Source: an uncultured Bacteroidales bacterium
GTDB lineage: Bacteria > Bacteroidota > Bacteroidia > Bacteroidales > UBA932
DNA length: 64,000 nucleotides
Direction: 5' to 3'
Assembly: GCA_934726455.1 (NCBI GenBank)
Contig: CAKVDS010000001.1
Location: forward strand, 79,452-143,451
Part shown: positions 1 through 64,000 of the stretch, piece after piece
Numbering within the stretch: the first letter of the stretch is position 1
How the letters are laid out: each line of letters begins with the position of its first letter
Program-made: the position numbers and the translations under genes
Notes under the pieces: model-generated
The model's input: the letters and a program-made list of their open reading frames with translations, nothing else
The model's database searches: none
What the model was told of the DNA's origin: nothing

Positions 1-885
1 TTCAAGGTGACAGGTACCGCCGACGGTATCACCGCAACCCAGATGGACATCAAGGTCAACGGTCTCTCTTATGATGTGCTTGCCAAGGCTCTTGAGCAGG
101 CCCGTCAGGGACGTATGCACATCATGGGCGAGATGCTCAAGACCATCAGCGCTCCGCGTGAAGACTACAAGCCGTTCGTGCCTCGCATCGAGCAGATCCG
201 CATCGCTGCAGAATTCATCGGCGCCGTGATCGGAAAGGGTGGCGAGACAATCCAGAAGATACAGAAGGAGACAGGCACCACCATCACCATCGATGAGCAG
301 CCTATACCGGGCACCAACCTCACCGAGGGAGTTGTGGATGTCGCTTCCGACAACAAGGAGAACATGCAGAAGGCTCTCGAGTGGATCAAGGGCATCTGCG
401 CCGTTCCGGAGGTCGGCAAGGTTTACCACGGCAAGGTGGTTTCCATCCTTGAATTCGGCGCTTTCGTGGAGATTCTTCCGGGCAAGGAAGGACTTCTGCA
501 CGTGTCCGAGATCGCTTGGAACAAGACTGAGAACGTGGAGGATGTGCTCCATGTCGGTGATGAGGTGGACGTCAAGCTTCTCGAAGTCGATCCTAAGAGC
601 GGCAAGATGCGCCTCTCCATGCGTGCCCTGACCGAGAAACCGGAGGGCTACGTAGAGCCTGAACGCCGTCCTCGCGGTGGAGATCGCGGACGCGATGACC
701 GCAGAGGCGGCCGTGATGACCGTCGTGGAGGAGATCGCCGCGACCGTCGCGACGACCGCAGGGATGACCGTCGCAGGGACGATCGCCGTGACCGCAGGGA
801 TGACCGCCCTCGCCGCAGCGAAGGCCCTCGCTCCGAGGCTCCGCAGACCGATGGCTACAAGGAGAGCAACGAAGAGGTGTTCTAG
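1..885 (+). CDS. pnp: Polynucleotide phosphorylase, C-terminal part (KH + S1 domains plus Arg/Asp-rich tail); 5' end lies outside the window
   Basis: The frame is open to position 1. KH GxxG motif IGKGGETIQKIQ. S1 domain GKVYHGKVVSILEFGAFVEILPGKEGLLHVSEI. Ends in an RD-rich low-complexity tail. Confidence 0.9.
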   Translation, partial: FKVTGTADGITATQMDIKVNGLSYDVLAKALEQARQGRMHIMGEMLKTISAPREDYKPFVPRIEQIRIAAEFIGAVIGKGGETIQKIQKETGTTITIDEQPIPGTNLTEGVVDVASDNKENMQKALEWIKGICAVPEVGKVYHGKVVSILEFGAFVEILPGKEGLLHVSEIAWNKTENVEDVLHVGDEVDVKLLEVDPKSGKMRLSMRALTEKPEGYVEPERRPRGGDRGRDDRRGGRDDRRGGDRRDRRDDRRDDRRRDDRRDRRDDRPRRSEGPRSEAPQTDGYKESNEEVF

Positions 886-943
886 TCTCTTCTCAGACAT
901 AAGGGAAGCCGCTTGACTTTTCGATCGGGCTTCCCTGATTTTA

Positions 944-973
944 GGGGCTGGCCGTTTGGCCGGCCCCTTTTTT
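944..973 (+). terminator. Rho-independent terminator after pnp
   Basis: GGGGCTGGCC-GTTT-GGCCGGCCCC stem followed by TTTTTT. A second hairpin, GGGAAGCC..GGCTTCCC, lies at 903-935. Confidence 0.7.
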
Positions 974-1106
974 GTCCCGTGCGCACAAGACGCCTTTTTG
1001 CGCACGTGGATTTATGGAATCTCGCGCGGTGCGTGGAAACGCCCCTGGTGCGCACGATTTTTCACTAGAACCTGCCAAGATACCACAGTTGGCAAATCCT
1101 CAGGCT

Positions 1107-1139
1107 ACAAAAAAGGTCGGCTGATTTTCAGCCGACCTT
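1107..1139 (-). terminator. Rho-independent terminator downstream of the tRNA-Met gene
   Basis: The minus strand reads AAGGTCGGCTG-loop-CAGCCGACCTT followed by a T-run. Confidence 0.7.
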
Positions 1140-1144
1140 CTCAT

Positions 1145-1220
1145 TGGTAGCGGGGAGAGGACTCGAACCTCTGGCCTCCGGGTTATGAGCCCGACGAGCT
1201 ACCAACTGCTCTACCCCGCG
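1145..1220 (-). tRNA. Initiator tRNA-Met (anticodon CAU), CCA encoded
   Basis: The reverse complement reads CGCGGGGTAGAGCAGTTGGTAGCTCGTCGGGCTCATAACCCGGAGGCCAGAGGTTCGAGTCCTCTCCCCGCTACCA. It has three G-C pairs closing the anticodon stem and a 1:72 mismatch. The layout matches E. coli tRNA-fMet almost position for position. Confidence 0.9.
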
Positions 1221-1271
1221 ATGTTTGTGAATGCAAAGGTAGGGCGTAATTTTTTAAAAAGCAAATTTTTC

Positions 1272-3014
1272 TCAATGCACTTCAATCTGGGTGTCCATTC
1301 TCGCCAGCACTTTGGCTTCTGTGCAGTCTTTGAGGCGGCCGAGAAGCGCACTTTCTTCTGAAGAACCGTAGAACATCTCAAGGACTTTTTCCATCATCGT
1401 CTGCGGACGCGGATAACCGCAGACGCTCCAGTTGCCGAGATCCGGATCCCCGGCTATTGAAGCTGCGTAATTTACAGCGTCCTCGAGTGTCCCTATTTCA
1501 TCGGCCAGTTCGATAGGCAAGGCGTCGGCCCCGGTCCACACGCGGCCCTGCGCTATCTCGTCCACTCTTGATTTAGAGATGGAGCGGTTCTCGGAAACGA
1601 TGGAGACGAAGCGGTCATATATGGTCTCGATGGATCTTGTCATATAGTTGAACTCGTTCTGGTCGAACGGCCTCATGAGACCGAACATGTCCCCGTGCTT
1701 GTGCGAGTTTACGCTCTCAACTCCTACATGAAGTACATCCTTGGCTGTCTTGGAGAAGTCCGGAATCATGCCGAACACTCCTATGGAGCCGGTGAGTGTG
1801 GTGGCGTCAGTGAAAATGACATTGCTCCCGTTTGAAATCCAGTATCCGCCTGAAGCTGCATATTCACCGTATGAAGCCACGACCGGTTTGTCCTTTTGCA
1901 AAAGGTCGAGCTCATTTTTAATCTTCTCTGAAGCGAGTACGCTCCCGCCTGGGGAATTCACGCGGAGAACAACCGCCTTGACGGTTGAATCGGCCCTGAC
2001 TCCTGCTATTATGGATGCGAACCTGTCTCCGGCAACGGCTGTCTTCTGACTTCCGTCAATGATTTCGCCATCGGCATAGATGATGGCGATCTGCTGTTTG
2101 GGGTTGAACGGCGGCACCAAGTTGGCCACGTAGTCGGCAAACGGGATAAGGCTGACTTCGTCGAAACTGTCCTTTACCGCCAATACGGCCAGCTTGTCTT
2201 CAAGCTCGTTTTTTGTCAGAAGTTCATCCACAAGGCCGCACTCCACGAAATCTTGTGGCAGGTTGAGTTTCAAGTTGTTGATGGCATCGTCAAGAGCCTC
2301 GACGGAGATCTCCCTGCTCTGGGAGATGCCCTCGGCTATGCTCTCCCACATGGAATCCACGACGCGTTGATTCTGCTCCCTGTTTTCCGGACTTGATTTG
2401 GATTTTGTGTACATCTCGCCTGCTGACTTGTATTTCCCGTGTCTTATCAGCTGGACATTGACACCGAGACGGCCGAGAAGGTCGCCAAGGAAAATCATCT
2501 GGCTTGAGACGCCGGTGATAGGGACTGTCCCGCCGATATGTGATGTCATGTAGACCTTGTCGGCCACGGAGGCGAGGTAATACCCTCCGGTGGTCGGAGC
2601 TTCGATATATGACACGACCGGCTTGCCGCTGCTCTCCCTGAAATTCGCGAGGGACTTGCGGATCTCTTCAAGGGATGCGATCCCGCTCGCCGAGCCGTCG
2701 GTTTTGAGATATATGTATTGCACCGCCGGGTCTGATGCCGCAGAGTTGATGGCCTGTACGGCATCCCAGATCCCGATGGTCTGCACGTCTCCGCTTCCGC
2801 TGATGGAGGAGAGAGGGTTGGACTCCTGGCTCTGTTCGCTGAGCACGAACTTGGACATGTCCATCACGAGCACACCTGACTTGGGAAGAACCGGAGTGGC
2901 GCTGCCTGCCGCGAGAAGCGCTCCGAGCATTCCGAAGCCGAGGAGGAATATCAGCACTCCCATAATGACCAGGCCGCAGATTACGGCCAGAGTCATCTTT
3001 ACAAAATCTTTCAT
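1272..3014 (-). CDS. sppA: Signal peptide peptidase SppA, 67K (two-domain) type
   Basis: N-terminal TM helix and two ClpP/crotonase-like S49 peptidase repeats (VVLRVNSPGGSVLASE, GEYAASGGYWIS). Start trimmed to MKDFVK at 3014. Confidence 0.85.
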   Translation of the reverse strand: MKDFVKMTLAVICGLVIMGVLIFLLGFGMLGALLAAGSATPVLPKSGVLVMDMSKFVLSEQSQESNPLSSISGSGDVQTIGIWDAVQAINSAASDPAVQYIYLKTDGSASGIASLEEIRKSLANFRESSGKPVVSYIEAPTTGGYYLASVADKVYMTSHIGGTVPITGVSSQMIFLGDLLGRLGVNVQLIRHGKYKSAGEMYTKSKSSPENREQNQRVVDSMWESIAEGISQSREISVEALDDAINNLKLNLPQDFVECGLVDELLTKNELEDKLAVLAVKDSFDEVSLIPFADYVANLVPPFNPKQQIAIIYADGEIIDGSQKTAVAGDRFASIIAGVRADSTVKAVVLRVNSPGGSVLASEKIKNELDLLQKDKPVVASYGEYAASGGYWISNGSNVIFTDATTLTGSIGVFGMIPDFSKTAKDVLHVGVESVNSHKHGDMFGLMRPFDQNEFNYMTRSIETIYDRFVSIVSENRSISKSRVDEIAQGRVWTGADALPIELADEIGTLEDAVNYAASIAGDPDLGNWSVCGYPRPQTMMEKVLEMFYGSSEESALLGRLKDCTEAKVLARMDTQIEVH

Positions 3015-3068
3015 CGTGTAAATAAGTGTAAATTTTGTCAAAAGTAGTAAATTCGCGAGATAAAACAA

Positions 3069-4433
3069 ATGTCTATGGCACAGAAACCTTCAATCCCAAA
3101 GGGTACCAGGGATTTCGGGCAGCGCGAGATGGCTGCGCGGAACTATATTTTCGACACCATCCGTGCAGTGTTCCGCACATACGGTTATTCACAGATAGAG
3201 ACTCCGGCTATGGAGAATCTCTCCACCCTGCTCGGCAAATATGGTGAGGAGGGGGACAAGCTGCTTTTCCGGATACTCAATTCGGGAGACGCTTTCTCCG
3301 GTGTGGACTTCGACAAACCGCTCACTCCCCAGGTGTGTGAGAAAGGACTCCGTTACGACCTGACGGTGCCGTTCGCCCGTTATGTGGTGCAGCACCGTGA
3401 TGAACTGTCATTCCCGTTCAAGCGTTTCCAGATACAGCCGGTGTGGAGGGCTGACCGTCCGCAGAAAGGACGTTACCGTGAGTTCTACCAGTGTGATGTG
3501 GACGCTATCGGAAGCAAGAGCCAGCTCTGCGAACTTGAACTTGTGCAGATAGTTGACAAGGTGTTTGAGAAACTCGGTGTCCGTGTGCTTCTGAAAATCA
3601 ACAACCGCAAGGTTCTTACCGGTCTGGCCGAAATCTGCGGATTCCCCGACAAGGTGGTGGACATCACCGTGGCCATAGACAAACTCGACAAGATAGGGCT
3701 CGATGCTGTCAAGGAGGAGATGCTCTCAAAGGGGCTCTCGCCAGAGGCCGTGGAGATGCTGGAGCCTGTGCTTACCCTTAGCGGCAGCACGACGGAAAAG
3801 ATCGCCGTGATGCGTTCCATGATGGGTTCTTCTCCGACCGGATTGAAGGGATTGGATGAGCTTGAAGAACTGTTCGGATATGTCGATGCGGCCGGAATCG
3901 GAATCCCTGTCGAGTTGGATCTTTCCCTCGCCCGCGGTCTCAACTATTATACCGGAGCCATATTTGAGGTCAAGGCCCTCGACTGGCAGATCGGAAGTAT
4001 CTGCGGAGGCGGACGTTATGATAATCTTACCGGTATTTTCGGCCTGCCGGACATGTCCGGTGTCGGGATCAGCTTCGGGGCGGATCGCATATACGACGTG
4101 CTCATGGGGCTGGACAAATTCCCGGAGAATCTGCGCAGCAGCACCACCGTGCTCTTTGCCAACATGGGGCCGGAAGAGTTGAAGTACATTCTTCCTGTGG
4201 CTTCGGCACTGCGCTCGGAGGGTATCGCCGCCGAAATCTATCCTGATCAGGCAAAACTCAAGAAGCAGTTTGAATACGCAGACCGCAAGTTTATCCCTTT
4301 CATCTCAATCAACGGCGGCTCCGAGGCTGAAGCCGGAGTGGTTAACATCAAGAACCTCTCTTCCGGCGAGCAGAAGAGCTTCCCGAAAGACGACATCAAT
4401 GGCATGAGGGAGTTTCTGCTGCCAGGGGTATAA
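3069..4433 (+). CDS. hisS: Histidine--tRNA ligase
   Basis: PKGTRDF motif, class II aaRS motifs ([12 protein letters not shown]-like, QCDVD) and a C-terminal anticodon-binding domain. Confidence 0.93.
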
Positions 4434-4528
4434 CCGTTGCTTCTGGCACGTGAGCTTGCAACGCGGTGACAGACAGTTGGATATCGGTGGCGGATAAGTG
4501 CTTGATATCCAACGAGAAGATAATGTAG

Positions 4529-4560
4529 CTCCTCCTTGGACAAGAGGAGGATAAGTTTTT
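4529..4560 (+). terminator. Candidate hisS terminator
   Basis: TCCTCC..GGAGGA hairpin followed by TAAGTTTTT. A 10-bp-stem hairpin, GTTGGATATC-N18-GATATCCAAC, lies at 4476-4513. Confidence 0.5.
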
Positions 4561-4734
4561 AAAAGGCTTATTCTCAGGCTGTTATCTGCCACCGGCTTCG
4601 TGTTTCTCATTCGTCCCCTATTTCAACTGGGAGTGGGTTATCTACTGCGCTTTGTTTTTTGCAATTCTATAGGTTTCTCAATGTTGTGTATTCGTACGGT
4701 TCTTAGGGCCTTTTGAAAACCGGTTAGGTTTCTG

Positions 4735-4742
4735 TATATTTG
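4735..4742 (+). promoter_or_regulatory. Bacteroidetes-type -7 box (TAnnTTTG) upstream of the methyltransferase
   Basis: TATATTTG sits within GTATATTTGCCAA. The same extended string precedes the ATPase gene at 28449. Confidence 0.5.
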
Positions 4743-4807
4743 CCAAGACTAGAAGGATGTACCGAAGCATTGGGGATACGATTGTAATATCATAAAAGAC
4801 AAAGGCG

Positions 4808-5935
4808 ATGGCTAACAGTAGTTTGAGTGCGGCAAAAACCACAAAGAATGATGAATTCTACACGCAATACGCTGACATACAAAAGGAGGTAAACGCCTAT
4901 ATTGAATATGACAAGGATGTATTTCGTGACAAGACCGTCCTGTTGCCTTGTGATGACCCGGAGCAGAGCAATTTCACAAAGTTCTTCGCTCAGAATTTTG
5001 AGCGTTATGGATTGAAGAGATTGATATCTACGAGTTATGCAAGAAACAGCAAAAAGTCCAAGTATGGCATCGACACTTACCCCTCTTTGTTTGAAGAGGA
5101 ATCTCCGATTTATGATGCGGACAAGTCCAAAAGCCACGGCAGGATATTCATTCTTGACAGGACTGATGTGACTGGAGACGGACGTGTTGACTACGATGAT
5201 TTGACTTGGGAATATCTTGATGGTGACGGTGATTTCCGTTCTGATGAGGTCAAGCATCTAAGGGACGAGGCTGATGTGATAGTAACCAACCCTCCGTTCA
5301 GTATGTTCAGAGAGTTTCTTGCATGGGTAGTTGAGGCTCATAAGAAGTTCCTTGTAATCGGGAATATGAATGCCATAACCTATAAGGAGGTGTTCCCGTT
5401 GATTAGGGAGAACAAGATATGGCTGGGTTATGGCTTTAGTCATGGAAATGCCTATTTTGGTATTCCTGAAAGTGCATCCACGGAATATGCTTCCGGTGTA
5501 TATGATGAAAATACAAAGTTGGTTAAATTTCGTAATTGCTGCTGGTTCACCAATCTTGACCACGGCAGAAGACACCAGCCTTTGTCGTTGATGACGATGG
5601 CGGACAATCTGAAATTCAGTCGGCATAAGGAAATACGTGGCAAGGAGGCTTACGACCACTATGACAATTATGATGCGATAGAAGTGCCGTATACCGATGC
5701 GATTCCAAGCGACTACACTGAGTGTCTTGGGGTTCCTGTCAGTTTCTTGGATAAGTATTGCCCTTTTCAGTACAAAATCATAGGTGCGACAGAAAGTGAG
5801 GGGAAAGGATTTTCAGCAGGATTGTGGAATCCGGAAAGTGGAATATCACAGGCGACCATTAGGGGAAACAAGGTTTATAAACGGCTGTTTATCAAGAAGT
5901 TAGCAGAAGAGAGAGAGAGAGAGAGAGAGCTATAG
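4808..5935 (+). CDS. N6-adenine DNA methyltransferase, EcoRI-methylase-like family
   Basis: N-terminal NDEFYTQ motif, catalytic VTNPPFS (NPPF motif IV) and C-terminal GVPVSFLDKYCP..IIG...YKRLFIKK module. The 3' end is encoded by an AG repeat (EREREREL*). Confidence 0.85.
   Translation: MANSSLSAAKTTKNDEFYTQYADIQKEVNAYIEYDKDVFRDKTVLLPCDDPEQSNFTKFFAQNFERYGLKRLISTSYARNSKKSKYGIDTYPSLFEEESPIYDADKSKSHGRIFILDRTDVTGDGRVDYDDLTWEYLDGDGDFRSDEVKHLRDEADVIVTNPPFSMFREFLAWVVEAHKKFLVIGNMNAITYKEVFPLIRENKIWLGYGFSHGNAYFGIPESASTEYASGVYDENTKLVKFRNCCWFTNLDHGRRHQPLSLMTMADNLKFSRHKEIRGKEAYDHYDNYDAIEVPYTDAIPSDYTECLGVPVSFLDKYCPFQYKIIGATESEGKGFSAGLWNPESGISQATIRGNKVYKRLFIKKLAEEREREREL
5908..5929. repeat. (AG)11 dinucleotide simple-sequence repeat at the 3' end of the methyltransferase ORF
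   Basis: Read directly: 22 nt of uninterrupted AG, ending 4 nt before the stop codon. Confidence 0.95.
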
Positions 5936-5939
5936 AAGA

Positions 5940-6218
5940 ATGATCGATGCTATTGTAAAAATGGGCATCGCACCGGAAGAGATAACGTATTACTCCGGAA
6001 TCATGGGTGTCCCGATATCATTTCTTGACAAGTACTGTCCGGAGCAGTTTGAGATAATCGGACAAACACAAGGAGATTCAGGAAAGGAACTTGGCTTGAA
6101 ACCGTTTGACAGAGCCTTGAGAGAATTGAATAGCGGATTGAGAGATGGGCAATTGTATTATATGGAGAATGGTTTACCAATAAAACCTTATGCACGAGTG
6201 TTGATAAGAAAAATCTAA
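5940..6218 (+). CDS. Stand-alone second copy of the methyltransferase C-terminal module (gene remnant or SSR-switchable extension)
   Basis: GIMGVPISFLDKYCPEQFEIIG....YARVLIRKI parallels residues ~300-365 of the upstream methyltransferase. It starts 4 nt after the methyltransferase stop and ends 6 nt before the next gene. Confidence 0.5.
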   Translation: MIDAIVKMGIAPEEITYYSGIMGVPISFLDKYCPEQFEIIGQTQGDSGKELGLKPFDRALRELNSGLRDGQLYYMENGLPIKPYARVLIRKI

Positions 6219-6224
6219 GTTAAT

Positions 6225-7388
6225 ATGAAAACCACATTGCGCACAGACATAACGATAGCCGACATCTGTAAGGATTTCGACTATAATGAATATGAGGGGA
6301 AAGGACTTTTCGGGCTCGCTGGCAATCTTGTTATCCAACCCGAATATCAACGGAACTATATCTATGCTGACGGCAAGAAAGATGTGGCTGTCATTCAATC
6401 CGTTTTGAATGGTTATCCTCTTGGGCTGATATATTTTAATACGGTCGGTGATGGAAAATTCGAAGTGTTGGATGGTCAGCAGAGAATAACATCCTTGGGT
6501 CGTTTCCTTATTGATAAATTTCCTATAACTGGCAGTAATGGCATACCTCAGTATTTCTCCAGTCTCCCTAAAGACAAGCAAGAACTCATCCTTGAAACCA
6601 AACTTCTTATTTATGAGTGTGAGGGCGTGGAGAGTGAGATTAAGGAGTGGTTCAGAACCATCAATATCGCAGGCATTCCTCTGAATGAGCAGGAACTTCT
6701 GAATGCAATCTATTCTGGCCCTTTTGTGACATTATGCAAAGAAGAATTCAGTAATAGCCAGAACTCCCACATTCAAAAGTGGAGCAGTTATCTTAATGGC
6801 GACCCAAAACGTCAGGATTTTCTTGCCACGGCTCTTGATTGGGTCAGCAAAGGAAAGGTCGAAGACTATATGGGCCGACACCGTTACGATACTGGCATCA
6901 GCGAAATTAAAACCTATTTCAATACTGTCATTGATTGGGTTTCAAGAGTGTTCAAGGATGTGGAGAATGAAATGAAAGGGCTTCCTTGGGGGCAGTATTA
7001 TGAGAAGTACCATACTAATCCGTATTCTTCGGAATATGTGTCGGGACGTGTCCATGCATTGTATGCAGATCCTTATGTCAAGAACCGCAAGGGAATATTC
7101 GAGTTCATCCTTGGTGGGGAGACGGAGACAAGGCTTCTTGATGTCCGTGTTTTTGATGAAGCGACCAAAAGGAGCGTGTATGACAATCAAACCGCTAAAG
7201 CTAAAGAAGATGGAGTCTCCAACTGCCCATTATGTGCCATAGGGCCTGGTTCCAACCGTACACGAATTTACAAGCTGAATGAAATGGATGCCGACCACGT
7301 TACCGCTTGGTCAAAGAACGGAGAGACCGACATCAGCAATTGCCAAATGCTCTGCAAGAGCCACAACAGGGCGAAAGGCAACAGGTAG
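6225..7388 (+). CDS. DUF262 (ParB/GmrS-like) domain fused to a C-terminal HNH nuclease
   Basis: IQPEYQRNY and [13 protein letters not shown] motifs are typical of DUF262. The C-terminus has CPLC...[32 protein letters not shown] (HNH). Confidence 0.85.
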
Positions 7389-7389
7389 T

Positions 7390-7443
7390 ATGCACTTTTT
7401 TTTGTGCAGTTTTTGCTAAAATATGCACTTTTTTTTGTGCAGT
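7390..7443. repeat. Two perfect 21-nt direct repeats, each a TGCAC-T8-GTGCA hairpin
   Basis: ATGCACTTTTTTTTGTGCAGT occurs at 7390-7410 and 7423-7443. Confidence 0.9.
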
Positions 7444-7447
7444 GTAT

Positions 7448-7455
7448 TATATTTG
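7448..7455 (+). promoter_or_regulatory. -7 box TATATTTG for the ATPase gene
   Basis: Matches TAnnTTTG about 20 nt upstream of ATG 7475. Confidence 0.55.
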
Positions 7456-7474
7456 CAAAAAATGATGACTTTTG

Positions 7475-8653
7475 ATGGAAGGCTTATACAATACGTTTCG
7501 CATTAAACTTGCACTCACGCCGATGGCTTATCTGCGCAGTTTCCACGAGCAGGTGAATTGGAAGAGCCGTCTGGTCTGCATCATGGGACAGAAAGGTGTC
7601 GGGAAGTCCACTATGATTCTTCAACATATCAAGAAGTATGACAACCCTGAGGAGACGCTGTACGTGACAGCGGACAATATGTATTTTGCCGGGCACACTC
7701 TCTATGAACTTGCCGGGATGTTTTTCGCTCAAGGCGGGAAGCGCTTGTACATAGATGAGATACATAAGTACAAGGGATGGTCAACAGAAATAAAAAACAT
7801 CTACGATGATTTTCCTACGCTTTGTGTGGTATATTCCGGGAGCAGCCTGTTGGCACTGAAGAGAGGAAACAAAGCGGACCTCAGCAGACGCAGCGTCCCT
7901 TATGAAATGCCTGGACTTTCTTTCAGGGAATATCTTAATATCCGCAACGGATGGAGTCTTAAGACCTCTGCTCTTGAAGAAATCCTGCATGGGAAAGTCG
8001 ATTTTCCTGAAGGAGAACATCGTCCCCTTAAATATTACAAAGAATATTGCAGGCATGGATTTTACCCTTTTTTCAAAGAGGGGGATGCCGAAATACGTCT
8101 GCAGAATGCGATTCTGGCCACTGTGGAAGATGATATCCCGGACTATGCGGATATGACCGTCGCGTCAGCTGTAAAGCTTAAGAAGCTGATGTATATTCTG
8201 GCAAAGAGTGTCCCGTTCAAACCCAGTAATGACACGCTTGGACGTGACCTCGGGATCAGCCGGAACGTCGTGCCTGATTACATAAGTTATCTCGAAGCAA
8301 CGGGTATGTTCAACGCGCTCCGTGAACCGGGCCATAGCGACAGTCTGTTGGCGAAGACTGAGAAACTGTATTTGGGGAACAGCAATATAGCATATTCATT
8401 GTCGGAGGACGGCATCATTGATGACGGCAATATGCGTGAGACCAATTTTTTGGCCTGGACTAAACAAGTGTGCTCTCCGGTTTCTTCCAAGATATCTGAT
8501 TTCGAGATAGGGGATGTTACATTCGAAGTCGGCGGCAGGAACAAAAAGTCCGATCAGATAAAGGATGCTCGGGTCGGTTATCTTGTCAAAGATAATCTTG
8601 AGTATGCTTCAGGGCGCTCCATCCCTATATGGATGTTCGGCTTTCTATATTGA
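7475..8653 (+). CDS. AAA+ ATPase (AAA_14-type) with DUF4143-like C-terminal domain
   Basis: Walker A GQKGVGKST and Walker B LYIDEIHKY. The C-terminal DFEIG..FEVGGRNKK resembles the DUF4143 nuclease-fold motif. Confidence 0.8.
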   Translation: MEGLYNTFRIKLALTPMAYLRSFHEQVNWKSRLVCIMGQKGVGKSTMILQHIKKYDNPEETLYVTADNMYFAGHTLYELAGMFFAQGGKRLYIDEIHKYKGWSTEIKNIYDDFPTLCVVYSGSSLLALKRGNKADLSRRSVPYEMPGLSFREYLNIRNGWSLKTSALEEILHGKVDFPEGEHRPLKYYKEYCRHGFYPFFKEGDAEIRLQNAILATVEDDIPDYADMTVASAVKLKKLMYILAKSVPFKPSNDTLGRDLGISRNVVPDYISYLEATGMFNALREPGHSDSLLAKTEKLYLGNSNIAYSLSEDGIIDDGNMRETNFLAWTKQVCSPVSSKISDFEIGDVTFEVGGRNKKSDQIKDARVGYLVKDNLEYASGRSIPIWMFGFLY

Positions 8654-8673
8654 CAAGAAAGAACCGGCTCAAC

Positions 8674-9696
8674 TTACAGCAACAGCATCACTGCGAAGAC
8701 ATACAGCAGGAATCCCTGAAGCTTGAGCTTGTCGGCGCTTGTACGGGTGATCATGGTCTCGGTAGGGTCTGTCTGCAGCATGGATTCCAGTTCTTCCATG
8801 TGCGGAGGACGGTTGAAAGACCACTTGCTTATGATTTGACCGTCAGAGGCATAGGTGAGACCGCCGTTTGAGCGGTTGAGCGTCAGCAGGGTTTTCCTGT
8901 CTGCAAAATAGGTGTAAGGCAACACGTCAGGCCCGGCCAGCTGTGAGATTTCTTCCGGATACGATGCCGTGAGCAGGATGGCGGTATAGCCTGCGGAAGA
9001 GGACTCCCGGAGAAGACCGGAAATCTTGTTCCAGCCTTTGCCGCCCGGTCTGGACGGGTCGTAGACGGAGCAGATCATCACCCTGTCATCGAGGGCCAGC
9101 GAATCAGCATATTCCCCGTCAGCATTGCTGAAAGACAATCCTTCAGCGGAGAGTTCCGCCCCGCATTTGTAATTGGTGAAGTCAACCATCGGTATGGACA
9201 GGGCAGAATACAGGAAAAACAGGCAGACAGATACACCTGTGATGCAGAAACTTACATATTTCACTTTCCGTGTCGGCTCCTGACTGCCAGGTGGCAGGAA
9301 AGCCGCAGCCCAGAGAGCGAGCAATGCTATGTTCTTCAGAAAACTCTGAAGGTGAGTCAGGTGCACAGCCTCCCCGAAGCATCCGCAGTCCATCGACGGG
9401 TTGAAAATCAGCAGCACCAAAGTGAGCAGGGTGAAGAACGCGAGAACGGCGAGCGTGATTATGCCGGTGAGCCTCCGCCATACACCGCAAAGCAGGGCGG
9501 CTCCAAGAATCGTCTCCGCGAGCGCGCCTGCAGCCCCCGTAAAATACGCGAGAGGACGCAGGAAACCGAGGTGCAGGAATTTGAAATACTCCTCCACAAC
9601 GAGCCCGGCACCTACCGGATCCATCAATTTCAGAAGACCCGCCACGAAGAAGACGAAGCCTATTATGATGGCGCTAATCCTTCTTATGATTCTCAT
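8674..9696 (-). CDS. MauE/DoxX-family membrane protein with C-terminal soluble domain
   Basis: Four N-terminal TM helices and a DCGCFG motif typical of MauE/DoxX. Confidence 0.6.
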   Translation of the reverse strand: MRIIRRISAIIIGFVFFVAGLLKLMDPVGAGLVVEEYFKFLHLGFLRPLAYFTGAAGALAETILGAALLCGVWRRLTGIITLAVLAFFTLLTLVLLIFNPSMDCGCFGEAVHLTHLQSFLKNIALLALWAAAFLPPGSQEPTRKVKYVSFCITGVSVCLFFLYSALSIPMVDFTNYKCGAELSAEGLSFSNADGEYADSLALDDRVMICSVYDPSRPGGKGWNKISGLLRESSSAGYTAILLTASYPEEISQLAGPDVLPYTYFADRKTLLTLNRSNGGLTYASDGQIISKWSFNRPPHMEELESMLQTDPTETMITRTSADKLKLQGFLLYVFAVMLLL

Positions 9697-10357
9697 ATAT
9701 CTTCTTTATCTTTTCGAAAATGCTTTCAGCTGCCAGCATCCCGCCATCGGCATCCGAGCATCCGACGGGCAGAAACCGCGGGTCTGAGGCAGCCTGCCTG
9801 CGGTAGAAGTCCCTGACTCTGCGCTGGAAGTTGATGTCGGTTTCATGGATGTCACTGCCCCCGTGCAGGTAGTCCCTGTCATTCCCGTCCCTGTGGGCCG
9901 TGAGGCTTTTCTCCACAAAAGCTATCGGGACGTCAAGGAACAGGTTCAGATCCGGTCTCGGAAGTTTGAATGCCCCGTACTCCGTGTCGATGATCCATTT
10001 CCTCAGGGCTTCCGCCTCTTGATCCGAGCCCAGCTTTGCGCATTGGTAAGCTATGTTGGAATAGACATACCTGTCCAGAAGCACTGTGCTGCCCTCCTCG
10101 ATGGCTTTCCTTATCATGGGTGCAGCCTCGCGTCTGTCCTCGGCGAATAGCAGGGCTACAAGCTGCGGGTGGACGGACTCGATTGTCCCGAAGTCCCCGC
10201 GCAGGAACTTGCTTATCAGCTCCCCGTACACAGGGGCGTCATATCGAGGGAAATGTATGTAATCGACTTTGGGACATACGCTCTGAAGATACTCTCTGAG
10301 CATCTTTACCTGCGTGGATTTCCCGGCCCCGTCAAGGCCTTCCAAAACTATCAGCAT
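9674..10357 (-). CDS. tmk: dTMP (thymidylate) kinase
   Basis: IVLEGLDGAGKSTQ P-loop and LDRYVYSNIAYQ. Confidence 0.88.
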   Translation of the reverse strand: MLIVLEGLDGAGKSTQVKMLREYLQSVCPKVDYIHFPRYDAPVYGELISKFLRGDFGTIESVHPQLVALLFAEDRREAAPMIRKAIEEGSTVLLDRYVYSNIAYQCAKLGSDQEAEALRKWIIDTEYGAFKLPRPDLNLFLDVPIAFVEKSLTAHRDGNDRDYLHGGSDIHETDINFQRRVRDFYRRQAASDPRFLPVGCSDADGGMLAAESIFEKIKKIYENHKKD

Positions 10358-10394
10358 AGACGCAAAGGTATGGATTTTTTGCTACTTTTGCATT

Positions 10395-11126
10395 ATGGTA
10401 AAGATAATGGGGATTGTGAATCTGACACCGGATTCATTTTGGGCTTCCAGCCGCGCCACGGCGCAGGAAGCGTTGCCGAGGATAGAACAGATGCTTGAAG
10501 ACGGGGCCGACATCATCGACATCGGGGCCGTGTCCACACGGCCGGGAGCGGCTGACGTGAGCATGGAGGAGGAGTGGCGCAGGCTTGAGCCGGTGCTGCG
10601 CGAGCTTGACAGCCAGGTGCCGGTCTCGATCGACACCACAAATGCCGAGATCGTCCGCAGGACTTACGACACCTTCGGGCGCTTCATCGTCAACGACATC
10701 TCCGCCGGAGAAGACGACCCGCAGATGCTGGGTACTGTCGGCAAACTCGGTCTGCCTTACATCGCGATGCACAAGAGGGGCAATCCCCGGACAATGGACG
10801 GGCAGTGCGACTACCCGGAAGGTGTGATCCCCGAACTGCTTGAGTATTTCGGGGGCTTTGCCATCACCGCCGCAACCAACGGCATAAAGGACTGGATACT
10901 CGACCCAGGCCTGGGCTTTGCCAAGACTCCGGAGCAGAATTGGGAAATCCTTGAGCATCTTGAAGATTTCAAGGTGCTTGGAAAACAGATACTCATAGGC
11001 GCGGCCGACAAGCGCTTCACCGCGGGGGACACAGAGAAGGCCCATCGCACAGCACTTGAGCACGGGGCGGACATCCTCCGTGTGCATGACGTGAAAAAAG
11101 CCCGGCAGACCGCCGGGCTCGAATAA
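10395..11126 (+). CDS. folP: Dihydropteroate synthase
   Basis: IMGIVNLTPDSF, IIDIGAVSTRPG, VPVSIDT, DPGLGFAKT. Start trimmed from 10314 to the ATG at 10395. Confidence 0.9.
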   Translation: MVKIMGIVNLTPDSFWASSRATAQEALPRIEQMLEDGADIIDIGAVSTRPGAADVSMEEEWRRLEPVLRELDSQVPVSIDTTNAEIVRRTYDTFGRFIVNDISAGEDDPQMLGTVGKLGLPYIAMHKRGNPRTMDGQCDYPEGVIPELLEYFGGFAITAATNGIKDWILDPGLGFAKTPEQNWEILEHLEDFKVLGKQILIGAADKRFTAGDTEKAHRTALEHGADILRVHDVKKARQTAGLE

Positions 11127-11140
11127 TCTTTAAGTAATAT

Positions 11141-12028
11141 CTACTCCGCAAACAGAGAAGGGACGCTGTCGCAGTTGCCTTCAGGCGAACTGTCCACCTT
11201 GCTGAACTTCAGCACCACGAGCGCGGTGACGATCAAGCAGGCGGCAAACATCGCCCAATACACCGGTATTGGGAACACCTCCATCCAGCTGTCTGCATCT
11301 TTGAGAGAGTCTATGTTGCTCATTACCAGCGATACAGTGTTGTTGGTGAAATGCATCAGCATCGTCAGTCTGAGAGATCCTGTCTTGTAGTAGACATAGC
11401 CGAACAGGCATCCGAGCAGGAAAGCCGGCAGCGCCTGCCAAGGGTTGAGGTGTATCAGTGCGAAGAACAGGGCTGACAACACGATGGCCCACGTTGGCTT
11501 TACCTTGTTGCCGAGCAGTCCTCTCAATACCATTCCCCGGCACAGCCACTCTTCAAAGAACGGAGCAAATATGCTCACACACAGAAAATTGAGCAGCAGG
11601 TTCCCCTGTGTCATGCTCTCAAGCATCTGTTCGAGCCATTCCGGCATCGGTGGCATGAGCTGGCTCAGGGCATCTGTGCAGAACGCCAGGGAGATTGTCC
11701 CCGCAGCTGCCAGCACTGCGCACAAGACACCTCCGACAGGGCGGAAATTGTTGCTGTCAAGCTTCAGCCCACCGCCTGTGAAACTGCGTGCCCGGCTCTT
11801 GGCTCCGGCATACATCATCGCCGGGATGAACATCACCGGATAAGAGACGATCATGGCGTATTCCGTCCCCTTGTCCGCGCCGAGCACGGCGGTAAAGAGG
11901 AACGTGATTACGTTGCCCAATATGCTTCCGAGCATGAGCATCGCCAGCAGAACCAGTATCTCCTTGATGCCCGGCACGAACCAGGAGTAGTTGTCGAAGA
12001 ACTTGTAGTTCCGGACCTTTTTTCCCAT
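11141..12028 (-). CDS. CPBP-family (CAAX/Abi) intramembrane metalloprotease
   Basis: Multi-TM protein with FAPFFEEWLCRG (EExxxR), FALIH and HFTNN motifs. Confidence 0.8.
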   Translation of the reverse strand: MGKKVRNYKFFDNYSWFVPGIKEILVLLAMLMLGSILGNVITFLFTAVLGADKGTEYAMIVSYPVMFIPAMMYAGAKSRARSFTGGGLKLDSNNFRPVGGVLCAVLAAAGTISLAFCTDALSQLMPPMPEWLEQMLESMTQGNLLLNFLCVSIFAPFFEEWLCRGMVLRGLLGNKVKPTWAIVLSALFFALIHLNPWQALPAFLLGCLFGYVYYKTGSLRLTMLMHFTNNTVSLVMSNIDSLKDADSWMEVFPIPVYWAMFAACLIVTALVVLKFSKVDSSPEGNCDSVPSLFAE

Positions 12029-12034
12029 TGCTGC

Positions 12035-12967
12035 CTATTTGTAGAGTGGGGAAGGGTAGATGCCCTCGGCTGCCAGCTGCGCGAACTTGGCGACGACGGC
12101 AGGTCTGTCCTCCTTGTAGGTGACTCCGAACCAGTGCGACGGTGTGGAAAGCACCTCGCAACCGGCTTCACCACACTTAATCATTACATCTACCGCGTAC
12201 GGGATATAGAACTCTTTCTTGAGCTCCTGACTGTTTGCCTGGAGGAAATCCTTGAAGATTCTTTCCGCTTTAGGGAAGAAGTCCGGGGTGAATCCCCACA
12301 TGTTCATCGAGCAGAGATCCTTGCCGTTGAGGGTGACGTGCTCTCCGGTGACGGAGTTGTCTCCTGTGACCTTGCCATCAGCTTCCTTGATGATGTTGAG
12401 GTGCTCTACGACATCAGTGAGGTGGTGCCCTTCATCATAGTGGCAGATGCCTCTTGACACGCCTCCGGATTCGCTCAGGGTGTGGTCGAGCTCAAATCCT
12501 ACTATGGAGTATACCCCCTCGCTGTCCGAGTGCTCCATGCACCACTTGGCAGCGGTCTGGAAAGATTCACGGCCATAGAAATCATCCCCGTTGATCACGA
12601 GGAACGGCTCATTGATCACGTCTTTGGCCATAAGGACAGCATGCGCCGTGCCCCACGGTTTCTGCCTTTCCGGGTTGAGGCTGAATCCGGCCGGGATCTT
12701 GCTCAGCTCTTGGGTTACAAAGACAAACTCGAGAGGCTGTCCGTCCGGACATTTGACATCGCTGTACTTGTTCTTTACGCTTTCTTTGAATGCGTCCAGA
12801 AAGTACTCGCGTACTACATATACAACTTTTCCGAATCCGGCGTTCACCGCGTCATAGATCGAGTAGTCGATGATCGTCTCTCCGTTCGGGCCTAGGCCGT
12901 CCATCTGTTTGAGTCCGCCGTAGCGGCTGCCCATGCCGGCCGCAAGGACCAAAAGTGCAGGTTTCAT
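12035..12967 (-). CDS. Sugar-phosphate nucleotidyltransferase family protein
   Basis: LVLAAGMGSRYGGLKQ (GxGxR) N-terminal signature. Start trimmed to MKPALL. Confidence 0.7.
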   Translation of the reverse strand: MKPALLVLAAGMGSRYGGLKQMDGLGPNGETIIDYSIYDAVNAGFGKVVYVVREYFLDAFKESVKNKYSDVKCPDGQPLEFVFVTQELSKIPAGFSLNPERQKPWGTAHAVLMAKDVINEPFLVINGDDFYGRESFQTAAKWCMEHSDSEGVYSIVGFELDHTLSESGGVSRGICHYDEGHHLTDVVEHLNIIKEADGKVTGDNSVTGEHVTLNGKDLCSMNMWGFTPDFFPKAERIFKDFLQANSQELKKEFYIPYAVDVMIKCGEAGCEVLSTPSHWFGVTYKEDRPAVVAKFAQLAAEGIYPSPLYK

Positions 12968-13025
12968 AATAAAGTGTTGATTGGTTTTGAGTTTGGGCAA
13001 ATTTAATTAATTTTGCGCAAAGTCT

Positions 13026-13355
13026 ATGGGAATTTTCAAAGATTTGTGGAATCGCGACAAGGATAAGGGCAGGGAAGAGCAGCGTTCTTTCCTCCGCTAT
13101 GCCGTTGTGGCTACGGCTGTGTTTGTCGTTTTCATGTTTGTCAAGAAAGACAATGTCCTGACCTGGATCAATGCAGGTTTCACGCTGCGGGCGCAGCAGA
13201 AGCAGATAGAGTCGCTTGAATTGAAGAACAAGGGGCTTGACCGCAAGCTGGACGATCTGTTGACCAGCCGGGACTCCCTTGAGCGTTTCGCGCGTGAGAC
13301 ATACTATTTCGCAGCGCCCGGGGATGACGTCTATATTGATGAGACCGGCCGGTAA
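13026..13355 (+). CDS. Septum formation initiator (FtsB/DivIC-like) protein
   Basis: Single TM helix followed by a coiled coil (QIESLELKNKGLDRKLDDL) and ERFARETYYFAAPGDDVY. Confidence 0.7.
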   Translation: MGIFKDLWNRDKDKGREEQRSFLRYAVVATAVFVVFMFVKKDNVLTWINAGFTLRAQQKQIESLELKNKGLDRKLDDLLTSRDSLERFARETYYFAAPGDDVYIDETGR

Positions 13356-14563
13356 CTCAGACGTACCACCTCCTTGCAGTCTTCGCCGACTTTGATGCTC
13401 TCATCTATTCTGCAGCATAGCAGGGCGGCGACATGATGCCCGTCCAGCTCGATTACTTCCGCCTCCTCTTTGGCTTGGGCTGGCCATCCGAGTGAGGTGA
13501 AAATGTCTGAAATCTTCTTCCTTTTCCCTCCCATGCCCAGAGGACACATCCAGTCTCCCGCTTGCCAACGCCTGATTTTCAGAGGCCAGCTGAGTTTTGC
13601 CCGGTCTGCGATCAGTATACCGTCCTTCTGTTTGAGAGATGTCAGATCTTCTCTTGAGATGAACTCGCAAAACAGTTCCCTTGAGGGACGGGGCCTTCTG
13701 ATGTGGATTCCTGAAGAAGTACACTCGACCGGGCCGAATCTTTTCCCTCCGATGGGGCCGCCTTCATCGATCGCTCTTTTGAGAGACTCGAATTCGTCAT
13801 TGCCTATTCCGCTGTCTTCAAGAAGCCTCCACAGTACATAGTCCCGGTGCCGGATTTCCCTAAGGGCCGGTATCGAGATGCTGTTGTCCGGGAGAATTAC
13901 TTTCCCTCTGGCATCACGGAAGCAGTCTTCCGCTATGTCGCGCACCTGCGCGAATCTGCGCATGTCCCCGTTCAGAGTGCGGATAAAAGACGGATTCAGT
14001 TCCTTCAAGATGGGGAAAACCTCGTTGCGCAGGCGGTTGCGCTTGTAATCGTTCTCTCTGTTGGTCCGGTCTTCTCTCCACTCAAGTCCGCGTTCTTCCA
14101 TCCATTTCCGGATTTCACTTCGGTCCGTGCCAAGCAGAGGCCGGAGCACCCCGGGCCGGTCCCCCATCCCGCTGATGCCTCGTATTCCTGTGCCCCTCAA
14201 TAAGTTGAGCAGCAGAGTCTCGGCGTTGTCATTTGCGTTGTGGGCCACTGCCACTGCCTCGAATCCTCTTTCTTTGCACAATTGTGCGAACCAGTTGTAG
14301 CGCAGTTCGCGGGCGGCCATCTCTATGCTCATGGAGTGCTGCTCCGCGTATCCTGCCGTGTCGAACCTTTTCGCGCAGAATTCAATCCCGTGCTCGGCGC
14401 ACCATCTTCTCACGAATTCCTCATCGCCGTCGGATTCGCTCCCGCGCAGCGCGAAATTGCAGTGCGCCACAGCAAAACGGGCTCCGGGAAAAAGCTCCGA
14501 AGCCCTGTTTGCCATATACATGGAGTCTATGCCTCCGCTCACAGCGAGGAGAATAAGTCTCAT
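13331..14563 (-). CDS. tilS: tRNA(Ile)-lysidine synthase
   Basis: PP-loop LLAVSGGIDSMYM. Start trimmed to MRLILL, where ATGA overlaps the upstream stop. Confidence 0.88.
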   Translation of the reverse strand: MRLILLAVSGGIDSMYMANRASELFPGARFAVAHCNFALRGSESDGDEEFVRRWCAEHGIEFCAKRFDTAGYAEQHSMSIEMAARELRYNWFAQLCKERGFEAVAVAHNANDNAETLLLNLLRGTGIRGISGMGDRPGVLRPLLGTDRSEIRKWMEERGLEWREDRTNRENDYKRNRLRNEVFPILKELNPSFIRTLNGDMRRFAQVRDIAEDCFRDARGKVILPDNSISIPALREIRHRDYVLWRLLEDSGIGNDEFESLKRAIDEGGPIGGKRFGPVECTSSGIHIRRPRPSRELFCEFISREDLTSLKQKDGILIADRAKLSWPLKIRRWQAGDWMCPLGMGGKRKKISDIFTSLGWPAQAKEEAEVIELDGHHVAALLCCRIDESIKVGEDCKEVVRLSYRPVSSI

Positions 14564-15567
14564 CTCTTGTTGCTGATAAGGTAGGTGAAGTTGACGGAGA
14601 AGAACTCCTTGAACTGTATCCTCTGCTTGCCGTCGATGATGACGATAGGATCGTATATCATCCACGTGCTGAGACCTATCTTGAAGTACTTGGCCAGCTG
14701 CCAGGTGATCTTGTTGTCCCAGTTGATCCTGTTGTACTTGAACGGCTTGTTGAGGTAGTCGGTGAACAGGACCAGCTGTGTCTCGTACTTGAGGTCATCG
14801 TTGACGGAGGTCCTGTAGTTGATTTTCACCTGGGCACCGAACTGGAAAAGCTGGCTGTGGTAGCTGCTTCCAAGTTCCGGATCCAGATCCGCCTCCCTGA
14901 GCTTCATACCGTATTTCTTTCTGAGTTCCTCCTTGGTACAGATGGTGAAACCTCCCGTCAACGGGGCCAGGTTGACGTTGAACCAGTCCACGGGGGTCCA
15001 TTCCATACCGAACGCTATGGTGGAGTAGGCAGGGGAGAGGAAGCTGGACTTGAGTGTGCCGTTCCACTTGCCGCTCTGCTCGTCCTGTTTGTAGGAGTCG
15101 TAGCTGTCAGTGAACTGTGAGCGGAAGTCAAACGAGGCCGTGTAGTTCCAGTCGCTGTCCTTGAGAATCTTGTATGCCAGACGGCTTTCGAACTTTATGA
15201 GATCATTGCTTTTCTGGAGCAGGTTCTCCTTGTCCGCCGACCACAAGAATCCGTATTGGAGCTGGAGACGGTTGGTCCAGCTCACCAGTTCCTTGGAATA
15301 GTTGGCATTGGCATCGACTCCGATGCTGAGCGTGAGGGTGTTGTATCCGCCTGCCGCCCAGTTCCAGAGGCTTGTGTTGCTGGTGCCGAGGTCGAACTGT
15401 GTCCAGCTGTTCCAATATTGTGGCCTGTCCTGGGCGTCTTTTGCGGCGGGGGCCTCCTGCAGGGCCTCGGCTGCCGCCTCCATGGCTTTCTGCAGGGCAT
15501 CGTCCTGAGCATGCAGGCTCAGACATGCGGCAAGGGCGGCCGCCGTCAGTGTCAGAGTTTTCTTCAT
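14560..15567 (-). CDS. DUF3078-like outer-membrane beta-barrel protein
   Basis: Signal peptide MKKTLTLTAAALAACLSLHA, SLWNWAAGGYNT motif and alternating beta-strand pattern. The N-terminal 95 codons of the track ORF overlap proS and were trimmed. Confidence 0.6.
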   Translation of the reverse strand: MKKTLTLTAAALAACLSLHAQDDALQKAMEAAAEALQEAPAAKDAQDRPQYWNSWTQFDLGTSNTSLWNWAAGGYNTLTLSIGVDANANYSKELVSWTNRLQLQYGFLWSADKENLLQKSNDLIKFESRLAYKILKDSDWNYTASFDFRSQFTDSYDSYKQDEQSGKWNGTLKSSFLSPAYSTIAFGMEWTPVDWFNVNLAPLTGGFTICTKEELRKKYGMKLREADLDPELGSSYHSQLFQFGAQVKINYRTSVNDDLKYETQLVLFTDYLNKPFKYNRINWDNKITWQLAKYFKIGLSTWMIYDPIVIIDGKQRIQFKEFFSVNFTYLISNKR

Positions 15568-15568
15568 G

Positions 15569-17047
15569 CTAGTAGGATATTGCGAATACGACTCTCCTGT
15601 GTGAAGGTTTGCCGGAGAATATGTCCTTGCCTTCTTCTTCACACACGCAACTGTCAACTGGGATGCAGCGGATCGTGGCCTTGGTGGCGTCCTTGATGGC
15701 CTGCTCGGTCTCCACGGTTCCGTCCCAGTGGCAGAGGAGGAACTTCCCGGTCTGGATCTTCTCCCTGAACTCTTCCCAGCTGTCGCATTTCTCGATATGG
15801 GAGTCGCGGAACGCGAGAGCCTTGTTGTATATGTTTGTCTGGATGTCCTCAAGAAGGGCTTGAATATGCTCGGCGATGCCTTCGAGAGACATGGTCTCTT
15901 TGGTCAGTGTGTCCCTGCGGGCCACTTCCACCGTGCCTGAGGCGAGGTCCCTGGCGCCCATGGCGAGGCGTACAGGCACTCCTTTCAATTCCCATTCCGC
16001 GAATTTGAACCCGGGCCGCAGCGTGTCCCTGTCGTCTATCTTGCAGCTGATTCCGAGTTTGTCCAGAGCGAGACGTATCTCGTCCATCTTGGCGAGCACC
16101 TGCGAGTGCTCTTCATCAGTCTTGTATATGGGCACCATCACGACCTGTATCGGGGCGAGCCTTGGCGGAAGCACCAGCCCGTTGTCGTCACCGTGAGCCA
16201 TCACGAGCGCTCCCATCAGACGGGTGCTGACTCCCCACGATGTGGCCCATACGTATTCCTGCTTTCCCTCTTTGTTGGTGAACTGCACGTCGAAGGATTT
16301 GGCGAAGTTCTGCCCGAGAAAATGGGATGTGCCGGCCTGAAGGGCCTTGCCGTCCTGCATCATGGCTTCGATGGTCAAGGTGTCAAGCGCGCCGGCGAAC
16401 CTTTCATTGGGGCTCTTGTGCCCTACGATTACCGGCAGGGCCAGTACATTGCGGGCGAAATCGGCGTAGACATGCACCATCTCATAGGCTTTTGCCTCTG
16501 CTTCTTCCGCGGTGGCATGGGCTGTGTGTCCCTCCTGCCAGAGAAATTCCGCAGTGCGCAGGAAAAGCCTTGTGCGCATCTCCCAGCGCACCACATTGCA
16601 CCATTGGTTGCAGAGCACAGGAAGATCCCTCCATGAGGTTATCCAATTTTTGTATGTGCTCCAGATTATGGTTTCGGAGGTCGGGCGGACTATCAGCTCT
16701 TCTTCAAGCTTGGCGCTCGGGTCGACCACCACGCCTTTGCCGTCGGGGTCGTTCATCAGGCGGTGGTGCGTCACGACTGCGCACTCCTTGGCGAATCCTG
16801 CCACATGTTCCGCCTCGCGGCTGAAGAATGACTTGGGGATGAACAGCGGGAAATACGCGTTCTGTACCCCCGTCTTTTTGAATCTGCCGTCGAGCGCGGC
16901 CTGCATCTTCTCCCAGATTGCATACCCGTACGGTTTGATGACCATACAACCCCTTACTGCGGACTGCTCCGCCAGATCTGCCTTGATTACCAGATCGTTG
17001 TACCACTGAGAATAGTTCTCAGAGCGTTTGGTGACCTCTTTTGCCAT
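15569..17047 (-). CDS. proS: Proline--tRNA ligase (archaeal/eukaryote-like type)
   Basis: [35 protein letters not shown], class II motifs and a C-terminal Zn-binding-like domain. Confidence 0.93.
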
Positions 17048-17166
17048 ATTCTTGTAGAAAGTCTGCGTTTTTTTTCGAAATTTGCATCTATATATAGAAT
17101 CGGGCGTGGGCCCGGATTCTTTGCAGACGCAAAGATACTAATTATAAATTAACAGGAGACTGTAAC

Positions 17167-18189
17167 ATGAAACGTATTCTGGCTTATTTACTGCCTCTTA
17201 TTGCCCTTGCCTCCTGCGGGACAGCGTCACAGTATGCTCAGCAGAGGTATGTCGACGGTATATATGAGCGCATTGAACCGGCCCCGGAACCGGTTCAGAT
17301 ATACTCTAAAGAAGATTTCGAGCAGATGGCTGCGCAGGACATCGCCCGTAAGAACATACTGCGTGACACTGTGTATGTCCCGGTCTACGAATATAACTCA
17401 TCTTCTGACTTCCTTTGGGGCCTGGGGACCGGCTTCGCCTTGTCATCACCTTGGTACGGCCGCTGGTGGTGGGATGATTGGGCCTGGCGCTATGGATGGG
17501 ACTGGTGGCGTTTCAGCGACCCTTGGTACTATGGTTATCATGGCTGGGGATATGATCCGTGGTATTGGCGTCCTTGGAGATACGATCCGTGGTACTATGA
17601 TCCATGGTATTACGACCCTTGGCGCTATGATCCGTGGTACGGGCCTTCTTATGGGCATCGCCATGACCCATGGCCGCCTAAGCCGGGGCTTTCCCCTGAC
17701 GGAGGACGTTACTATGGAGAGCGTCGGGGAACACAGTCAAGCGGCACGCAGAGCGGACGGCCTGGCCGGAGCAATTATCGTCCGGGCGTGAGCGGAGGAA
17801 GTTACGGCTCAGCCGGCTCCTCCTCATACAACAGTTCCCGCCTTGTCCCACGCTCCGGTTCCGGAAGTTCTTCTTCCGCCAGACCGAACTCTTCCTCCGG
17901 ACGCGGCAATTCGAGAGTGACCCCGGGCCAGAACGGCTACAACTACTCACGTGGATATCAGGGCCGCAGCTCTGGCGGCGGTTCAAGCAGCGGCAGCAGT
18001 TCGCGCAGTTACGAGCGCAGCAATTCCAGTGGAAATTCAAGCAGCTGGGGAAGCAGCAGCCGGAGTTCCGGTTCAAGTTATTCCGGCGGCTCGTCCTCAA
18101 GAAGTTACGGCGGTGGCGGCGGTTCGTCCTCGCATAGCGGCGGTGGCGGAAGCAGCAGCCATGGTGGCGGCGGCGGAAGAAGAAGGTAA
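17167..18189 (+). CDS. Lipoprotein with Trp/Tyr/Asp/Pro repeat core and Ser/Gly/Arg-rich tail
   Basis: Lipobox LIALASCG. It has more than 6 DPWY(Y/R) repeats, then about 170 aa of S/G/R low complexity ending GGGGRRR. Confidence 0.6.
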   Translation: MKRILAYLLPLIALASCGTASQYAQQRYVDGIYERIEPAPEPVQIYSKEDFEQMAAQDIARKNILRDTVYVPVYEYNSSSDFLWGLGTGFALSSPWYGRWWWDDWAWRYGWDWWRFSDPWYYGYHGWGYDPWYWRPWRYDPWYYDPWYYDPWRYDPWYGPSYGHRHDPWPPKPGLSPDGGRYYGERRGTQSSGTQSGRPGRSNYRPGVSGGSYGSAGSSSYNSSRLVPRSGSGSSSSARPNSSSGRGNSRVTPGQNGYNYSRGYQGRSSGGGSSSGSSSRSYERSNSSGNSSSWGSSSRSSGSSYSGGSSSRSYGGGGGSSSHSGGGGSSSHGGGGGRRR

Positions 18190-18207
18190 ATCTTAAAACG
18201 AAAGGAA

Positions 18208-19926
18208 ATGAAAAAGATAATACTATCAATCGTGGCTCTTGCAGCCGGCAGTATGGTTGCAGGCGCGCAGAATATGTACGATGCCATAAATTTCAGCCGT
18301 AACGATTATCTGGGGACTGCCCGTACGATGGCTCTCGGCAATGCCGTGACTGCCATCGGCGGAGATCTCGGCACGGTGGGGATCAATCCGGCGGGTTCCG
18401 CTGTGGCCAATTATGGACAGTTGACAGTCACTCCCGGTTTCACCTTGTCTTCTGTAAGTTCCGCATATTCTGCAGAGGGGGATTATATGTACGGTGCCTT
18501 CGGCAAGACTACGCGTTCCCGCCTGTCCATGCCTAATCTGGGCATTTCCCTGGTGATGGAGACAGGGCGCCGGTCCGGGCTGAAGTCTTTCACCTTTGCT
18601 GTGGTATCCAATCAGACCGCACAGTATAATTACAGCGCCTCAGCCTACGGAGCCAATTCCAGAACTTCCAAGATGGCGGAGTTCGCAAGCGCCGCATCAG
18701 GTATAAGGGAAGATGTGCTGGCCAACTACAATTCATTCGACAACAGCGATGTGTCCTGGGACGTGCTGACTGCATATCAGGCCGGGATGTTCGGCTCTTA
18801 CGGCACTGACGGACGTTATGTGGGAGTGACGGAGATGATTTCTCCGGACGGCTCTTACCATTATGTTCCGGGTGCGCTCCAACAGTCGTCCGCCATTACC
18901 AAGAACGGACATAAGAACGATCTTGTATTCAATTTCGGTTTCAACGTCTCCGACAAGTTCTTCTTCGGCTTCAATCTCGGCACCCCGGCTGCGGAGTACC
19001 GTTATTCCGAGGCTTTCTATGAGACGGCGATAGATATGGATGCATTTCCGATTTCGTTTATCGGCAGCGATGGCAAGGAGACGCTGACTGCTTTCAGGAG
19101 CGGTTCGTATTCTTATAATTATACGGCTGATATTGACGGTATCTATGCTAAATTCGGCTTTATCAGCACACCGGTGAAGGGCCTCCGTCTCGGTGCTGCG
19201 ATACAGACTCCGACTGCCTACACGATCACGGAAAAATGGCAGTATGGCGCCTCTACATGGTTTGAGAACGGGCAGTTCAACGACAGCGCGACATCGCCTC
19301 GCGGCGAGTACACATATTGTCTCCAGTCTCCGTATATTGTCAATCTCGGTGCCGCTTACACTTTTGGCAGCCATGGTTTTGTGAGCGTGGACTATGAACT
19401 CACCGACTACAGCGTCATGCGTTTCTCCGAGCAGCACCCTGACTATCTGGCCGCTGACAGGTATTATGATCTCAATGAGGCCAACAAGTATTTCGCAGGT
19501 GTCTCACATGCTCTGCGTATCGGTGCCGAACTGCGTCTGACACCTGAATTCTCACTGCGTGCGGGTTTGTCATCAGTGACTTCTCCGGAGCGCCACTGGA
19601 CCAATAACGAGGGTGTTGACGTCACTGCCGATGATTTTCTCAATGATTTCAACTCCTACAGCGGCAGCATGAAAAAACTGGTGTCCCAGCACTACTATGG
19701 TGACAGGACGTCTTCACTTTCGTTCGGTTTCGGCTATTCGTCTCCGGGATCTTTCTTCGCCGATTTTGCGGTGAAGTGCACAAAATATCCGGAGACAGTG
19801 TTCTCCCCTTATTACGATTACGACAATTACAATGCGGCCGGTTTGGAGACAAACACCAAGTCACCGCGCATATCAAACAGACCAACTCTCTGGAATGCAG
19901 CCCTTACTTTTGGCTGGAGATTCTAG
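18208..19926 (+). CDS. FadL/OmpP1-like outer-membrane beta-barrel protein
   Basis: Signal peptide, N-terminal GTARTMALGNAVTAIGGDLGTVGINPAGSA motif, alternating beta pattern and a terminal aromatic residue (GWRF). Confidence 0.6.
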   Translation: MKKIILSIVALAAGSMVAGAQNMYDAINFSRNDYLGTARTMALGNAVTAIGGDLGTVGINPAGSAVANYGQLTVTPGFTLSSVSSAYSAEGDYMYGAFGKTTRSRLSMPNLGISLVMETGRRSGLKSFTFAVVSNQTAQYNYSASAYGANSRTSKMAEFASAASGIREDVLANYNSFDNSDVSWDVLTAYQAGMFGSYGTDGRYVGVTEMISPDGSYHYVPGALQQSSAITKNGHKNDLVFNFGFNVSDKFFFGFNLGTPAAEYRYSEAFYETAIDMDAFPISFIGSDGKETLTAFRSGSYSYNYTADIDGIYAKFGFISTPVKGLRLGAAIQTPTAYTITEKWQYGASTWFENGQFNDSATSPRGEYTYCLQSPYIVNLGAAYTFGSHGFVSVDYELTDYSVMRFSEQHPDYLAADRYYDLNEANKYFAGVSHALRIGAELRLTPEFSLRAGLSSVTSPERHWTNNEGVDVTADDFLNDFNSYSGSMKKLVSQHYYGDRTSSLSFGFGYSSPGSFFADFAVKCTKYPETVFSPYYDYDNYNAAGLETNTKSPRISNRPTLWNAALTFGWRF

Positions 19927-19943
19927 AAACTTCTTGAAATTCA

Positions 19944-20930
19944 ATGGAATTTACCGCTAGACAACTTGCCGAGGTTCTCAATGGGACAGTGGAAGGCAAT
20001 CCTGGGGAGAAAGTCTCCTCATTCGCGAAGATAGAACACGGCAAGCCGGGGCAGCTCTGCTTCCTCGCCAATCCGAAGTACGAACAGTATGCCTACAGCA
20101 GCAAGGCTTCTGTCCTGCTTGTAAACAAAGACTTTGAACCGAAGCAACCTGTTGCTCCGACGCTTGTGAGAGTGGACAATGCCTATTCCGCACTGGCGGA
20201 TCTGCTCAAATATGTGTCAGACCACAACAAGCAGTACAGGCGTCACCGTGGCCGCTGCCATATCGCATGGAATGCCAAGATAGGGAAAAGGGTCTCTGTC
20301 GGAGACTATGTCACAATAGGCAAGGGCTGCACTGTGGGCGACTGCACAAAAATATATGACAATGTCACAATCGGTGCCGGTACGAAGATAGGCTCCTACT
20401 GCATAATATATCCCGGGGTGCACATTTTCCCGGGGATGGTCATAGGCGACCGGGTGATCCTGCATGCCGGCTGTATCATCGGAGATGACGGTTTCGGGAA
20501 CGCCCCTCAGCCTGACGGCACTTGGCGCAAGATAGAGCATGTGGGCAACGTGGTGATAGGCAATGATGTGGAGATAGGCTCGAATACGACTGTTGACAGG
20601 GCTCCGATGGAATCCACCATAATAGAGGACGGTGTCAGGATAGACAACCTTTGCCAGATAGCCCACAATGTCGTGGTGGGAGAGAATACGGCGATTGCTG
20701 CGCTTACAGGAATAGCCGGCTCTTCCAAGATCGGAAAGGGCTGCATTTTTGCCGGTCAGGTGGGCATTTCCGGGCATATCACGATAGCCGACAAGACTAC
20801 GATATGCGCCAAGACCGGAGTTATCGGCAATGTGCGCAAACCGGGCCAGACGCTCTTCGGTATCCCTGCCCTGCCGCACGGGACATACCTGCGGGCTTAT
20901 GCCAAGTTCAAGCAGTCCGGTGAGGAATAA
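19944..20930 (+). CDS. lpxD: UDP-3-O-acylglucosamine N-acyltransferase
   Basis: N-terminal LpxD domain plus hexapeptide repeats. Confidence 0.9.
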
Positions 20931-20956
20931 AAAATTTTTTCTATCTTTGCGCCCCG

Positions 20957-21853
20957 ATGAATCAACAGACAGTAATTAAGGAATACACCTTCGAGGGAAG
21001 AGGGCTTCACACAGGCTGTTACGCGCATCTTACCATCTGCCCTGCCCCGGAGAACTTCGGAATACGCTTCCTCCGTACAGATGTGGAGGTGGAAATTCCG
21101 GCGCTTGCCAGCAAGGTGAGCAGGACAGACAGAAGCACCACCATCTCAGAAGGAGATGTACAGGTGGTCACCATAGAGCACCTTCTTTCGGCCCTTACCG
21201 GGCTTGGTGTGGACAATGCTCTGATTAAGATAGACAACGTGGAAGTGCCTGTGCTTGACGGCAGCGCGGAGTGCTATGTGCGCGCGATTGCCCCGGACGG
21301 ACTCCACGAACAGGCTGCCGAGAGACATTATATCACCCTCGGGGAAGAGGTCGAGGTCAGGGATGAAAGCACCGGCTCATGGGTCAAGATCACCCCGGCG
21401 GAAAGCCTCTCCTATGACGTGACCGTGGATTTCAATTCTCGCGTGCTCGGGGTACAGAAAGCCCATTGGAGCGAGAATGCCGACTATGTCGCCCAGGTCG
21501 CACCATGCCGCACCTTCTGCTTCTTCCATGAGCTCGAGGCCCTCGCATCAAGAGGACTTGTCAAGGGCGGGGATGTGGACAACGCGATAGTGATAGTGGA
21601 GCATCCGGTCACCAAGGAGCAGATAGACAAGATGTGTGTGCTTTTCGGCCAGCCGCGTCTCTCCGTTACGGACAACGGCTATCTGAGCAATCTCAAGCTT
21701 CATTTTCCGAACGAATGCGGCAGGCACAAACTTCTCGACCTGATCGGTGACATGCGTCTCGTGGGAGGTTATCTCAAGGCTCATGTCAGTGCATATAAAC
21801 CTGGCCATAGAATCAACAGCGCCGCCGCTCGGGCTGTAATGGAAAAAATCTGA
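20957..21853 (+). CDS. lpxC: UDP-3-O-acyl-GlcNAc deacetylase (LpxC only, no fused FabZ domain)
   Basis: GRGLHTG, IEHLLSAL, PVLDGSA, CFFHELE, GRHKLLDLIGD motifs. The stop is 3 nt before lpxA. Confidence 0.9.
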   Translation: MNQQTVIKEYTFEGRGLHTGCYAHLTICPAPENFGIRFLRTDVEVEIPALASKVSRTDRSTTISEGDVQVVTIEHLLSALTGLGVDNALIKIDNVEVPVLDGSAECYVRAIAPDGLHEQAAERHYITLGEEVEVRDESTGSWVKITPAESLSYDVTVDFNSRVLGVQKAHWSENADYVAQVAPCRTFCFFHELEALASRGLVKGGDVDNAIVIVEHPVTKEQIDKMCVLFGQPRLSVTDNGYLSNLKLHFPNECGRHKLLDLIGDMRLVGGYLKAHVSAYKPGHRINSAAARAVMEKI

Positions 21854-21856
21854 GTT

Positions 21857-22669
21857 ATGGTAAAAATTCATCCTCTTGCGACCGTCAGCGCAAATGCAAA
21901 ACTTGGCGATAATGTTGAGGTAGGACCTTACGCTTTCATAGATGACAATGTCGAGATCGGCGACAACTGCAAGATATACCCTCATGCCAACATCTTTCCG
22001 TATGTGAAGATCGGCAACCATTGTGAAGTGTTTCCGGGGGCTGTAGTAGGCGGTGTTCCGCAGGATCTCAAGTTTGACGGCGAGGTGACTTACGTCGAGA
22101 TCGGCGACTATGTGACCATCCGCGAGTGCGCCACCATCAACCGCGGCACCAAGGCCAGCGGCAAAGGCGTGACAAAAATCGGCGATCACACCTTGATCAT
22201 GTCTTATGTGCATGTGGCACACGACTGCCGTGTCGGCAACCATTGCATTCTCGTGAGCTATGTGGGTATCGCCGGCGAGACGGATGTGGATGACTGGGCC
22301 ATCATCGGCGGCAACACTGCCGTGCACCAGTTCTCCCACATCGGCACCCACGCCATGGTTGGCGGCTGCTCTGCGGTCAACAAGGACATCCCTCCATATT
22401 CGATATGCGGACGGACTCCGATATGTTATGCGGGCATCAATATAGTCGGCCTGCGCAGAAGAGGTTTCGAGTCAGACACTATCCGCAATATCAAGGATAT
22501 CTATGATACGATCTACTATCAGGGAATGAACATCTCCGATGGCTGTGCCAGGGTGGAGGCCGGATTCCCGCAGTCGGTGGAGCGTGACAATATCCTCAAC
22601 TTCATAAAGAACTCCAAGAGAGGTATCGTCCGTGCCGGCGATGTTTCCGCCAAGGGCGGCATCGACTAG
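21857..22669 (+). CDS. lpxA: Acyl-ACP--UDP-GlcNAc O-acyltransferase
   Basis: Hexapeptide repeats plus the LpxA C-terminal helical domain (GLRRRGF). Confidence 0.9.
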   Translation: MVKIHPLATVSANAKLGDNVEVGPYAFIDDNVEIGDNCKIYPHANIFPYVKIGNHCEVFPGAVVGGVPQDLKFDGEVTYVEIGDYVTIRECATINRGTKASGKGVTKIGDHTLIMSYVHVAHDCRVGNHCILVSYVGIAGETDVDDWAIIGGNTAVHQFSHIGTHAMVGGCSAVNKDIPPYSICGRTPICYAGINIVGLRRRGFESDTIRNIKDIYDTIYYQGMNISDGCARVEAGFPQSVERDNILNFIKNSKRGIVRAGDVSAKGGID

Positions 22670-22671
22670 GC

Positions 22672-23265
22672 GTGACCCTTACGATAGCATATTTCCCTCC
22701 GATAGAATACTTTGCGATTCTCGCAAAGTATTCTTCGGTTTATATCGAGGCCTGCGAGAACTACCAGAAGCAGTCTTATCGTAACCGCTGTCTGTTCTAT
22801 GCTTCCGACGGAGTCCAGTCGCTTTCTTTTCCTGTGCGGCACAGGGCAGGCTCCATCAATATCCCTATCAAGGAAGTGGAGGTTGACTATTCCACGCCAT
22901 GGGTGGCCAAGACAGAACGCTGCATAGACACTGCATACCGTTCTTCCGCGTTCTTCGAGTATTACCGCGATCCTCTTTTCTCCATTCTTGATTCGCACCC
23001 GGTGACGCTATGGGAACTTGACATGGCTCTGATCCGCTTTTTCATTGACCGTCTGGGGCTCGTGACACAGTTGGTCGAGACTTCGTCGTATGTGGGGGCG
23101 GATGTGGATATACATCCTAAAAGGCCTGACTCAATCCTTTCTGAACTTGGATTGGACAGGCCTTATTATCAGGTGTTTGCGGATAAACTTGGATTCAAGC
23201 CAAACCTTTCCGTGATGGACCTCCTGTTCAACGAGGGGCCATCCGGTCTGGACTTTATTCTTTAG
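22672..23265 (+). CDS. WbqC-family protein
   Basis: Shows the IAYFPPIEYF...QKQSYRNRC pattern. GTG start as given in the track. Confidence 0.65.
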   Translation: MTLTIAYFPPIEYFAILAKYSSVYIEACENYQKQSYRNRCLFYASDGVQSLSFPVRHRAGSINIPIKEVEVDYSTPWVAKTERCIDTAYRSSAFFEYYRDPLFSILDSHPVTLWELDMALIRFFIDRLGLVTQLVETSSYVGADVDIHPKRPDSILSELGLDRPYYQVFADKLGFKPNLSVMDLLFNEGPSGLDFIL

Positions 23266-23701
23266 GCTCTTCGCCGCCTTCGCCCTCTTCGCCTTTTTCG
23301 GCATCCGGGTCATGAACCCAGTAGACTGCGCTCACTGCTCCCATGTTGCCTTTGCTGGAGAACATGTACAGCGCCAGACATACCTGATCATCCTTGCCCA
23401 AAAGCGCCAGCACCTCATCGTTTGTGAAGGCCTTTATGTCATTCTCGAACATGTCACAGCCGTAGACGGTGGCATCGTAGTACGGGCCGTGGAAGGAATA
23501 GGTCTTGTCGAAGTCGATTTTGGACTTGAAATATTCTTCGATGGCTTTGCTTTGCTCTTCTTTTTTGTCCTCATCCTCTTCGCTGAGATAAATCAGTGTC
23601 TGGTATTGGAATGTGTAGTTGTCCACCTGGTCGAGGTCGCAGCCGGTGAGCATCAGCGCCCCGAAAAGCACAAAGGCTATTTTCTTGAAAAAGTGTTTCA
23701 T
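23255..23701 (-). CDS. Small lipoprotein with acidic tail, unknown function
   Basis: MKHFFKKIAFVLFGALMLTGC lipobox. The track ORF N-terminus (94 codons) was trimmed. Confidence 0.6.
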   Translation of the reverse strand: MKHFFKKIAFVLFGALMLTGCDLDQVDNYTFQYQTLIYLSEEDEDKKEEQSKAIEEYFKSKIDFDKTYSFHGPYYDATVYGCDMFENDIKAFTNDEVLALLGKDDQVCLALYMFSSKGNMGAVSAVYWVHDPDAEKGEEGEGGEEPKE

Positions 23702-23757
23702 TTTTATGTGTGATTTTGTGCAAAAGTACAAAATTTTGTGCGTTTCGGAAAATATTC

Positions 23758-23765
23758 TTACCTTT
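23758..23765 (+). promoter_or_regulatory. -7 box TACCTTTG for the rimP-nusA-infB operon
   Basis: Matches TAnnTTTG 60 nt upstream of the rimP ATG. Confidence 0.5.
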
Positions 23766-23781
23766 GTGCTTGTGAGTGGAT

Positions 23782-23810
23782 GGAAGGCCGGGCGGTCTTC
23801 CTTTTTTTTT
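23782..23810 (+). terminator. Terminator-like hairpin + T9 inside the rimP-nusA-infB leader (candidate attenuator)
   Basis: GGAAGGCC-GGGC-GGTCTTCC followed by nine T residues. It lies between the -7 box and ATG 23825. Confidence 0.55.
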
Positions 23811-23824
23811 AACGGATTGAATAT

Positions 23825-24103
23825 ATGGACCTGCTGAAATTCAAGGAAGTGGTGGAGAACGCCGCAAGAGAGCGAGGCTGCATCGTGGCCGACATGTCTC
23901 TCAATGACGATGACAATGTGTTTGAAGTGATTATCGACAAGGACGCATCTGATGTTGACCTTGCCGACTGCGAGTATGTCCACAGGGCGGTTCTGGCTGC
24001 TTTCGACAGGAACATTGAAGATTATGCCCTCACCGTGAGCTCTGCCGGGATTGATGCCGCGGAGGCTGACGCGATACTGAATTCAACAAACGAAAACATA
24101 TAA
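23825..24103 (+). CDS. rimP: RimP-like ribosome maturation factor, N-terminal domain only (92 aa)
   Basis: Positioned immediately upstream of nusA with a TAATG overlap. The VSSAGID motif resembles the RimP N-domain. The Sm-like C-terminal domain is absent. Confidence 0.6.
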   Translation: MDLLKFKEVVENAARERGCIVADMSLNDDDNVFEVIIDKDASDVDLADCEYVHRAVLAAFDRNIEDYALTVSSAGIDAAEADAILNSTNENI

Positions 24104-25374
24104 TGGAAAAAGAAAAAGTAATCACCCTGATCGACGCGTTCAAGGACTTCAAGGAAGAGAAGAACATTGACCGTCCGGTTATGATGCAGGTGCTCAAGGA
24201 TGTGTTCCTGACCCAGATAGCCAAGACATACGGCTCGGCTGACAACTTCGATGTCATCGTCAATGTGGACAAGGGTACTTGCGAGATCTACCAGAACTTC
24301 GATGTCGTGGAGGAAGTGGAGAATCCGAATTCGGAGATCACCCTTGAGGGGATACGCGAGGATGGCGGAGACGCCGATGACTACGAGGTGGGTGACCAGT
24401 ACTCCAAGAGGCTGCCGCTTGCGGCTTTCGGACGCCGCGGTATCCTGAACATCAGGCAGAACCTTCAGGGCCGTATCATGGACATAGAGAAGGCGAATGT
24501 ATTCAAGAAATACTCGGAGAAGGTCGGTGAACTCTTCTACGGGGAGATCTATCAGACCTGGTCCAAGGAGGTGCTGATCCTTGATGAAGACGGCAACGAA
24601 CTCCACATCCCGAAGTCGGAGCAGATTCCGGGCGAGAGGTTCAAGAAGAGTGATTCTGTCAAGGCTATCATCAAGAGCGTGGAGATGAAAAACAATACCA
24701 CGCCGTACATAACATTGAGCCGCACATCCAACGAGTTCCTCGAAAGGCTCTTCGAGCAGGAGGTTCCGGAGATTGCCGACGGTCTCATCACAGTCAAGAA
24801 AGTCGTCCGTGTGCCTGGCGAGAGGGCCAAGGTTGCCGTCGAGTCTTATGATGACCGCATCGACCCTATCGGCGCCTGCATCGGTGTCAAGGGCAGCCGA
24901 ATCATGGGCATCGTGCGCGAGCTCCGCAACGAGAATATAGATGTCATCCAGTGGTCACAGAATCCGAAACTCATGATTCAGCGTGCGCTCAGCCCGGCGA
25001 TGGTCTCAGCCATAGAGATGGGGGACGGCCCGGAGGACAAGGTGAAGGTGTTCATGCTGCCGGATCAGGTCAGCAAGGGTATCGGACGCCATGGTGTCAA
25101 TATCCAGCTTGCCGGCATGCTTGTGGGACGCGAGATAGAGGTCTACAGGGAACTTCCGAAGGGTGAGGATTCGGATGATGAGGAGGATGTACTGCTCAGT
25201 GAGTTCTCTGACGTGATCGACCAGTGGGTGATCGACCGTCTCGAGTCTATCGGCTGCGACACGGCCAAGAGCGTGCTCGCTCTCACCCCGGAGGATATCG
25301 CCAAGCGGGCGGATCTTGAAGATGAGACCGTCGCGGATGTCTTCAGAGTATTAAAAGCAGAATTCGAGGATTAG
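24103..25374 (+). CDS. nusA: Transcription termination/antitermination factor NusA
   Basis: N-terminal domain, S1 domain, two KH domains ([21 protein letters not shown]). Confidence 0.93.
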
Positions 25375-25378
25375 GATA

Positions 25379-28270
25379 ATGGCAGAAATCAGATTAAATA
25401 AGATAATAAGACAATTCAATGTCGGCCTTGACGATCTCGTGGGATTCCTCCGCAAGATAGGTGTCGAGGTCGAGGCCAACCCGAACGGCAAGATCTCTGA
25501 CGAGTATATGCCGGCCATCCGCCGCCAGTTCGGCAAAGACTTGGAACTCAAGCAGGCAGCCGAAAAAGTGGATATCAAGATAACGGAGATTATCGAAAAG
25601 ACGAACCGCAAGCAGAAGCAGGACGAAGATGAGGAGGAGCCGGAGCATGAGACCATCATCAAGAGCAACACCTTCATCAATTCCAAGAAAGACCAGCCGG
25701 CGGTAAAGCCTGCGCCTGCACCGGCGCCGACCCCGGTATCAGTGGAGGAAAAGCCGCAGGAACCGGTGAAGCCTGAACCTGTGACACCGCAGCCGGAGAA
25801 GCCGTCCGCAGCGCCAGTCAAGGAGGAGACTCCTGAAGCAGCCAAGCCTGTGGAGGCGGCTCCGGTCCCGGAACAGAAGCCGGCCCCGGCCGAACCTGTA
25901 GAAAAGCCTGTCCCGGTGCCGGAAGTCAAGCCGGCCCCTGAGAAAAAAGCAGAAGCGTCTCCGGTTGTGGAAGTGAAACCTGCCGCCCCGGCAGTGCAGC
26001 ATCAGAAGCCTGTACGCGTGGAGACCGCGCCTGCCGCTCAGGCAAAGCCGTCTCAACCTGAGGCTGAGGTGCAGAAACCTTCTACGGCTGACGCTTCCGG
26101 CCTCAAGGTCGTCGGTAAGATTGACTTGAGCCAGTTCGACCGCAAGCCGGCCAAGAAGCGCGAGCGCATAAGCAAGGGCACGCGCAAGGTGGATGTGGCC
26201 AAGGCGGGTGCGAATATCGAGAAATCTCCGAAGAAGGACAACAACAAGGACCGTCGTCAAGGCGGGCAGCAGGCGGCCCAGCAGCAGAATCAGGGCAAGG
26301 GACGCAAGCGCGACCGCGACCGTTTCAAGCCGGCTCTGACCGAAAGCCAGCAGGAGGAACTCCAGAAGGAGATCCAGAAGCAGGTCAAAGAGACTTATGC
26401 CAAGATGAACGAGGGCAAGAAGAACAACTTCGGAGCCAAGTACCGCAAGGAGAAGAGGGAGGCTGCCGCGCAGCGTACCCAAGACGAGATGGCGGAGGCG
26501 GCAGCGGAGCAGAAGGTATTGAAAGTTACGGAGTTTGTGACCGTCAATGACCTTGCGACCCTCATGAACAACACCCCTGTGGTGAAGGTCATCGGCGCCT
26601 GCATGAGCCTCGGCCTCATGGTGTCCATCAATCAGAGACTTGATGCCGAGACCCTCGTGCTCGTTGCCGAGGAATTCGGCTACAAGGTCGAGTTCGTCAC
26701 TGCCGACATCACCGAAGAGATCAACCAGTCCGAGCAGGTTGACCGTCCGGAGGATCTCAAGCCGCGTCCGCCTATCATCACTGTGATGGGACATGTGGAC
26801 CATGGCAAGACATCCCTCCTTGATTATATCCGTAAATCCAATGTTATTGCCGGTGAGGCCGGCGGTATCACCCAGCATATAGGTGCGTACAATGTCGAAT
26901 TGCCGGACGGACGCCGGATAACGTTCCTGGATACCCCTGGACATGAGGCATTTACGGCCATGCGTGCCCGTGGTGCCCAGCTTACCGACCTTGCCATCAT
27001 CATTGTCGCAGCTGACGATGCGGTGATGCCGCAGACAATCGAAGCCATCAACCACGCTCAGGCTGCCAATGTCCCGATGGTGTTTGCCATCAACAAGATA
27101 GACAAGCCTGGTGCTGATCCGGACAAGATTCGCCGTCAGCTCGCTGAGATGAATATCCTCGTGGAGGACTGGGGCGGCAAGTACCAGTGTCAGGAGATTT
27201 CCGCCAAGAAGGGTCTCAATGTGGACAAACTTCTTGAGAAGGTGCTTCTTGAGACGGATCTTCTTGAACTCAAGGCCAATCCGGACAAGCTGGCGGTAGG
27301 TGCTGTCATTGAGTCTTCTCTCGACAAGGGGCGTGGCTATCTGGCTACGGTGCTTGTGCAGGAAGGGACTCTGCGTCAGGGGGATGTGATGCTTTGTGGA
27401 AGTTATTACGGCAGGATAAAGTCGATGTTCAACGAGCGTGGGCAGAAAGTGACGGAGGCGGGTCCTTCGACACCTGTCTCAGTGCTCGGACTCAACGGGG
27501 CTCCGGCGGCAGGAGAGAAGTTCAATGTGATGGCTGACGAGAAGGAGGCCAAGAACATTGCCAACAAGCGCGAGCAGCTTCTCCGCATCCAGGGCATCAA
27601 GACCCAGAAGCACATGACCCTTGAGGAGATAGGACGTCGCATCGCTATCGGTAATTTCAAGGAACTCAACATCATCGTCAAGGGCGATGTGGACGGCTCT
27701 GTCGAGGCGCTGTCGGACTCTCTCATCAAGCTTTCTACCGATGAGGTCAAGGTCAATGTGATCCACAAGGCTGTCGGTGGCATATCGGAGTCCGATGTGC
27801 TTCTTGCCGAGGCCTCCGATGCCGTGATTGTCGGCTTCCAGGTACGTCCTACCGTCGAGGCCCGCAGGGCCGCCGAGCGTGAGGGTATCGAAATCCGCCT
27901 CTACTCTGTCATCTACGACTGTATCAACGATGTCAAGGACGGTATCGAGGGCATGCTTGAGCCGGAGAAGAAAGAGGAGGTCATCGCGACTGCCGAGGTC
28001 AAGCAGACTTTCCGTATCAGCAAGGTCGGGACCATCGCCGGATGTATCATCCGCGACGGCAAGATGGTGCAGAAGTCCAAGGTCCGTCTCATCCGCGACG
28101 GTATCGTGATCTATACCGGAGAACTCAGTTCCCTGCAGATAGGCAAGGATGCCGTCAAGGAGGTCATCGCCGGCAAGGAGTGCGGTATGACCATCGCCGG
28201 ATACAATGACATCAAGGAGGGCGACATTATCGAGGCCTTCCAGATTGTCGAAGTCAAGAGGACGCTGTAG
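25379..28270 (+). CDS. infB: Translation initiation factor IF-2
   Basis: P/A/E/K-rich linker followed by the GTPase domain ([26 protein letters not shown]). Confidence 0.95.
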
Positions 28271-28293
28271 GCGTTTTGACTGAATATTTTGAG

Positions 28294-28329
28294 ACCCCGG
28301 TTGAAAAATGTTTTTCAGCCGGGGTTTTC
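28294..28329 (+). terminator. infB terminator
   Basis: ACCCCGGTTGAAAAA / TTTTTCAGCCGGGGT long stem followed by TTT. Confidence 0.7.
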
Positions 28330-28331
28330 AT

Positions 28332-28421
28332 GCGCCAAAACTCTCGTTTTATCATCGATTTGGCGCGCTTTTATAGTGTATAACGCGCCAAAACTCTCGT
28401 TTTATCATCGATTTGGCGCGC
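28332..28421. repeat. Two perfect 37-nt direct repeats, each with a GCGCCAAA...TTTGGCGC palindrome
   Basis: GCGCCAAAACTCTCGTTTTATCATCGATTTGGCGCGC occurs at 28332-28368 and 28385-28421. Confidence 0.9.
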
Positions 28422-28450
28422 TATGGCTTGTTTTTCCGGAGTGTTTACAG

Positions 28451-28458
28451 TATATTTG
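28451..28458 (+). promoter_or_regulatory. -7 box TATATTTG
   Basis: Matches TAnnTTTG 21 nt upstream of ATG 28479. Confidence 0.55.
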
Positions 28459-28478
28459 CCAATACTAAGTATGTATAT

Positions 28479-29906
28479 ATGAGAGAATTGATTGGTAGAA
28501 ATGCGGAAAGCAGGCTGCTTGAACAGTATATCGGGAGTTCAAAATCGGAATTCATCGCGATTTATGGCCGTCGTCGTGTCGGAAAAACTTATTTGATAAC
28601 GGAGACTTTCAAAGACAGGCTTGCGTTCGATATGACCGGTGTTTTGGAGGGTGACAAGGAGGATCAGATGTCCAGTTTTTTTCTGTCACTTCAGAAGGCC
28701 GGCTATGGTGGCACTAAGCCGAAGAACTGGATTGAGGCCTTCGAGGCCTTGAAAGTTGTGCTTGCCCCGGCATCGGCAAAAGGCACGGCTATCATATTCA
28801 TTGATGAATTGCCTTGCCTTGACACACCGAGGTCGGGCTTGGTAAAGGCTTTGGACTTGTTTTGGAACGGTTGGGCTGCCCGTCAAAAGAACGTAAAACT
28901 GATTGTCTGCGGTTCTGCCACGACTTGGATGGTGGACAATATCATTGACAACCACGGGGGACTTCATGACCGGATAACACACGAATTGCACCTGCATCCA
29001 TTTACTCTTGGAGAGACAGAGGAATACTTGAAAACCAATGGCTTCCGCTGGAACAGGCTCTCTGTTGCCCAGGCGTATATGATATTGGGAGGTATTCCAT
29101 ATTACCTGAGTCTGCTTGACAAGGGACAGAGTCTCACTGAAAACATTGACAGGCTGTTTTTCTCCGCAGATGCGGAATTGCACCGTGAATATGACCGGTT
29201 GTTCAAGTCCCTTTTCCGGAACCCGCAACCCTACGTGAAGATAATACAATTGCTTTCATCCAATCGTAAAGGGTTGACCCGTAATGAAATCAGTGAGAAG
29301 CTCGGCAAGGAGACCGGAGGCCATCTGAGCAAAATGCTGGAGAATCTGGAGAACTGTGATTTCATCCGCAAATATTGCGTCATAGAGAAGAAAATCAGCT
29401 CGAAGAACGGAATATACCAGCTGGTTGATTTTTTTACTCGTTTTCATAACGATTTCTGTGTCAAAGGGACGACGGATGACCATTATTGGAGCAACAGCTT
29501 GAATACTCCAAAGCAGAACAACTGGTACGGCCTTGCTTTCGAGCGTCTATGTCAGGCGCATATACCCCAGATTAAAAAGGCTCTCGGAATCGACAGGATC
29601 CATACAGAATATTATTCTTGGAGAAGCAAGGAAAGCAAACCTGCCGCTCAGGTTGATCTGGTCATCGAGCGTGCTGATCAGATCACCAATCTGTGTGAGA
29701 TCAAGTACTGCCGTGCCGAATATTCAATCGATTCTGACGAAAACGCCAAACTGCAGAATCGTGTGGCTGATTTCGAGCGTGAGACCGGTACCCGCAGCGC
29801 CGTCAACCTTACCTTCATCACCACTTTCGGTCTCAAGCCCAACAGCTATTCCTCTGATATCCACTATCATGTCCAGCTTGACGCATTATTCGATAACGTG
29901 AATTAA
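28479..29906 (+). CDS. P-loop ATPase (archaeal-ATPase/ATPase_2 type) with DUF234-like C-terminal PD-(D/E)xK-like module
   Basis: LIGRNAE...IYGRRRVGKTYL (Walker A), IFIDELPCL (Walker B), C-terminal QVDLVIER..(x11)..CEIKY. Start trimmed to MRELIG. Confidence 0.8.
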   Translation: MRELIGRNAESRLLEQYIGSSKSEFIAIYGRRRVGKTYLITETFKDRLAFDMTGVLEGDKEDQMSSFFLSLQKAGYGGTKPKNWIEAFEALKVVLAPASAKGTAIIFIDELPCLDTPRSGLVKALDLFWNGWAARQKNVKLIVCGSATTWMVDNIIDNHGGLHDRITHELHLHPFTLGETEEYLKTNGFRWNRLSVAQAYMILGGIPYYLSLLDKGQSLTENIDRLFFSADAELHREYDRLFKSLFRNPQPYVKIIQLLSSNRKGLTRNEISEKLGKETGGHLSKMLENLENCDFIRKYCVIEKKISSKNGIYQLVDFFTRFHNDFCVKGTTDDHYWSNSLNTPKQNNWYGLAFERLCQAHIPQIKKALGIDRIHTEYYSWRSKESKPAAQVDLVIERADQITNLCEIKYCRAEYSIDSDENAKLQNRVADFERETGTRSAVNLTFITTFGLKPNSYSSDIHYHVQLDALFDNVN

Positions 29907-29912
29907 TTTGAT

Positions 29913-30248
29913 ATGATACCTGACTGGGCTTGGGGGCTGGACTGCTCCATCACCGTCTGCGACAAGGACGGCATAATCATCTATATGAACGACAAAGCTG
30001 TACGCCAATACAGCCGTCATGGTGACCTTATAGGCCGCAATCTTTTCGACTGCCATTCGGAGCGCTCGCGGGAGATTATCAGAGGGTTGCTTGAGAGCGG
30101 CGGAAGCAATTGCTACACCATCGAGAAACGCGGTGTCCGCAAACTTATTTTCCAAAGTGCCTGGACAGACGCCTCCGGTGCAGTGGGCGGCCTCTGCGAG
30201 ATCTCGATAGTCACTCCCGAGGGGATGCCGCATCATGTCAGGGAATAG
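29913..30248 (+). CDS. Stand-alone PAS-domain protein (111 aa)
   Basis: ITVCDKDGIIIYMNDKAVRQYSRHGDLIGRNLFDCH matches a PAS core pattern. Confidence 0.6.
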   Translation: MIPDWAWGLDCSITVCDKDGIIIYMNDKAVRQYSRHGDLIGRNLFDCHSERSREIIRGLLESGGSNCYTIEKRGVRKLIFQSAWTDASGAVGGLCEISIVTPEGMPHHVRE

Positions 30249-30250
30249 CC

Positions 30251-31888
30251 ATGCGTAGGGCAGTTATTCTCATTGCGGCGCTTGCTTTATTCTTGGCTTG
30301 CGCTGATGATGCTGTTCAGCGAGAAGTGTTGGACGGTGTCGAGGCGATTATTGAGGAGGATCCTTCCGGGGCTTTGCAGAGGCTTTCGGTGATGGACACT
30401 GTGTCTTTGCGGTCGAAGCCGTTGAAAGCCAGATATGCATTGCTCAAGAGCATGGCGCTGGACAAGACATATGTTGACAAGACGGATTTTGGTGTCATCC
30501 AGCCGGCGCTGGACTACTATTCCAGAAAGGGAACGGCTACCGAAAAACTGCGTGCAGCCTACTATCAGGGCCGTATTTATCAGAATAAAGGGAATCTCGG
30601 CCTTGCGATGGATTGTTTCGCACAGGCGGAATCCGAAGTCGAGGAGTCGGAGGACAGGCTCACGGCTGCAAGACTGTATTCTGCGGAAGCACTTATATAT
30701 GAGAGGCTCTATGATTTTGAGGAGGCGATAGAGTACAACACCCGTGCAGCGGCTCTGTTCCGTGAAGAGGGGAGAGTGCGCAGCTATGTCAATATGCTCA
30801 GCCGGATTGTCAATGAGTACACAGTGTCCGGCGATGCCTCGAAAGCTGCGGAGTATCTTGATTTGATCGAGATGTCGGATTCTTCCTCATACTCATATAG
30901 GCAGAACAAGTATTATTGGTCTTCGCTCCTTGCATATTCCGTGGCGTTCAAGAAATCTCGTGAAGAGATTGCCATGCTGCTCGCTGACTATTTTCGCAAT
31001 GTGCCTTCGGAGGATGTGGATTGGCTGTCTGTGGCAACTGCCTTTTGCTTTGTCGGGGAGCTTGCCAAGGCTGAGGATGCGTTGGAAAAGTATGTGTCCA
31101 CTGCTGGCGTCTTGAACAAGACGAGGTATGCGGCTGTGTGCTCAAAGGTCTACCGTTTGTCCGGGGATTCGGAGAAGGCATTGGAGTGTTATGAAAAGTA
31201 TGTCCGCGCTGCGGATTCTGCCCGGTTCGCTTCATATAGGACTGATGCCCAGTTCGTCTCCGAGCGTTACAGGCTGGAGGAGGCCCGTCTGGAAGAGCAG
31301 ACCCGGAAGAACCGGATTCTGTTTGTCGGGATGGCGGTTCTGTTTGCCGCCGCTGTTGTGATTTTTGCACTTGTGGTCCGGTACCGTCACAGTAAACTTG
31401 AACAGAGCCGTCTTTTGGTCCTGTATGACAGGATTGCGGTCGAGAGGGACGCTCTTTCGGCCAAGTTGGTGGAAAGTGAAAATGTGCTCAATGAGGATGC
31501 ACGTGCCGCTTTGAATGCTAAACTTGCTCTTTTTGACCGTTTTCTGTCTGCCGGCATATCCGAAGACAGCGAGATTGACCGCAAGGCTTTCAAGGACATG
31601 GAGCGTATGCTTTTTGACCGGGAGGAGTTCATGGAACTCAACCGTTTGAGTTATAAGGCAAGTCATCCGTCTTTTGTCCGTTACCTTGAGGGGAAGGGGC
31701 TTTCCGGGTGGGAGGTCGGTTATTGCTGCCTGTATGCCATGGGCTTGAAAGGTAAGGATATAGGCAAATATCTCCAAAAAGGTGGGCACTTCAACATCAG
31801 CAGCCGCATCCGATCGAAACTTGGGATTTCTTCGCATGACACGAACCTTGGAATCTACATCCGGAAGCTGTTGGCGGAGCTTGGTTAA
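30251..31888 (+). CDS. Membrane-anchored TPR protein with C-terminal LuxR-like HTH (DUF6377-like regulator)
   Basis: Lipoprotein-like signal ALFLAC, TPR-like helical repeats, one internal TM helix (ILFVGMAVLFAAAVVIFALVV). The C-terminal LSGWEVGYCCLYAMGLKGKDIGKYL..ISSRIRSKLGI resembles a LuxR HTH. Confidence 0.6.
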   Translation: MRRAVILIAALALFLACADDAVQREVLDGVEAIIEEDPSGALQRLSVMDTVSLRSKPLKARYALLKSMALDKTYVDKTDFGVIQPALDYYSRKGTATEKLRAAYYQGRIYQNKGNLGLAMDCFAQAESEVEESEDRLTAARLYSAEALIYERLYDFEEAIEYNTRAAALFREEGRVRSYVNMLSRIVNEYTVSGDASKAAEYLDLIEMSDSSSYSYRQNKYYWSSLLAYSVAFKKSREEIAMLLADYFRNVPSEDVDWLSVATAFCFVGELAKAEDALEKYVSTAGVLNKTRYAAVCSKVYRLSGDSEKALECYEKYVRAADSARFASYRTDAQFVSERYRLEEARLEEQTRKNRILFVGMAVLFAAAVVIFALVVRYRHSKLEQSRLLVLYDRIAVERDALSAKLVESENVLNEDARAALNAKLALFDRFLSAGISEDSEIDRKAFKDMERMLFDREEFMELNRLSYKASHPSFVRYLEGKGLSGWEVGYCCLYAMGLKGKDIGKYLQKGGHFNISSRIRSKLGISSHDTNLGIYIRKLLAELG

Positions 31889-32026
31889 ACTTTTTATTGT
31901 CTGCCAATGGTGGCATCTTGGTATTCACTTGATTTTTAGTGTGTTGTGGAGTGGTTATGTGGCGAAAATCTATTGGCGGTTAAACTTTTATGAGGTAGCT
32001 TTGTCTTGTTGAAACAGGCAAAGTAT

Positions 32027-32410
32027 ATGAAAAAATTTATTTTATGCGTGGCCGCCGTCTTTTGCGCCTTGACGTTTGCGCGAGCTGCTCAAGACGAACC
32101 GGAGTCACTTGAAGTGGAGGTTTTTACAACAGGAAAGGGGTATGAGCGTTCTGGCTGCCTTTATGTGGAAGCGTTCTTGTATAGGACATCCATGACTATT
32201 GAAGTGCTGATGGACGATTATGGTGAAGCGGCTTTTCGGATTTATGATGACATAGGGAATGAATACGAGTCGGTTGAAGAACACTTGGATGGTTTCAAGC
32301 GAGTCAGCTTGGCTGTGCCTGATATTCCCGGCCGTTATTGCCTGCGGATCAGTTCGGCTTCTGTGACTGCGTTTGCATACTTTGATGTCGGTGTTAACAA
32401 CTTAAAATAA
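32027..32410 (+). CDS. Small secreted protein (DUF3244-like Ig-fold pattern), unknown function
   Basis: Signal peptide MKKFILCVAAVFCALTFARA. Shows the RIYDDIGNEY...GRYCLRISSASVTAFAYFDV pattern. Confidence 0.45.
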   Translation: MKKFILCVAAVFCALTFARAAQDEPESLEVEVFTTGKGYERSGCLYVEAFLYRTSMTIEVLMDDYGEAAFRIYDDIGNEYESVEEHLDGFKRVSLAVPDIPGRYCLRISSASVTAFAYFDVGVNNLK

Positions 32411-32416
32411 ACAGAT

Positions 32417-33250
32417 ATGATTTGTAAATTGTTCAAGACTATCAGTTCTTCATTGGTAATCACTGCGGCAGTCTTGATTCTGTCGGCTTCATGCTGTGAG
32501 GATAACAGGCCTCCGATTACCGAAAAATATCCAGAAAAAGGGGAGTTAAGAATTGATGCCCCTATTTTCCTGAGGTACAATTTAACGACATTCATAGAAA
32601 AGTGTAGGGAAAAAGGGTATGTTATTCCGGATTTGGATATACAGGAATTGAGTGATTATAATAATATGGTCCCTGCTGGTAGTAGCTGGCTTGATTTCTA
32701 TACTTTATTCAAAAAAACTGAGACTTTTCCGGGAACAAGGCCTGAAGTGAAATTCCTCTTCTCAGCACCTGATTGTAAAGATGCAATAACGGTGTCTTAT
32801 CATGCGTTTGACAGTGATTTGTGTGAAAATAAGGTCATAAAGAACGCCCCTAAAATCAATTCAAATCATTGGATCGATTTTTCAGCGCGTACAATTAAAA
32901 CCTCGCATAGCGGTATCTCTGTCAAATGGAGTAAGCAATTTAGTATGACTGGAGTTGGTGTTGAAATGGTAATTGATCTGCCGGGAACCGTTGAGTATCC
33001 TTTTTATGTCTTTACGACAAGCACGAAAGGTGGCAATCAGGCGGCTGCACGTATTGATGGGCAGAGAGTGGATCTTGTGCAAAATACAGTGGATCAAGAA
33101 TTCGTGGTAGCAGGGACAGTCTCTGTGATAATTGTTGACGATTCTCCAATCGTTTCTCCTATAATGAAACAAAGCGTATGTGTGGGTGGGGTCTTAGATG
33201 ATAAAGTCAAATGGGACACTCCAGTAATTGTTGAACTTGATAAATTGTAA
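32417..33250 (+). CDS. Hypothetical lipoprotein
   Basis: Lipobox LILSASCC. AT-rich. I recognise no motif. Confidence 0.5.
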   Translation: MICKLFKTISSSLVITAAVLILSASCCEDNRPPITEKYPEKGELRIDAPIFLRYNLTTFIEKCREKGYVIPDLDIQELSDYNNMVPAGSSWLDFYTLFKKTETFPGTRPEVKFLFSAPDCKDAITVSYHAFDSDLCENKVIKNAPKINSNHWIDFSARTIKTSHSGISVKWSKQFSMTGVGVEMVIDLPGTVEYPFYVFTTSTKGGNQAAARIDGQRVDLVQNTVDQEFVVAGTVSVIIVDDSPIVSPIMKQSVCVGGVLDDKVKWDTPVIVELDKL

Positions 33251-33254
33251 TAAT

Positions 33255-34127
33255 ATGAGACACTTCAATTTGATTTTCTTCCCATTCTTTTTCTCTATTT
33301 GGTTGATTTCCTGTACGGGTAAGGAATACATCAGTGATAATGCAGTGGAGACGAATGGTTTAGAAGTAGATGTGACCGACGAAAACTATATGAGTGACGT
33401 TCAAGTTACCGAGGGCTATGGAGATTTTGGAAAGTACTCTTCGTATCTTGTCGGAGCGGATGCTACAGTCGGTATATCATCGTCAAGATACTATCCACTT
33501 GGAGATGAGAGGGTCGTAGCCTATTATGAGCCATTTGATGAGATCCGTACAAAGGGAAGTCTGGCTGAAATTGATTCTGAGGAATTCTTGATGAATGGCC
33601 GTGCCTTGTTCTCTCCTATGACCAAGTCAGAAAAGGGGCAGATTCATGCTATGTTTGGAGGCCCGGTCTCGTTTTCTCTTAGGGAGGCGGAGATTGCGAC
33701 CAAAGGTAATTTCGATGCTGGTGTGGAACTGTATGCACCGGAAATTGTAAGAATCAGTTTTCCGACTGTAACTTCTGAGCAGAATCGCTATCCGTTGTGC
33801 TATTATAAAGATTTTGTGGTCAAGTGGAATGCCGATTCTAAGAACGACAACGGGGTTCTGATTGTTGTAAGGTGGTCGGGAACGATGATATTTGGAGAAG
33901 ACTACTCCTCTTCATATATTTGTAGGGCTGTGCGCTCGGAAGATACGGGTTCTTTTGAACTTGATGATAATATGTTTGACGGAATCCCGGATGCGGCGCT
34001 GTGCAGTCTGTGTCTGTTGAGAGGAGATTTTGAAGACGTGGAGATAGATGATGCCACACTTCGCGTATTGGCTGAGACACACGATGAACTTGATTTTGTA
34101 TTGGTGAGAAATATTGAGACAGAATGA
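33255..34127 (+). CDS. Hypothetical lipoprotein
   Basis: Lipobox IWLISCTG. I recognise no motif. Start trimmed to MRHFNL. Confidence 0.5.
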   Translation: MRHFNLIFFPFFFSIWLISCTGKEYISDNAVETNGLEVDVTDENYMSDVQVTEGYGDFGKYSSYLVGADATVGISSSRYYPLGDERVVAYYEPFDEIRTKGSLAEIDSEEFLMNGRALFSPMTKSEKGQIHAMFGGPVSFSLREAEIATKGNFDAGVELYAPEIVRISFPTVTSEQNRYPLCYYKDFVVKWNADSKNDNGVLIVVRWSGTMIFGEDYSSSYICRAVRSEDTGSFELDDNMFDGIPDAALCSLCLLRGDFEDVEIDDATLRVLAETHDELDFVLVRNIETE

Positions 34128-35197
34128 AAATAATCGGTTATATAGGCACCTTTGCTATTTTGGCGATTTTGATGTCTGCGTGCCAAAAACCTGCTGCACG
34201 TGAGATTTCATTCGCAGGAGGAGAATTTGAAATGCCGCTTGGCGCCAGCCTGCATCCGGATGTCCATGTAAGACCATCAAGAGCGGAGGTTGTATTTTCT
34301 TCTTCGGATGAGTCGGTGTTTGTTGTCATGGGTTCGCAGATCAAGTCTGTTGGTGAGGGAGAGGCGCTCTTGACCGCATCCAGCCTTGATGGAACCATCT
34401 CCGCCTCGTGTGTAGTAAGAGTAGACCGGACACTCGGAATAGGAAGTTTTACAGTGAATCAGGGTGGAAAAATAGTTTCTTTCGCCACCGGAAATCTTCA
34501 GGGAGAGGTGCTGGCGTTGAGTCCGGATGTCAAAGTCTCATGGAAGCTGGCAGAACGCCAATCGGATTACTTGGGCGTGGATTCCTGCAATGAAGTTCCT
34601 GAGGTCGGGAAAACCGCTGACCTCTTTGGAAGGTCCAAGACTTCCTTGGCGTATGGTTTGGGGACGGGCGTCAATTTTTTGCAGATTGGGACATCTGAGT
34701 CTGATGCCATTGCGGAATGGTGTTCTGATATCGGAGGATTGTGGCGTGTTCTTGACGATGATGAATGGAGGTATTTAGCAGAAAAAAGAAGATGTTCAAA
34801 GGTGGGAGATACGGAAAATGCCAGATTTTGCAGGGCAGTTGTGGATGGTATTTCCGGGCTTGTCCTGTTTCCGGATGTGATGATATGGCCGGAGGACATC
34901 CCTGTTCCAAAGAATATTAACGAGGAGGTTCTGTCAATTTCCAGCACAGGGTCTTATGGTAATGATGAATGGTGTCAGCTGGAAAACTCGGGCTGCATTT
35001 TTCTTCCTGCATGCGGCTATAAGGATTATGAGCCGGATGCTAGATATGGTGTTATGGGATCTTATTGGGCATCGGGTGTAAGTGGTTCTTGGCGACAGTT
35101 GTCATGCTTTTATTTTGACGAGGATGATGTGTCCTATCTTGCTTTATACCTGTCCAAGCCGGCCGGATGCGCTGTAAGATTGGCCCGGGATTTATGA
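34124..35197 (+). CDS. Lipoprotein with Big2-like Ig domain + FISUMP/DUF1566-like lectin-type C-terminal domain
   Basis: Lipobox LMSAC. VFSSSDESVFVV..G.IKSVGEGEALLTASSLDG resembles Big_2. The C-terminal motifs are GNLQ, ADLFG, WRVLDDDEWRYL, GCIFLPACGY, GSYWAS, CAVRLARD. It is a paralog of 41001-41876. Confidence 0.6.
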   Translation: MKIIGYIGTFAILAILMSACQKPAAREISFAGGEFEMPLGASLHPDVHVRPSRAEVVFSSSDESVFVVMGSQIKSVGEGEALLTASSLDGTISASCVVRVDRTLGIGSFTVNQGGKIVSFATGNLQGEVLALSPDVKVSWKLAERQSDYLGVDSCNEVPEVGKTADLFGRSKTSLAYGLGTGVNFLQIGTSESDAIAEWCSDIGGLWRVLDDDEWRYLAEKRRCSKVGDTENARFCRAVVDGISGLVLFPDVMIWPEDIPVPKNINEEVLSISSTGSYGNDEWCQLENSGCIFLPACGYKDYEPDARYGVMGSYWASGVSGSWRQLSCFYFDEDDVSYLALYLSKPAGCAVRLARDL

Positions 35198-35562
35198 GGT
35201 ATATAGGTTTTTTAGTCTGTCTGGCGTTGTCTGTGGCCGGACTGTCATCCTGCGAGAAAGAGCAGGAGGATCCTCCAGTGAGTATTTCTTGCAGTTTTGA
35301 TGCGGAAGGTGGACGAAAAGATTATAATCTGGATCTTGACGGGACCACCCTTACGTTGGACATAAAAGGGGCATATTATTCAGAGCATTGGGCATACTGG
35401 CTTGATGAAAGTTGGATCGATGTCGCCTATTGTATTGATTTGGAGCGACTGTCAATAGTTTCCGATGAAAACGATACGGGCCGGGCGCGCAGGGCGGTGG
35501 TGAGTGCACGTCACCGGGTCACGGGACAAAAGTATATATTTGAAATTGAACAGTCTGAATGA
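35194..35562 (+). CDS. Small BACON-like lipoprotein (copy 1)
   Basis: Lipobox GLSSC. Shows the FDAEGG...NDTGRARRAVVSARHRVTGQKYIFEIEQSE pattern. ATGA overlap with the upstream gene. Confidence 0.55.
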   Translation: MRYIGFLVCLALSVAGLSSCEKEQEDPPVSISCSFDAEGGRKDYNLDLDGTTLTLDIKGAYYSEHWAYWLDESWIDVAYCIDLERLSIVSDENDTGRARRAVVSARHRVTGQKYIFEIEQSE

Positions 35563-35942
35563 CAGGCATGAAACCATATTTTCGACTCTTGTTTCTGGTG
35601 CTTTTATTTGTGATGCCGTCATGCGAAAAGGATGCACCCGTTCGTTTTTTTTACAGCGTCGGGGCAGAAGGCGGAAGCGCGAGTTATGATGCGGATCTTG
35701 TTGGGGAGACATTGTCAACAGAATTCGGCCCGTCATCGTATTATGTTGAGAGGACGGAGTATCATTATAGCGGTTGGCTAATGGATACGGAATGGCTCTA
35801 TTCGTACTATAACCCCACTGGACCTTGGATCTCTTTCCTTATTGACCGGAACGATACGGGCCGAAAGCGCAGGGCGGTGGTGAGCGGGTATCACCGGGTT
35901 TCGGGACGAAAGTATGTCTTTGAGATAGAACAGTCGGAATGA
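35559..35942 (+). CDS. Small BACON-like lipoprotein (copy 2, tandem paralog)
   Basis: Lipobox FVMPSC. Shows VGAEGG...NDTGRKRRAVVSGYHRVSGRKYVFEIEQSE. ATGA overlap with copy 1. Confidence 0.55.
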   Translation: MTGMKPYFRLLFLVLLFVMPSCEKDAPVRFFYSVGAEGGSASYDADLVGETLSTEFGPSSYYVERTEYHYSGWLMDTEWLYSYYNPTGPWISFLIDRNDTGRKRRAVVSGYHRVSGRKYVFEIEQSE

Positions 35943-35951
35943 TCCGGAGAA

Positions 35952-36461
35952 TCATGGGCGCAGCCACTGGTAGGCGAGACGTTCGCCTCCGCCGTCCGCG
36001 AGGGTGATGATGCCGCAGTGGCGGAAACCGTGCTTCATGACAAGGTGTTGCATTATGAGGTTGTCCTTGTGGGTGTCTATGCGGATATTTCCGCAGTGGG
36101 ATTTGCAGAAATCCATGATGGCGGCGAAAACGCCGTGCGCTTCCGGGAGGCTCGTTATCCTGTGTATGACCATGTATGGGCTGCTGTCGTCTGTCCAGTG
36201 TCCGTCCGCTATCGAGGCGTATGACGGGTCCGGGCCGTTCCTGAAGACGAATGAGCCCACAGGGGCCTTGCCGTCCATGACAAGATGGCATGTCCCCGAG
36301 GTGATGTCATCTTCAAGAATCCCGATGGCCGGATAGCCGCCGCTCCACTGGGTCGGGTTGCCGCTGTCCCGCATTATCTGTCTTGCGGCGTCGGCAAGCG
36401 CCGCTAACGCCGGCAGATCTGCCGGAAGGGCTTTGCGGATTGTATAGGGGGCTTTTGCCAT
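35952..36461 (-). CDS. GNAT-family N-acetyltransferase
   Basis: The size and the HRITSLPEAHGVFAAIMDFC...IRIDTHKDNLIMQHLVMKHGF pattern fit GNAT. Confidence 0.7.
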   Translation of the reverse strand: MAKAPYTIRKALPADLPALAALADAARQIMRDSGNPTQWSGGYPAIGILEDDITSGTCHLVMDGKAPVGSFVFRNGPDPSYASIADGHWTDDSSPYMVIHRITSLPEAHGVFAAIMDFCKSHCGNIRIDTHKDNLIMQHLVMKHGFRHCGIITLADGGGERLAYQWLRP

Positions 36462-36467
36462 GGCGGA

Positions 36468-37667
36468 TTATTCTTCCAATAACCAGTCCAATACATACAG
36501 TTGCTTTATGCCGTTATGCTGTATCACCGGATCGTTGTCCATCGTGAGGAGGTATTTCGGATAGTTGTCTGCAAGAGATTCGAGTGGAGTGAGTTCCCGT
36601 TTAAGCGTGTCCTCGTCCCTTACGCTGAGAGAAACCTGATAATACGCTTTGTTGTCACCATTCACAACCACAAAGTCTATCTCTGCGTCTCCTGCTTTTC
36701 CTACATAAATTTCTCCCCCTCTGCGTGCCAGTTCCAAATAGACGACATTCTCCAGAACGTGCCCCAAGTCTCCTCCTTTGGTACCGTTGATGACATTGCG
36801 CAGACCCACATCGGCGAGGTACAGTTTCTGGCCTGTCTTTAGCAGCTGTTTGCCCTTGGTATCATACCTTGGAGCAGAATAGAACACGTAGCTGTCTGTC
36901 AATGCGGAAATGTAATTCTCCACCGTATGGACCGATATTTTGCGGCCAAGTGAGGTCATCGTGTCGCTGATGCGTTTGATGACGGACATGTTTCCGATGT
37001 TGTCTGCAAGAAATCTCACTACGCTCTGCAGCATCATCACATCGGTGATTTTCCTTCGGCTGACCACATCTTTCAGCACGATGGTATTGTACAGGCCGGA
37101 AAGATACTCCTTCACCATCTCCGGATCATGCTCTATCTGCATGATGTACGGAAACGAGCCGTTTTCAATATATTTTCGATAGGCGGTTTCCGCGCTTGTG
37201 CCTGCCGGCAAGCCGAGCTTGAACTCCTTGAGTGAGAATGGCAGCATTTTTATTTCCACATATCTGCCAGTGAGCAGGGTCGCGATTTCCCCTGACAGCA
37301 AATATGCATTCGAGCCTGTCAAATAAATGTCCACATTATCCAAAAGGAACAGGCTGTCGATCACCTTTTGGAAACCGTCTACCATCTGTATTTCATCCAG
37401 GAAAAAATAGTTCATCCTGTCCCTTTGCAACTGTTGTTTCAGGTAGGTATGTAGAGCCTTGTAGTTCAACAGGGGCTCGTTATCAAGATCTTCGAAATTA
37501 AGTTCGACAACCTGTTCTTTGGAAACACCGTCCGTCAGCATCTTGTCCTTGAACATCCGCAACAATGATGACTTGCCGCAACGGCGTATGCCTGTGACGA
37601 CCTTGATGATTTTCTTGTCCCTCCATTTCTCCAAGAGTGACATGTATTCCGTGCGCTCTATCAGCAT
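36468..37667 (-). CDS. AAA+ ATPase (AAA_14) with DUF4143 C-terminal domain
   Basis: Walker A GIRRCGKSSL and Walker B YFFLDEIQ, then C-terminal GDAEIDFVVV...YYQVSLS. Start trimmed to MLIERTEY, because the TTG at 37700 overlaps the -7 box. Confidence 0.8.
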   Translation of the reverse strand: MLIERTEYMSLLEKWRDKKIIKVVTGIRRCGKSSLLRMFKDKMLTDGVSKEQVVELNFEDLDNEPLLNYKALHTYLKQQLQRDRMNYFFLDEIQMVDGFQKVIDSLFLLDNVDIYLTGSNAYLLSGEIATLLTGRYVEIKMLPFSLKEFKLGLPAGTSAETAYRKYIENGSFPYIMQIEHDPEMVKEYLSGLYNTIVLKDVVSRRKITDVMMLQSVVRFLADNIGNMSVIKRISDTMTSLGRKISVHTVENYISALTDSYVFYSAPRYDTKGKQLLKTGQKLYLADVGLRNVINGTKGGDLGHVLENVVYLELARRGGEIYVGKAGDAEIDFVVVNGDNKAYYQVSLSVRDEDTLKRELTPLESLADNYPKYLLTMDNDPVIQHNGIKQLYVLDWLLEE

Positions 37668-37724
37668 GCTGTCGGTGTTTAAAAATGAACTATAATGCAA
37701 ATCTACGAATATTTTTCATAAAAA

Positions 37725-37749
37725 TGCACTGCACTTCATTTTGGTGCAG
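37725..37749 (-). promoter_or_regulatory. CTGCAC-N9-GTGCAG hairpin between the glpK stop and the ATPase promoter
   Basis: Plus strand reads TGCACTGCACTTCATTTTGGTGCAG. A -7 box TAGATTTG (minus strand) lies at 37698-37705. The stem sequence resembles the repeats at 7390-7443. Confidence 0.45.
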
Positions 37750-37769
37750 AGGGGCGGGGAGTGGTTGCG

Positions 37770-39242
37770 CTATTCCGCCATGGCTTTTCTGACGGCGGCA
37801 GCCCAGGCGGCCTTGGACTCGGCCATGCGGGACTCGGAGGCCCGGCGGGAGAAGCGGCGCTCCGCTTCCCAGTTGTCCTTGAGTTCGCCCACAGAAGACC
37901 AGATACCTGCTCCCAGCCCGGCCATGTAGGCCGCTCCCAGTCCAGTGATTTCAGTGACTTTCGGCCGTATCACCTCCGTGCCGAGGATGTCTGCCTGAAA
38001 CTGCATCAGAAGATTGTTGCGCGAAGCACCCCCGTCAACCTTGAGTTCCGAGATGAGGATGCCGGCATCCCTTTCCATCGCGGCCACGATGTCCATCGTC
38101 TGGAATGCTATGCCCTCCAGCGTTGCTCTGGCTATGTGGGCGGCTGTGGCACCTCGGGTCAGTCCAGTGATTACACCACGAACATCCTGGTTCCAGTACG
38201 GGGCTCCCATCCCGGTCAGGGCTGGCACGAAGTACACTCCTCCGTTGTCGGGGACGGATGCGGCAAGCGCTTCTATTTCAGATGAATCCTTGATGAGCCC
38301 AAGCCCGTCACGCAGCCATTGCACGGCAGCCCCGGCCACGAAGATACTTCCCTCGAGGGCGTAGTTCACCCTGTCTTTGAGTTTCCAGGCTATGGTGGTG
38401 AGCAACCTGTTCTCGGAGAGGATCGGCTTGTCGCCGCAGTTCATCAGCAGGAAGCATCCTGTGCCGTAGGTGTTCTTCACCGACCCCTCGTCGATGCACA
38501 TCTGCCCGAAAAGCGCCGCCTGCTGGTCTCCTGCGACCCCGGTTATCGGGATGTTGTGTCCGAGCACTGTAGCTTCTCCGAAAAATGCGTCCGAAGAGCG
38601 TACCTGCGGCATCATGGATTCCGGGATGCCGAACAGGTCCAGAAGCTCGCTGTCCCAAGACAATGTGTTGATGTTGAACAGCATGGTGCGTGAGGCGTTG
38701 GTCACATCCGTTGCGTGGACCTTGCCTGAGGTCAGGTTCCAGATGAGCCAGCTGTCCACTGTGCCGAAGCGCAGCCTGCCCTCCATTGCCTTTCTGCGTG
38801 CACCCGGGACATTCTGGAGTATCCATCTTATCTTTGAGGCGCTGAAGTAGGCATCTATGACCAGCCCGGTCTTCTCCTGTATCTTCTTTGTGAGGCCCTG
38901 TGCTTTGAGCGAATCGCAGTATGAGGATGTCCGGCGGTCCTGCCAGACTATGGCGTTGCAGATGGGCCTGCCGGATGCGGCATCCCATACTATGGTGGTT
39001 TCCCGTTGGTTGGTGATGCCCATGGCTACGAACTCCCCGTCGCGCACCCCGGCTACCGCTTCGTTGACCACTGCGCGCACGGAGGACAATATTTCCAGAG
39101 GGTTCTGCTCCACCCACGCCTGCCGTGGGAAAAGTTGGGTGAACTCTTTGGCGCATATCGTGATTTGACGGCCGTGCTCATCAAAAACAATGGCTTTGGA
39201 ACTGCTGGTGCCCTGATCTACCGACAATATATATCTGCTCAT
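37770..39242 (-). CDS. glpK: Glycerol kinase
   Basis: [27 protein letters not shown], and the FGGY C-terminal motif [17 protein letters not shown]. Start trimmed to MSRYIL. Confidence 0.93.
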
Positions 39243-39299
39243 ATCGGCAAAGATACTGCTAATCCCGATTTTTATGTCTAACTTGCGTACCAAAACCCA

Positions 39300-40211
39300 A
39301 TGCAAATGAAATCACTGAAACTAAAGGCTTCTGCCGATGATCTTGATCTTGCGGTACTTGTCAGTGAGCCTGACGGGACGCCCAAGGGTATTTTCCAGAT
39401 AGTGCACGGAATGTGCGAACACAAGGAGAGATATGCCGCTTTTATGGAGTATCTTTCCGGGCACGGATATGTCTGCGTCATCCACGACCATCGTGGGCAC
39501 GGAGAGTCTGTCAAGACTCCGGACGACCTCGGATTCATGTATCGGGGAGGATGGAAAGCGATGGTGGAGGATGTCAAGGTGGTGGCTGACTGGGCGAAAG
39601 CTCATTATCCGGGACTGAAGCACGTTCTGCTCGGCCATAGCATGGGCTCAATGGTGGTCCGTTCGTTTACAAAACGCTATGATGACATGATTGACTCTCT
39701 CTTTGTCTGCGGCTGCCCGAGTGACAACCCGGCCAAGAGCGCCGGCAAGTTCTTGGCTGACTGCTTCGTGCTGTTTGCGGGCGGGCACAGCCGTCCGAAA
39801 CTGCTCCAGAAACTTTCATTCGGTTCGTTCAACGCCCCGTTCGCCCAGGAGGGATACCCTGTAGCGTGGGTATGTTCGGACGAGAAGACTCTCAAGGAGT
39901 ACCACAGTGACCCTCTGTGCATGTTCCAGTTTACCGCCAACGGCTTTTCCAATCTCACAGCTCTGATGAAAGACTGCTACTCCCGCAAAGGGTGGAAACT
40001 TTCCAATCCGGAGCTGCCGGTCCACTTCATATCCGGCGCTGAAGACCCGTGCCTTATCAGTGAAGACGCGATAGGGAAGGCGGTTGCTCTGATGAGGGAA
40101 GTCGGATACAGGCACGTTGATTTGAAACTTTACCCGGGCATGCGCCACGAGATTCTCAATGAGACTGAAAAACAGCAGGTTTGGGATGATATATTGGCGA
40201 AACTTGGATGA
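39300..40211 (+). CDS. Alpha/beta hydrolase (lysophospholipase / monoacylglycerol-lipase-like)
   Basis: [14 protein letters not shown], and nucleophile elbow GHSMGS. Confidence 0.8.
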
Positions 40212-40645
40212 TGGAAGAGAATGAAAAATACATGCGCGAAGCGCTGCGCGAGGCACGTCTGGCCTTTGATGAGGATGAGGTGCCTGTCGGAGCGGTGGTG
40301 GTGTGCCGGGGGCGCATCATAGCACGTGGGCACAATATGACGGAGCGACTTAACGATCCCACGGCGCATGCTGAGATGATAGCTCTCACCGCCGCCACCG
40401 AGGCGGTAGGGGGCAAGTACTTGAACGATTGTACTCTATACGTCACGGTGGAGCCATGCCCTATGTGCGCGGCCGCTCTTTGCTGGGCGCAATTGGGCGG
40501 GCTTGTGTACGGGGCATCAGACCCCAAGCGCGGTTTTTCTCTTTTCTCTCCGTCGCTGCTTCACCCGAAGACGGCTGTCGAGGCAGGAGTGCTCGTCGGG
40601 GAGTGCTCGGAACTGATGAGTTCGTATTTCAAGGCAAAAAGATAA
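40208..40645 (+). CDS. tadA: tRNA adenosine(34) deaminase
   Basis: HAEMIAL and PCPMCAAAL zinc-binding motifs. Confidence 0.9.
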   Translation: MMEENEKYMREALREARLAFDEDEVPVGAVVVCRGRIIARGHNMTERLNDPTAHAEMIALTAATEAVGGKYLNDCTLYVTVEPCPMCAAALCWAQLGGLVYGASDPKRGFSLFSPSLLHPKTAVEAGVLVGECSELMSSYFKAKR

Positions 40646-40668
40646 TTGCTATATTTGCAGTCTGGAAT

Positions 40669-40739
40669 TGAGGTATGGTGTAATGGTAGCACTACAGATT
40701 TTGGTTCTGTCTGCCCAGGTTCGAATCCTGGTACCTCAA
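40669..40739 (+). tRNA. tRNA-Gln (anticodon UUG)
   Basis: TGAGGTATGGTGTAATGGTAGCACTACAGATTTTGGTTCTGTCTGCCCAGGTTCGAATCCTGGTACCTCAA folds as a cloverleaf. The anticodon loop is TTTTGGT. Confidence 0.88.
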
Positions 40740-41000
40740 CGTCTTTTACGGGGCATATCCCCGAACCCCTGCGCCCGTGCCACCTGCATCGCTCAAGCCG
40801 CTTCCCGACTTTGCCGGTGCAAAGTCTCCCGTGATCGCATCAGGTGCGCCGATTTTGGTGGCGGCTAAATGACCGAATATCTGATAGTTGCTGATTTTGC
40901 CTGTGCCAATCCGGATATAGGCATAATGGGTAATTCGTTGATTTATACTGTTTTATTTGCCACCGCATTCCGCCTCATCGCCGCCGCTGCGGCTCTGCAG

Positions 41001-41876
41001 TCAGATGTCCTGTACCAACCGTACAGCGCAAAGGGAGGAGCGCAGGCTGACGACGCTCGTGTAGACCCCGTCTTCCTTGAATATCATCCTTCTGCAATAT
41101 CTCCAGTTATCCTTGGAACTTGACGAAATATATGCACCGGTTTTTCCGTATTCCGGGTTGCCTTTGGCCGGGTTGTGGCCGGCTGCCGGGAGAAACACGC
41201 AGCCGAGGTTTTCAAGGATCTGCCACTGCCCGGCCCCGTAGGAAGTGTCGGCATAGTTATAGCTGCCGCATTGGTTTATCCCTCTCGGCAGAGGAATATC
41301 CGAAGGCCAGCCTATGACATCAGGGAAGAGTATAAGGCCATTGACCCCATCAACTGTCGCCCTTGAATGTCGCGCATTCTCTACCCCTCCTATTCTTGGG
41401 CCGGCTCTTTTATTGAGCAGAAACTTCCATTCGTTGTCTGACAGCGTCCTCCACCCGCTGCCGATGAGCGGGCCCCAGTCCTGGAGCACGTCTGATACGG
41501 ATGAGCCATAGTGGGAGGGATCGCTGTTGTACCCGATGCCGAATTTTTCCGCAGATGGTGAACCGGCTGCCGCCCATCCGAAAAGATCCGCTGTTCCGCC
41601 TGCGACTGGTGTTACATTGCAAGATGTGGATCCGAGGAACTCACCCTGCCATGATGCGAAGCCCCAGTTGACGGAGAGCTCATCTCCACTTTCAATGATG
41701 TGCGCTTGGAGGTTGCCGCTTGCGAAAATGACCTTTTTCCCTGACGCGTCCACGGTGAAACTGCCGGAGACAGGACTCAGGCAATCATTGTCCAGCAAAG
41801 GCGGCTTGCTGCAAGCATGCAGCAGCGACAACGCAATCAGCGCCAGTCCGATGTTCTTCATAATCTTTTGGTTCAA
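41001..41876 (-). CDS. Lipoprotein with FISUMP/DUF1566-like lectin-type domain (paralog of 34124-35197, without the Big2 domain)
   Basis: Lipobox LLHAC. Shared motifs are GNLQ, ADLFGW, WRTLSDNEWKFL, ENARHSRATVDGVNGLILFPDV, GCVFLPAAG, CAVRLVQD. Confidence 0.6.
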   Translation of the reverse strand: MNQKIMKNIGLALIALSLLHACSKPPLLDNDCLSPVSGSFTVDASGKKVIFASGNLQAHIIESGDELSVNWGFASWQGEFLGSTSCNVTPVAGGTADLFGWAAAGSPSAEKFGIGYNSDPSHYGSSVSDVLQDWGPLIGSGWRTLSDNEWKFLLNKRAGPRIGGVENARHSRATVDGVNGLILFPDVIGWPSDIPLPRGINQCGSYNYADTSYGAGQWQILENLGCVFLPAAGHNPAKGNPEYGKTGAYISSSSKDNWRYCRRMIFKEDGVYTSVVSLRSSLCAVRLVQDI

Positions 41877-42013
41877 ATTAGTTCAATATGCTGTGTTTCA
41901 ATTATATGGTAAGGGCGAATATAGGAAATGTCCATTGTAAATCCAAGTATCCGGAGATAAAATGCTGTCAACGGGCTATTGTCAAGTTTCATAAAAAGTT
42001 TCATCTTTGTACA

Positions 42014-44623
42014 ATGAAACTTTTTCTCATCGACGGGCATGCGCTCATCTTCAAGATGTACTATGCTTTTCTCGGGCGCCCTATGGTTAATTCCAAGGGG
42101 GTTGACACCTCAATCCTGTTCGGCTTCACCAAATATCTGCTGGAGTTGGTGGAGCGCGAGAGGCCTACTCATCTGGCTGTGGGTTTCGATCCGCCCGGCG
42201 GCACATTCCGCAATGAACTGTATCCTCAATATAAGGCCAACCGTGCCGAGACCCCGCAGCTTGTCATCGACGCTCTGGAGCCTCTGACCGCGATTGTCCG
42301 CTCTATGGACATTCCGGTGCTGATGGTCAGCGGGTTTGAAGCCGATGATGTCATAGGCACCGTCGCCGGCAGGTTCGCATCGGAGCAGACAGATATCTAT
42401 ATGGTCACTCCGGACAAAGACTACGGCCAGCTTGTTGCGCCGCACATATTCCAATACAAGCCGGGAAAATCCGGCTCGGAAAACGAGATATTGGACAGCG
42501 CGGCCGTGTGCGAAAAATGGAAGATCTCCAGCACTTCGCAGGTGCGGGATATTCTCACGTTGTGCGGTGACGCCTCGGACAATGTCCCCGGAGTACAGGG
42601 TATAGGCCCTGTGGGGGCGGCCAAACTGCTGGCCAAGTACGGAAGCACGGAGGGGATATATGCCCATATTTCAGAGCTTACCGCGCGGCAGCAGGATATG
42701 TTGAACGCTGCCAAACCCCATATTGCGCTTTCCGAAGAACTGGTGACGATACGTACTGATGTCCCGGTTGACCTGACGCTGGAGCAGATGTCTTTCCGGC
42801 CATGCTGCACTCAGGCTGTTTTCTCCTTGTTCGATGAATATGAGATGCCTTCGCTCAAAAAGATTTTTTCACGCATTGCGGCCGCAGCCGGTCAGACTGT
42901 CCCGGCTGAATCATCTGCCGTGACTCTGGAAGTGGAGACTGTTTCGCCGGAAGTGCTGTCTTCTCTTGCCAAAGCCGGTTCCCGCATGTCTGTGCTGGCC
43001 ACTGGCGGGACGGTCTATGCGGCTGCGGGGGAGAAATGCTCTGCCGGGACTCCGAATGAGTTCAAGGGCGTTCTGGAGGACAGTGCCGTGGTCAAGGCCG
43101 GTGCCGGCATAAAATCTGCGATGAATGCTCTCGCCGCTTCCGGGACAGGACTTGAGGGCCGTCTGGAAGATGTCGAGCTGATGCACTATCTTCTCAATCC
43201 GGAGCGGAATCACGCATTGGATGCGCTGGCGCTTTCATATCTGGGTGTGGACCTTGATTCCGGAGAGGAGGCTGAGGCCTCGCTTTTTGACGAGCCGTCC
43301 GGAGAGTCCTCGGACCGGCGGTGCAGGGAGGCTATGGCTGCTCTGAAACTCGCGGGCCGTCTGGATGAGGAGATTGATTCTGTGCCGGGGCTTCGCGAGT
43401 TGTATGACCGCATCGAGGAGCCTCTTGTGGGGGTCCTTTTCAGAATGGAGAGGGCAGGAGTCAAGATTGACCTTGAGTCTTTGTCCGGTTTTGCCGCGAT
43501 GCTCCGCTCGAAAATCGCCGAGAGGGAGGCGCAGGTGCGTCAGCTTGCCGGTGAACCGGGGCTTAATGTCGGTTCACCCAAGCAGTTGGGAGTTGTTCTC
43601 TTCGAGAAAATGGCCCTTGATCCAAAGGCCCGTAAACCCCGTTCCGGAAACTGGCCCACTGACGAGCAGACCCTCCAGGCTCTCTCGGACCGCAGTCCGA
43701 TAATAGAGGCTATCCTGGACTACAGGGCCATGCGCAAACTGCTCTCCACCTACATCGAGCCTTTTGCCGGCTATATCTCCCCGGTCGACGGCAGGGTTCA
43801 CACGACTTTCAACCAGACCATGACCGCCACGGGACGCCTGTCCTCGTCCAACCCCAACCTCCAGAATATCCCTGTACGCACGGATCTGGGCCGTGAGATA
43901 CGCCGGGCGTTCGTGGCCGGCTCGCCTGACAGTGTCATGATGTCCGCTGACTATTCCCAGATAGAATTGAGGCTGATGGCGCATTTCAGCGGCGACTCGC
44001 ACCTTGTTGAAGCCTTCAAGGCAGGCCAGGACATCCATGCCGCCACCGCCTCGAAGATTTTCGGAATCAGCCTGGATGAAGTCACCCCTGACCAGAGACG
44101 TGTCGCCAAGACCGTAAACTTCGGGATTATGTACGGGATCTCGGCTTTCGGCTTGAGCCAACGCCTCGGATGCAGCCGTCAGGAGGCGAAGAAGATAATC
44201 GATGATTATTTTGCTTCATTCCCGTCCATACGCAGATATATTGACAATACTTTGGATTCGGCCCGGAAGAACGGCTATGTGGAGACCCTTTTCGGACGGA
44301 GAAGATACCTGCCGGACATCAACTCCGGCAATGCCACCGTCCGCGCGTTCGCGGAGCGGAATGCCGTCAATGCACCGGTCCAGGGCACGGCGGCGGATAT
44401 AATAAAGCTGGCCATGATCGGGGTTGACAGGCAATTGAGAGAGGGCGGATACAAGTCCATGATGGTTCTACAGATCCACGATGAGCTCCTGCTTGAAGTG
44501 CCTTCGGTCGAGATCGAGACTGTCAAGGCGATGCTTGTAAGCCAGATGGAAAACGTGGTGAGCCTTTCAGTTCCACTTACGGTAGAATGCAACTATGGCA
44601 AAAATTGGCTTGACGCCCACTGA
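42014..44623 (+). CDS. polA: DNA polymerase I
   Basis: 5'-nuclease domain (LIDGHALIFKMYYAF), then polymerase motifs DYSQIELR, RRVAKTVNFGIMYG, QIHDELL. Start trimmed to MKLFLIDG. Confidence 0.93.
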   Translation: MKLFLIDGHALIFKMYYAFLGRPMVNSKGVDTSILFGFTKYLLELVERERPTHLAVGFDPPGGTFRNELYPQYKANRAETPQLVIDALEPLTAIVRSMDIPVLMVSGFEADDVIGTVAGRFASEQTDIYMVTPDKDYGQLVAPHIFQYKPGKSGSENEILDSAAVCEKWKISSTSQVRDILTLCGDASDNVPGVQGIGPVGAAKLLAKYGSTEGIYAHISELTARQQDMLNAAKPHIALSEELVTIRTDVPVDLTLEQMSFRPCCTQAVFSLFDEYEMPSLKKIFSRIAAAAGQTVPAESSAVTLEVETVSPEVLSSLAKAGSRMSVLATGGTVYAAAGEKCSAGTPNEFKGVLEDSAVVKAGAGIKSAMNALAASGTGLEGRLEDVELMHYLLNPERNHALDALALSYLGVDLDSGEEAEASLFDEPSGESSDRRCREAMAALKLAGRLDEEIDSVPGLRELYDRIEEPLVGVLFRMERAGVKIDLESLSGFAAMLRSKIAEREAQVRQLAGEPGLNVGSPKQLGVVLFEKMALDPKARKPRSGNWPTDEQTLQALSDRSPIIEAILDYRAMRKLLSTYIEPFAGYISPVDGRVHTTFNQTMTATGRLSSSNPNLQNIPVRTDLGREIRRAFVAGSPDSVMMSADYSQIELRLMAHFSGDSHLVEAFKAGQDIHAATASKIFGISLDEVTPDQRRVAKTVNFGIMYGISAFGLSQRLGCSRQEAKKIIDDYFASFPSIRRYIDNTLDSARKNGYVETLFGRRRYLPDINSGNATVRAFAERNAVNAPVQGTAADIIKLAMIGVDRQLREGGYKSMMVLQIHDELLLEVPSVEIETVKAMLVSQMENVVSLSVPLTVECNYGKNWLDAH

Positions 44624-45188
44624 TGAACTGGTCCGCCGTGCGATCATAGGTGACGGGACGGCTTTCACTGAGTTGTGGGATACGAATATCGACTCCCTCA
44701 AGGCATACCTCGCGTCCACCATAAAGCAGCTGGATGACTTTTATATCGATGACATCTGTTCCAGAAGTTTCGAGAAAGCCTTCAGGCAGATACGGAGTTA
44801 TGACCCTTCCCGGAGCCTCTTTTCGACTTGGCTCAGGGCTATCGCGCGGAATACGGCATTGGATACGCTGGAGTCTGAGGCGCGCACTCAGCGCAAGTGG
44901 GTATCCATCGATGACAATCCTACCGCCGGGGCGGCAGTCGAGACAATCGGGGATGCGGAGGCGACTCCGCTCGAGAGCATCATCAAGGATGAAGATGCCG
45001 AGAGTCTCCAGTCCTGCATAGACGCTCTGCCCGAACTTTACCGGGAGATAGCCAGACGCCGCCTCGTGGACGGCCTGCAATACAAGGAGATAGCCGAGGA
45101 GCTCGGGATGGAGCTCAACACCGTGCGCACCAGGATAAGGCGTGCCAAGGCGATGATAGACGAGATGAAATCTAGTGAAGAACAATGA
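44595..45188 (+). CDS. ECF-type sigma-70 family RNA polymerase sigma factor
   Basis: Region 2 (FSTWLRAIARNTALD) and region 4 HTH (YKEIAEELGMELNTVRTRIRRAK). Overlaps the polA 3' end by 29 nt. Confidence 0.75.
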   Translation: MAKIGLTPTDELVRRAIIGDGTAFTELWDTNIDSLKAYLASTIKQLDDFYIDDICSRSFEKAFRQIRSYDPSRSLFSTWLRAIARNTALDTLESEARTQRKWVSIDDNPTAGAAVETIGDAEATPLESIIKDEDAESLQSCIDALPELYREIARRRLVDGLQYKEIAEELGMELNTVRTRIRRAKAMIDEMKSSEEQ

Positions 45189-45802
45189 CAGACTACAAAG
45201 AGCTTATAAGACTATATACGGAGTGGAACTCCAAGATAAATGTGATTTCCCGCAAGGACATGGACAACATATATCAGCACCATGTCCTGCACTCCCTTGC
45301 GATAGCCGAGTACTTGAGGCGCTTCTACCCGGAAAATGTCTGGGACGGGGCGAGCGTGCTGGATGTCGGGACGGGAGGGGGATTCCCGGGCATTCCGCTG
45401 GCAATGGAATTTCCATTGACTCGTTTTACCCTCTGTGATTCGATAGGCAAGAAGATAACGGTCGCGAGCGCCGTGGCAGAAGGTCTCGGACTGAAAAACG
45501 TGAACTGTGTCAACGCCAGGGCCGAATCCCTCCCGGAGACTTTTGACTGGGTGGTGTCGCGGGCTGTCACCTCTCTGGAGAAATTCTATCCGTGGGTCGA
45601 GGGGAAGTTCCGCCGGAGCATCCTCTACCTCAAAGGCGGAGATGTCAATGAGGAGGTCTCCCTATTGCTGCGGAAATCTCATCTGAACCCGCGCAATGTG
45701 AGGTGCTGGAGAATATCTGATTGGCTTCAAGATGATTATTTCGCAGAAAAATTTGTAATTGAGATAGGAAAATCCTATCTTTGCCCTCCCGAATTTGAAT
45801 AA
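45185..45802 (+). CDS. rsmG: 16S rRNA (guanine527-N7)-methyltransferase
   Basis: VLDVGTGGGFPGIPLA SAM motif and WNSKINVIS. Confidence 0.88.
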   Translation: MTDYKELIRLYTEWNSKINVISRKDMDNIYQHHVLHSLAIAEYLRRFYPENVWDGASVLDVGTGGGFPGIPLAMEFPLTRFTLCDSIGKKITVASAVAEGLGLKNVNCVNARAESLPETFDWVVSRAVTSLEKFYPWVEGKFRRSILYLKGGDVNEEVSLLLRKSHLNPRNVRCWRISDWLQDDYFAEKFVIEIGKSYLCPPEFE

Positions 45803-45820
45803 TTAAAATAGAATAAGATA

Positions 45821-45973
45821 ATGAAAAGGACATTTCAACCGTCAAACCGCAAGAGAGTCAACAAGCACGGCTTTCGCGAGCGTATGAGCACAGCGAACGG
45901 ACGCAGGGTACTTGCTTCCCGTCGCGCTCATGGACGCAAGAAACTCTCAGTTTCTTCAGAGGACCGCTACTAG
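45821..45973 (+). CDS. rpmH: 50S ribosomal protein L34 (50 aa; below the ORF-track size cutoff)
   Basis: My own translation is [50 protein letters not shown]. Confidence 0.92.
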
Positions 45974-45990
45974 TAGCAGGCAGTCTCTGT

Positions 45991-46035
45991 AAACTGAAAT
46001 CGCCGGTCTCATAACGAGGCTGGCGATTTCAGTTT
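45991..46035. terminator. Bidirectional terminator hairpin between rpmH and the DUF4491 gene
   Basis: 14-bp stem AAACTGAAATCGCC ... GGCGATTTCAGTTT. Confidence 0.7.
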
Positions 46036-46038
46036 GTA

Positions 46039-46326
46039 TCAGTTCTTTCTTTTCGGATTGGCCGGAAACCATCCCTTTTCCACCCGTTTCTTCTGTTGGA
46101 AGATTTCGAGTATGCTCCAGAAGCAGGAGAATGCGAATACACCCAGAATGGTCGAGAATATGTAATGCTCCGTCAGAAGCGATGCGGCGATCCCGCACAG
46201 TCCGACAAGCAGGAACACCCACCAGCATTTGGTGCCGAAGTGGTATTCGGCCTTGATTACAATCGGATGGAACATTCCTATCATCAGGAAGGAGGAAATG
46301 CCTATTATAAGACCTGTAAAATTCAT
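46039..46326 (-). CDS. Small three-TM membrane protein (DUF4491-like)
   Basis: 95 aa with three hydrophobic helices and a basic C-terminus. Confidence 0.55.
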   Translation of the reverse strand: MNFTGLIIGISSFLMIGMFHPIVIKAEYHFGTKCWWVFLLVGLCGIAASLLTEHYIFSTILGVFAFSCFWSILEIFQQKKRVEKGWFPANPKRKN

Positions 46327-46376
46327 GTACGACGCTTTTCAGATGCAAATATAGTGCAAATCTCCCGGATTGGACG

Positions 46377-48716
46377 TCACTCCTGGATTAAGGTCTTGAC
46401 AGGATTTCTGGTGGCGGCCTTCCAGCTCTGGCTTATGACGGAGAGAAGGGATGTGGCAAGCGTCATAAGCGCCGCCAGCACCATGGCCCACCACGGGAAG
46501 TCTATCTTGTTGTAGAAGTCCTGCAGGTATCTGTCGATCATCCTGAAAGAGATCGGGGTGGCGATTATGGCTGAGACAAGGCAGAGGATCATGAACGGCT
46601 TCACAAGGGTCCACATCGCCGTCCCCGTGTCTGCCCCGTACACTTTGCGGACCGCAATCTCCCGGCCTTGCTGCTCCGCGAAGTAGAGAGCCATGGCGAA
46701 GAGCCCCATGGATGAGATGAGAATGGCTATCACCATGAACGAAAGCACAAGCAGCATGGTGTTGCGTGTCCCTGTGAGACTTTCCTGCAGATTCTCATCG
46801 AGGTAGTACACCGGGAGGTCCATCGGGAGTCCTGTTTTCTCCTCGGCGAATTCTTTGCAGGCCCCTTTGACCGCGGCGAGCGCTTCTTTGCGGTCGCCGC
46901 TGATTCTGATGACCTGCGTGAATATATACGGATAGTCGTCGGGGATTATCATTATCGAGTTGTGCTCGTCCTCCATGGGTTTGAACAGGGCGTCGCGTGT
47001 GCGGAAGTCCTGAACTATGCCGCAGATTTCATACTCCGGTTTGGCTGCGCTTCCGCCGGCATACGGATGCTCTTCGCTGACCCCGAGTTCTCTTTTTGCC
47101 GTCTCGGTGAGGAGTATCTTCCCTGAAGAGAGGGCGCTGTACTGTTCGGTCAATCTGAAACCGAGTATCCTCAGTGAGGTGGTGTCAAGCTGACAGAGCC
47201 TCATCCAGCCGATCATCCGGCCATCTGCATCATGAAGTCCGTTGGCTCCGCAAACAAGAGGCGTGCTTATGCCAAGCCCTGCGTCTGTCACCTGAGGGAG
47301 GGCTTTGATGCGGGACTGGAGTTCCATCTGGACCGCCCTGTCGTATCCGAGCCGGTTGGATTTGATCTGTATGATATCTGCGGTCTTGTATCCTGTCGGA
47401 AGATCCGCGAGGTGCCGGATTTCTGCGGTCATGGTGATGGCCATGGCTATCAGGACGGTGCTGAATACTCCCTGGAGCACTATGAACACCTTGCTGAACA
47501 CCATCTTGCTTCTGAACCTGAACTCTCCCTTGACGACTGCGATCGGCTTGAACCTGGAAATCATTGCGGCCGGGATCATGGCCGAGATGACAGATACGGC
47601 AATGAGCGCGAGGGCTGCCCACAGTATCGTGACGGCGCTTACGGAAAACTGTATGTCGGAAGAGAGTATCCTGTCGAAGAACGGGCGGAAAATCCATGCC
47701 AGCATGCAGCCTGCGATGAAGCATCCCAAGGTGAATGAGAACGATTCCATGATGTACCTGCCGATGATGCGGGAGTCACTCTCGCCGAGCAGGCGCCTCG
47801 TGGCCATCTCCTTGGCCCGTTTCCCGGTCTGTGCGACCGTCAGGTTGATATAGTTGAATATTGCGCAGAAAAGCAGGACCAAGGCGATGGCAAGCAGGAT
47901 CTCAACCTGCTTCCTGTCACCTTTCCTCAGTGACCCCTGGGTCTCCAGATCGGAGAAGTAGATCTTGTCGAAGCGCGTGAGTGTAGCGCCCCAGAGGAAA
48001 CTTTTGCTGTCGCCATCTTTCTGGTAGAAATCCCAATACGATGCGAACTTGTCCAGCAGGGTCTCGCGGACTTTTTCCGGGTCGGCCCCTTTGTCGAGCA
48101 GGATGAGCGGGAGTGTCGAGCCGAAATTGTCCATTCTGGCAAGGGTCTTCTCCTGCCTTCTGATGCAGGTGAAGATGTCGTAGTGTGTGAACGGGTCCTT
48201 CGGCCCGAAATCCTGGACGGTGCCTATGATCGTGAGGGGTGAGCCGTTGACATCGATTGTCCTGCCCACCGGATTCTCGCTGCCGAACACCCTCTTGGCG
48301 AATGATTCGGACAGAATCGCCTCGTCCGTGTTCTTGAGGGCGTTGTCAGATGTGCAGCCTGTGAGGTGGTATTTCAAGAGCCTGAAGAAGTTGGTGTCTG
48401 CCGCGGCTTCCGTGGCCGGGAAGTAGTCTTCCCCTGATTTTATGTGGGAGTCACCGACATGGACGAGATTGGTCCACTCCTTTATCTCCGGGATTGACGG
48501 GAAGAACTCGTCCGCTGTGCCGAGGGTCATTCCGAAGAATTCTCCTGCGCCCACAGCATACAACTGTTTCGACAGGGGCTGTTTTGCGCCGACGTTGAAT
48601 TCCGTCCTGGCGTACGAGGACAGGAGTATGACGAAGCCGAGGGCCACAGAGAGCCCGAACACCTCTATGAAAGTATAGAGTTTGTTGCGCGAAAGGAATT
48701 TGAAAAACGAACGCAT
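46377..48716 (-). CDS. ABC transporter permease, MacB/FtsX-type (duplicated FtsX domains)
   Basis: N-terminal TM helix + large periplasmic domain + 3 TM helices, present twice. No ATPase partner lies adjacent. Start trimmed to MRSFFKFL. Confidence 0.8.
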   Translation of the reverse strand: MRSFFKFLSRNKLYTFIEVFGLSVALGFVILLSSYARTEFNVGAKQPLSKQLYAVGAGEFFGMTLGTADEFFPSIPEIKEWTNLVHVGDSHIKSGEDYFPATEAAADTNFFRLLKYHLTGCTSDNALKNTDEAILSESFAKRVFGSENPVGRTIDVNGSPLTIIGTVQDFGPKDPFTHYDIFTCIRRQEKTLARMDNFGSTLPLILLDKGADPEKVRETLLDKFASYWDFYQKDGDSKSFLWGATLTRFDKIYFSDLETQGSLRKGDRKQVEILLAIALVLLFCAIFNYINLTVAQTGKRAKEMATRRLLGESDSRIIGRYIMESFSFTLGCFIAGCMLAWIFRPFFDRILSSDIQFSVSAVTILWAALALIAVSVISAMIPAAMISRFKPIAVVKGEFRFRSKMVFSKVFIVLQGVFSTVLIAMAITMTAEIRHLADLPTGYKTADIIQIKSNRLGYDRAVQMELQSRIKALPQVTDAGLGISTPLVCGANGLHDADGRMIGWMRLCQLDTTSLRILGFRLTEQYSALSSGKILLTETAKRELGVSEEHPYAGGSAAKPEYEICGIVQDFRTRDALFKPMEDEHNSIMIIPDDYPYIFTQVIRISGDRKEALAAVKGACKEFAEEKTGLPMDLPVYYLDENLQESLTGTRNTMLLVLSFMVIAILISSMGLFAMALYFAEQQGREIAVRKVYGADTGTAMWTLVKPFMILCLVSAIIATPISFRMIDRYLQDFYNKIDFPWWAMVLAALMTLATSLLSVISQSWKAATRNPVKTLIQE

Positions 48717-48810
48717 AGTATCTTTTGTCCGTTTTTGGGAATGCTGAAACTGTGCCATGTGTATAATGCACTGTAAGGCAATGTGTTGTGTGGGAGGATT
48801 CGGTCGAGCA

Positions 48811-48849
48811 TGTAAAAAAACTTTACACTCGATGTAAAAGAATTTTACA
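48811..48849. promoter_or_regulatory. Two 17-nt palindromic boxes TGTAAA-N5-TTTACA upstream of the permease gene
   Basis: TGTAAAAAAACTTTACA at 48811-48827 and TGTAAAAGAATTTTACA at 48833-48849. Centre-to-centre spacing is 22 nt. Confidence 0.5.
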
Positions 48850-48984
48850 ATCACCAGGGCTTGGCAGCACAGCAAGCGCGAGGCGGAGGGGGGCCTGGCG
48901 ATACTTTTTTTTGTTGAGCCAAGGCGCCCTCTGCCCCGCGCTTCCAGACCGTGCCGTGCTTACTGCCGGGCATACCGCATGATA

Positions 48985-49012
48985 CCAAAAAAGGCCGGCT
49001 GGAAGCCGACCT
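48985..49012 (-). terminator. Terminator downstream of tRNA-His
   Basis: The minus strand reads GGTCGGCTTCCAGCCGGCC followed by TTTTTT. Confidence 0.65.
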
Positions 49013-49017
49013 CTTCG

Positions 49018-49091
49018 GGTGCGATGTGGGGCTCGAACCCACGACACCCAGAACCACAATCTGGTGCTCTACCAACTGAACTAATCGCACC
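49018..49091 (-). tRNA. tRNA-His (anticodon GUG) with encoded G-1
   Basis: The reverse complement reads GGTGCGATTAGTTCAGTTGGTAGAGCACCAGATTGTGGTTCTGGGTGTCGTGGGTTCGAGCCCCACATCGCACC. The extra 5' G pairs with C73. Confidence 0.88.
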
Positions 49092-49219
49092 GTGTCAATT
49101 GGATTGCAAAGGTGAGAATAATTTTTCAACTGTGCAAGAGTTCTCATTATATAAATACGGAAAATAAACCGGAAAAAACGATTATCTTTGCAAGATTAAA
49201 GTCAGATAGTACATACATT

Positions 49220-51001
49220 ATGGCTAAAGAGATAAAGTTTTCCCTTGTCTATAGGGATATGTGGCAGTCCTCGGGCAAATACCAGCCCCGTGTGGACCAG
49301 CTTGTCAGGGTGGCCCCGGCCATCATCGATATGGGATGCTTCGACCGTGTGGAGACCAACGGCGGTGCATTTGAGCAGGTGAACCTCCTCTATGGGGAGA
49401 ACCCTAATGTCTCTGTGCGCAAGTGGACGGCTCCGTTCCACAAGGCAGGCATCCAGACCCACATGTTGGAGCGTGGCCTCAACGGTTTGAGAATGAATCC
49501 TGTACCGGCCGATGTCCGTGAGTTGATGTTCAAGGTCAAGAAGGCTCAGGGTACCGACATTTCCCGCTCTTTCTGCGGTCTGAATGATCACCGCAACCTC
49601 AAACTTTCCGTTGAGTTCGCCAAGAAGGCCGGGATGATTTCCCAGGGCGCCCTGTCCATCACCCATTCTCCTGTACATACAGTGGAATATTATATGGGTG
49701 TCGTTGACCATCTGGTCGAGTACGGCACCGATGAGATCTGTCTTAAGGACATGGCTGGTGTCGGGCGTCCTACGTTCCTCGCCCGGTTGACTTCTGACAT
49801 CAAGAAAAAATACCCGAACATAAAACTCCAGTACCATGGACATTGCGGACCGGGTTTCTCTCCGGCTTCAATGCTTGAGGTCGCCCGTGCCGGCATTGAC
49901 TATATCGATGTTGCGGTTGAGCCTCTCGCCTGGGGCAAGGTTCACCCGGATGTCATCACCATCCAGCAGATGCTGCGTGCCGACGGCTTCATGGTCAAGG
50001 ACATCAACATGGATGCCTATATGGAGGTGCGCCGCCTGACTCAGGAGTTCATCGATGATTTCCTCGGCTACTGGATCAACCCGAGCAACGCCCTGATGAC
50101 CTCGCTCCTCGTGGGCTGCGGCCTGCCTGGCGGAATGATGGGCTCGATGATGGCCGATCTTAAAGGGTTCAAGGCCGCGATCAACGCCTCCGAGAGGGCC
50201 AACGGAAAGCCGGAAAGCAGTCTTGACACGCTGATGGTCAAGCTGTTCAACGAAGTCGAGTATGTATGGCCTCGTCTCGGATATCCTCCACTTGTGACTC
50301 CGTTCAGCCAGTATGTCAAGAACACCGCGCTGATGAATCTCCTCGCGCTCAGCCAGAACAAGCCTCGCTTCAGCACCATCGACAAGGATACATGGGGGAT
50401 GATTCTCGGCAGGATGGGTAAACTTCCGGGCAAGCTCGCCCCGGAGATCGTGGCCCTCGCCAAGGAGAAGGGCATGGAATTCTATACCGGCAACCCTCAG
50501 GACGAGTATCCTGATGAGCTTCCTAAGTTCCGCAAGATGATGAAAGAAGAAGGCTGGGACTGCGGTCAGGACGATGAGGAGCTTTTCGAACTTGCCATGC
50601 ACGAGCGCCAGTACCGCGACTACAGGAGCGGTGTCGCCAAGGAGCGGTTCACCAAGGAACTCAATGACCTCAAGGCCAAAGCCGGAGCTCCGATAGTCGT
50701 GAAGCGCGCTGTGGTCGAGATGCCGGAGTTTGACATCGACAGCTATGTGGCCAAGTATCCGAAGGCCACACCGCTGCAGGCTCCTGCCAAGGGCAAGATG
50801 CTCTGGCAGATTGATGTGGAAGATGCCTCTACGGCTCCTGTCGCCGGCACTGCCGTCAAGGCCGGCGAGCCTTGCGGCTATGTCCAGACATACTATGGCA
50901 TGGAGGAGATTGTGCCTGCTGTTGGTGGCCGGGTTGTCGCTGTCACGGCTCCTCAGGGCAAGGATGTCGTCAAGGGCGAGATTGTCGCTTTTGTCGAATA
51001 G
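49220..51001 (+). CDS. Oxaloacetate decarboxylase alpha / pyruvate carboxyltransferase (5S)-like protein with a degenerate biotinyl-type C-terminal domain
   Basis: TIM-barrel carboxyltransferase motifs (VYRDMWQS, KDMAGVG, QYHGHCG). The C-terminal barrel-sandwich domain has YYGMEE where EAMKME is expected. Start trimmed to MAKEIKF. Confidence 0.7.
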   Translation: MAKEIKFSLVYRDMWQSSGKYQPRVDQLVRVAPAIIDMGCFDRVETNGGAFEQVNLLYGENPNVSVRKWTAPFHKAGIQTHMLERGLNGLRMNPVPADVRELMFKVKKAQGTDISRSFCGLNDHRNLKLSVEFAKKAGMISQGALSITHSPVHTVEYYMGVVDHLVEYGTDEICLKDMAGVGRPTFLARLTSDIKKKYPNIKLQYHGHCGPGFSPASMLEVARAGIDYIDVAVEPLAWGKVHPDVITIQQMLRADGFMVKDINMDAYMEVRRLTQEFIDDFLGYWINPSNALMTSLLVGCGLPGGMMGSMMADLKGFKAAINASERANGKPESSLDTLMVKLFNEVEYVWPRLGYPPLVTPFSQYVKNTALMNLLALSQNKPRFSTIDKDTWGMILGRMGKLPGKLAPEIVALAKEKGMEFYTGNPQDEYPDELPKFRKMMKEEGWDCGQDDEELFELAMHERQYRDYRSGVAKERFTKELNDLKAKAGAPIVVKRAVVEMPEFDIDSYVAKYPKATPLQAPAKGKMLWQIDVEDASTAPVAGTAVKAGEPCGYVQTYYGMEEIVPAVGGRVVAVTAPQGKDVVKGEIVAFVE

Positions 51002-51024
51002 ATAATTGCAAGACATTGTTTTAT

Positions 51025-51057
51025 GGTCCGGTCTCCTGTCGGGGACCGGACCTTTTT
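51025..51057 (+). terminator. Rho-independent terminator
   Basis: GGTCCGGTC-loop-GACCGGACC followed by TTTTT. Confidence 0.75.
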
Positions 51058-51166
51058 GTGACAATTTGTCACGGTTGGGGGCTTGGCAAATGTTTTGATA
51101 TTTCTATCTGCGTCCTGCCTCAGGTGAGGCGGGAGAGTTTAAGTGAAATTAAAAAAACATTATATT

Positions 51167-53065
51167 ATGGGAAAGATTATAGGAATTGACCTCGGTACTA
51201 CGAACTCTTGCGTAGCCGTTATGGAAGGCAACCAGCCGACTGTAATCATCAACGATGAAGGTTCCCGCACCACTCCGTCAGTGGTAGCGTTTACAGAGAA
51301 TGGTGAGCGTAAGGTAGGCAACCCTGCCAAGCGTCAGGCTATCACCAACCCTAAGAACACCATATTCTCCATCAAGAGATTCATGGGTGAGACCTATGAT
51401 CAGGTAGGCAAGGAAATCGCCCGTGTGCCTTATTCAGTAGTGCGCGGTGAGAACAATACTCCGCGTGTTGACATCAACGGACATCTGTATTCTCCTCAGG
51501 AGATTTCTGCCATCATTCTTCAGAAGATGAAGAAGACGGCTGAGGATTACCTCCGTCAGGAAGTTACAGAGGCAGTCATTACTGTCCCGGCATACTTCTC
51601 AGACTCACAGCGTCAGGCCACCAAGGAGGCCGGCAAGATCGCGGGTCTTGATGTGAAACGTATCATCAACGAGCCTACGGCCGCTGCCCTCGCCTATGGT
51701 CTGGACAAGAAGAACAAAAACATGAAGGTCGCCGTGTATGACCTTGGTGGCGGTACATTCGATATCTCCATCCTTGAGTTGGGCGACGGCGTATTCGAAG
51801 TCAAGTCAACCAACGGTGATACCCACCTCGGAGGTGACGATTTCGATCAGGCCATCATAGACTGGCTCGCTTCCGAGTTCGCCAAAGAGAACTCCGGCAT
51901 GGACCTCAAGAAAGACCCTATGGCTCTCCAGAGACTTAAAGAGGCTGCGGAGAAAGCCAAGATAGAGCTTTCGAGCGCTGCGAGCGCAGAGATCAACCTG
52001 CCTTACATAACGGCTGTCGACGGTATGCCTAAGCACCTTGTCAAGACCCTCACCCGCGCCAAGTTCGAGGCTCTCTGCGATGATCTCTTCCAGAGGTCAA
52101 TCGAGCCTTGCCGCAAGGCCCTTGCAGATGCTCACCTGAGTGCTTCCGATATTGACGAAGTCCTGCTCGTCGGCGGTTCAACCCGTATCCCTAAAGTACA
52201 GGAACTTGTCAAGAACTTCTTCGGCAAGGAGCCTAACAAGAGCGTCAACCCGGATGAGGTTGTAGCCATCGGTGCAGCCATACAGGGCGGTGTGCTTGCA
52301 GGAGATGTCAAGGATGTCCTTCTGCTTGATGTGACCCCGCTGTCACTCGGTATCGAGACCCTCGGCGGCGTGATGACCAAGCTTATCGATGCCAACACCA
52401 CCATCCCTGTACACAAGGAGCAGGTGTTCAGCACAGCCGCAGACAACCAGCCTTCAGTTGAGGTTCGCGTCCTTCAGGGAGAGCGTCCTATGGCCAAGGA
52501 CAACAAGCAGATCGGTGTGTTCCACCTCGATGGCATAGCACCGGCTCCGCGTGGAATACCTCAGATCGAAGTTTCATTCGATATCGATACCAACGGTATC
52601 CTGAGCGTATCCGCAAAGGACAAGTCCACCGGCAAGGAGCAGCACATCCGTATTGAGGCTTCCAGCGGACTTAGCGAGGAGGAGATCAAAAGGATGCGTG
52701 ACGAGGCCAAGGCCAACGAGGCCGCAGACAAGGCTGAGAGGGAGAAGGCTGACAAGATCAACAGCGCTGATGCCATGGTCTTCCAGACTGAGAAGAACCT
52801 CAAGGAGTATGGTGACAAGATTCCTGCAGAGAAGAAATCTGCTATCGAGTCTGCCTGCGCGGGCTTGAAGAAGGCCGTAGAGGAGAAGAACATCGCTGAC
52901 ATCGACCGTTACAACTCTGAACTTGAGGCCGCATGGCATGCCGCTTCAGAAGATATGGCCAAGGCTGCTCAGGGCGGTGCTCAGGGTCCGCAGGGACCTC
53001 AGAACCCTCAGGGTCCGGAAGCTCCTCAGGACGGTCCTCAGCCTGACTTCAGCGAGAACAACTAA
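51167..53065 (+). CDS. dnaK: Molecular chaperone DnaK (Hsp70)
   Basis: [32 protein letters not shown]. Confidence 0.96.
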
Positions 53066-53106
53066 TATGCTTCGCGACGCTTTCCCGGCGTCTGGAGCTT
53101 AGGCGA

Positions 53107-53142
53107 AAGCCCGGAATGTCGAAAGACATCCCGGGCTTTTTT
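53107..53142 (+). terminator. dnaK terminator
   Basis: AAGCCCGG...CCGGGCTT stem followed by TTTTTT. Confidence 0.75.
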
Positions 53143-53171
53143 GTATGCCACTGGCTTTCTCCCTTGACACT

Positions 53172-53280
53172 AGGTGGGAGCCGTTTTTCTCGAACATGCT
53201 CCTACCTGAACACGAAAGTGGCATATATGTCCGTTATCTGTGCCAGGTGGGAGCGCATTTGTCAAAAACGGCTCCTACCT
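53172..53280. repeat. Two 36-nt palindromic units (AGGTGGGAGC-N16-GCTCCTACCT), period 73 nt, loops in mutually inverted orientation
   Basis: Units lie at 53172-53207 and 53245-53280, each followed by GAA. Loop 1 starts CGTTTTT and loop 2 ends AAAAACG. Confidence 0.85.
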
Positions 53281-53306
53281 GAATTATGGCAACGGTATCG
53301 TGTGGG

Positions 53307-53376
53307 TAGGCATCCGTGACAAGTATCCCCTGCTCAACACAAAAGTCTCGCAGGTGGCTACTGTCACGGATGCCTA
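53307..53376. repeat. 15-bp perfect inverted repeat TAGGCATCCGTGACA / TGTCACGGATGCCTA separated by 40 nt
   Basis: Read directly: arms at 53307-53321 and 53362-53376. Confidence 0.85.
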
Positions 53377-53422
53377 TAGCTGTCCTAAGGGACATGCCAT
53401 AATATGGGGATGGACTAAAATT

Positions 53423-54826
53423 CTAAAGCTCCTTGCGCCAGCGGGCGAGAGGAATGCCGAGTTGGCCGCGGTATTTGGCGATGGTGCGGCGTGCGACCTT
53501 GTAGCCGTGTTTGCCCATCTCGATGACGAGCTGCTCATCGGTGAGAGGCTTGCGCTTGTCTTCGGCGTCCACACATTCCTGCAGGACCTTTTTGAGCTCA
53601 CGCGTGGAGACTTCCTCTCCTTCTTTGTTCTCCATCCCCTCTGAGAAAAAGTATTTCAGCGGGAATATGCCGAAATGGGTCTCGATATATTTGCTGTTGA
53701 CTACTCTGGAAATGGTCGAGATGTCAAATCCCGTCTTCTCCGCAATGTCCTTGAGAACCATAGGCTTGAGCTTGGTCTCGTCGCCTGTCTCGAAAAAGTC
53801 GTGCTGATATTCGAGTATGGCCTCCATGGTGTGGCTGAGAGTGTTCTGACGCTGTTTCAACGCTTCCACGAACCACTTGGCCGAATCCAGTTTCTGGCGT
53901 ACAAAAGTCGCCGCCTCTTTCTGCGCCCTTTCGGACGAGCCTTTGGCAGAAAGCAACAGGTCGGCGTACTTGCGGTTGACCCTCAGTTCAGGCACAGAGA
54001 ACCTTGGCATAGAGAATGAAAGTTCTCCGCCATTGTCTTCCAAGACAAAGTCAGGAACTATCTGCTGAGCCTGGTCTTCGTACGTTTCTCCGGCCTCTCC
54101 TCCCGGTGACGGGTTGAGCCTGACGATCCTCGCCATGGCCTTTTTGAGAGCGTCCTCACTTATTCCGAGCTTGGCGGTGATTTTCTTGAAATGCTTGTTG
54201 GAGAACTCTGTAAAGCATTCGGTCAGAATATCGATGGCGTCCTTGACATCCTTGGTCTGCTTGCACGCGCGCAGCTGCAGCAGCAGACATTCCCTGAGAT
54301 CGCGGGCACCTACGCCCGTAGGCTCAAAATCCTGCACCACCTTGAGCATCTCCAGCACTTCCTTGGAATCCGTCTCGATGCCGGCGCGGAATGCCATGTC
54401 GTCCACCAGAGACTCGATGTCCCTGCGCAGATAGCCGTCCTCGTCGAGTGATCCTATGATGAAAGCCGCTATGTCGTATTGATGCTTTGTGAGGTTCCGG
54501 CAGCCCAGCTGGTCCATAAGTCCCTGCGTGAAGCTGTTGTGGACAGAGAAAGTGTTGTATTCAGGGCGCGGGTCCTTCCCCCAGTTGTTGACTTTCGTAC
54601 GGTAGGAAGGGATGTAGTCATCGTCTTTGAGCTCATCCAACGAGACGTCACGGATATCCTCAGGCTTGTCGGGATCCGGGCTGTCGTCAAGCACAGGGTT
54701 CTCCTCGATCTCGGTGCGGATGCGCTGCTCAAGATCCTGAATAGGAAGCTCGATGAGCTTGATGGTCTGGATCTGGAGAGGAGAAAGCTTCTGCGTCTGC
54801 TTTATTTCTAGGCCCTGCTTGATCAT
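53423..54826 (-). CDS. rpoN: RNA polymerase sigma-54 factor
   Basis: N-terminal LKQTQKLSPLQIQ region and C-terminal RpoN box ARRTIAKYR. Confidence 0.93.
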   Translation of the reverse strand: MIKQGLEIKQTQKLSPLQIQTIKLIELPIQDLEQRIRTEIEENPVLDDSPDPDKPEDIRDVSLDELKDDDYIPSYRTKVNNWGKDPRPEYNTFSVHNSFTQGLMDQLGCRNLTKHQYDIAAFIIGSLDEDGYLRRDIESLVDDMAFRAGIETDSKEVLEMLKVVQDFEPTGVGARDLRECLLLQLRACKQTKDVKDAIDILTECFTEFSNKHFKKITAKLGISEDALKKAMARIVRLNPSPGGEAGETYEDQAQQIVPDFVLEDNGGELSFSMPRFSVPELRVNRKYADLLLSAKGSSERAQKEAATFVRQKLDSAKWFVEALKQRQNTLSHTMEAILEYQHDFFETGDETKLKPMVLKDIAEKTGFDISTISRVVNSKYIETHFGIFPLKYFFSEGMENKEGEEVSTRELKKVLQECVDAEDKRKPLTDEQLVIEMGKHGYKVARRTIAKYRGQLGIPLARWRKEL

Positions 54827-55368
54827 CTGGCGTCTCCGGTATTGTCTGTTTCAAACTCTGCGCCGCCCATGTCAGGCCTGCCGAGAGAGGGGTACTGGAA
54901 CTTGTCCCTGACTATGAACGCGTCCGGAAATTCCGGTTTGAGCATGCGGATAAGCGCTTCAGCCTCCACCCTCGTCCGGAAATTTCCGACCGAGACTTTA
55001 TAGTTCGGCGCGGAAAACGACCTGTATACGGGGATTCTTGGATAGAGGGCATGAAATCTTGACATCACGGAGAGGGACTCTTCTCTGGCGGTCCTGCGGC
55101 TGTCCAGAAACAGCCTTATGCGGTAGCCGCTCACAGTCTTGGCGGCATTGGTCTCCGTGGCTGCCAGCAAGGCTCTGCGTACATCCGCGCTCTGCCGGAC
55201 CACGATGTCTTCTGGGAGCACCGAAAATATGTCCCTGCCGTGGAGGGTGGAGTCTATCTGGGCCTGCTGTCCGGCCTGCTCAGCCTCCTCTCCGAGAACG
55301 GCATTCTGCCCGGCCATCTCAAGAAGCGGCAGCAGGAAAAATGCGAATATGAGGACGAGTCTCTTCAT
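54823..55368 (-). CDS. SPOR-domain protein
   Basis: Signal peptide. C-terminal GYRIRLF...YKVSVGNFRTRVEAEALIRMLKPEFPDAFIV fits SPOR. Confidence 0.7.
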   Translation of the reverse strand: MKRLVLIFAFFLLPLLEMAGQNAVLGEEAEQAGQQAQIDSTLHGRDIFSVLPEDIVVRQSADVRRALLAATETNAAKTVSGYRIRLFLDSRRTAREESLSVMSRFHALYPRIPVYRSFSAPNYKVSVGNFRTRVEAEALIRMLKPEFPDAFIVRDKFQYPSLGRPDMGGAEFETDNTGDAR

Positions 55369-55369
55369 C

Positions 55370-55837
55370 TTAAATCTTGTCTATCAATTCCTTGAGAGGT
55401 ATGTCGTTGATTTCTATCATCTTTCCTACTCCTCCCCGGAGAGCCGGCCGCGCACTTATGGATAAAGTCATGTCCTGCATGTCAGCCTCATTGCTCATGA
55501 GTCTGAGCAGCTGGAAAGGGTTGAAGCCTTCGGCAAGTTTTCCCTTGACGGGGATGTCATATTGTTTTTCCGAGTGGCCTTCGACCATGAGCTGGTCTGC
55601 GCTCAGGTAAATCATGTCCTGCCCTTTCATTTTGATTGTGGCGTTGAGGTTGGTGACCTCGAACCCGACAGTTGGGTTGTGTATGCCTATTTCCACCAGT
55701 GCTGTGATCCCGGACAGTCCCTGAGGGGCTATGGACAAGATATTGAAAGAAGTCACGCTGATGTCTTTCACTTTGCTGCCGCAAGCGGTCAGCATAAGTG
55801 CGAAAATGGCAACAAATATGACTTTGAACCTCTCCAT
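55370..55837 (-). CDS. Lipoprotein, LEA_2 (NDR1/HIN1-like) fold candidate
   Basis: Lipobox MLTACG. Shows the VEIGIHNPTVGFEVTNLNATIKMKG pattern. Confidence 0.45.
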   Translation of the reverse strand: MERFKVIFVAIFALMLTACGSKVKDISVTSFNILSIAPQGLSGITALVEIGIHNPTVGFEVTNLNATIKMKGQDMIYLSADQLMVEGHSEKQYDIPVKGKLAEGFNPFQLLRLMSNEADMQDMTLSISARPALRGGVGKMIEINDIPLKELIDKI

Positions 55838-55881
55838 ACGAAATGCAAAGATAAGAAAAATCTATATCTTTGTTCCGGGAT

Positions 55882-57186
55882 ATGAATAAGGTATATATTG
55901 AGACATACGGCTGCCAGATGAATGTAGCCGACACAGAGGTGGTTTTCTCCATACTTGGTAAAGCCGGATACACCAGGACTGAAGACATCGGCGATGCTGA
56001 TGTGATCATGGCCAACACATGCTCGATACGCGACAATGCGGAGCAGAGGATATGGGGACGCATAGACTTTTTCAACCTGCAGAGGCGTTCGCGTCCCGAT
56101 GTGGTTGTAGGGATTCTCGGCTGTATGGCCGAGCGCCTCAAGGAGGCTCTGCTCGAATCCGGCAAGGTCGACATCGTGGCGGGTCCGGATGCCTACCGTA
56201 ACCTTCCGAAACTCCTTGAAGCCGTCTCGGAAGGACATCCGCAGATGGATGTGATTCTCTCGCGGGAAGAGACCTACGGCGACATTTCTCCGGTGAGGAT
56301 GGACCGCAACGGGGTATCCGCTTTCATTTCTATCATGAGAGGCTGCAACAATGTATGCTCATACTGCGTGGTGCCATACACGAGAGGGGCGGAGCGCAGC
56401 CGGGACTTCAGGACAATAGTCCGCGAAGCCTGCGAGTGCTGCCGTGCCGGATACAAGGAGATTACACTGTTGGGGCAGAATGTGGATTCGTACCGCTTTG
56501 AGGATGTGGATTTTGCCAAGCTATTGGCAATGGTCGCCGAGGCTGTGCCGCAGATGCGTCTGCGTTTCTCTACGTCCAACCCGCAGGACATCTCTGATGA
56601 AGTGCTCACCACGATGGCTTCCTGTCCCAACATCTGCCACCACATACATCTTCCTGTCCAGTCCGGTTCGGACCGCATACTCGAGAAGATGCGCCGCCGC
56701 TACAGCCGGGAGTGGTACTTGTCCCGTGTGGACAGGATCCGCGAGATCCTCCCCGACTGCGCCATCTCCACTGATGTCATAGCCGGATTCTGCTCCGAGA
56801 CTGAGGAGGACCACAAGGATACGCTGAGCCTCTTCGAGAAAGTCGGATTCGATGCGGCCTATATGTTTTATTATTCCGAGCGGCCCGGGACACTTGCCGC
56901 CAAGAAGTACCCTGACGATGTGGATCAGGCCACCAAGACCAGACGTCTTGAGGAAATCATCGCCCTGCAGAACAGGCTCTCGCTTGAGAGCAACCGCCGG
57001 GATGTGGGGAAAAAGTTCCGTGTGCTCGTGGAAGGCCCGTCCAAGAAAAATCCGGACGAACTCTGCGGGCGCAACCAGCAGAACAAGATGTGTGTGTGGC
57101 CGGACAAAGCCCACAAGGCCGGAGACTTCGTGGACGTTGTTGTGAACGACTGCACCCAGGCTACGCTGCTTTGCTCTCTGGTGTAG
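55882..57186 (+). CDS. miaB: tRNA-2-methylthio-N6-dimethylallyladenosine synthase
   Basis: YIETYGCQMN, NTCSIR, radical-SAM CNNVCSYCVVP, and a TRAM domain. Confidence 0.9.
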   Translation: MNKVYIETYGCQMNVADTEVVFSILGKAGYTRTEDIGDADVIMANTCSIRDNAEQRIWGRIDFFNLQRRSRPDVVVGILGCMAERLKEALLESGKVDIVAGPDAYRNLPKLLEAVSEGHPQMDVILSREETYGDISPVRMDRNGVSAFISIMRGCNNVCSYCVVPYTRGAERSRDFRTIVREACECCRAGYKEITLLGQNVDSYRFEDVDFAKLLAMVAEAVPQMRLRFSTSNPQDISDEVLTTMASCPNICHHIHLPVQSGSDRILEKMRRRYSREWYLSRVDRIREILPDCAISTDVIAGFCSETEEDHKDTLSLFEKVGFDAAYMFYYSERPGTLAAKKYPDDVDQATKTRRLEEIIALQNRLSLESNRRDVGKKFRVLVEGPSKKNPDELCGRNQQNKMCVWPDKAHKAGDFVDVVVNDCTQATLLCSLV

Positions 57187-57195
57187 AGCCGCCCG

Positions 57196-57212
57196 TTTTT
57201 TTTTGGGGGGGG
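57196..57212. repeat. Adjacent homopolymers T9 G8 in the miaB-radC intergenic region
   Basis: Read directly: TTTTTTTTTGGGGGGGG. Confidence 0.9.
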
Positions 57213-57273
57213 TTGACGGGGCCGTTTTAGTAAGCGGCTGTTTTTGAAAAACTTTATAACAATACTTATAACT

Positions 57274-57966
57274 ATGAAAATTAAAGATTTGTGCGAGAGC
57301 GAAAGGCCTCGCGAGAAAATGATGCATTTCGGGCCGTCAAGCCTGAGCGATGGAGAACTGATAGCCGTGCTCCTGCGGAGCGGAAGCCGGACGGAGAGCG
57401 CATTGGATCTCTCCCAACGCCTGCTGGCGATGTCCGGCGGCCATCTGACTGAACTTTTCAATATGCCCTTATCCAGAATGACTTCGATTCCCGGAATAGG
57501 CTCGGTGAAGGTTGCATCCGTGCTTGCCGCGTTCGAGCTCGGCAAACGCTTCCTGGCGGAGGGCTCCTGCGTGCAGAAGAAGCCGATACTGACAGCCCGC
57601 ATGGTGTACGACATCATGATTCCATCTCTCAAGGGGCTTAAGCACGAGGAATGCTGGGTGCTGTTTCTCAATGACAGCAGCTATCTTCTCTCTAAAGTGA
57701 AAGTCACCAGCGGAGGCGGTCGTTCGACCGTGATAGATGTCAGGCAGGTGGTGCGACTGGCGCTGGACAGGAGCGCCTCCGGGGTGATTCTTGTCCACAA
57801 CCATCCGAGCGGCAACCCGAATCCAAGCAACGCCGACATCACCCAGACAGACTCCCTGCACAAGGCCTGCGGCGCCTGCGGACTGGAGCTGATGGATCAC
57901 GTGGTGGTGTGCGACGATGCCTTCTTCTCATTCTCCGAAGAGCGGATGTACACAACAGCACTCTGA
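57274..57966 (+). CDS. radC: RadC-family JAB/MPN domain protein
   Basis: RPREKM, ELIAVLLRSG, HhH GIGSVKV, JAMM motif VHNHPSGNPNPSNAD. Confidence 0.88.
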   Translation: MKIKDLCESERPREKMMHFGPSSLSDGELIAVLLRSGSRTESALDLSQRLLAMSGGHLTELFNMPLSRMTSIPGIGSVKVASVLAAFELGKRFLAEGSCVQKKPILTARMVYDIMIPSLKGLKHEECWVLFLNDSSYLLSKVKVTSGGGRSTVIDVRQVVRLALDRSASGVILVHNHPSGNPNPSNADITQTDSLHKACGACGLELMDHVVVCDDAFFSFSEERMYTTAL

Positions 57967-58131
57967 ACGGCACGGCAGGCCGCCCTCTCTCAGTATAAAC
58001 CCCGGCGCTTGAATGGTTTTGGTACGGTAAAAAGCCTTCTCCCGTACGGAATCCGGCCAATGACCTTGGGTCACACCGGGTCATTTAAAGTCCATTTCCG
58101 TTCATATCGGTGAATTACGTTGGCAGACGAT

Positions 58132-58139
58132 TATATTTG
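58132..58139 (+). promoter_or_regulatory. -7 box TATATTTG upstream of the surface-protein gene
   Basis: Matches TAnnTTTG about 95 nt upstream of ATG 58235. Confidence 0.45.
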
Positions 58140-58234
58140 TCGAGGTGTTCCCGTGCCGATCGCGCGCCCCGGCCCTTCATAGCGGCTGAAAACAGGCTGA
58201 GAGGCAGCGGGAATGAATTTAAAGTAATAACCGT

Positions 58235-60856
58235 ATGCTACGAAAACTATTGACGCTGGCCTGCGTGCCACTGGTGCTGCTGGGATGCAACAAACTGAAC
58301 GACCTGTCGACCAAGGTCGATGACATCGATTCCCGTCTGGGTAAACTTGAGACGCTCTGCGCCCAGATGAACAAGGACATCACCGCCCTGCAGAAAGCGG
58401 TCAAAGCCTTGGAGGACAAAGACTATGTGACTTCCGTGGAGCCGATCACAGAAGACGGCAAGGAGATCGGCTACCGCATCAACTTCACCAAGAGCGGAAG
58501 CATCACCATTTACCACGGCAAAGACGGGGCCGACGGACTGACCCCGGTCATAAGCGTATCCCAGGACACGGACGGGCTGTACTACTGGACAATTGATGGG
58601 GAATGGCTCCTTGATTCCGGCGGCAACAAGATCAAGGCCTCGGCTACTGACGGCGAGGACGGCATCACCCCTCAGCTCAAGATAGAGGAGGACTGGTGGT
58701 ATATCTCCTACGACGCCGGACAGACCTGGACGAAACTCAGCACCGCCAAAGGCGACAAGGGAGACTCGATGTTCAGTGCCGTCACCTACGACAGCCTTTA
58801 CCTCTACCTAACCCTTGCCAACGGCACGAAGCTCACCATCCCGATGTCCTCCCCGATAAGTCTGGAGTTCGACATCAAGGACAACGAGGCCGTCATCTCG
58901 GCAGGCGAGACCATAGTCATCGGATACACTGTCACCGGCTCAACTCAGACGAGCAAGGTTTCAGCCTCCTCCGACGGCAACTATGTAGTGAAAGTCAAGA
59001 GCAGCTCAGCCGACAAGGGCACGATAGAAGTCACAGCCCCGACCCCGTACGCCGATGGCTACATCAACGTCATCGCCGACAACGGCAACGGCTACACCCG
59101 CCTGCACGTCATCAGCTTCAGCGAGCGCAAGATCAACTTCCCGTCCGGCCTCGAATACAGCGTCGCCACCGAGGGCGGCACGGTGGAGATCCCGTTCACG
59201 GTCAATTTCGACTACACGGCCAAGGTCGCGGCCTCAGATGCCGGATGGCTCAGCATCGCGCAGACCAAGGCCGCAGAAAGGGCTGCCAGCCTCTCCGTGG
59301 TCGTGGGCAAGAACGACGGCGATGCCTCCCGCAGCGGCAAGGTGTATATCTATCCGCTCAACGGCAACGGTGAAGCCTGCCGGGAAATCGTGATCAACCA
59401 GGCCTCGGCCTACTTCAGCATCAGCAAGACCCTTGTCGTGGCCCCGGCCGAGGGCGGCGAGTTCTCGGTGGACGTCAGATCATCCCGCGGGCTCACTCTG
59501 AAGCCGGGAGAGGGCGACTGGTTCACTGCCACAGCCGAAGCCGACAGCAAGGAGACGGGCAAATACAGCCTCAAGGTCAAAGTGAACGAGAACAACGGCA
59601 CCGAGCGCCGCAGCAGCACCGTTGAACTTTACTCCGATGGTGCCCCGGCAACGCGGCTCGGCAGTCTCGAAGTCCTGCAGTCCAGCAAGACCGCAGATGA
59701 ACTCAAGGACATGGTCTTCGTCGGCAAAGCCGCCTTCGCCAACGACTTCACCATCTACCTCCCTCTCGCCGGCGAGATCGACTGCTACATAGACTGGGGC
59801 GACGGCACGGTGGAGCATGTGGAGAAGTATCTGCCTGAAGGCTACTGGGGAGGAGATAACGTTTTCCACAAGTACAATGTGGATAAGGGCACTGAATATG
59901 AGATCAGGATTTCGGGGAAAGTGACCAGCTTGCGTTCTGCATCGACGTCGGGATTGCAAGCGCGCTATCTCTCCTCTATTACCGCTGTTAGACAGTGGGG
60001 AAGCACTGGATTGAGGAACATGAGTAATGCCTTTCGTGGCTACAGCGCTCTTAAGAGCATCCCGGCTGATGAGACCGGGGCCTTTGCTGAGGTGACTTAT
60101 TTTGGGGCAGCTTTCTCTTCATGCACAGCTTTGGAGACTGTGCCGGTCGGACTGTTCAAGTATTGTGGAAATGTGACCTCGTTCGATTCTTGTTTCAGTA
60201 ATTGCAGTTCGTTGACTTCCATTCCTGAAGGTCTGTTTTTAGGCTGTAGGAATGTGACCTCGTTCAGTTCATGCTTCAGTAATTGCAGTTCATTGACTTC
60301 CATTCCTGAGGGGCTGTTTTCGGAGTGCAAGAGTGTTACAGACTTCGGCTCATGTTTCTATGGATGCAGTTCGTTGACTTCCATTCCCGAGGGACTATTT
60401 TGGGGATGCACGGAGATGGAGAATGTTTGGTCTTTATTCAGTTATTGTGAAAATATGCTATCTATTCCTGCAAAGTTATTTGCAGGCAACCCGAAGATAA
60501 CAGCATTTAATAGCACATTTGATAATTGCAACAAGCTGACGAATATACCGGAAGGATTATTTGACAGCTGTCCGAATGTCGACAGTTTCAATAAGACTTT
60601 CCAACAGTGTCAAAGCTTAAGATCAGTACCGGTTTCCCTCTTTGACAACAATCGTAAGGTTACAGATTTTATGTGTACTTTCAGTGGTTGCTATATGGTT
60701 GTCGGTGAATCGCCGTACACAGTAATTAACGGAGTGAAATACCATCTGTACGAAAGAGCGGACAATCCGGATGAATTTATAGCACCGACTTCGTTCGGTG
60801 CCTGCTTCTCGAGCTTCTCGGATTATGGACAAATGCCTTCGGAATGGCGATGGTAG
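58235..60856 (+). CDS. Large surface lipoprotein: DUF4988-like coiled-coil/GxDG N-terminus, BACON-like Ig repeats, C-terminal BspA/DUF285-type leucine-rich repeats
   Basis: Lipobox VLLGC. Coiled coil LGKLETLCAQMNKDITALQKAVKALE followed by GKDGADG. Three GG..E(I/V)..V-type BACON-like segments. At least 8 repeats of the form F..C.SLTSIPEGLF. Confidence 0.7.
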   Translation: MLRKLLTLACVPLVLLGCNKLNDLSTKVDDIDSRLGKLETLCAQMNKDITALQKAVKALEDKDYVTSVEPITEDGKEIGYRINFTKSGSITIYHGKDGADGLTPVISVSQDTDGLYYWTIDGEWLLDSGGNKIKASATDGEDGITPQLKIEEDWWYISYDAGQTWTKLSTAKGDKGDSMFSAVTYDSLYLYLTLANGTKLTIPMSSPISLEFDIKDNEAVISAGETIVIGYTVTGSTQTSKVSASSDGNYVVKVKSSSADKGTIEVTAPTPYADGYINVIADNGNGYTRLHVISFSERKINFPSGLEYSVATEGGTVEIPFTVNFDYTAKVAASDAGWLSIAQTKAAERAASLSVVVGKNDGDASRSGKVYIYPLNGNGEACREIVINQASAYFSISKTLVVAPAEGGEFSVDVRSSRGLTLKPGEGDWFTATAEADSKETGKYSLKVKVNENNGTERRSSTVELYSDGAPATRLGSLEVLQSSKTADELKDMVFVGKAAFANDFTIYLPLAGEIDCYIDWGDGTVEHVEKYLPEGYWGGDNVFHKYNVDKGTEYEIRISGKVTSLRSASTSGLQARYLSSITAVRQWGSTGLRNMSNAFRGYSALKSIPADETGAFAEVTYFGAAFSSCTALETVPVGLFKYCGNVTSFDSCFSNCSSLTSIPEGLFLGCRNVTSFSSCFSNCSSLTSIPEGLFSECKSVTDFGSCFYGCSSLTSIPEGLFWGCTEMENVWSLFSYCENMLSIPAKLFAGNPKITAFNSTFDNCNKLTNIPEGLFDSCPNVDSFNKTFQQCQSLRSVPVSLFDNNRKVTDFMCTFSGCYMVVGESPYTVINGVKYHLYERADNPDEFIAPTSFGACFSSFSDYGQMPSEWRW
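60168..60410. repeat. Three tandem 81-nt (27-aa) LRR-coding repeats; the first two are near-identical at DNA level
   Basis: ATGTGACCTCGTTC...AATTGCAGTTC(G/A)TTGACTTCCATTCCTGA recurs with an 81-nt period (60171, 60252, 60333). Confidence 0.8.
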
Positions 60857-60930
60857 TATTAAATTCTTGACTATGACGCGCTTCATCCCGGTGGCCACGG
60901 CGGCTGCCGGGATTTTTTGCCGATTACTTC

Positions 60931-62031
60931 TTAACTATTCTCCAATTCTTTTTCGATCTCTTCAATTGTAGGCAAACTGCCACGAAAATCTTTCGGTAAG
61001 GCTTGCCCTAATTCATAAGCGGAAACTCCTATAGGTTTTTGAATATCACGCAAAGCATATTCGGCTTTGATACGGTCCTTGGTCTTGCAAAGCAAAAGAC
61101 CGATAGTGCGGTTGTCGCCTTCACGGCAAAGTATGTCATCTACAGCGGAGCAGTAGAAATTGAGTTTTCCGATGTATTCTGGCATGAACTCCGAATCTTT
61201 CAGTTCAATTACAAGATAGCGGTGCAGAAAGGTGTTGTACATCAGGATATCAATATAATAGTCATCTCCGGATACTTCAATATGATACTGCCGCCCCATG
61301 AAAGCGAACCCGCCACCCATTTCAATCAGAAACTTTTCCACATGGCTGACCAGACCGATCTCCACATCGCGTTCATTGTATTGGTCTGTGAATGTCAGCA
61401 TGTCAAATATGTACGGGTCTTTGAGCATTGCTTTCACATCGCTAGCTTCCGGTGCTGGCAAGGTCTCAGCGAAATTGTTTGCCAATGCTCCATGTTTGTT
61501 GTAATTGTCAAGTTTGATGGCTTCCTGCAGATAGCGTTTGTTCCAATGGGATGTAATACATTGCACCATATACCAATATCTGGCCCGTATATCCTTGACC
61601 TGCTGTAAAAGTATCAGATTATGCGTCCAACTCAGATGTTTTATCGGAAGGGTAAAATTGTATGTGCCCAATTGCGCAACCGCCGGTTGCGCAATTGATG
61701 GAACTGAGTCCTTCACCATCGTCAACTCCTGGTTGTATTCATTGAAGAACTGCATCATACATTGCATATTACGCACAGAGAAGCCTTTTATTTCCGGATA
61801 GTAGTTTTTCATATCCACCGCCAATCGTTGCAACGTCTTCTTTCCCCAGCCATCGGAGTCTTGGCTTTGTTGCAGCATCCTGCCAATATCCCAATACATT
61901 CGGAGCACCTCCTCATTGGCCGCATAAATCGCACGCTTTTGCGCGAGCAATACTCTCTGTTTGATCTGCCGGAGCAGTTTCGCATAACCATGGAAACTCT
62001 CTGTCAATGAATCTTCAACTCTAACGCTCAT
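60931..62031 (-). CDS. DUF1016 (YhcG-like) PD-(D/E)xK nuclease family protein
   Basis: N-terminal YAKLLRQIKQRVLLAQKRAIYAANEEVLRMYWDIGR, and C-terminal DILMYN...YLVIELK motif. Start trimmed to MSVRVED. Confidence 0.75.
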   Translation of the reverse strand: MSVRVEDSLTESFHGYAKLLRQIKQRVLLAQKRAIYAANEEVLRMYWDIGRMLQQSQDSDGWGKKTLQRLAVDMKNYYPEIKGFSVRNMQCMMQFFNEYNQELTMVKDSVPSIAQPAVAQLGTYNFTLPIKHLSWTHNLILLQQVKDIRARYWYMVQCITSHWNKRYLQEAIKLDNYNKHGALANNFAETLPAPEASDVKAMLKDPYIFDMLTFTDQYNERDVEIGLVSHVEKFLIEMGGGFAFMGRQYHIEVSGDDYYIDILMYNTFLHRYLVIELKDSEFMPEYIGKLNFYCSAVDDILCREGDNRTIGLLLCKTKDRIKAEYALRDIQKPIGVSAYELGQALPKDFRGSLPTIEEIEKELENS

Positions 62032-62197
62032 ATCTTTTTCCTCTTTAATTGCAAAGATACATTTATTGCGGTAAACTGTGCGCTGGAGACGGGTGACACT
62101 TGCGGGGCTTTTTTGTTGAGCAGGCGGCATCCGCCCCGGCGCACAACTCCGCTGAACTGGCGCCGGGACTCAAATTATGCAGGTTTCCCCGGTCAGG

Positions 62198-62650
62198 CTA
62201 TTTCCTTGCTGTGCGGGAAGGGTGGCAGATTATCTGGACGTCGATGAAGTCCACCTTGAGGCCACGGAAACGGCGGCCCTTGAAATGCTTCTCTATGATG
62301 TCCGCCAACTCGTCGTCAATCACATCCTTGTATTCGTTGTCCACATAATTGTAGAGGTGGAAATGCCGGAACGTGTTGACATCGAAGTACATCTTGTTGT
62401 TGGAACTGGTACGTCTGCCGTAGATCTTCAGGTCGGCCAGAGTGGAGAGGATATTGTAGACGGACGAGACCGTGACGTCGACACCTTGCGCTGCCATCTT
62501 CTCCACCACCATGTCGGCACTGGCATGCCCGAGACTGAGCATAGCCTCGTGTACGGCTATTCTTTGCGGTGTGGCCTTCAGCCCTTTTTCCTTGAGTATG
62601 GCACGGAATCTGTCGATGTCCGGAGCGGTTTTGTCCTTAATCCTTGGCAT
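62198..62650 (-). CDS. Fur-family transcriptional regulator
   Basis: Winged helix GLKATPQRIAVHEAML...SADMVV...VSSVYNIL. The C-terminal half has HFHLY but no CxxC pairs. Confidence 0.7.
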   Translation of the reverse strand: MPRIKDKTAPDIDRFRAILKEKGLKATPQRIAVHEAMLSLGHASADMVVEKMAAQGVDVTVSSVYNILSTLADLKIYGRRTSSNNKMYFDVNTFRHFHLYNYVDNEYKDVIDDELADIIEKHFKGRRFRGLKVDFIDVQIICHPSRTARK

Positions 62651-62692
62651 AGGGCGTCAAAGGTAACAAAAAAATCACTAATTTTGTAAACT

Positions 62693-63625
62693 ATGGACAA
62701 TAAGGAACATATCAGATGCCTCATAATCGGGGGTGGCCCTGCCGGATATACGGCGGCCATCTATGCGTCCCGCGCAGGTCTGGTGCCGGTCCTCTACGAG
62801 GGCATGGAGCCGGGCGGGCAACTTACTACCACCACCATGATAGAGAACTATCCCGGATTTCCCGGGGGAGTGGATGCCAACCAGCTCATGTCCGGCATGC
62901 GGGAGCAGGCCGTCAAGCTTGGGGCTGACATCAGAAGAGGGTCGGTGACCAAGGTCGATTTCTCCAGGAGGCCGTTTGAGATCATCGTCGATGACTCGCA
63001 TCAGATAGAAGCTGAGGCGGTGATCATCGCCACCGGAGCCGTGGCCAAATATCTCGGGATTCCTTCAGAACAGAAATTCCGTGGCCTCGGAGTGTCTGCC
63101 TGCGCCACTTGTGACGGCTTTTTCTACCGCAAAAAAGATGTGGCAGTAGTCGGAGGCGGAGATACAGCCTGTGAAGAGGCCACGTATCTTGCCGGCCTGT
63201 GCCGCAAGGTGTACATGATAGTGCGCAGGGATGTTTTCCGTGCTTCCGAGGCCATGCAGGAGAGGGTGAAGTCCACCCCGAACATCGAGATTCTCTGGAA
63301 CTGCACGACGCAGGAGATTCTCGGAGACGAGTCCGGAGTGACCGGAGCAAGACTCTTGAGGAAGAATGGCGAGGTTTTTGATATCAAGGTGGACGGGTTT
63401 TTCCTGGCGATAGGCCACCATCCTGTCTCTGAACTCTTTGCCGAATGGGTGAAGACCGATGATGAAGGATATATCGTCACCGATGGAGTCAACGGGCATA
63501 CCAATGTCGAGGGCGTGTTCGCCGCCGGAGATGTCCAGGACCCGCATTACCGTCAGGCCATCAATGCTGCCGCGTCAGGATGCCGCGCCGCCTTGGAGGC
63601 TGAAAAATTTTTGAAGCAACGATGA
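62693..63625 (+). CDS. trxB: Thioredoxin-disulfide reductase
   Basis: IIGGGPAGYTAAIY, redox-active CATCDG, GGGDTACEEA, AAGDV. Confidence 0.93.
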   Translation: MDNKEHIRCLIIGGGPAGYTAAIYASRAGLVPVLYEGMEPGGQLTTTTMIENYPGFPGGVDANQLMSGMREQAVKLGADIRRGSVTKVDFSRRPFEIIVDDSHQIEAEAVIIATGAVAKYLGIPSEQKFRGLGVSACATCDGFFYRKKDVAVVGGGDTACEEATYLAGLCRKVYMIVRRDVFRASEAMQERVKSTPNIEILWNCTTQEILGDESGVTGARLLRKNGEVFDIKVDGFFLAIGHHPVSELFAEWVKTDDEGYIVTDGVNGHTNVEGVFAAGDVQDPHYRQAINAAASGCRAALEAEKFLKQR

Positions 63626-64000
63626 AATTCAACAGAATCCTTGCAGCCCTTCTGGCTGCCCTCGCCCTGCTGCCGTCCTGCAAGTCGCAGTACGACATTG
63701 TGTTGGAAAGCAGTGACGTGGATTTGAAGTACAATGCCGCGTTCGACTATTTCAACAAAGGCAAATATACCCGGGCCGCCTCGCTCTTCGAGTCGCTCGC
63801 CCTGCTCACCAACGGCACGGAGCGCGATGACACCGTCAGGTATTATTGGGGTCTGAGCAACTATTCCAACAAGGACTACTACACGGCGGAGACCAATTTC
63901 ACGCAGTTCCTTTCAAACTGCCCCAACAGCCCGTTCTCCGAAAGCGCCGAGTTCCTGCGCATAGATTGTCTGTATAAGGCGACACTCCGCTATGAACTGG
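63622..64000 (+). CDS. bamD: Outer-membrane assembly lipoprotein BamD/YfiO-like, 5' part (runs off the window)
   Basis: Lipobox ALLPSC. TPR-like FDYFNKGKYTRAASLFE...DYYTAETNF. ATGA overlap with the trxB stop. Confidence 0.7.
   Translation, partial: MKFNRILAALLAALALLPSCKSQYDIVLESSDVDLKYNAAFDYFNKGKYTRAASLFESLALLTNGTERDDTVRYYWGLSNYSNKDYYTAETNFTQFLSNCPNSPFSESAEFLRIDCLYKATLRYEL

Follow-up and report, generated by a model that had tools for sequence, protein, structure and literature searches.

The window analysed here is a stretch of 64,000 nucleotides from a contig of an uncultured gut Bacteroidales bacterium, in which the convergent genes hisS and mauE, both identified by Pfam, enclose an island with a GC content of 0.41-0.47 over positions 4500-8500, compared to 0.52-0.59 in the flanks. 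The island holds four ORFs, all on the + strand, with gaps of 4 nt and then 6 nt among the first three. An initial annotation had described this AT-rich accessory island and its co-directional ORFs; the re-derived coordinates are the same, and HMM searches support all of its domain calls, although DUF4143, at 25.3 bits, falls under the 28.1-bit cut-off. The features are as follows, in window coordinates.

4421-4433: left edge of the insert, where homology with empty-site relatives ends (hisS stop codon at 4431-4433)
4530-4551, + strand: terminator-like hairpin downstream of hisS
4713-4742, + strand: promoter-like site upstream of the methylase (TTGAAA-16-TATATT; consensus match only)
4778-7388, + strand: mobile two-gene methylase-nuclease cassette, 88% DNA identity with resolvase/Phage_CRI elements (L007-L012)
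4808-5935, + strand: EcoRI-family N6-adenine methyltransferase, short form, 375 aa, with an NPPF motif and the frame set by (AG)11
5429-5542, + strand: mid-protein variable region VR1, ~aa 208-245, from comparison of P0121, P0122 and P0126
5672-5902, + strand: C-terminal module 1, aa 289-365, "IIGATESEGKGFSAGLWNPESG...VYKRLFIKKL", dN/dS 0.017
5908-5929, + strand: (AG)11 simple sequence repeat that acts as the frame switch from module 1 to module 2 and separates the 375-aa methylase from the 92-aa ORF
5940-6218, + strand: C-terminal module 2, here the 92-aa ORF, dN/dS 0.056
6225-7388, + strand: DUF262 (GmrSD_N, DGQQR)-HNH nuclease, 387 aa, motifs intact, 6 nt after the module-2 stop
7380-8672, + strand: separate insertion with an AAA_14/DUF4143 ATPase gene (7472-8653, 393 aa)
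7389-7443, + strand: two identical 22-nt terminator-like hairpins (7389-7410 and 7422-7443), in the AAA-cassette DNA that starts at 7380
8673: right edge of the insert, where homology with empty-site relatives resumes (MauE stop codon starting at 8674, - strand)

The hisS-mauE (hisS-doxX) junction is an empty site in two close relatives (L111 and L112), where MauE is followed by HisS only 67 bp away; their HisS is 93% and their MauE 86% identical to those of the window. In blastn comparisons of these relatives and of L113 with the window, homology ends at 4420; in L111 and L112 it picks up at 8673, and ~4421-8672 is therefore inserted DNA, acquired horizontally between hisS and mauE. The island showed neither an integrase or transposase nor a meaningful flanking direct repeat, as the initial annotation had also reported. 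The insert is a composite of two independent pieces, ~4434-7388 and 7380-8672. Within the promoter-like site ahead of the methylase lies TATATTTG (4735-4742), which we take to resemble the Bacteroidetes -7 motif TAnnTTTG, and TATATTTG also forms a promoter-like motif at 7448-7455, ahead of the AAA_14/DUF4143 gene.

The AAA_14/DUF4143 gene (AAA_14 E=3.8e-26) is a separate, unrelated insertion outside the restriction-modification (R-M) unit. The four genes had been proposed to form one new defence system, with the ATPase cooperating with the methylase and nuclease, and the methylase, nuclease and ATPase genes are indeed adjacent and co-directional in L001, L002 and L110 as well as here, while the ATPase has a hit to the candidate family PDC-S01 of PADLOC. 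This is nevertheless very improbable. L113 holds the ATPase segment alone at the same site, with 99% amino acid identity; the gene is not beside the methylase-nuclease pair in L003-L012, L014-L020, L103 and L107, and in L013 and L104 a gene of this type lies ~3-4 kb upstream of the pair, with unrelated genes between. In the window the two terminator-like hairpins stand between the pair and the ATPase gene, which has its own promoter-like motif.

The methylase ORF matches the EcoRI_methylase Pfam profile over its complete length (positions 2-344 of 345, E=3.5e-121), and the nuclease matches GmrSD_N/DUF262 (E=2.5e-20) and HNH (E=3e-8), with a dN/dS of 0.077. The PADLOC models REase_II (PDLC03418; full-length nuclease match, E=3.1e-82) and MTase_II (PDLC03297; E=1.3e-86) support the view of the pair as an R-M or defence module, in which methylation would mark self DNA and the nuclease would attack unmarked DNA. 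The coupling of the two genes is not the new architecture it had been suggested to be, since the pair is widespread and already catalogued: there are >8000 homologues at E<=1e-10, ~72% identical across phyla, and copies are found on plasmids of Actinobacteria, Enterococcus and Moraxella and on resolvase/Rep elements without the AAA_14/DUF4143 gene. The pairing is kept across these phyla and plasmids, and the stop and start codons overlap or abut in canonical pairs; the 6-nt spacing to the nuclease start is seen again in L007-L012 and L018-L020. No experimentally characterised member or recognition sequence for the pair was found in the searchable literature.

The 92-aa ORF had been described as a duplicate of the methylase C-terminus. 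It does match positions 275-344 of the EcoRI_methylase profile (E=3.4e-13), but it is no independent gene and in many sister contigs forms one reading frame with the methylase; it is a second C-terminal methylase module, moved in and out of frame by the hypermutable (AG)n repeat. Canonical single-module methylases have this module 2 as their native "type A" C-terminus. The methylase looks chimeric, since the type of module 1 is the native one in a diverged sister subfamily and is the sole C-terminus in many single-module family members. Substitution ratios indicate that both modules are under purifying selection, and module 2 is without stops in every locus. The variable core of module 2 has been swapped among lineages, with at least six types, while its flanks remain homologous, and VR1 is a mosaic of types a, b and c between near-identical methylases. 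The C-terminal module is probably a DNA-recognition module, a role read solely from this mosaic pattern. An AlphaFold model of the C-terminal half of the methylase was unusable (pLDDT <50).

Across the 64 kb, the (AG)11 tract is the only dinucleotide repeat longer than 5 units; the number of tracts with at least 6 units expected from Markov simulations is 0.055. The initial annotation did not mention the (AG)11 tract. Sister contigs that are otherwise identical carry (AG)6, 8, 9 or 10, (AG)11 and (AG)9 occur in DNA otherwise identical over 560 bp, and L110 holds (AG)8, all of these being comparisons between assemblies and not within one population. Frame simulation fuses the methylase and the 92-aa ORF into a product of 466-470 aa when n is 6, 9 or 12. 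Within one 90% cluster the methylases are 373, 375, 377, 466 or 468 aa long, with the same scatter in poly-G lineages. The junction repeat differs by lineage (AG6-11, G8, G9), with natural in-frame and out-of-frame variants in the G8-G9 lineages, and AG or G repeats are at that junction in lineages with identities as low as 59%. Both out-of-frame readings end within 2-8 codons in all lineages; in the (AG)n lineage they stop by the ATG of the 92-aa ORF (ORF2), at a TAG 4 nt upstream or an overlapping TGA (ATGA). The long form ends with a stop codon at 6216-6218, ahead of the nuclease ATG at 6225. Among the members listed, ~61 contigs (~40%) are in frame and ~93 out of frame, a tally to which cluster 3 contributes 15 of 59 members. 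One nuclease (P0001), 100% identical, is found with both methylase states.

We favour, with a probability of about 60%, a mobile R-M cassette whose methylase C-terminal module is phase-variable, joined by an unrelated ATPase piece. Slipped-strand changes in repeat length would toggle the methylase between a short product of core and module 1 (this window, n=11, 375 aa) and a long product of core, module 1, linker and module 2 (n = 6, 9 or 12). The switch would alter which DNA sequences get methylated, a change that we infer because the module core is shuffled like a target-recognition domain and because of the switch in JHP1272 of Helicobacter pylori. Translation of the nuclease may also shift, because the long-form stop sits 6 nt before its start.

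Switching in JHP1272 is safe because nuclease and methylase are one polypeptide, and a change of specificity should be dangerous beside a separate nuclease that reads DNA independently; yet both frame states are common with an intact nuclease. It is possible, if doubtful, that the nuclease has no specificity of its own and acts only when complexed with or targeted by the methylase, as Res does with Mod in Type III systems, which is compatible with phase variation of the module and extends it. The NTPase-like DUF262 domain would then be a nucleotide-dependent switch, the repeat would safely re-target or disarm restriction, and the Type II label would be wrong for a family that forms an R-M class of its own. 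Nuclease conservation is uniform (65-92%), with neither a variable block nor a region that co-varies with module type, while the variable regions of the methylase are swapped, and nuclease identity follows that of the methylase core, so that the L003 and L004 nucleases are 84% identical beside unrelated C-terminal cores. Both this and the identical nuclease found with either methylase state agree with such dependence, and the overlapping or abutting codons of canonical pairs suggest stoichiometric co-expression. Moreover, repeat-driven phase variation of methylases is characteristic of systems in which restriction relies on the methylase or specificity subunit (Types I, III and IIG). The nuclease N-domain weakly resembles the NTP-binding ParB/BrxU fold, but none of the fold matches reaches significance (best E=6e-3), the complex is hypothetical and PADLOC places the nuclease under Type II. 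In two lineages with a replaced module 2 (types B and C) the nuclease is frameshifted or without HNH, which fits an own, now mismatched, specificity. An unlikely course is that both methylase forms methylate the same sites and the repeat chiefly switches restriction: the long frame, ending just before the nuclease ATG, would allow re-initiation, whereas the short frames, stopping ~290 nt upstream, would leave the nuclease poorly translated. The recurrent 6-nt spacing and the close junctions of canonical pairs are as this would have it, and viable out-of-frame states with an intact nuclease are accounted for. However, since both short frames end at or next to the ORF2 ATG in the (AG)n lineage, re-initiation could bring ribosomes through ORF2 to the nuclease; Bacteroidetes translation initiation depends only weakly on coupling, and the shuffling of the module-2 core and the purifying selection are left unexplained.

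The chimeric look of the methylase, and a short form that matches the complete Pfam profile, would also suit a module 2 that is the leftover 3' end of a methylase into which a foreign module recombined, with the repeat as a neutral, functionless expansion in an unconstrained linker. A dN/dS of 0.056 without stops in any locus, the sizeable in-frame share, the different repeats at the same junction and the prompt out-of-frame stops in all lineages make this improbable. Repeats are error-prone in short-read metagenome assemblies, but errors of sequencing or assembly are an extremely improbable source of the differences in tract length: these span 6-11 units in whole AG units every time, the lengths recur over several independent samples and assemblers, contigs >160 kb included, and the poly-G junctions show the same pattern independently.

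Like the Type II pairs of PADLOC, the cassette has adjacent, co-directional methylase and nuclease genes with full-length matches to both models, and some relatives (L103, L106) have an upstream HTH controller-like gene. The nuclease is atypical of orthodox Type II systems in its ParB/Srx-type DUF262 domain (an NTPase in GmrSD/BrxU), and the methylase of the present lineage adds the repeat-gated second C-terminal module. With GmrSD, BrxU and SspE the nuclease shares an N-terminal DUF262 with DGQQR and a C-terminal His-Me/HNH-type nuclease, BrxU being its best, though weak, structural match, and SspE offers an earlier case in which a DUF262 nuclease cooperates with a modification module of the host (PMC12707154). 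It differs from them in its size (387 aa versus 560-770 aa), in having PF01844 HNH rather than DUF1524/PF07510 and in its obligatory pairing with an m6A methylase, a partnership that excludes dependence on that modification.

The phasevarions of Type III mod and Type I hsdS/hsdM genes are alike in having simple sequence repeats within the methylase or specificity genes of R-M systems, tract lengths that differ among close strains, recognition-domain shuffling and a conserved restriction subunit (PMC5909438, PMC7383803). Their repeats turn the methylase ON or OFF or truncate HsdS, whereas in the present cassette every frame yields a complete catalytic methylase and the switch affects only the extra C-terminal module, in a different gene family and in a gut commensal Bacteroidales host. 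The (AG)n switch is best read as analogous to that of the H. pylori Type IIG enzyme JHP1272/HP1353-HP1354 (Hpy99XIV; Krebes et al. 2014, PMC3936762). In that enzyme a second homopolymeric tract near the 3' end gates an extra 94-aa C-terminal recognition domain, a paralogue of part of the regular recognition domain, and the short and long forms are both active, with a change from GGWTAA to GGWCNA (PMC3936762). JHP1272 is a single polypeptide of the MmeI family (nuclease, methylase and target-recognition domain), so that cutting and marking switch together, while the present system has an EcoRI-family methylase, a separate nuclease, an (AG)n or poly-G tract depending on lineage, and a change of specificity that is presumed by analogy.

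A C-terminus of two modules, the second gated by a short repeat, recurs on EcoRI-family methylases of gut Bacteroidales with different repeat types. In the window, such a methylase lies in an island of four co-directional open reading frames (ORFs) between hisS and a MauE-family gene. The ORFs proposed in the initial annotation were reproduced, as was the AT-rich character of the stretch (GC of 0.41-0.47 over 4500-8500 versus 0.52-0.59 in both flanks).

Features of the island and its flanks (window coordinates)
3069-4433, plus strand: hisS, the left flank
4808-5935, plus strand: methylase ORF, 375 aa, with an EcoRI_methylase domain
5908-5929: (AG)11 repeat between the 375-aa and 92-aa ORFs
5940-6218, plus strand: small ORF, 92 aa, with a partial EcoRI_methylase match (module 2)
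6225-7388, plus strand: nuclease ORF, 387 aa, GmrSD_N/DUF262 and HNH
7389-7410 and 7422-7443: two identical terminator-like hairpins before the ATPase gene
7472-8653, plus strand: ATPase ORF, 393 aa, AAA_14 and weak DUF4143
8674-9696, minus strand: MauE-family gene, the right flank

Pfam searches backed every domain call. The methylase carries the N6-adenine catalytic motif (NPPF), and its MTase domain is complete, spanning positions 2-344 of the 345 in PF13651 (EcoRI_methylase, E=3.5e-121); the 92-aa ORF corresponds to positions 275-344 of that profile (E=3.4e-13). The nuclease matches PF03235 (GmrSD_N/DUF262, E=2.5e-20) and HNH (E=3e-8), and the ATPase ORF matches AAA_14 (E=3.8e-26) and, under the gathering score, DUF4143. 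The island shows no integrase, no transposase and no convincing flanking repeat, in keeping with the first inspection, nor does it have a tRNA-like feature, and a direct-repeat search gave no convincing target-site duplication. The Rfam search of the island returned 0 matches, and NCBIfam has no model for any of its 4 proteins.

That the island is genuinely accessory was confirmed by an empty-site comparison, for which a MauE-based scan of metagenome contigs supplied close relatives. The limits found in this way are almost identical to those first proposed.

The MauE/HisS junction in relatives of the window
L111 and L112 (HisS 93%, MauE 86% identical): MauE and HisS 67 bp apart; homology to the window stops at 4420 and resumes at 8673
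L113 (HisS 95% identical): AAA gene alone between MauE and HisS (99% aa identity), equivalent to window 7380-8672
L110 (HisS 97% identical): AAA, nuclease, module 2 and methylase between MauE and HisS
L116, L118, L119 and L123 (more distant): MauE and HisS adjacent, no insert
L122 (more distant): GH2 glycosidase gene at the junction (L122 9059-10492)

The GH2 gene in L122 means that the junction accepts differing cargo. A HisS-based species-level scan of GTDB genomes was uninformative (best HisS identity 82%, hisS-mauE synteny kept in none), and a search with the exact MauE for strain-level empty sites returned only island-bearing contigs. Beside the insertion site, the two-gene block of SppA and HisS undergoes a recurrent, local inversion: it is flipped relative to MauE in L110 (12923-16069, versus window 1272-4433), L114, and L115 and oriented as in the window in L111-L113 and L116.

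The island is the product of two independent acquisitions, the methylase-nuclease cassette and the AAA/DUF4143 gene, since L113 has the AAA gene alone and the DNA common to the window and L007-L012 spans 4778 to exactly 7388, which is the methylase and nuclease genes and nothing else. L007-L012 are unrelated elements with two serine recombinases and a Phage_CRI replication gene. The ATPase, at first considered a partner in a four-gene unit, is thus a bystander. Its gene has a promoter-like motif of its own and is not beside the pair in any other lineage examined; only in L013 and L104 does an AAA/DUF4143-type gene occur, about 3-4 kb upstream of the pair. The protein matches the PADLOC candidate family PDC-S01 of AAA_14/DUF4143 ATPases (PDLC04787, E=1.7e-22). 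Also, it is 99% identical between L113 (9047-10225) and the window (7472-8653), compared to just 84-95% for the flanking core proteins, suggesting that the gene may have spread recently and independently.

The initial annotation proposed a new restriction-modification (R-M) architecture. However, the combination of a methylase with a DUF262-HNH nuclease is not new, being widespread and already in the PADLOC catalogue, where the nuclease matches the Type II REase model REase_II PDLC03418 (E=3.1e-82, residues 9-386 against model positions 8-371 of 372) and the methylase fits the Type II MTase model MTase_II PDLC03297 over its full length (E=1.3e-86). The methyltransferase and endonuclease are separate genes side by side, a pairing kept in all loci examined. 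At E<=1e-10, >8000 homologues of the nuclease are among the matches listed, with a typical length of 387 aa and ~72% identity in Bacteroidota, Cloacimonadota, Chlorobiota relatives, and Parcubacteria. In Brumimicrobium (L003) and Cloacimonas (L004-L006), the gene for a 388-aa EcoRI-family methylase overlaps the nuclease gene or ends right beside it. The pair is also plasmid-borne, in Arthrobacter, Rhodococcus, Enterococcus faecium, Moraxella, Pediococcus, and others, where the annotation goes no further than “DUF262 domain-containing protein” and “adenine-specific methyltransferase EcoRI family protein.” In the literature on DUF262 with HNH and a methyltransferase, on PF13651, and on Bacteroidales phase variation, neither the pair nor a two-module methylase was found described.

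In L014-L016 (3765-4763), a DUF1016/YhcG (PD-(D/E)XK-like) gene lies between methylase and nuclease, making a three-gene cassette variant with module-2 type E. In Cloacimonas (L004/L006 8469-10151, L005 6852-10067), the pair lies just downstream of a tyrosine integrase and adjoins defence genes that vary with the strain: one strain has a full GmrSD (DUF262 and DUF1524), another an Eco57I/MmeI-like Type IIG enzyme. The locus resembles a defence island in which cassettes turn over.

The 92-aa ORF, taken for a duplicated cassette, is indeed a C-terminal methylase module, but it joins the methylase ORF when (AG)n is in frame. In canonical single-module methylases, this module 2 forms the native C-terminus (...GVPISFLDKYCPEQFEIIGQTQGDSGKELGLKPF...DGQLYYMENG..KPYARVLIRK), and module 1 (...IIGATESEGKGFSAGLWNPESG...VYKRLFIKKL) is a different version of it. 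Because the module 1 type is native to other members of the family, as the only C-terminus of many (P0293, P0298, P0310, P0329, P0330), and one of these proteins, P0310, adjoins a diverged DUF262-HNH nuclease 37% identical to the window's, the methylase looks chimeric, with a native core, an imported module, the repeat, and a native module. Both modules retain the invariant residues of the family and are under strong purifying selection, with dN/dS between the window and L007 of 0.017 for module 1 and 0.056 for module 2 (core 0.068, nuclease 0.077).

Modules are also shuffled. The variable core of module 2 comes in at least six types (A-F) among lineages, and between the window and L018 the DNA homology is broken only across this core (6064-6221), which indicates a cassette swap; the mid-protein region at about aa 208-245 is likewise mosaic. 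The wider family includes proteins with 2-4 tandem modules. P0284, P0279, and P0358 are among the EcoRI-family methylases with up to four C-terminal modules and/or periodic linkers, and linkers such as TDRQTDRQTDRQ and SAQLSSAQLSSAQLS show 4- and 5-residue periodicity in the protein sequence (TDRQ x3, SAQLS x3), implying probable tetra- and pentanucleotide repeats. The AlphaFold model of the long methylase (mean pLDDT 54.6, C-terminal half <50) is too low in confidence to show module packing, and Foldseek matched it to generic Rossmann methyltransferases only.

The tract between the ORFs is the sole dinucleotide repeat of more than 5 units in the 64 kb, with 0.055 tracts of at least 6 units expected per window in Markov-chain simulations. 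A contig from a different sample (L002) has (AG)9, is otherwise 100% identical over 560 bp, and joins both ORFs into a 468-aa protein. In a frame simulation, n = 6, 9, and 12 gave products of 466, 468, and 470 aa, and all other n gave short products ending in ...EL* or ...AIEE*. The window's 90% protein cluster holds proteins of 373, 375, 377, 466, and 468 aa, which correspond to (AG)8, 11, 10, 6, and 9; P0244 (contig of 185,826 bp) is the window's methylase except for tract length, and the L110 tract is (AG)8. Other lineages have G8 or G9 at the identical junction, with natural in- and out-of-frame variants one base apart (e.g., KKLRGGYRELIE... versus KKLRGGIEN* and KKLRGGVSRTD*). Among the cluster members listed, about 61 contigs are in frame and about 93 out of frame, cluster 3 being partly counted. 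As in SSR-mediated phase-variable genes, repeat length sets the frame and the tract is polymorphic among near-identical sequences. Such variation, seen between assemblies and not inside one culture, is characteristic of a hypermutable repeat.

Through the repeat, the methylase would alternate phase-variably between a form that ends in module 1 and a form with module 2 added. Recombinase-driven and inversion switching were considered as well: a search for the inverted or direct repeats of a shufflon found none convincing, and inversion was rejected since the modules are co-directional and just ~35-40% identical in protein. Both short frames stop at or beside the ORF2 ATG, with a TAG 4 nt upstream or a TGA overlapping it as ATGA (the window's lineage), so re-initiation might also yield module 2 as a separate 92-aa peptide. 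Elsewhere in the window, a T9 run directly followed by G8 (57196-57212), the only G/C homopolymer of at least 8 in 64 kb, sits between plus-strand ORFs at 55870-57186 and 57244-57966 and could be a further slippage-prone regulatory tract.

How the nuclease relates to these modules bears on the class of the system. Covariation of nuclease and module type was looked for and is not seen among close relatives; only the deeply diverged sister subfamily, with its 37% identical nuclease, accompanies the other module type. Nuclease identity to the window's (92% beside module-2 type A, 77% beside F, 65% beside E) tracks the methylase core, the alignments across module types have no discrete variable block, and the nucleases of L003 and L004 share 84% identity despite unrelated C-terminal cores in their methylases. 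Damaged nucleases accompany some replaced modules, with a frameshift near residue 277 in type B (L018-L020) and loss of the HNH motif in type C (L103). The intact nuclease of the window (P0001) occurs, 100% identical, with the short and with the long methylase, which means that neither state is lethal. Methylation would be expected to shield self DNA from the nuclease, this being the sole arrangement compatible with obligatory co-inheritance of both genes. The nuclease could tolerate the switch if translational coupling ties it to the long frame, which stops 6 nt ahead of the nuclease ATG; it is also possible that its targeting depends on the methylase, as in Type III systems, or that both methylase forms protect.

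One could consider these pairs a distinct R-M class, in which the methylase targets or licenses a nuclease that lacks sequence specificity, the ParB/Srx-type NTPase domain acts as the switch, and gut Bacteroidales string alternative C-terminal recognition modules behind hypermutable repeats. We give this reading roughly one chance in four. If true, pairs whose present label is “Type II” or just “DUF262 protein” would serve commensals as a phase-variable switch, with multiple specificities, of both restriction and the epigenetic state, and the four-module proteins and periodic linkers hint that module stringing is general. In pathogens such as Haemophilus, Neisseria, and Helicobacter, the switching of DNA methylases by repeats has been studied extensively; to our knowledge, there is little on it from gut Bacteroidales, whose known R-M phase variation is by DNA inversion. 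The two-module methylase is a newly seen variation on SSR-driven R-M phase variation: the repeat leaves the methylase on and adds a second, interchangeable C-terminal module, the nuclease being a separate protein. If the module sets specificity, these commensals could flip their methylome, and possibly their barrier to phages and plasmids, at high frequency; also, with both states viable beside an intact nuclease, the nuclease family would not be orthodox Type II. Current annotation splits or truncates the genes (375 aa and 92 aa) and hides the switch, and the locus sharpens the question of how this widespread nuclease family is controlled.

Among known systems, orthodox Type II R-M is resembled in the adjacent M and R genes, the complete N6-adenine MTase, and the match to a curated REase model. 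The small genes that overlap the methylase start in some loci recall Type II controller (C) proteins: a 112-aa HTH_3/HTH_26 gene in L103 (892-1230) and L106 (1386-1724), and an 82-102-aa ORF without a Pfam match in L007-L012 and L018 (L007 4272-4520). The window lacks such a gene, as its homology to L007 starts only at 4778. However, the conserved nuclease set against shuffled methylase modules, together with the NTPase-like DUF262 domain, raises doubt that the nuclease recognises the methylase's target sequence independently with only Mg2+, as an orthodox Type II enzyme does. The GmrSD-family Type IV enzymes share the N-terminal DUF262, and the nuclease's “LDGQQRITS” is invariant across alignments. 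They differ in that the nuclease has no DUF1524 (GmrSD_C, PF07510), PF01844 HNH alone being detected, and in that an EcoRI-family methylase always precedes it, whereas GmrSD enzymes cleave in a modification-dependent way and have no cognate methyltransferase. PDB sequence searches with methylase and nuclease gave no relative with a solved structure. The nuclease's AlphaFold model (pLDDT 73) had weak, non-significant Foldseek matches to BrxU (E=6e-3), ParB CTPase domains, and an HNH nickase; used solely as consistency checks, these agree with a predicted layout of a compact N-domain of ParB/Srx type, a helical middle part, and HNH at the C-terminus.

The closest precedent for a repeat-gated second C-terminal module is JHP1272/HP1353-54 of H. 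pylori, in which a second homopolymeric tract gates an additional 94-aa recognition domain at the C-terminus, a paralogue of part of the regular domain, and the motif changes from GGWTAA to GGWCNA (PMC3936762). By analogy with JHP1272, and with the module core behaving as a shuffled TRD, we favour a switch of specificity as the probable outcome of the repeat described here.

Follow-up and report, generated by a model that had tools for sequence, protein, structure and literature searches.

A hypermutable AG repeat probably switches an EcoRI-family DNA methyltransferase of gut Bacteroidales between forms with one and two C-terminal modules

The locus and its genes

The forward strand of the window (that is, the whole 64-kb stretch of DNA that was analysed) carries an operon in which three coding parts follow each other: (i) a DNA methyltransferase gene; (ii) a second copy of the C-terminal module of this methyltransferase; and (iii) the gene of a partner nuclease. 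In the state encoded by the window, with n = 11 units of an AG repeat, the methyltransferase gene (4808-5935, + strand) specifies a short form of 375 aa which ends with ...KKLAEEREREREL at the stop codon TAG 5933-5935. This protein is a predicted EcoRI-family N6-adenine DNA methyltransferase: it matches the Pfam profile PF13651 (EcoRI_methylase) over positions 2-344 of 345 with an E value of 3.5e-121 and 405 bits (gathering cut-off, 26.4 bits), it matches the PADLOC model MTase_II (E 1.3e-86), and its NPPF motif (residues 161-164) is invariant in the family alignment. The AlphaFold2 model of the short form has a mean pLDDT of 92.9. When this model was compared with the PDB by means of Foldseek, only generic Rossmann methyltransferases were retrieved (best E 0.06), and a PDB sequence search with the fused protein described below returned a single spurious match (E 0.09). 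A search of the literature on PF13651 relatives yielded no characterised close relative and no recognition sequence for any member of the subfamily.

The partner nuclease (6225-7388, + strand) contains DUF262 (GmrSD_N) and HNH domains (Pfam PF03235 and PF01844, respectively), matches the PADLOC model REase_II over its full length (E 3.1e-82) and starts 6 nt past the stop of the second module. Its gene lies 3' of the methyltransferase gene in all related loci, and the pair is conserved across phyla. By curated models, the methyltransferase and the DUF262-HNH nuclease are assigned to a Type II restriction-modification system. The Bacteroidetes -7 promoter consensus is TAnnTTTG, and a match to it, TATATTTG (4735-4742, + strand), is found 66 nt upstream of the methyltransferase start; since on the + strand between 4400 and 7600 motifs of this type occur only at 4735 and 7448, the former is the likely, putative promoter of the operon. 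Terminator-like hairpins at 7391-7441 (+ strand) close the operon, and no terminator-like site was detected from 4808 to 6224. No convincing inverted repeats were found around the inverted SppA-hisS segment.

Two C-terminal modules and a linker

The first C-terminal module, hereafter module a, comprises residues 304-364 of the methyltransferase (5717-5899, + strand; ECLGVPVSFLDKYCPFQYKIIG-ATESEGKGFSAGLWNPESGISQATIRGNKV-YKRLFIKK) and completes the PF13651 profile. In the short-form AlphaFold2 model its predicted fold order is strand, helix, strand, variable loop and strand. In many phyla, module a is the normal C-terminus of single-module relatives. Across the family, variation is greatest in the loop inside the C-terminal module, and this variability suggests that the module may take part in DNA recognition.

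An open reading frame of 92 aa begins at ATG 5940, 4 bases past the methyltransferase stop, and ends at 6218. An earlier interpretation of this DNA (the sequence-only reading) had taken it for a second, divergent copy of the same C-terminal module, and this is confirmed by its match to PF13651 (profile positions 275-344, E 3.4e-13): both modules map to those same positions and share 36% identity over 75 columns (E 4e-12). In an exact look-up, the 92-aa frame was not on record as a called gene. The second module itself, of a type here called b (6000-6218, + strand; IMGVPISFLDKYCPEQFEIIG-QTQGDSGKELGLKPFDRALRELNSGLRDGQLYYMENGLPIKP-YARVLIRKI, stop TAA 6216-6218), is the usual C-terminus in most single-module members of the family and ends with the family's normal last strand. 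It is preceded by a linker of 23 aa, YRRMIDAIVKMGIAPEEITYYSG (5931-5999, + strand), which is read in the frame of module 2, a frame that is open from 5904. Conservation of the linker extends to multi-module relatives, even to those that are free of repeats. The arrangement probably arose by insertion of module a and the linker before a resident module.

The AG repeat and its reading frames

A perfect (AG)11 tract (5908-5929, + strand) lies between both modules and encodes the tail EREREREL of the methyltransferase, as the sequence-only reading had stated and as Tandem Repeats Finder (TRF) and translation bear out. It is the sole dinucleotide array that TRF detects in the 64-kb window. Tracts of (AG)7 or longer appeared in 0 of 100 dinucleotide-preserving shuffles; the tract is longer than chance allows.

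The products were computed in silico for n = 3 to 18. Three outcomes can be distinguished: (i) with n = 5, 8, 11 or 14, the protein ends with ...REL*; (ii) with n = 7, 10 or 13, it ends with ...AIEE* at TGA 5941-5943; and (iii) with n = 6, 9, 12 or 15, both frames are fused into a single protein of 466-472 aa through ...ESYRRMIDAIVKMG..., with a junction peptide that spans ...EERERESYRRMIDAIVK. Recomputation thus reproduces the earlier hand translation, according to which the gain of one AG unit (or the loss of two) fuses the frames and the loss of one leads to ...AIEE*. ATG 5940 is flanked on either side by the stops of the non-fusing frames, TAG 5933-5935 and TGA 5941-5943 (5933-5943, + strand). 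Because the tract follows the end of the complete methyltransferase domain, slippage never truncates the enzyme and changes only the part downstream.

Tract length in close relatives

Among the members of the cluster, whose alleles are consensus sequences of short-read metagenome assemblies, tracts with n = 5, 6, 7, 8, 9 and 11 occur at the AG junction, and a metagenome scan added n = 10. Tract length is, hence, far from invariant between close relatives. One contig from a different sample (L003) has (AG)9 and a called fused protein of 468 aa: it shows 0 mismatches to the window over 7877 bp, and the lone gap, of 4 nt, falls at the tract. Likewise, L011 differs from L012 and L013 by 1 mismatch in 10.8 kb and by a lone gap of 6 nt, again at the tract.

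The proteins called in natural contigs cover all three frames, and the fused ones are called as single proteins of 466-472 aa, so that fused genes of the kind anticipated by the sequence-only reading do occur in nature. By frame, the contigs of the AG lineages amount to about 25 fused, 28 ending with ...REL or ...LSKND, and 13 ending with ...AIEE or ...AIKE, a roughly even usage which weakly selected drift would also give. The exact flank pattern had 0 matches in the GTDB genome collection, because the representative genome has one different base in the left flank.

The same junction in related lineages

Every Bacteroidales relative that has a second module also has a repeat at the junction, composed of AG, poly-G or a 5-nt unit; the second module was not found there without such a tract. 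Poly-G is present in L016, L021, L034, L039 and L051 (in L023 the G run is interrupted once, GGGGTGGGG), (AG)n in L017-L019, and (GAGAA)n in L020; 4-nt units also occur among the repeats of relatives. In 12 of 12 lineages, the frame of module 2 is undisrupted and continues upstream without a stop as far as the repeat, and both non-fusing frames stop 2-15 nt past the repeat in all 12 related repeat-bearing loci. The constant module a precedes at least 9 different types of module 2. Expression of module 2 as a stand-alone protein, through re-initiation at ATG 5940, was considered and rejected as a general mechanism, since a nearby ATG is conserved in some lineages only; elsewhere, the first ATG lies 30-80 nt downstream.

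In relatives from the Firmicutes, a single repeat determines which of three C-termini is made, each being encoded in a different frame, and natural proteins are known in all three states of these three-module loci. To reach the third module, translation runs for about 95 codons in a frame that overlaps the second module. This overlapping frame is open in 9 of 9 three-module loci versus 5 of 47 single-module loci (Fisher p 2.6e-7), and the third module has a dN/dS of 0.05-0.10. Programmed ribosomal frameshifting at the junction of module a and module 3 had been entertained for the Firmicutes, and was dropped once a repeat upstream and an open overlapping frame had come to light.

Selection on the linker and the second module

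The linker and module 2 are maintained by purifying selection. Between the window and L012, both together show 8.5 synonymous and 2.5 non-synonymous differences (dN/dS 0.07; binomial p 3e-4); for module 2, dN/dS is 0.06-0.07. Between the window and L004, the linker and the start of module 2 give a dN/dS of 0.11. A second type of module, compared between L004 and L016, has 4 synonymous and 0 non-synonymous differences.

Proposed mechanism and alternative explanations

On balance, it is probable that (AG)n is a hypermutable contingency repeat which switches the methyltransferase between a short and a two-module form and which may, in so doing, change the methylated sequence. Slipped-strand mispairing would alter n. 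When n mod 3 is 2 (as in the window, n = 11) or 1, a stop would be reached within 15 nt of the tract, and the resulting enzyme of 373-379 aa would have module a as its last module. When n mod 3 is 0, ribosomes would read through the conserved linker of 23 aa and go on to translate a complete second copy of the C-terminal module, giving an enzyme of 466-472 aa in which the last module would take the structural place of module a. The long product would be of 52 kDa and the short one of 43 kDa. The frame switch would then change the methylated DNA sequence, as in Helicobacter pylori Type IIG enzymes, because nowhere does the family vary more than in the loop of this module. A toggle by slipped-strand mispairing, with a short enzyme in one state and a long two-module enzyme in the other, had been proposed by the sequence-only reading and is supported by the length variation, the fused genes and the selection described above. 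The AlphaFold2 model of the long form, built with 120 close homologues, has pLDDT below 50 past residue 255 and, in consequence, cannot decide which module packs into the fold.

A broader formulation, that frame-coded selection of recognition modules (two in Bacteroidales, three in Firmicutes) is a general device of the EcoRI-family methyltransferases of gut Bacteroidales and Firmicutes, and that the target of the nuclease follows the methyltransferase in a Type III-like manner, is possible but tentative. Nucleases from different phyla, and from loci with different methyltransferase module types, share 62-70% identity. Being conserved whatever the module, the nuclease probably lacks a matching specificity and may rely on the methyltransferase, in which case switching would be survivable; nuclease conservation fits equally well with modules that do not set sequence specificity at all. 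At nuclease residues 312-344, the loci with module type d have in common a cluster of substitutions, for which lineage and co-variation are both possible. Eight long relatives (460-688 aa) were scanned for natural methyltransferase-nuclease fusions that would indicate physical coupling, and none was present.

Alternatively, the repeat could be an ON/OFF switch, with one form an active methyltransferase and the other disabled (for instance, by a 93-aa extension that blocks the enzyme, or the reverse). Repeat-driven phase variation of methyltransferases is of the ON/OFF kind in the classical cases, as outlined in PMC5909438 and PMC7383803, and the long form has no confident AlphaFold2 fold. Nevertheless, such a switch is unlikely here. 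The short form is a complete Pfam domain with a confident model (pLDDT 92.9), and many single-module relatives have module a as their only C-terminus, so the short form is predicted to be active. A purely disruptive tail, for its part, would need neither purifying selection nor a normal last strand. Moreover, a cell that turned the methyltransferase off but kept an active nuclease would die, unless the nuclease is methyltransferase-dependent.

It is improbable that the repeat serves mainly to tune nuclease expression, an explanation based on the fact that only the fused frame brings ribosomes within 6 nt of the nuclease start. In two-module loci, the nuclease starts 6-9 nt past module 2 and 220-390 nt past the short stop; the short frames leave about 290 nt poorly translated, which, as proposed, would lower restriction. 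In single-module loci, the distance from methyltransferase stop to nuclease start is -1 to 11 nt (nine loci) or 46-105 nt (five loci), and the fused frame restores the tight spacing of the former. The presence of one promoter motif and the lack of an internal terminator also agree with such coupling. But tuning of expression leaves unexplained both the purifying selection on module 2 and the maintenance of at least 9 module types, and re-initiation at ATG 5940 could preserve the coupling anyway, because this codon sits 4 nt past one stop and overlaps the other. In any case, an effect on nuclease expression could coexist with a switch between short and two-module enzymes.

The sequence-only reading had itself offered another possibility: that the 92-aa frame is a scar of cassette replacement. 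Such a scar would be inert, and the AG run a neutral microsatellite in effectively non-coding DNA. Both modules are merely 36% identical, and PF13651 is a mosaic family in which, by sequence comparison of relatives, central and C-terminal segments are exchangeable, so that cassette replacement does happen. This explanation is disfavoured and has very little probability left: purifying selection on the linker and module 2 (dN/dS 0.07, p 3e-4 in the comparison with L012) contradicts an inert scar, as the supposed scar has dN/dS values of 0.06-0.11; in 12 of 12 lineages its frame can be read upstream as far as the repeat, whereas stops close the other two; the junction is taken by three repeat types that are unrelated to each other; and the linker is conserved even in repeat-free multi-module proteins. 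Finally, although all comparison sequences are short-read metagenome assemblies, it is scarcely credible that errors of assembly or sequencing in a low-complexity tract produced the length differences, given that these are always whole AG units, that the same alleles were retrieved from several contigs and samples independent of each other (with as many as 11 contigs for one allele), that tracts of 10-22 nt are well below read length, and that the poly-G lineages behave alike.

Comparison with known systems

A search of the literature on PF13651, on DUF262-HNH genes beside methyltransferases and on repeat-driven phase variation in Bacteroidales found no description of this arrangement. In Campylobacter jejuni, a tract splits or fuses the two adjacent frames of a restriction-modification enzyme, Cj0031/Cj0032, of which the fused form alone is a complete enzyme. 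The present locus shares the tract-dependent split and fusion of adjacent frames; unlike Cj0031/Cj0032, its short form is already a complete methyltransferase.

The closest precedent is the group of Type IIG enzymes of H. pylori with a C-terminal recognition domain added by frameshift. In JHP1272 (Hpy99XIV) and HP1353-HP1354 (HpyAXVI), repair of a 3' homopolymer frameshift adds a small domain with resemblance to a portion of the recognition domain that the enzyme already has, and the sequences change from GGWTAA to GGWCNA and from CRTTRA to CRTCNA, respectively; the authors proposed displacement of the resident domain by the added one (Krebes et al., 2014; PMC3936762). As in these enzymes, the repeat described here lies 3', past a complete enzyme, and the extension is homologous to the enzyme's own C-terminal region. 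In H. pylori, both forms are active and the methylated sequence changes, whereas here a change of specificity is what we infer. Furthermore, the H. pylori enzymes are single-chain (MmeI-like) proteins with homopolymer tracts, while the present system has a separate PF13651 methyltransferase and DUF262-HNH nuclease, a dinucleotide repeat, a conserved linker between modules and gut Bacteroidales as hosts.

According to the account in PMC9577141 (citing Adamczyk-Poplawska, 2011), the Type I system NgoAV of Neisseria gonorrhoeae has a poly-G between hsdS1 and hsdS2; loss of one unit fuses both frames and changes GCAN8TGC to GCAN7STCA, the short and fused forms being both active. As in that account, a change of the repeat fuses adjacent frames that encode successive modules. 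But in NgoAV the repeat is located in a separate Type I specificity subunit, whose truncated form acts as a half-subunit dimer, while here the methyltransferase itself contains it, and the second module is a duplicate of the first one and not its partner. Classical phasevarions, as they are presented in PMC5909438 and PMC7383803, are based on repeat-driven ON/OFF expression of Type III mod or Type I hsdM and hsdS genes. They have in common with the present locus a hypermutable repeat in a DNA methyltransferase gene and tract-length polymorphism between close relatives. Their repeat, as presented there, is 5' or central, so that off-frames truncate the product, whereas here it lies past a complete enzyme and no frame abolishes the latter.

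Significance

Most of the known phase-variable methyltransferases come from pathogens (Haemophilus, Neisseria, Helicobacter, Campylobacter and Mycoplasma), and phase variation in gut Bacteroidales is usually attributed to DNA inversion. The locus would represent a repeat-driven switch in abundant gut commensals and in a methyltransferase family without characterised members of such kind. Its design never turns the enzyme off: what is swapped is the last module. If both forms methylate different sequences, one strain would have two methylomes and two restriction barriers, which would affect phage resistance, gene transfer and possibly gene regulation. In that case, the binning or host-linking of metagenomes by methylation motifs would split one strain in two, and gene callers and annotation pipelines would split or merge the genes unpredictably. 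Should the reading of frame-coded module selection hold, a cell would pass in turn, by means of one locus, between two or three complete restriction-modification specificities, and as many methylomes.

Repeat Tract and Reading Frames of the Methyltransferase Gene

The sequence-only reading had described a methyltransferase ending in an (AG)11 tract at 5908-5929 and followed, at 5940-6218, by a divergent second copy of its C-terminal module; TRF, the ORFs and the PF13651 matches agree on this arrangement. The tract is perfect and is the sole dinucleotide array found by TRF in the window, while (AG)7 or longer runs appeared in 0 of 100 dinucleotide-preserving shuffles. The methyltransferase ORF (4808-5935; 375 aa; C-terminus ...KKLAEEREREREL) is closed by a TAG at 5933-5935 and, four bases past this stop, a second ORF of 92 aa runs from the ATG at 5940 to 6218. 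The 375-aa protein covers positions 2-344 of the 345 of the Pfam profile PF13651 (EcoRI_methylase; E 3.5e-121) and the 92-aa ORF covers positions 275-344 (E 3.4e-13). Aligned to each other, both C-terminal modules, i.e., module a (5717-5899) and module 2 (6000-6218, preceded by a linker at 5931-5999), are 36% identical (E 4e-12).

The products of each frame were read from the gene rebuilt in silico for n = 3 to 18 AG units: (i) with n mod 3 = 0, the two ORFs are fused (466-474 aa, ...ESYRRMIDAIVKMG...); (ii) with n mod 3 = 2, the state of the window, the protein ends in ...REL*; and (iii) with n mod 3 = 1, it ends in ...AIEE*, at a TGA at 5941-5943. The rebuild thus reproduces the frame arithmetic previously worked out by hand. 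Since the tract is placed after a complete enzyme, truncation occurs in no frame.

Probable Operon, Neighborhood, and Mobility

A DUF262 (GmrSD_N) + HNH nuclease (6225-7388; 387 aa) starts 6 nt past the module-2 stop. PADLOC classifies the methyltransferase as MTase_II (1.3e-86) and the nuclease, at full length, as REase_II (3.1e-82). TAnnTTTG, a promoter motif of the Bacteroidetes type, has just two + strand occurrences within 4400-7600, at 4735 and 7448. Terminator-like hairpins lie at 4530-4551 (past hisS) and 7391-7441 (past the nuclease), and none was found between methyltransferase and nuclease. Owing to the positions of these motifs and hairpins, methyltransferase, module 2, and nuclease look like a single operon. 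Directly 3' of it, an AAA_14/DUF4143 ATPase (7472-8653), which has the motif at 7448 to itself, is a hit to PDC-S01, a candidate defence family in PADLOC (E 1.7e-22). On the other side, the segment with an SppA-like peptidase and hisS (1272-4420; 3.15 kb) is inverted with respect to the sister lineage (L011-L018; ~89% identity), with no inverted repeat found flanking the inversion; one of these sister loci, L012, has an additional AAA_14/DUF4143 gene beside the inverted segment. Two other repeats of the window are unrelated to the methyltransferase switch: an 81-nt tandem repeat (~2.6 copies; 60170-60401) and a repeat rich in arginine and aspartate with which the gene for polynucleotide phosphorylase closes at its 3' end (715-818).

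Source samples of the locus include human gut metagenomes, and the nearest named genome among the relatives listed is the MAG 'Bacteroidales bacterium UBA6431' (L018; ~94% nucleotide identity over the locus; n = 8). In L004-L010, the cassette of methyltransferase, repeat, module 2, and nuclease, with 92-95% protein identity, the same repeat site and a different module-2 type, rides an element that encodes a Phage_CRI replication protein and two serine recombinases and is inserted next to another type of hisS. The presence of the same cassette on such an element indicates that the whole switch moves horizontally.

Natural Variation in Tract Length

Copies of the locus from other samples were found by exact protein look-up. 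An ENA scaffold (L001/L002) has n = 11, as in the window, and a Logan contig (L003) has (AG)9, its gene being called as a single 468-aa protein. Of the products predicted for n = 6 to 15, an exact search found those of n = 9 and n = 11 in the collection; the 90% cluster of these products holds slightly different backbones, one with n = 6, 8, and 9, another with n = 8, and a third with n = 7. These tract lengths were verified at the identical position in the DNA of 15 loci. Neighboring protein clusters provided n = 5 and 7 and further copies of n = 6, 8, and 9. With n = 10, added by a metagenome pattern scan, the series from 5 to 11 is complete.

The window and L003 align over 7877 bases with 0 mismatches and a single 4-nt gap, which is the tract; likewise, L011 aligns to L012 and L013 over 10.8 kb with one mismatch and a single 6-nt gap at the tract. 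Such near-identical flanks around differing tracts indicate that the tract changes far faster than ordinary sites. All three frame states are common in nature: the AG-lineage contigs listed include ~25 in the fused state, 28 ending in ...REL/...LSKND and 13 ending in ...AIEE/...AIKE. Close relatives of the poly-G lineages also occupy all three frames (...LGGGYQRM... fused, ...LGGGIKE*, and ...LGGVSKND*).

Selection on the Second Module

A genome scan with the module a alignment gave 306 relatives, the best 80 of which were kept. These best 80 of 306 are mostly single-module enzymes from many phyla, with module a at the end and then directly the nuclease; therefore, module a is a normal, functional C-terminus. 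Among the same 80, a repeat plus a second module was found in ten Bacteroidales genomes, the junction carrying (i) G7-G8 (L016, L021, L034, L039, L051) or an interrupted G run (L023); (ii) (AG)5-8 (L017-L019); or (iii) the pentanucleotide (GAGAA)n (L020). L017 is labelled Ruminococcus bicirculans yet has a cassette of the Bacteroidales type, with (AG)5 and a module a of 90% identity; mis-binning of the contig or a recent transfer is the probable cause. In all ten loci, the module-2 frame can be followed upstream to the repeat without a stop, its C-terminal end is the family-typical last strand Y-x-R-[IV]-L-I-R-K, and the two non-fusing frames stop 2-15 nt past the repeat. The variable loop of module 2 comes in at least nine unrelated versions, each behind the same module a.

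The second module might instead be an inert scar of cassette replacement, but this explanation is disfavoured by the constraint on the region. Between the window and lineage B (L012; ~92% nucleotide identity), linker and module 2 have accumulated 8.5 synonymous and 2.5 non-synonymous changes (dN/dS 0.07, against 0.03 in the methyltransferase core), and the chance of that many synonymous changes under neutrality is 3e-4. For another module-2 type, common to L004 and L016, the count is 4 synonymous changes against 0 non-synonymous ones. Moreover, selection for switching, but not a scar, would predict three repeat kinds at one junction, conserved stops, a conserved linker, and an intact downstream frame. 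The earlier proposal of slipped-strand phase variation is supported at the level of genotype (tract-length alleles on near-identical backgrounds) and selection (a preserved module 2).

Three-Frame Relatives in Firmicutes

In Clostridia-type relatives (L055, L056, L064, L084, L089, L094), the repeat is (ACAG)12-14, (AG)10-20, or (TG)10, and in the protein P0163 its unit is of 5 nt. The region concerned lies at about 4700-5500 in each locus, and the repeat sits in the variable loop of the first module, ahead of its last strand. Past it, (i) frame one reads ...RITPYFRIIIRRKM*, completing module 1; (ii) frame two reads a linker and a complete module a; and (iii) frame three reads ~95 codons overlapping module a and then a complete third module. 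A single repeat decides which of three C-termini is encoded, one per frame. Natural proteins represent the first (L064, L089, L056), second (L055, L094, L084, P0192), and third (P0163) states. The overlapping frame is stop-free in 9/9 three-module loci vs 5/47 single-module loci (Fisher p 2.6e-7), and the third module has a dN/dS of 0.05-0.10.

As the shift strips module 1 of its last strand, the new complete module must supply the end of the fold; this layout supports the inference that it is the last module, rather than module a, that is used in the long form of the window. Some proteins without a repeat also have two to four modules in frame, with linkers of this kind between them (P0166, P0242, P0262). 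In P0203, module a is fused directly to another module without a repeat, and a one-A deletion from the A5 run at the module a stop of L055 would yield the same fusion.

Probable Function of the Switch

The closest documented case is that of the Helicobacter pylori Type IIG enzymes JHP1272 and HP1353-1354, in which repair of a frameshift in a 3' homopolymer appends a small domain resembling part of their own recognition domain, so that GGWCNA is recognised instead of GGWTAA and CRTCNA instead of CRTTRA; the authors of that work proposed that the new domain takes the place of the resident one (PMC3936762). A second case is NgoAV of Neisseria gonorrhoeae, where hsdS1 and hsdS2 become a single reading frame through a poly-G change and the recognised sequence is altered (PMC9577141). 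Because of this analogy, and because the loop within the C-terminal module is the most variable part of the family, it is most likely that the two forms of the enzyme differ in the sequence they methylate.

The predicted structures neither support nor contradict module displacement. The short-form model, of high confidence (mean pLDDT 92.9, pTM 0.90), shows in module a a strand (307-310), a helix (311-316), a strand (322-327), a variable stretch, and a strand (359-364), with the tract-encoded tail as a helix of lower confidence; the long-form model falls below a pLDDT of 50 past residue 255. Neither Foldseek against the PDB nor a PDB sequence search returned an informative relative. The central region of the methyltransferase (residues 207-248; ~5426-5551) is mosaic, with three unrelated types on otherwise near-identical backbones (P0004, P0008, P0012); a possible role for it is that of a second recognition element, swapped by recombination.

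Across phyla, the nucleases share 62-70% identity, regardless of the module of the methyltransferase, and those of close lineages differing in module-2 type share 91-97%. Switching would be lethal if the nuclease had a fixed specificity of its own. Two readings are left: the modules have no part in setting specificity, or the methyltransferase provides the nuclease with its target, as happens in Type III systems. In type d loci (L004, L016), the nucleases have a group of substitutions in common at residues 312-344, immediately ahead of the HNH domain, with respect to the window; it could reflect lineage history or co-variation with the module. The fused frame alone ends 6-9 nt from the nuclease start, the spacing of most single-module operons; an additional effect on nuclease expression, by bringing ribosomes near that start, is compatible with a specificity switch. 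Given the low-level bypass of (AG)n tracts during expression reported for a Mycoplasma bovis mod fragment (bioRxiv 10.64898/2026.04.01.715767), the genotypic states may not be fully exclusive.

The class of mechanism is already known from the H. pylori Type IIG enzymes and NgoAV, whereas the enzyme family, the partner nuclease, the hosts, the repeat diversity, and the three-frame relative differ from those cases and are new.

Follow-up and report, generated by a model that had tools for sequence, protein, structure and literature searches.

A predicted membrane-spanning regulator, a conserved promoter repeat pair and a proposed exchangeable lipoprotein operon in an uncultured Bacteroidales bacterium

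How is a run of small secreted proteins and lipoproteins in an uncultured gut Bacteroidales bacterium controlled, and which of the neighboring genes belong with it? The window (the whole stretch of DNA analyzed, 64 kb) contains nine plus-strand open reading frames, g1 to g9, at positions 28479-35942, all present with the start codons that a first-pass annotation had implied. The first five gaps between them measure 6, 2, 138, 6 and 4 nt, and the last three junctions are 4-nt ATGA overlaps, exactly as had been reported. Tight packing of co-directional genes is commonplace in bacteria and is unremarkable alone. The annotation had allowed for one or two operons. Plus-strand intergenic copies of TAnnTTTG, the established consensus of Bacteroides promoters, occur only before g1 (28451) and g4 (31996), which supports two transcription units rather than one. 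The tight spacing and overlaps of g4 to g9, with no further intergenic -7 box, suggest that these genes form one transcript. We think it probable that the functional unit extends from g2 to g9 (29913-35942), and that it consists of a regulatory module and an exchangeable cargo operon.

The regulatory module would consist of g2 and g3. g2 (29913-30248, plus strand) lies 2 nt 5' of g3 and encodes a 111-aa stand-alone cytoplasmic PAS protein that scores 25.6 bits against Pfam PAS_4 (cut-off 23.1) and 26.0 bits against PAS_9 (cut-off 27). g3 (30251-31888, plus strand) encodes a 545-aa membrane-spanning regulator that contains, in order, a lipobox signal (invariant Cys17), a TPR region (Pfam TPR_12 and others), one transmembrane helix (residues 356-378, nt 31316-31384, from hydropathy), a coiled-coil linker and a conserved C-terminal helical domain. 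The lipoprotein signal and the single transmembrane helix place the TPR domain outside the cytoplasmic membrane, and the C-terminal helical domain is predicted to be in the cytoplasm. There are at least 525 relatives of g3 among species-representative genomes, and an alignment of the family shows its strongest conservation in the C-terminal domain. The proposed pairing of the PAS protein with the regulator is conserved in two distant clades and in different orientations. In four sister-species loci (L002, L010, L011 and L012) g2 is 97-99% identical and the regulators are 79-97% identical; in L013 g2 is 89% identical. In the Porphyromonadaceae loci L064, L070 and L072, PAS homologues (51-53%) are convergent with adjacent regulators that are ~33% identical to g3.

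The C-terminal domain of g3 is a putative HTH that is predicted to bind DNA. The LuxR-like HTH of the first-pass annotation is plausible only. In its favor, the model of this domain (pLDDT 83) has four helices in the conserved segment, and hhalign against a verified GerE set gives a weak signal (P=0.011 over 28 columns), in a register that places the domain on LuxR helix 1 and the first HTH helix. However, searches of Pfam and PDB profiles produced no match identifying an HTH, and a Foldseek search with the domain gave no matches.

The promoter of g4 contains two copies of the word GGTTAAACTTTT(T)AT, 95 nt apart. The distal copy, GGTTAAACTTTTTAT (31883-31897, plus strand), overlaps the stop codon of g3 and is a putative operator half-site. 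The proximal copy, GGTTAAACTTTTAT (31978-31991, plus strand), is 4 nt 5' of a Bacteroidota-type -7 box, TAGCTTTG (31996-32003, plus strand), the first base of which is 31 nt from the g4 ATG. The window has 42 copies of TAnnTTTG (20 expected), and the 14-mer repeat, allowing up to two mismatches, has only two sites in the 64 kb (0.15 expected by chance). Earlier, part of the 3' end of g3 had been noted as repeated in this gap; the repeat is real, but rather than a mere partial copy of the gene it forms a conserved promoter element with two sites. Five members of the clade, L002, L010, L011 and L012 among them, have kept both repeats and the exact 95-nt spacing, whereas the spacer has diverged. 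In L010 and L011 the distal repeat is the exact junction for the insertion of m1 and m2 between g3 and g4, and the repeats and their spacing are retained even with the g4 promoter 2.4 kb from g3.

Similar elements are found across the regulator family. A composite motif of two direct repeats, [T/C][G/T/C]AAACT[T/A]T, and TAnnTTTG gave 61 matches, compared to 8-17 in shuffled sequences (about 12), and 34 of the 61 fall within the 7.4% of sequence that flanks a regulator gene (binomial P=8e-23; 28 loci). The repeats are 21 nt apart in most relatives and 95 nt apart in the window clade; the composite expression does not match the window's own promoter. Two residues of the predicted recognition helix, the most conserved cytoplasmic helix of the regulator, vary together with the repeat word. 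TCAAAC is found with ..Y-H-I-SS (7 loci), TGAAAC with ..Y-N-N-SS (7 loci), and TTAAAC with ..N-(I/V/E)-SS (4 loci and the window clade). The His/Asn switch is seen among C-terminal domains that are 68-78% identical to one another. One locus, L032, is an exception, and the covariation is partly confounded by shared ancestry.

Based on these results, we postulate that g3 and its PAS partner most likely switch on the neighboring exchangeable operon of secreted proteins and surface lipoproteins through the conserved repeat pair (a probability of roughly 0.6). An envelope or extracellular signal would reach the TPR domain of g3, the cytoplasmic PAS protein could provide a second input, and the C-terminal domain would bind the two repeats. 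Because 95 nt is about nine helical turns, the two repeats would look to the same side of the helix. The proximal one borders on the -7 box, in the place expected for a -33 element, which suggests that the g4 promoter is activated. The DUF3244-like g4, the g5/g6 pair, the Ig-plus-lectin-like g7 and the BACON-type g8 and g9 would then be transcribed together.

The first gene of this proposed operon, g4 (32027-32410, plus strand), encodes a 127-aa secreted beta-sandwich protein with a signal-peptidase-I type signal peptide, and g5 to g9 each have a lipobox cysteine. In Pfam and NCBIfam searches the domain labels proposed for the small proteins were unmatched by the window proteins themselves, and support for these labels comes from relatives and family profiles. 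For example, g4 is below threshold for any Pfam match, but 10 of 29 relatives match PF11589, and the family profile aligns with the DUF3244 protein of known structure, PDB 3sd2 (E=0.027), including a C-terminal motif, G.Y...I.S...yAeG, that is common to the g4 family. Thus, the DUF3244-like label holds for the family, and g4 appears to be a divergent member. As with other DUF3244 proteins, it is small, secreted and probably a beta-sandwich, and it is first in an operon of secreted proteins, the regulation of which we propose here. Of 82 loci, 28 have a g4-like gene beside the regulator; of the 63 with sufficient flanking sequence, 26 do (41%). The DUF3244 protein BtiZ/BT2221 is a proposed staphostatin-like inhibitor of C10 proteases and is co-transcribed with btpZ (PMC3462683). 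In contrast, the window locus has no C10 protease, and the fact that the g4 family precedes very different cargo argues against a role as a cargo-specific inhibitor.

The next two genes had been described as lipoproteins without a recognizable motif, and profile searches agree. g5 (32417-33250, plus strand; GC 0.40) encodes a 277-aa lipoprotein of an unnamed family, with Cys27 followed by E-D-N, that has no match in Pfam, NCBIfam, PHROG, PADLOC or PDB. g6 (33255-34127, plus strand) encodes a 290-aa, mostly beta lipoprotein, also of an unnamed family; it has 15 homologous clusters, none of them named and none with a Pfam domain. The AF2 model of g6 (pTM 0.72) has no structural neighbor in the PDB (best E=0.027, TM <=0.25) and no pilin match. 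Homologues of g5 (45-47%) are immediately 5' of g6 homologues in L090, L091 and L092. Judged by these comparisons, g5 and g6 form a conserved pair that has no known relatives among characterized families.

g7 (34124-35197, plus strand) encodes a 357-aa lipoprotein; its N-terminal domain is Ig-like (Big_2-type), and its 250-aa C-terminal domain is unnamed. Of the earlier description as Big2 plus lectin-like, the Big2 part stands, as residues 48-103 have Ig-like matches in PHROG and relatives match Big_2 (PF02368). The C-terminal domain is lectin-like by look. It is widespread, occurring in over 7000 representative clusters, and a single 7313-aa protein has as many as 24 stretches of it. It carries conserved motifs and has no sequence match in the PDB. 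There is also a paralogue of g7 (40%) in the window, on the minus strand at 41001-41876. g8 (35194-35562, plus strand; 122 aa) and g9 (35559-35942, plus strand; 127 aa) encode paralogous lipoproteins (44-47%) with divergent BACON-type domains. Here, too, the earlier label applies to the family: its profile matches the BACON domain of 3zmr_A (E=6.7e-5) and 3 of 13 relatives match PF13004, whereas the window proteins themselves are unmatched. The lipobox cysteine begins an acidic N-terminus in g8 (C-E-K-E-Q-E-D) and is followed by E-K-D in g9. The acidic N-termini of g5, g8 and g9 resemble the surface-export signal of Bacteroidota lipoproteins used for comparison (PMC5080379), and we suspect that these proteins are on the cell surface. 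Homologues of g9 recur in a g4-led divergent operon in L064, L070 and L072, and in L091 and L092 they follow the homologues of g5 and g6.

The neighborhood is conserved in other genomes, and its small proteins have no match among well-characterized families. Its cargo does not form a fixed set. In sister species g5 to g7 are replaced by unrelated genes, a small OMP-like gene is present in sister loci, and the locus is a rearrangement hot spot. From these comparisons, cargo is exchanged between sister species. At other loci the regulator is beside OMP_b-brl_3, Peptidase_C39 together with ABC domains, Radical_SAM/SPASM, or Peptidase_C10. In a Pfam survey of 132 proteins encoded downstream of regulators of the g3 family, the 25 most common families were of bacteriocin-type, protease, redox and outer-membrane-barrel kinds, and included no SusD-like family and no glycoside hydrolase. 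By analogy, the cargo could be a niche- or competition-related cell-surface set rather than a housekeeping one. The same uncharacterized regulator family occurs in hundreds of other gut Bacteroidales species, beside bacteriocin-like, protease and outer-membrane-protein gene sets.

Other readings of the locus are conceivable. A glycan-binding or nutrient-acquisition surface complex, PUL-like without SusC/D and controlled by a SusR-like sugar sensor, would account for the BACON-type domains and the Ig-plus-lectin-looking lipoprotein, which are typical of PUL-encoded surface proteins, and for a regulator architecture and direct-repeat operator like those of SusR; DUF6377 regulators are also found in PULs. 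We consider this reading doubtful. The operon and its flanks encode neither SusC/SusD nor a glycoside hydrolase or transporter, the survey of downstream proteins points away from PULs, and exchange of cargo among sister species would be unusual for a catabolic pathway. In addition, the sensor is a TPR domain, which is a protein- or peptide-binding fold. It is also unlikely that the repeats are a recombination scar without a regulatory role and that g3 is something other than a transcription factor, such as a TPR scaffold for envelope proteins. The position of the distal repeat at the L010/L011 junction, in a locus prone to rearrangement, would fit a scar, no recognized DNA-binding domain was detected in g3, and BT_3442 was suggested in 2010 to be a partner in protein interactions (PMC2954219). 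However, a scar would not be expected to keep its repeats and spacing while the spacer diverges, to have analogous tandem repeats before the -7 box beside distant family members, or to covary with a cytoplasmic helix of a regulator that is most conserved in its C-terminal domain.

That g4 to g9 encode a type V pilus-like fimbria, or another polymeric appendage of the cell surface, would fit a run of co-transcribed lipoproteins, 120-360 aa long, in a member of the Bacteroidales, but we regard it as very improbable. No protein matches a pilin family in Pfam or NCBIfam, the g6 model resembles no type V pilin of known structure, g4 is DUF3244-like, g8 and g9 have BACON-type domains, and the cargo varies in make-up. 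The view of the first-pass annotation that this is neither a standard PUL nor a fimbrial operon is thus borne out by Pfam, by the survey of the locus and its flanks, and by the g6 structure search. Its nine-gene cluster fared less well. g1 (28479-29906, plus strand) encodes an ATPase_2/AAA_14 ATPase (Pfam ATPase_2, E=3.5e-13) with a weak DUF234/DUF4143-like C-terminus, and it matches PADLOC PDC-S27, a single-gene candidate defense family, over its full length (E=3.8e-192). It has its own promoter box, TATATTTG, at 28451-28458, and a GC content of 0.47, compared to 0.57 for the core genes. A single system in which this ATPase-nuclease acts with the PAS/TPR regulator and the lipoproteins would fit the 6 nt between g1 and g2 in the window and in L012, the presence of g1 in L010, L011 and L012, and the lack of a promoter box upstream of g2 and g3, which the g1 promoter may serve by read-through. 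Such a system seems quite unlikely to us, however. g1 is absent from sister loci L002-L004, which occupy the same chromosomal site and retain g2, g3, g4, g8 and g9, and has no match on L013, a 4.4-kb contig that carries only g2 and a truncated g3; the PAS gene still adjoins the regulator gene in all of these. Homologues of g1 are found in none of the other regulator loci, and a second such ATPase, m2 (PDC-S01), is on the opposite side, at a location that differs among species. Thus, g1 appears to be an independent candidate defense gene inserted upstream, a neighbor outside the conserved unit.

The regulatory arrangement that we favor for g2 to g9 has partial parallels in known systems. RRNPP-type regulators (Rap/NprR/PlcR/PrgX) combine a TPR sensor with an HTH-type output and have a gene for a small secreted product downstream; they are cytoplasmic and require re-import of the peptide. 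ToxR/ToxS is a membrane-bound one-component regulator encoded with a small periplasmic beta-barrel partner. The likeness of g3-g4 to both is a functional analogy only, drawn from general knowledge, and, unlike in RRNPP systems, the TPR domain of g3 is predicted to be extracytoplasmic and g4 is a folded 100-aa domain rather than a short peptide.

The closest known analogues of g3, compared by description, may be the SusR-type membrane one-component regulators. [quoted passage not shown] Like the SusR-like proteins, g3 is predicted to sense in the periplasm, to cross the membrane once and to bind DNA through a cytoplasmic C-terminal region; this region is without significant similarity to known DNA-binding domains, and g3 has no phosphorelay domains. 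In both cases the regulator gene adjoins its target operon (here a proposed one), and each predicted operator is a direct repeat whose two copies are held in helical phase by a long spacer (95 bp in the window). In contrast to SusR, the sensor of g3 is a TPR domain with a lipoprotein-type N-terminus, and the "DUF6377-like" label of the first-pass annotation is unsupported by Pfam. The neighbors of the g3 family are lipoprotein, bacteriocin-type, protease and outer-membrane-barrel sets rather than PULs, most family members have a 21-bp repeat spacing, and a PAS partner and a DUF3244-like first gene are features of the window clade.

BT3442, which is not among the five SusR-like proteins given for B. 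thetaiotaomicron (PMC3878776), is linked to g3 through the N-terminal 375 residues only: g3 scores 59 bits against NCBIfam BT3442_fam (equivalog cut-off 940) over residues 3-375, with the C-terminal part unaligned. The BT_3442-BT_3433 cluster encodes BT_3442, a TPR protein, then BT_3441, an Ig-like homologue of PDB 3d33, and then MACPF and lectin-like lipoproteins, which resemble one another in lipoprotein signal and show internal duplications, and a porin (PMC2954219). The window lacks the MACPF, trefoil lectin and porin genes, and shares with this cluster the succession of a TPR multi-domain protein, a small Ig-like secreted protein and a string of lipoproteins. BT_3439-3441, together with BT_2217-2221, were induced 30-120-fold in co-culture (PMC8264420).

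The best-supported reading of the locus is that g3, a 545-aa TPR membrane protein (window positions 30251-31888, + strand), is a SusR-type membrane one-component regulator from a distinct, uncharacterised family. Together with its stand-alone PAS partner, g2, g3 would control the operon next to it by way of a Bacteroidota promoter whose operator consists of two direct repeats. This operon would begin with a DUF3244-like secreted protein, g4, followed by exchangeable surface lipoproteins. In Bacteroidota, the membrane-spanning one-component regulators already known are essentially SusR (PMC3878776) and BguR (2026 preprint, bioRxiv 10.64898/2026.01.10.698779), both of which control sugar utilisation. 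The g3 family has a predicted topology akin to that of SusR, but a TPR sensor.

At least 525 full-length homologues of g3, at about 30-43% identity, are found among species-representative genomes. The loci that we retrieved, for 80 of the regulators, come nearly all from Bacteroidales-type MAGs, as do the nearest species representatives to the window, and the few labelled as other phyla are probably binning errors. The window locus is also present on a human-gut metagenome scaffold. In the family alignment the lipobox cysteine, Cys17, is invariant. The protein carries a TPR region (Pfam TPR families) and a single hydrophobic helix at residues 356-378 in the hydropathy profile, and the alignment places a coiled-coil linker between this helix and the C-terminal segment. 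Family scans matched neither HisKA, HATPase nor REC. The predicted topology is thus an extracytoplasmic sensor, one TM helix and a cytoplasmic C-terminal region, with phosphorelay domains absent. The first-pass annotation had called the regulator DUF6377-like, a label that Pfam does not support: g3 and two homologues (P0016 and P0095) have no DUF6377 match at E<0.1, and none of the 120 g3 homologues listed carries a precomputed one. The NCBIfam model BT3442 (NF053779) aligns residues 3-375 of g3 to model positions 3-379 of 563 at 59.2 bits, short of the curated cut-off of 940 bits over the full model; the kinship that this match shows is limited to the N-terminal TPR region.

The best conserved part of g3 is the C-terminal segment (..E.xYCCLYAxGLKGKxxGxY....H(Y/F)NxSSxIRxKLG..TNLGIYIRKLL), which had been described as a LuxR-like HTH. 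Ten C-terminal domains of the family gave no Pfam match even at E<=10, and a PDB profile search was also empty. Aligned by hhalign with eight Pfam-verified GerE domains, the g3 domain gave a weak match over 28 columns (P=0.011, probability 3.7%), in the register expected for helix 1 and the first HTH helix of GerE (PF00196). The AlphaFold model of residues 404-545 (pLDDT 83) has four helices over the conserved segment, with a longer turn, and Foldseek returned no neighbours for it. Because the hhalign signal is weak and the Pfam, PDB profile and Foldseek searches were empty, we keep the LuxR-like assignment as plausible only. [quoted passage not shown]

The 3' end of g3 had been reported to recur in part within the 138-nt gap before g4, and we recovered both copies: a distal repeat, GGTTAAACTTTTTAT (31883-31897, +), and a proximal repeat, GGTTAAACTTTTAT (31978-31991, +). 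They are the only two matches in the 64 kb, where 0.15 would be expected. The proximal repeat lies 4 nt upstream of TAGCTTTG (31996-32003, +), a -7 box that fits the Bacteroides -7 consensus TAnnTTTG and begins 31 nt ahead of the g4 start codon. A comparable arrangement precedes g4-like genes beside distant regulators: a pair of direct repeats [T/C][G/T/C]AAACT[T/A]T, usually spaced by 21 nt, with the proximal copy a few bases before TAnnTTTG and the start codon about 36 nt further on. In 2.68 Mb, a composite regular expression for this promoter matched 61 times, compared with 8-17 matches in locally shuffled sequence, and 34 of the 61, from 28 loci, fall within the 7.4% of sequence that lies between -400 and +900 nt of a regulator gene (binomial P=8e-23). 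Behind a single regulator, at +90 and +704 nt, three loci (L026, L028 and L034) have two composite promoters. Groups of two or three paralogous family members within about 20 kb occur in L026, L028, L029, L030, L031, L034, L044, L049, L053, L055 and L085. A half-site was also sought in the window at the usual 21-nt distance upstream from the proximal copy; only a degenerate GAAAAT was seen, at 16-17 nt and out of register, and it was rejected. An invertible, phase-variable promoter was set aside because there are no inverted repeats around the g4 promoter, as was a riboswitch or sRNA in the 138-nt gap, for which Rfam gave no matches. As for intrinsic terminators, the g3-g4 gap holds only a weak 5-bp hairpin (31902-31915), and terminator-like sites are no more numerous than in shuffled sequence.

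The repeat word covaries with the two residues that open the most conserved C-terminal helix. TCAAAC goes with Y-H-I-SS in seven loci, TGAAAC with Y-N-N-SS in seven, and TTAAAC with N-(I/V/E)-SS in four loci and in the window clade (the window and its sister species); L032 is one exception. The His/Asn switch is seen between C-terminal domains with 68-78% identity to one another. The window clade has only 50-58% identity to these domains, yet shows the N-I/TTAAAC combination. This covariation is the strongest evidence that the C-terminal domain of the regulators binds the repeats; it is bioinformatic and partly confounded by shared ancestry. For SusR-like regulators, Ravcheev et al. predicted operators in which direct repeats are spaced by 67 or 77 bp and share a helix face (PMC3878776). 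The g3 family resembles them in having a putative direct-repeat operator with an in-phase spacer before the adjacent operon, and differs in spacing (95 nt in the g3 clade, 21 nt in other clades).

The repeats could instead be a recombination scar without regulatory meaning, and in two sister-species loci (L010 and L011) the junction of an insertion does fall exactly at the distal repeat. This explanation is less well supported. The repeat pair at 95 nt, the putative operator, is common to five clade members. In L012 and L002 both repeats and the exact spacing are retained despite a diverged spacer sequence. In L010 and L011 they are retained though the insertion, of m1 (a 169-aa gene) and m2 (an AAA_14/DUF4143 ATPase), puts the pre-g4 region 2.4 kb from g3, and for this reason we assign the repeat to the g4 promoter and not to g3. 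Nor is the locus well explained as a PUL-like glycan unit. SusR-like regulators do control PULs, but the g3 operon and its flanks contain neither SusC/D nor a glycoside hydrolase, and, unlike SusR-like targets, the commonest families beside g3 relatives are not PUL families. Among 132 proteins downstream of regulators in other loci, a Pfam survey found OMP_b-brl_3 (13 members), Peptidase_C39 (6) with ABC_tran and ABC_membrane (4 each), Radical_SAM (6) with SPASM (4), AhpC-TSA/Redoxin (5), Peptidase_C10 (4) with Inhibitor_I69 (3), and BspA-type LRR (2). One locus (L021) holds a complete order: regulator, g4-like gene, C39 domain, 67-aa ORF, rSAM/SPASM maturase, outer-membrane protein, and peptide cleavage/export ABC transporter. 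Tetratricopeptide genes have been noted in Bacteroidales clusters in a RiPP-mining paper, without characterisation (PMC10352776). A pilus would also account for a run of small exported proteins, and is likewise less well supported: g4-g9 match no pilin family (FimA/Mfa) in Pfam or NCBIfam, and a model of g6 (pTM 0.72, mostly beta) has no structural neighbours by Foldseek against the PDB, type V pilins included.

A single system of all nine genes is the remaining alternative, and the layout lends itself to it. The ORF list bears out nine co-directional genes with the spacings first described (gaps of 6, 2, 138, 6 and 4 nt, then three 4-nt overlaps). Comparison with sister species argues for a smaller unit. 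The first gene, g1 (28479-29906, +), has its own box, TATATTTG, 28 nt before its start, and is covered from residue 1 to 471 by the PADLOC model PDC-S27, a candidate defence system of one gene (model positions 1-473 of 474, E=3.8e-192); a defence role is a candidate annotation only. It is absent from a sister species (L002-L004), where a regulator 79% identical to g3 occupies the same infB-glpK site and g2 (98%), g3, g4 (57%), g8 (64%) and g9 (73%) are kept. In the window, infB lies upstream of g1-g9, and m1, m2 (36468-37700, -) and glpK lie downstream of g9 on the opposite strand; in L010 and L011, m1 and m2 sit between g3 and g4, and in L002 m1 is upstream of the PAS gene. The absence of g1 from L002-L004, its own box and the variable position of m1 and m2 lead us to start the conserved unit at g2. 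m2 matches another PADLOC candidate defence ATPase family, PDC-S01 (E=5e-157), and both flanking candidate defence ATPases have a low GC content (0.47). With these low-GC neighbours and the movement of m1 and m2 among sister species, the region between infB and glpK stands out as a rearrangement and insertion hot spot. GC content is 0.40-0.49 in g1, m2 and g4-g9, and 0.57-0.58 in infB and glpK. GC skew is +0.18 to +0.26 at 31000-36000 (the regulator 3' end and the cargo) and mostly -0.08 to +0.13 elsewhere, and the high skew coincides with a GC dip to 0.42-0.49. Between the infB terminator hairpin and g1, a 38-nt sequence occurs twice in tandem, in direct orientation and without mismatches, with a period of 53 nt (28332-28369 and 28385-28422); each copy ends in an 8-bp palindrome (GCGCCAAA...TTTGGCGC); L010, L011 and L012 have a single copy.

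The PAS protein g2 (29913-30248, +) narrowly passes the PAS_4 cut-off (25.6 bits against 23.1) and is borderline for PAS_9 (26.0 against 27). It is 97-99% identical over four loci of sister species, in which regulator identity is 79-97%, and 89% identical in L013, where the adjoining regulator is 62% identical. Sequence similarity among clade members ends immediately 5' of the g2 ATG, and TAnnTTTG is absent upstream of g2 in every clade member. In three Porphyromonadaceae genomes, g2 homologues of 51-53% identity lie convergently just downstream of regulators of about 33% identity, and g4-like and g8/g9-like genes are found there again, in a divergent operon. That the PAS protein and the regulator are paired in two distant clades, arranged differently in each, argues that the two are functionally linked.

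The first gene of the presumed target operon, g4 (32027-32410, +), encodes a protein with a signal-peptidase-I type signal peptide. Iterative profile searches over all ORFs of the retrieved loci placed a g4-like gene next to the regulator in 28 of the 82 non-redundant loci, or in 26 when only the 63 loci with sufficient flanking sequence are counted. This gene is either on the regulator's strand, 125-330 nt downstream of it, or upstream and divergent. g4 itself has no match to Pfam DUF3244 (PF11589) at E<0.1; ten of the 29 family members do, with a best E of 5.7e-7, and the family profile weakly matches the DUF3244 structure 3sd2 over the C-terminal motif (E=0.027). Besides the start Met, a single residue is invariant in the family alignment, Arg41 of g4 (about 32147-32149). 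It lies in an (E/D)-R-(S/A) motif within the variable linker between signal peptide and beta-sandwich, which may be a processing or binding motif. In B. thetaiotaomicron, the TPR gene BT_3442 precedes BT_3441, whose Ig-like product is homologous to PDB 3d33, and behind BT_3441 come MACPF, lectin-like and porin genes (PMC2954219); the parts are ordered as in the window locus, and MACPF genes are present as well. Of all operons, BT_3439-3441 and BT_2217-2221 showed the largest induction (30-120-fold) when the bacterium was grown together with Akkermansia (PMC8264420). BT2221 is DUF3244 by RefSeq annotation (PMC10434189); earlier it had been proposed to be BtiZ, an inhibitor whose gene shares a transcript with that of a C10 protease homologue (PMC3462683). 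We treat these operons as leads.

It is also conceivable, though we think it improbable, that g4 and its relatives are not cargo but are secreted to act on the regulator, as partner or ligand of its extracytoplasmic TPR domain. RRNPP regulators are cytoplasmic TPR-HTH proteins that bind a re-imported short peptide encoded alongside. In contrast, the TPR region of g3 is predicted to be extracytoplasmic and the adjacent product is a folded 127-aa protein, and the likeness is one of analogy only. If g4 did act in this way, it and the membrane-spanning TPR-HTH protein would make up a kind of Bacteroidales signalling module not recognised before, with the logic of RRNPP pheromone systems or ToxRS but wholly in the envelope. 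In such a module the sensor might even bridge the periplasm, by means of its lipidated N-terminus and TM helix. Such a module could place secreted weapons and surface proteins under feedback or cell-density control, its targets being rSAM/C39 bacteriocin-type peptides, C10 proteases, MACPF toxins and the window lipoproteins.

If g3 is a SusR-type regulator of the adjacent operon, as we favour, its family is much larger than the known examples and is uncharacterised. It unites a TPR sensor, a recognisable promoter (two direct repeats and a -7 box) and a readable link between operator word and residues of the predicted recognition helix. The genes beside g3 relatives bear on gut competition and host interaction (bacteriocin/RiPP-type sets, C10 proteases, outer-membrane proteins and variable surface lipoproteins). 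Regulation by g3 relatives would allow regulons to be predicted from sequence, would help account for the strong co-culture induction of the DUF3244-headed B. thetaiotaomicron operons, and could let cryptic antagonism loci be turned on experimentally. The literature that we searched contains no functional study of this regulator family; DUF6377, DUF3244 and the BT locus tags appear there as incidental mentions. As far as we searched, the family, its promoter signature, the operator/helix covariation, the recurrent DUF3244-like first gene and the regulator's tie to non-PUL secreted cargo are undescribed.

The genes after g4 all encode proteins with a lipobox cysteine: g5 (32417-33250), g6 (33255-34127), g7 (34124-35197), g8 (35194-35562) and g9 (35559-35942), all on the + strand. 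Scans of g4-g9 with Pfam, NCBIfam, PHROGs and PADLOC were empty apart from weak Ig-like PHROG matches in g7, and phmmer of g4, g5, g6, g7 and g9 against PDB sequences, like the g5 profile, gave no significant match. g8 and g9 are paralogues (44-47%) and belong to a family of divergent BACON-type proteins. Neither has a Pfam match itself; three of the 13 family members match PF13004 (best E=1.1e-5), and the family profile matches residues 9-92 of 3zmr_A, a BACON domain (E=6.7e-5). In two Alistipes proteins of ~515 aa (L027 18591-20138, -; L050 18756-20300, -), a g8/g9-like domain is fused to a clostripain-family peptidase (Peptidase_C11, E=3e-29). Residues 48-103 of g7 match PHROG Ig-domain families (E=1.5e-4 to 1.4e-3) and no Pfam family, and its full-length relatives P0158, P0207 and P0243 match Big_2 (PF02368) at the aligned position (E=3e-6 to 2e-12). 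The 250-aa C-terminal domain of g7 (34442-35197) occurs in >7000 representative clusters, often in many copies in giant proteins, with a maximum of 24 stretches in one protein of 7313 aa. Its motifs are GNLQ..DLFGW..WRTL..EW.YL..FLPAAG.R..G.YWSS..G.SVRLV.D, and it has no match in Pfam, NCBIfam or PDB sequences. The closing motifs (..FLPAAG.R..G.YWSS..G.SVRLV.D) may resemble FISUMP/DUF1566-type lectin-like domains. A 40% paralogue lies at 41001-41876 (-), beside tRNA-Gln. The residues after the lipobox Cys in g5 (E-D-N), g8 (E-K-E-Q-E-D) and g9 (E-K-D) look like the acidic export signals that have been described in lipoproteins of Bacteroidota (PMC5080379); in g6 and g7 the likeness is not clear. 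From this likeness we infer that g5, g8 and g9 are surface-exposed.

The cargo is exchanged among sister species. Between g4 and g8, the window and L011 carry g5-g6-g7, L002 and L012 carry a 279-aa lipoprotein with a glycine-rich hydrophobic stretch and a 166-aa OMP-like protein, and L010 carries the OMP-like gene alone. L002 retains the last 36 codons of g6, and its g8 homologue opens with the first eight codons of g7; L010 and L011 have a g9-tail fragment after g3. Such swapping at a fixed site flanked by candidate defence genes points to a hot spot of surface diversification. The replacement genes (L002 12311-13150 and 13135-13635; also L012, L010 and L026) encode proteins with no Pfam match; the 279-aa lipoprotein is possibly membrane-active, and the 166-aa protein ends in ..YSLSF. 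g5 and g6 have no known relatives, and we find them as a conserved pair (45-50% identity) in three further loci, one of which (L090) has no regulator. In the other two the pair stands behind a regulator from a sister family of membrane TPR proteins with the same sensor and a canonical LuxR-looking C-terminus, and a BACON-like gene follows it. A second sister-family regulator lies 3 kb further on in both, and behind it are a BACON-like gene of 127 aa and a Peptidase_S15 gene. The two stretches lie at 4472-8876 and 11822-16125 in L091, with equivalents in L092. Between the window (32417-33250) and L011 (14423-15253), g5 is 99.6% identical, whereas g4, g6 and g7 are 91-94% and the regulator 92% identical, which suggests recent exchange of g5 or strong constraint on it.
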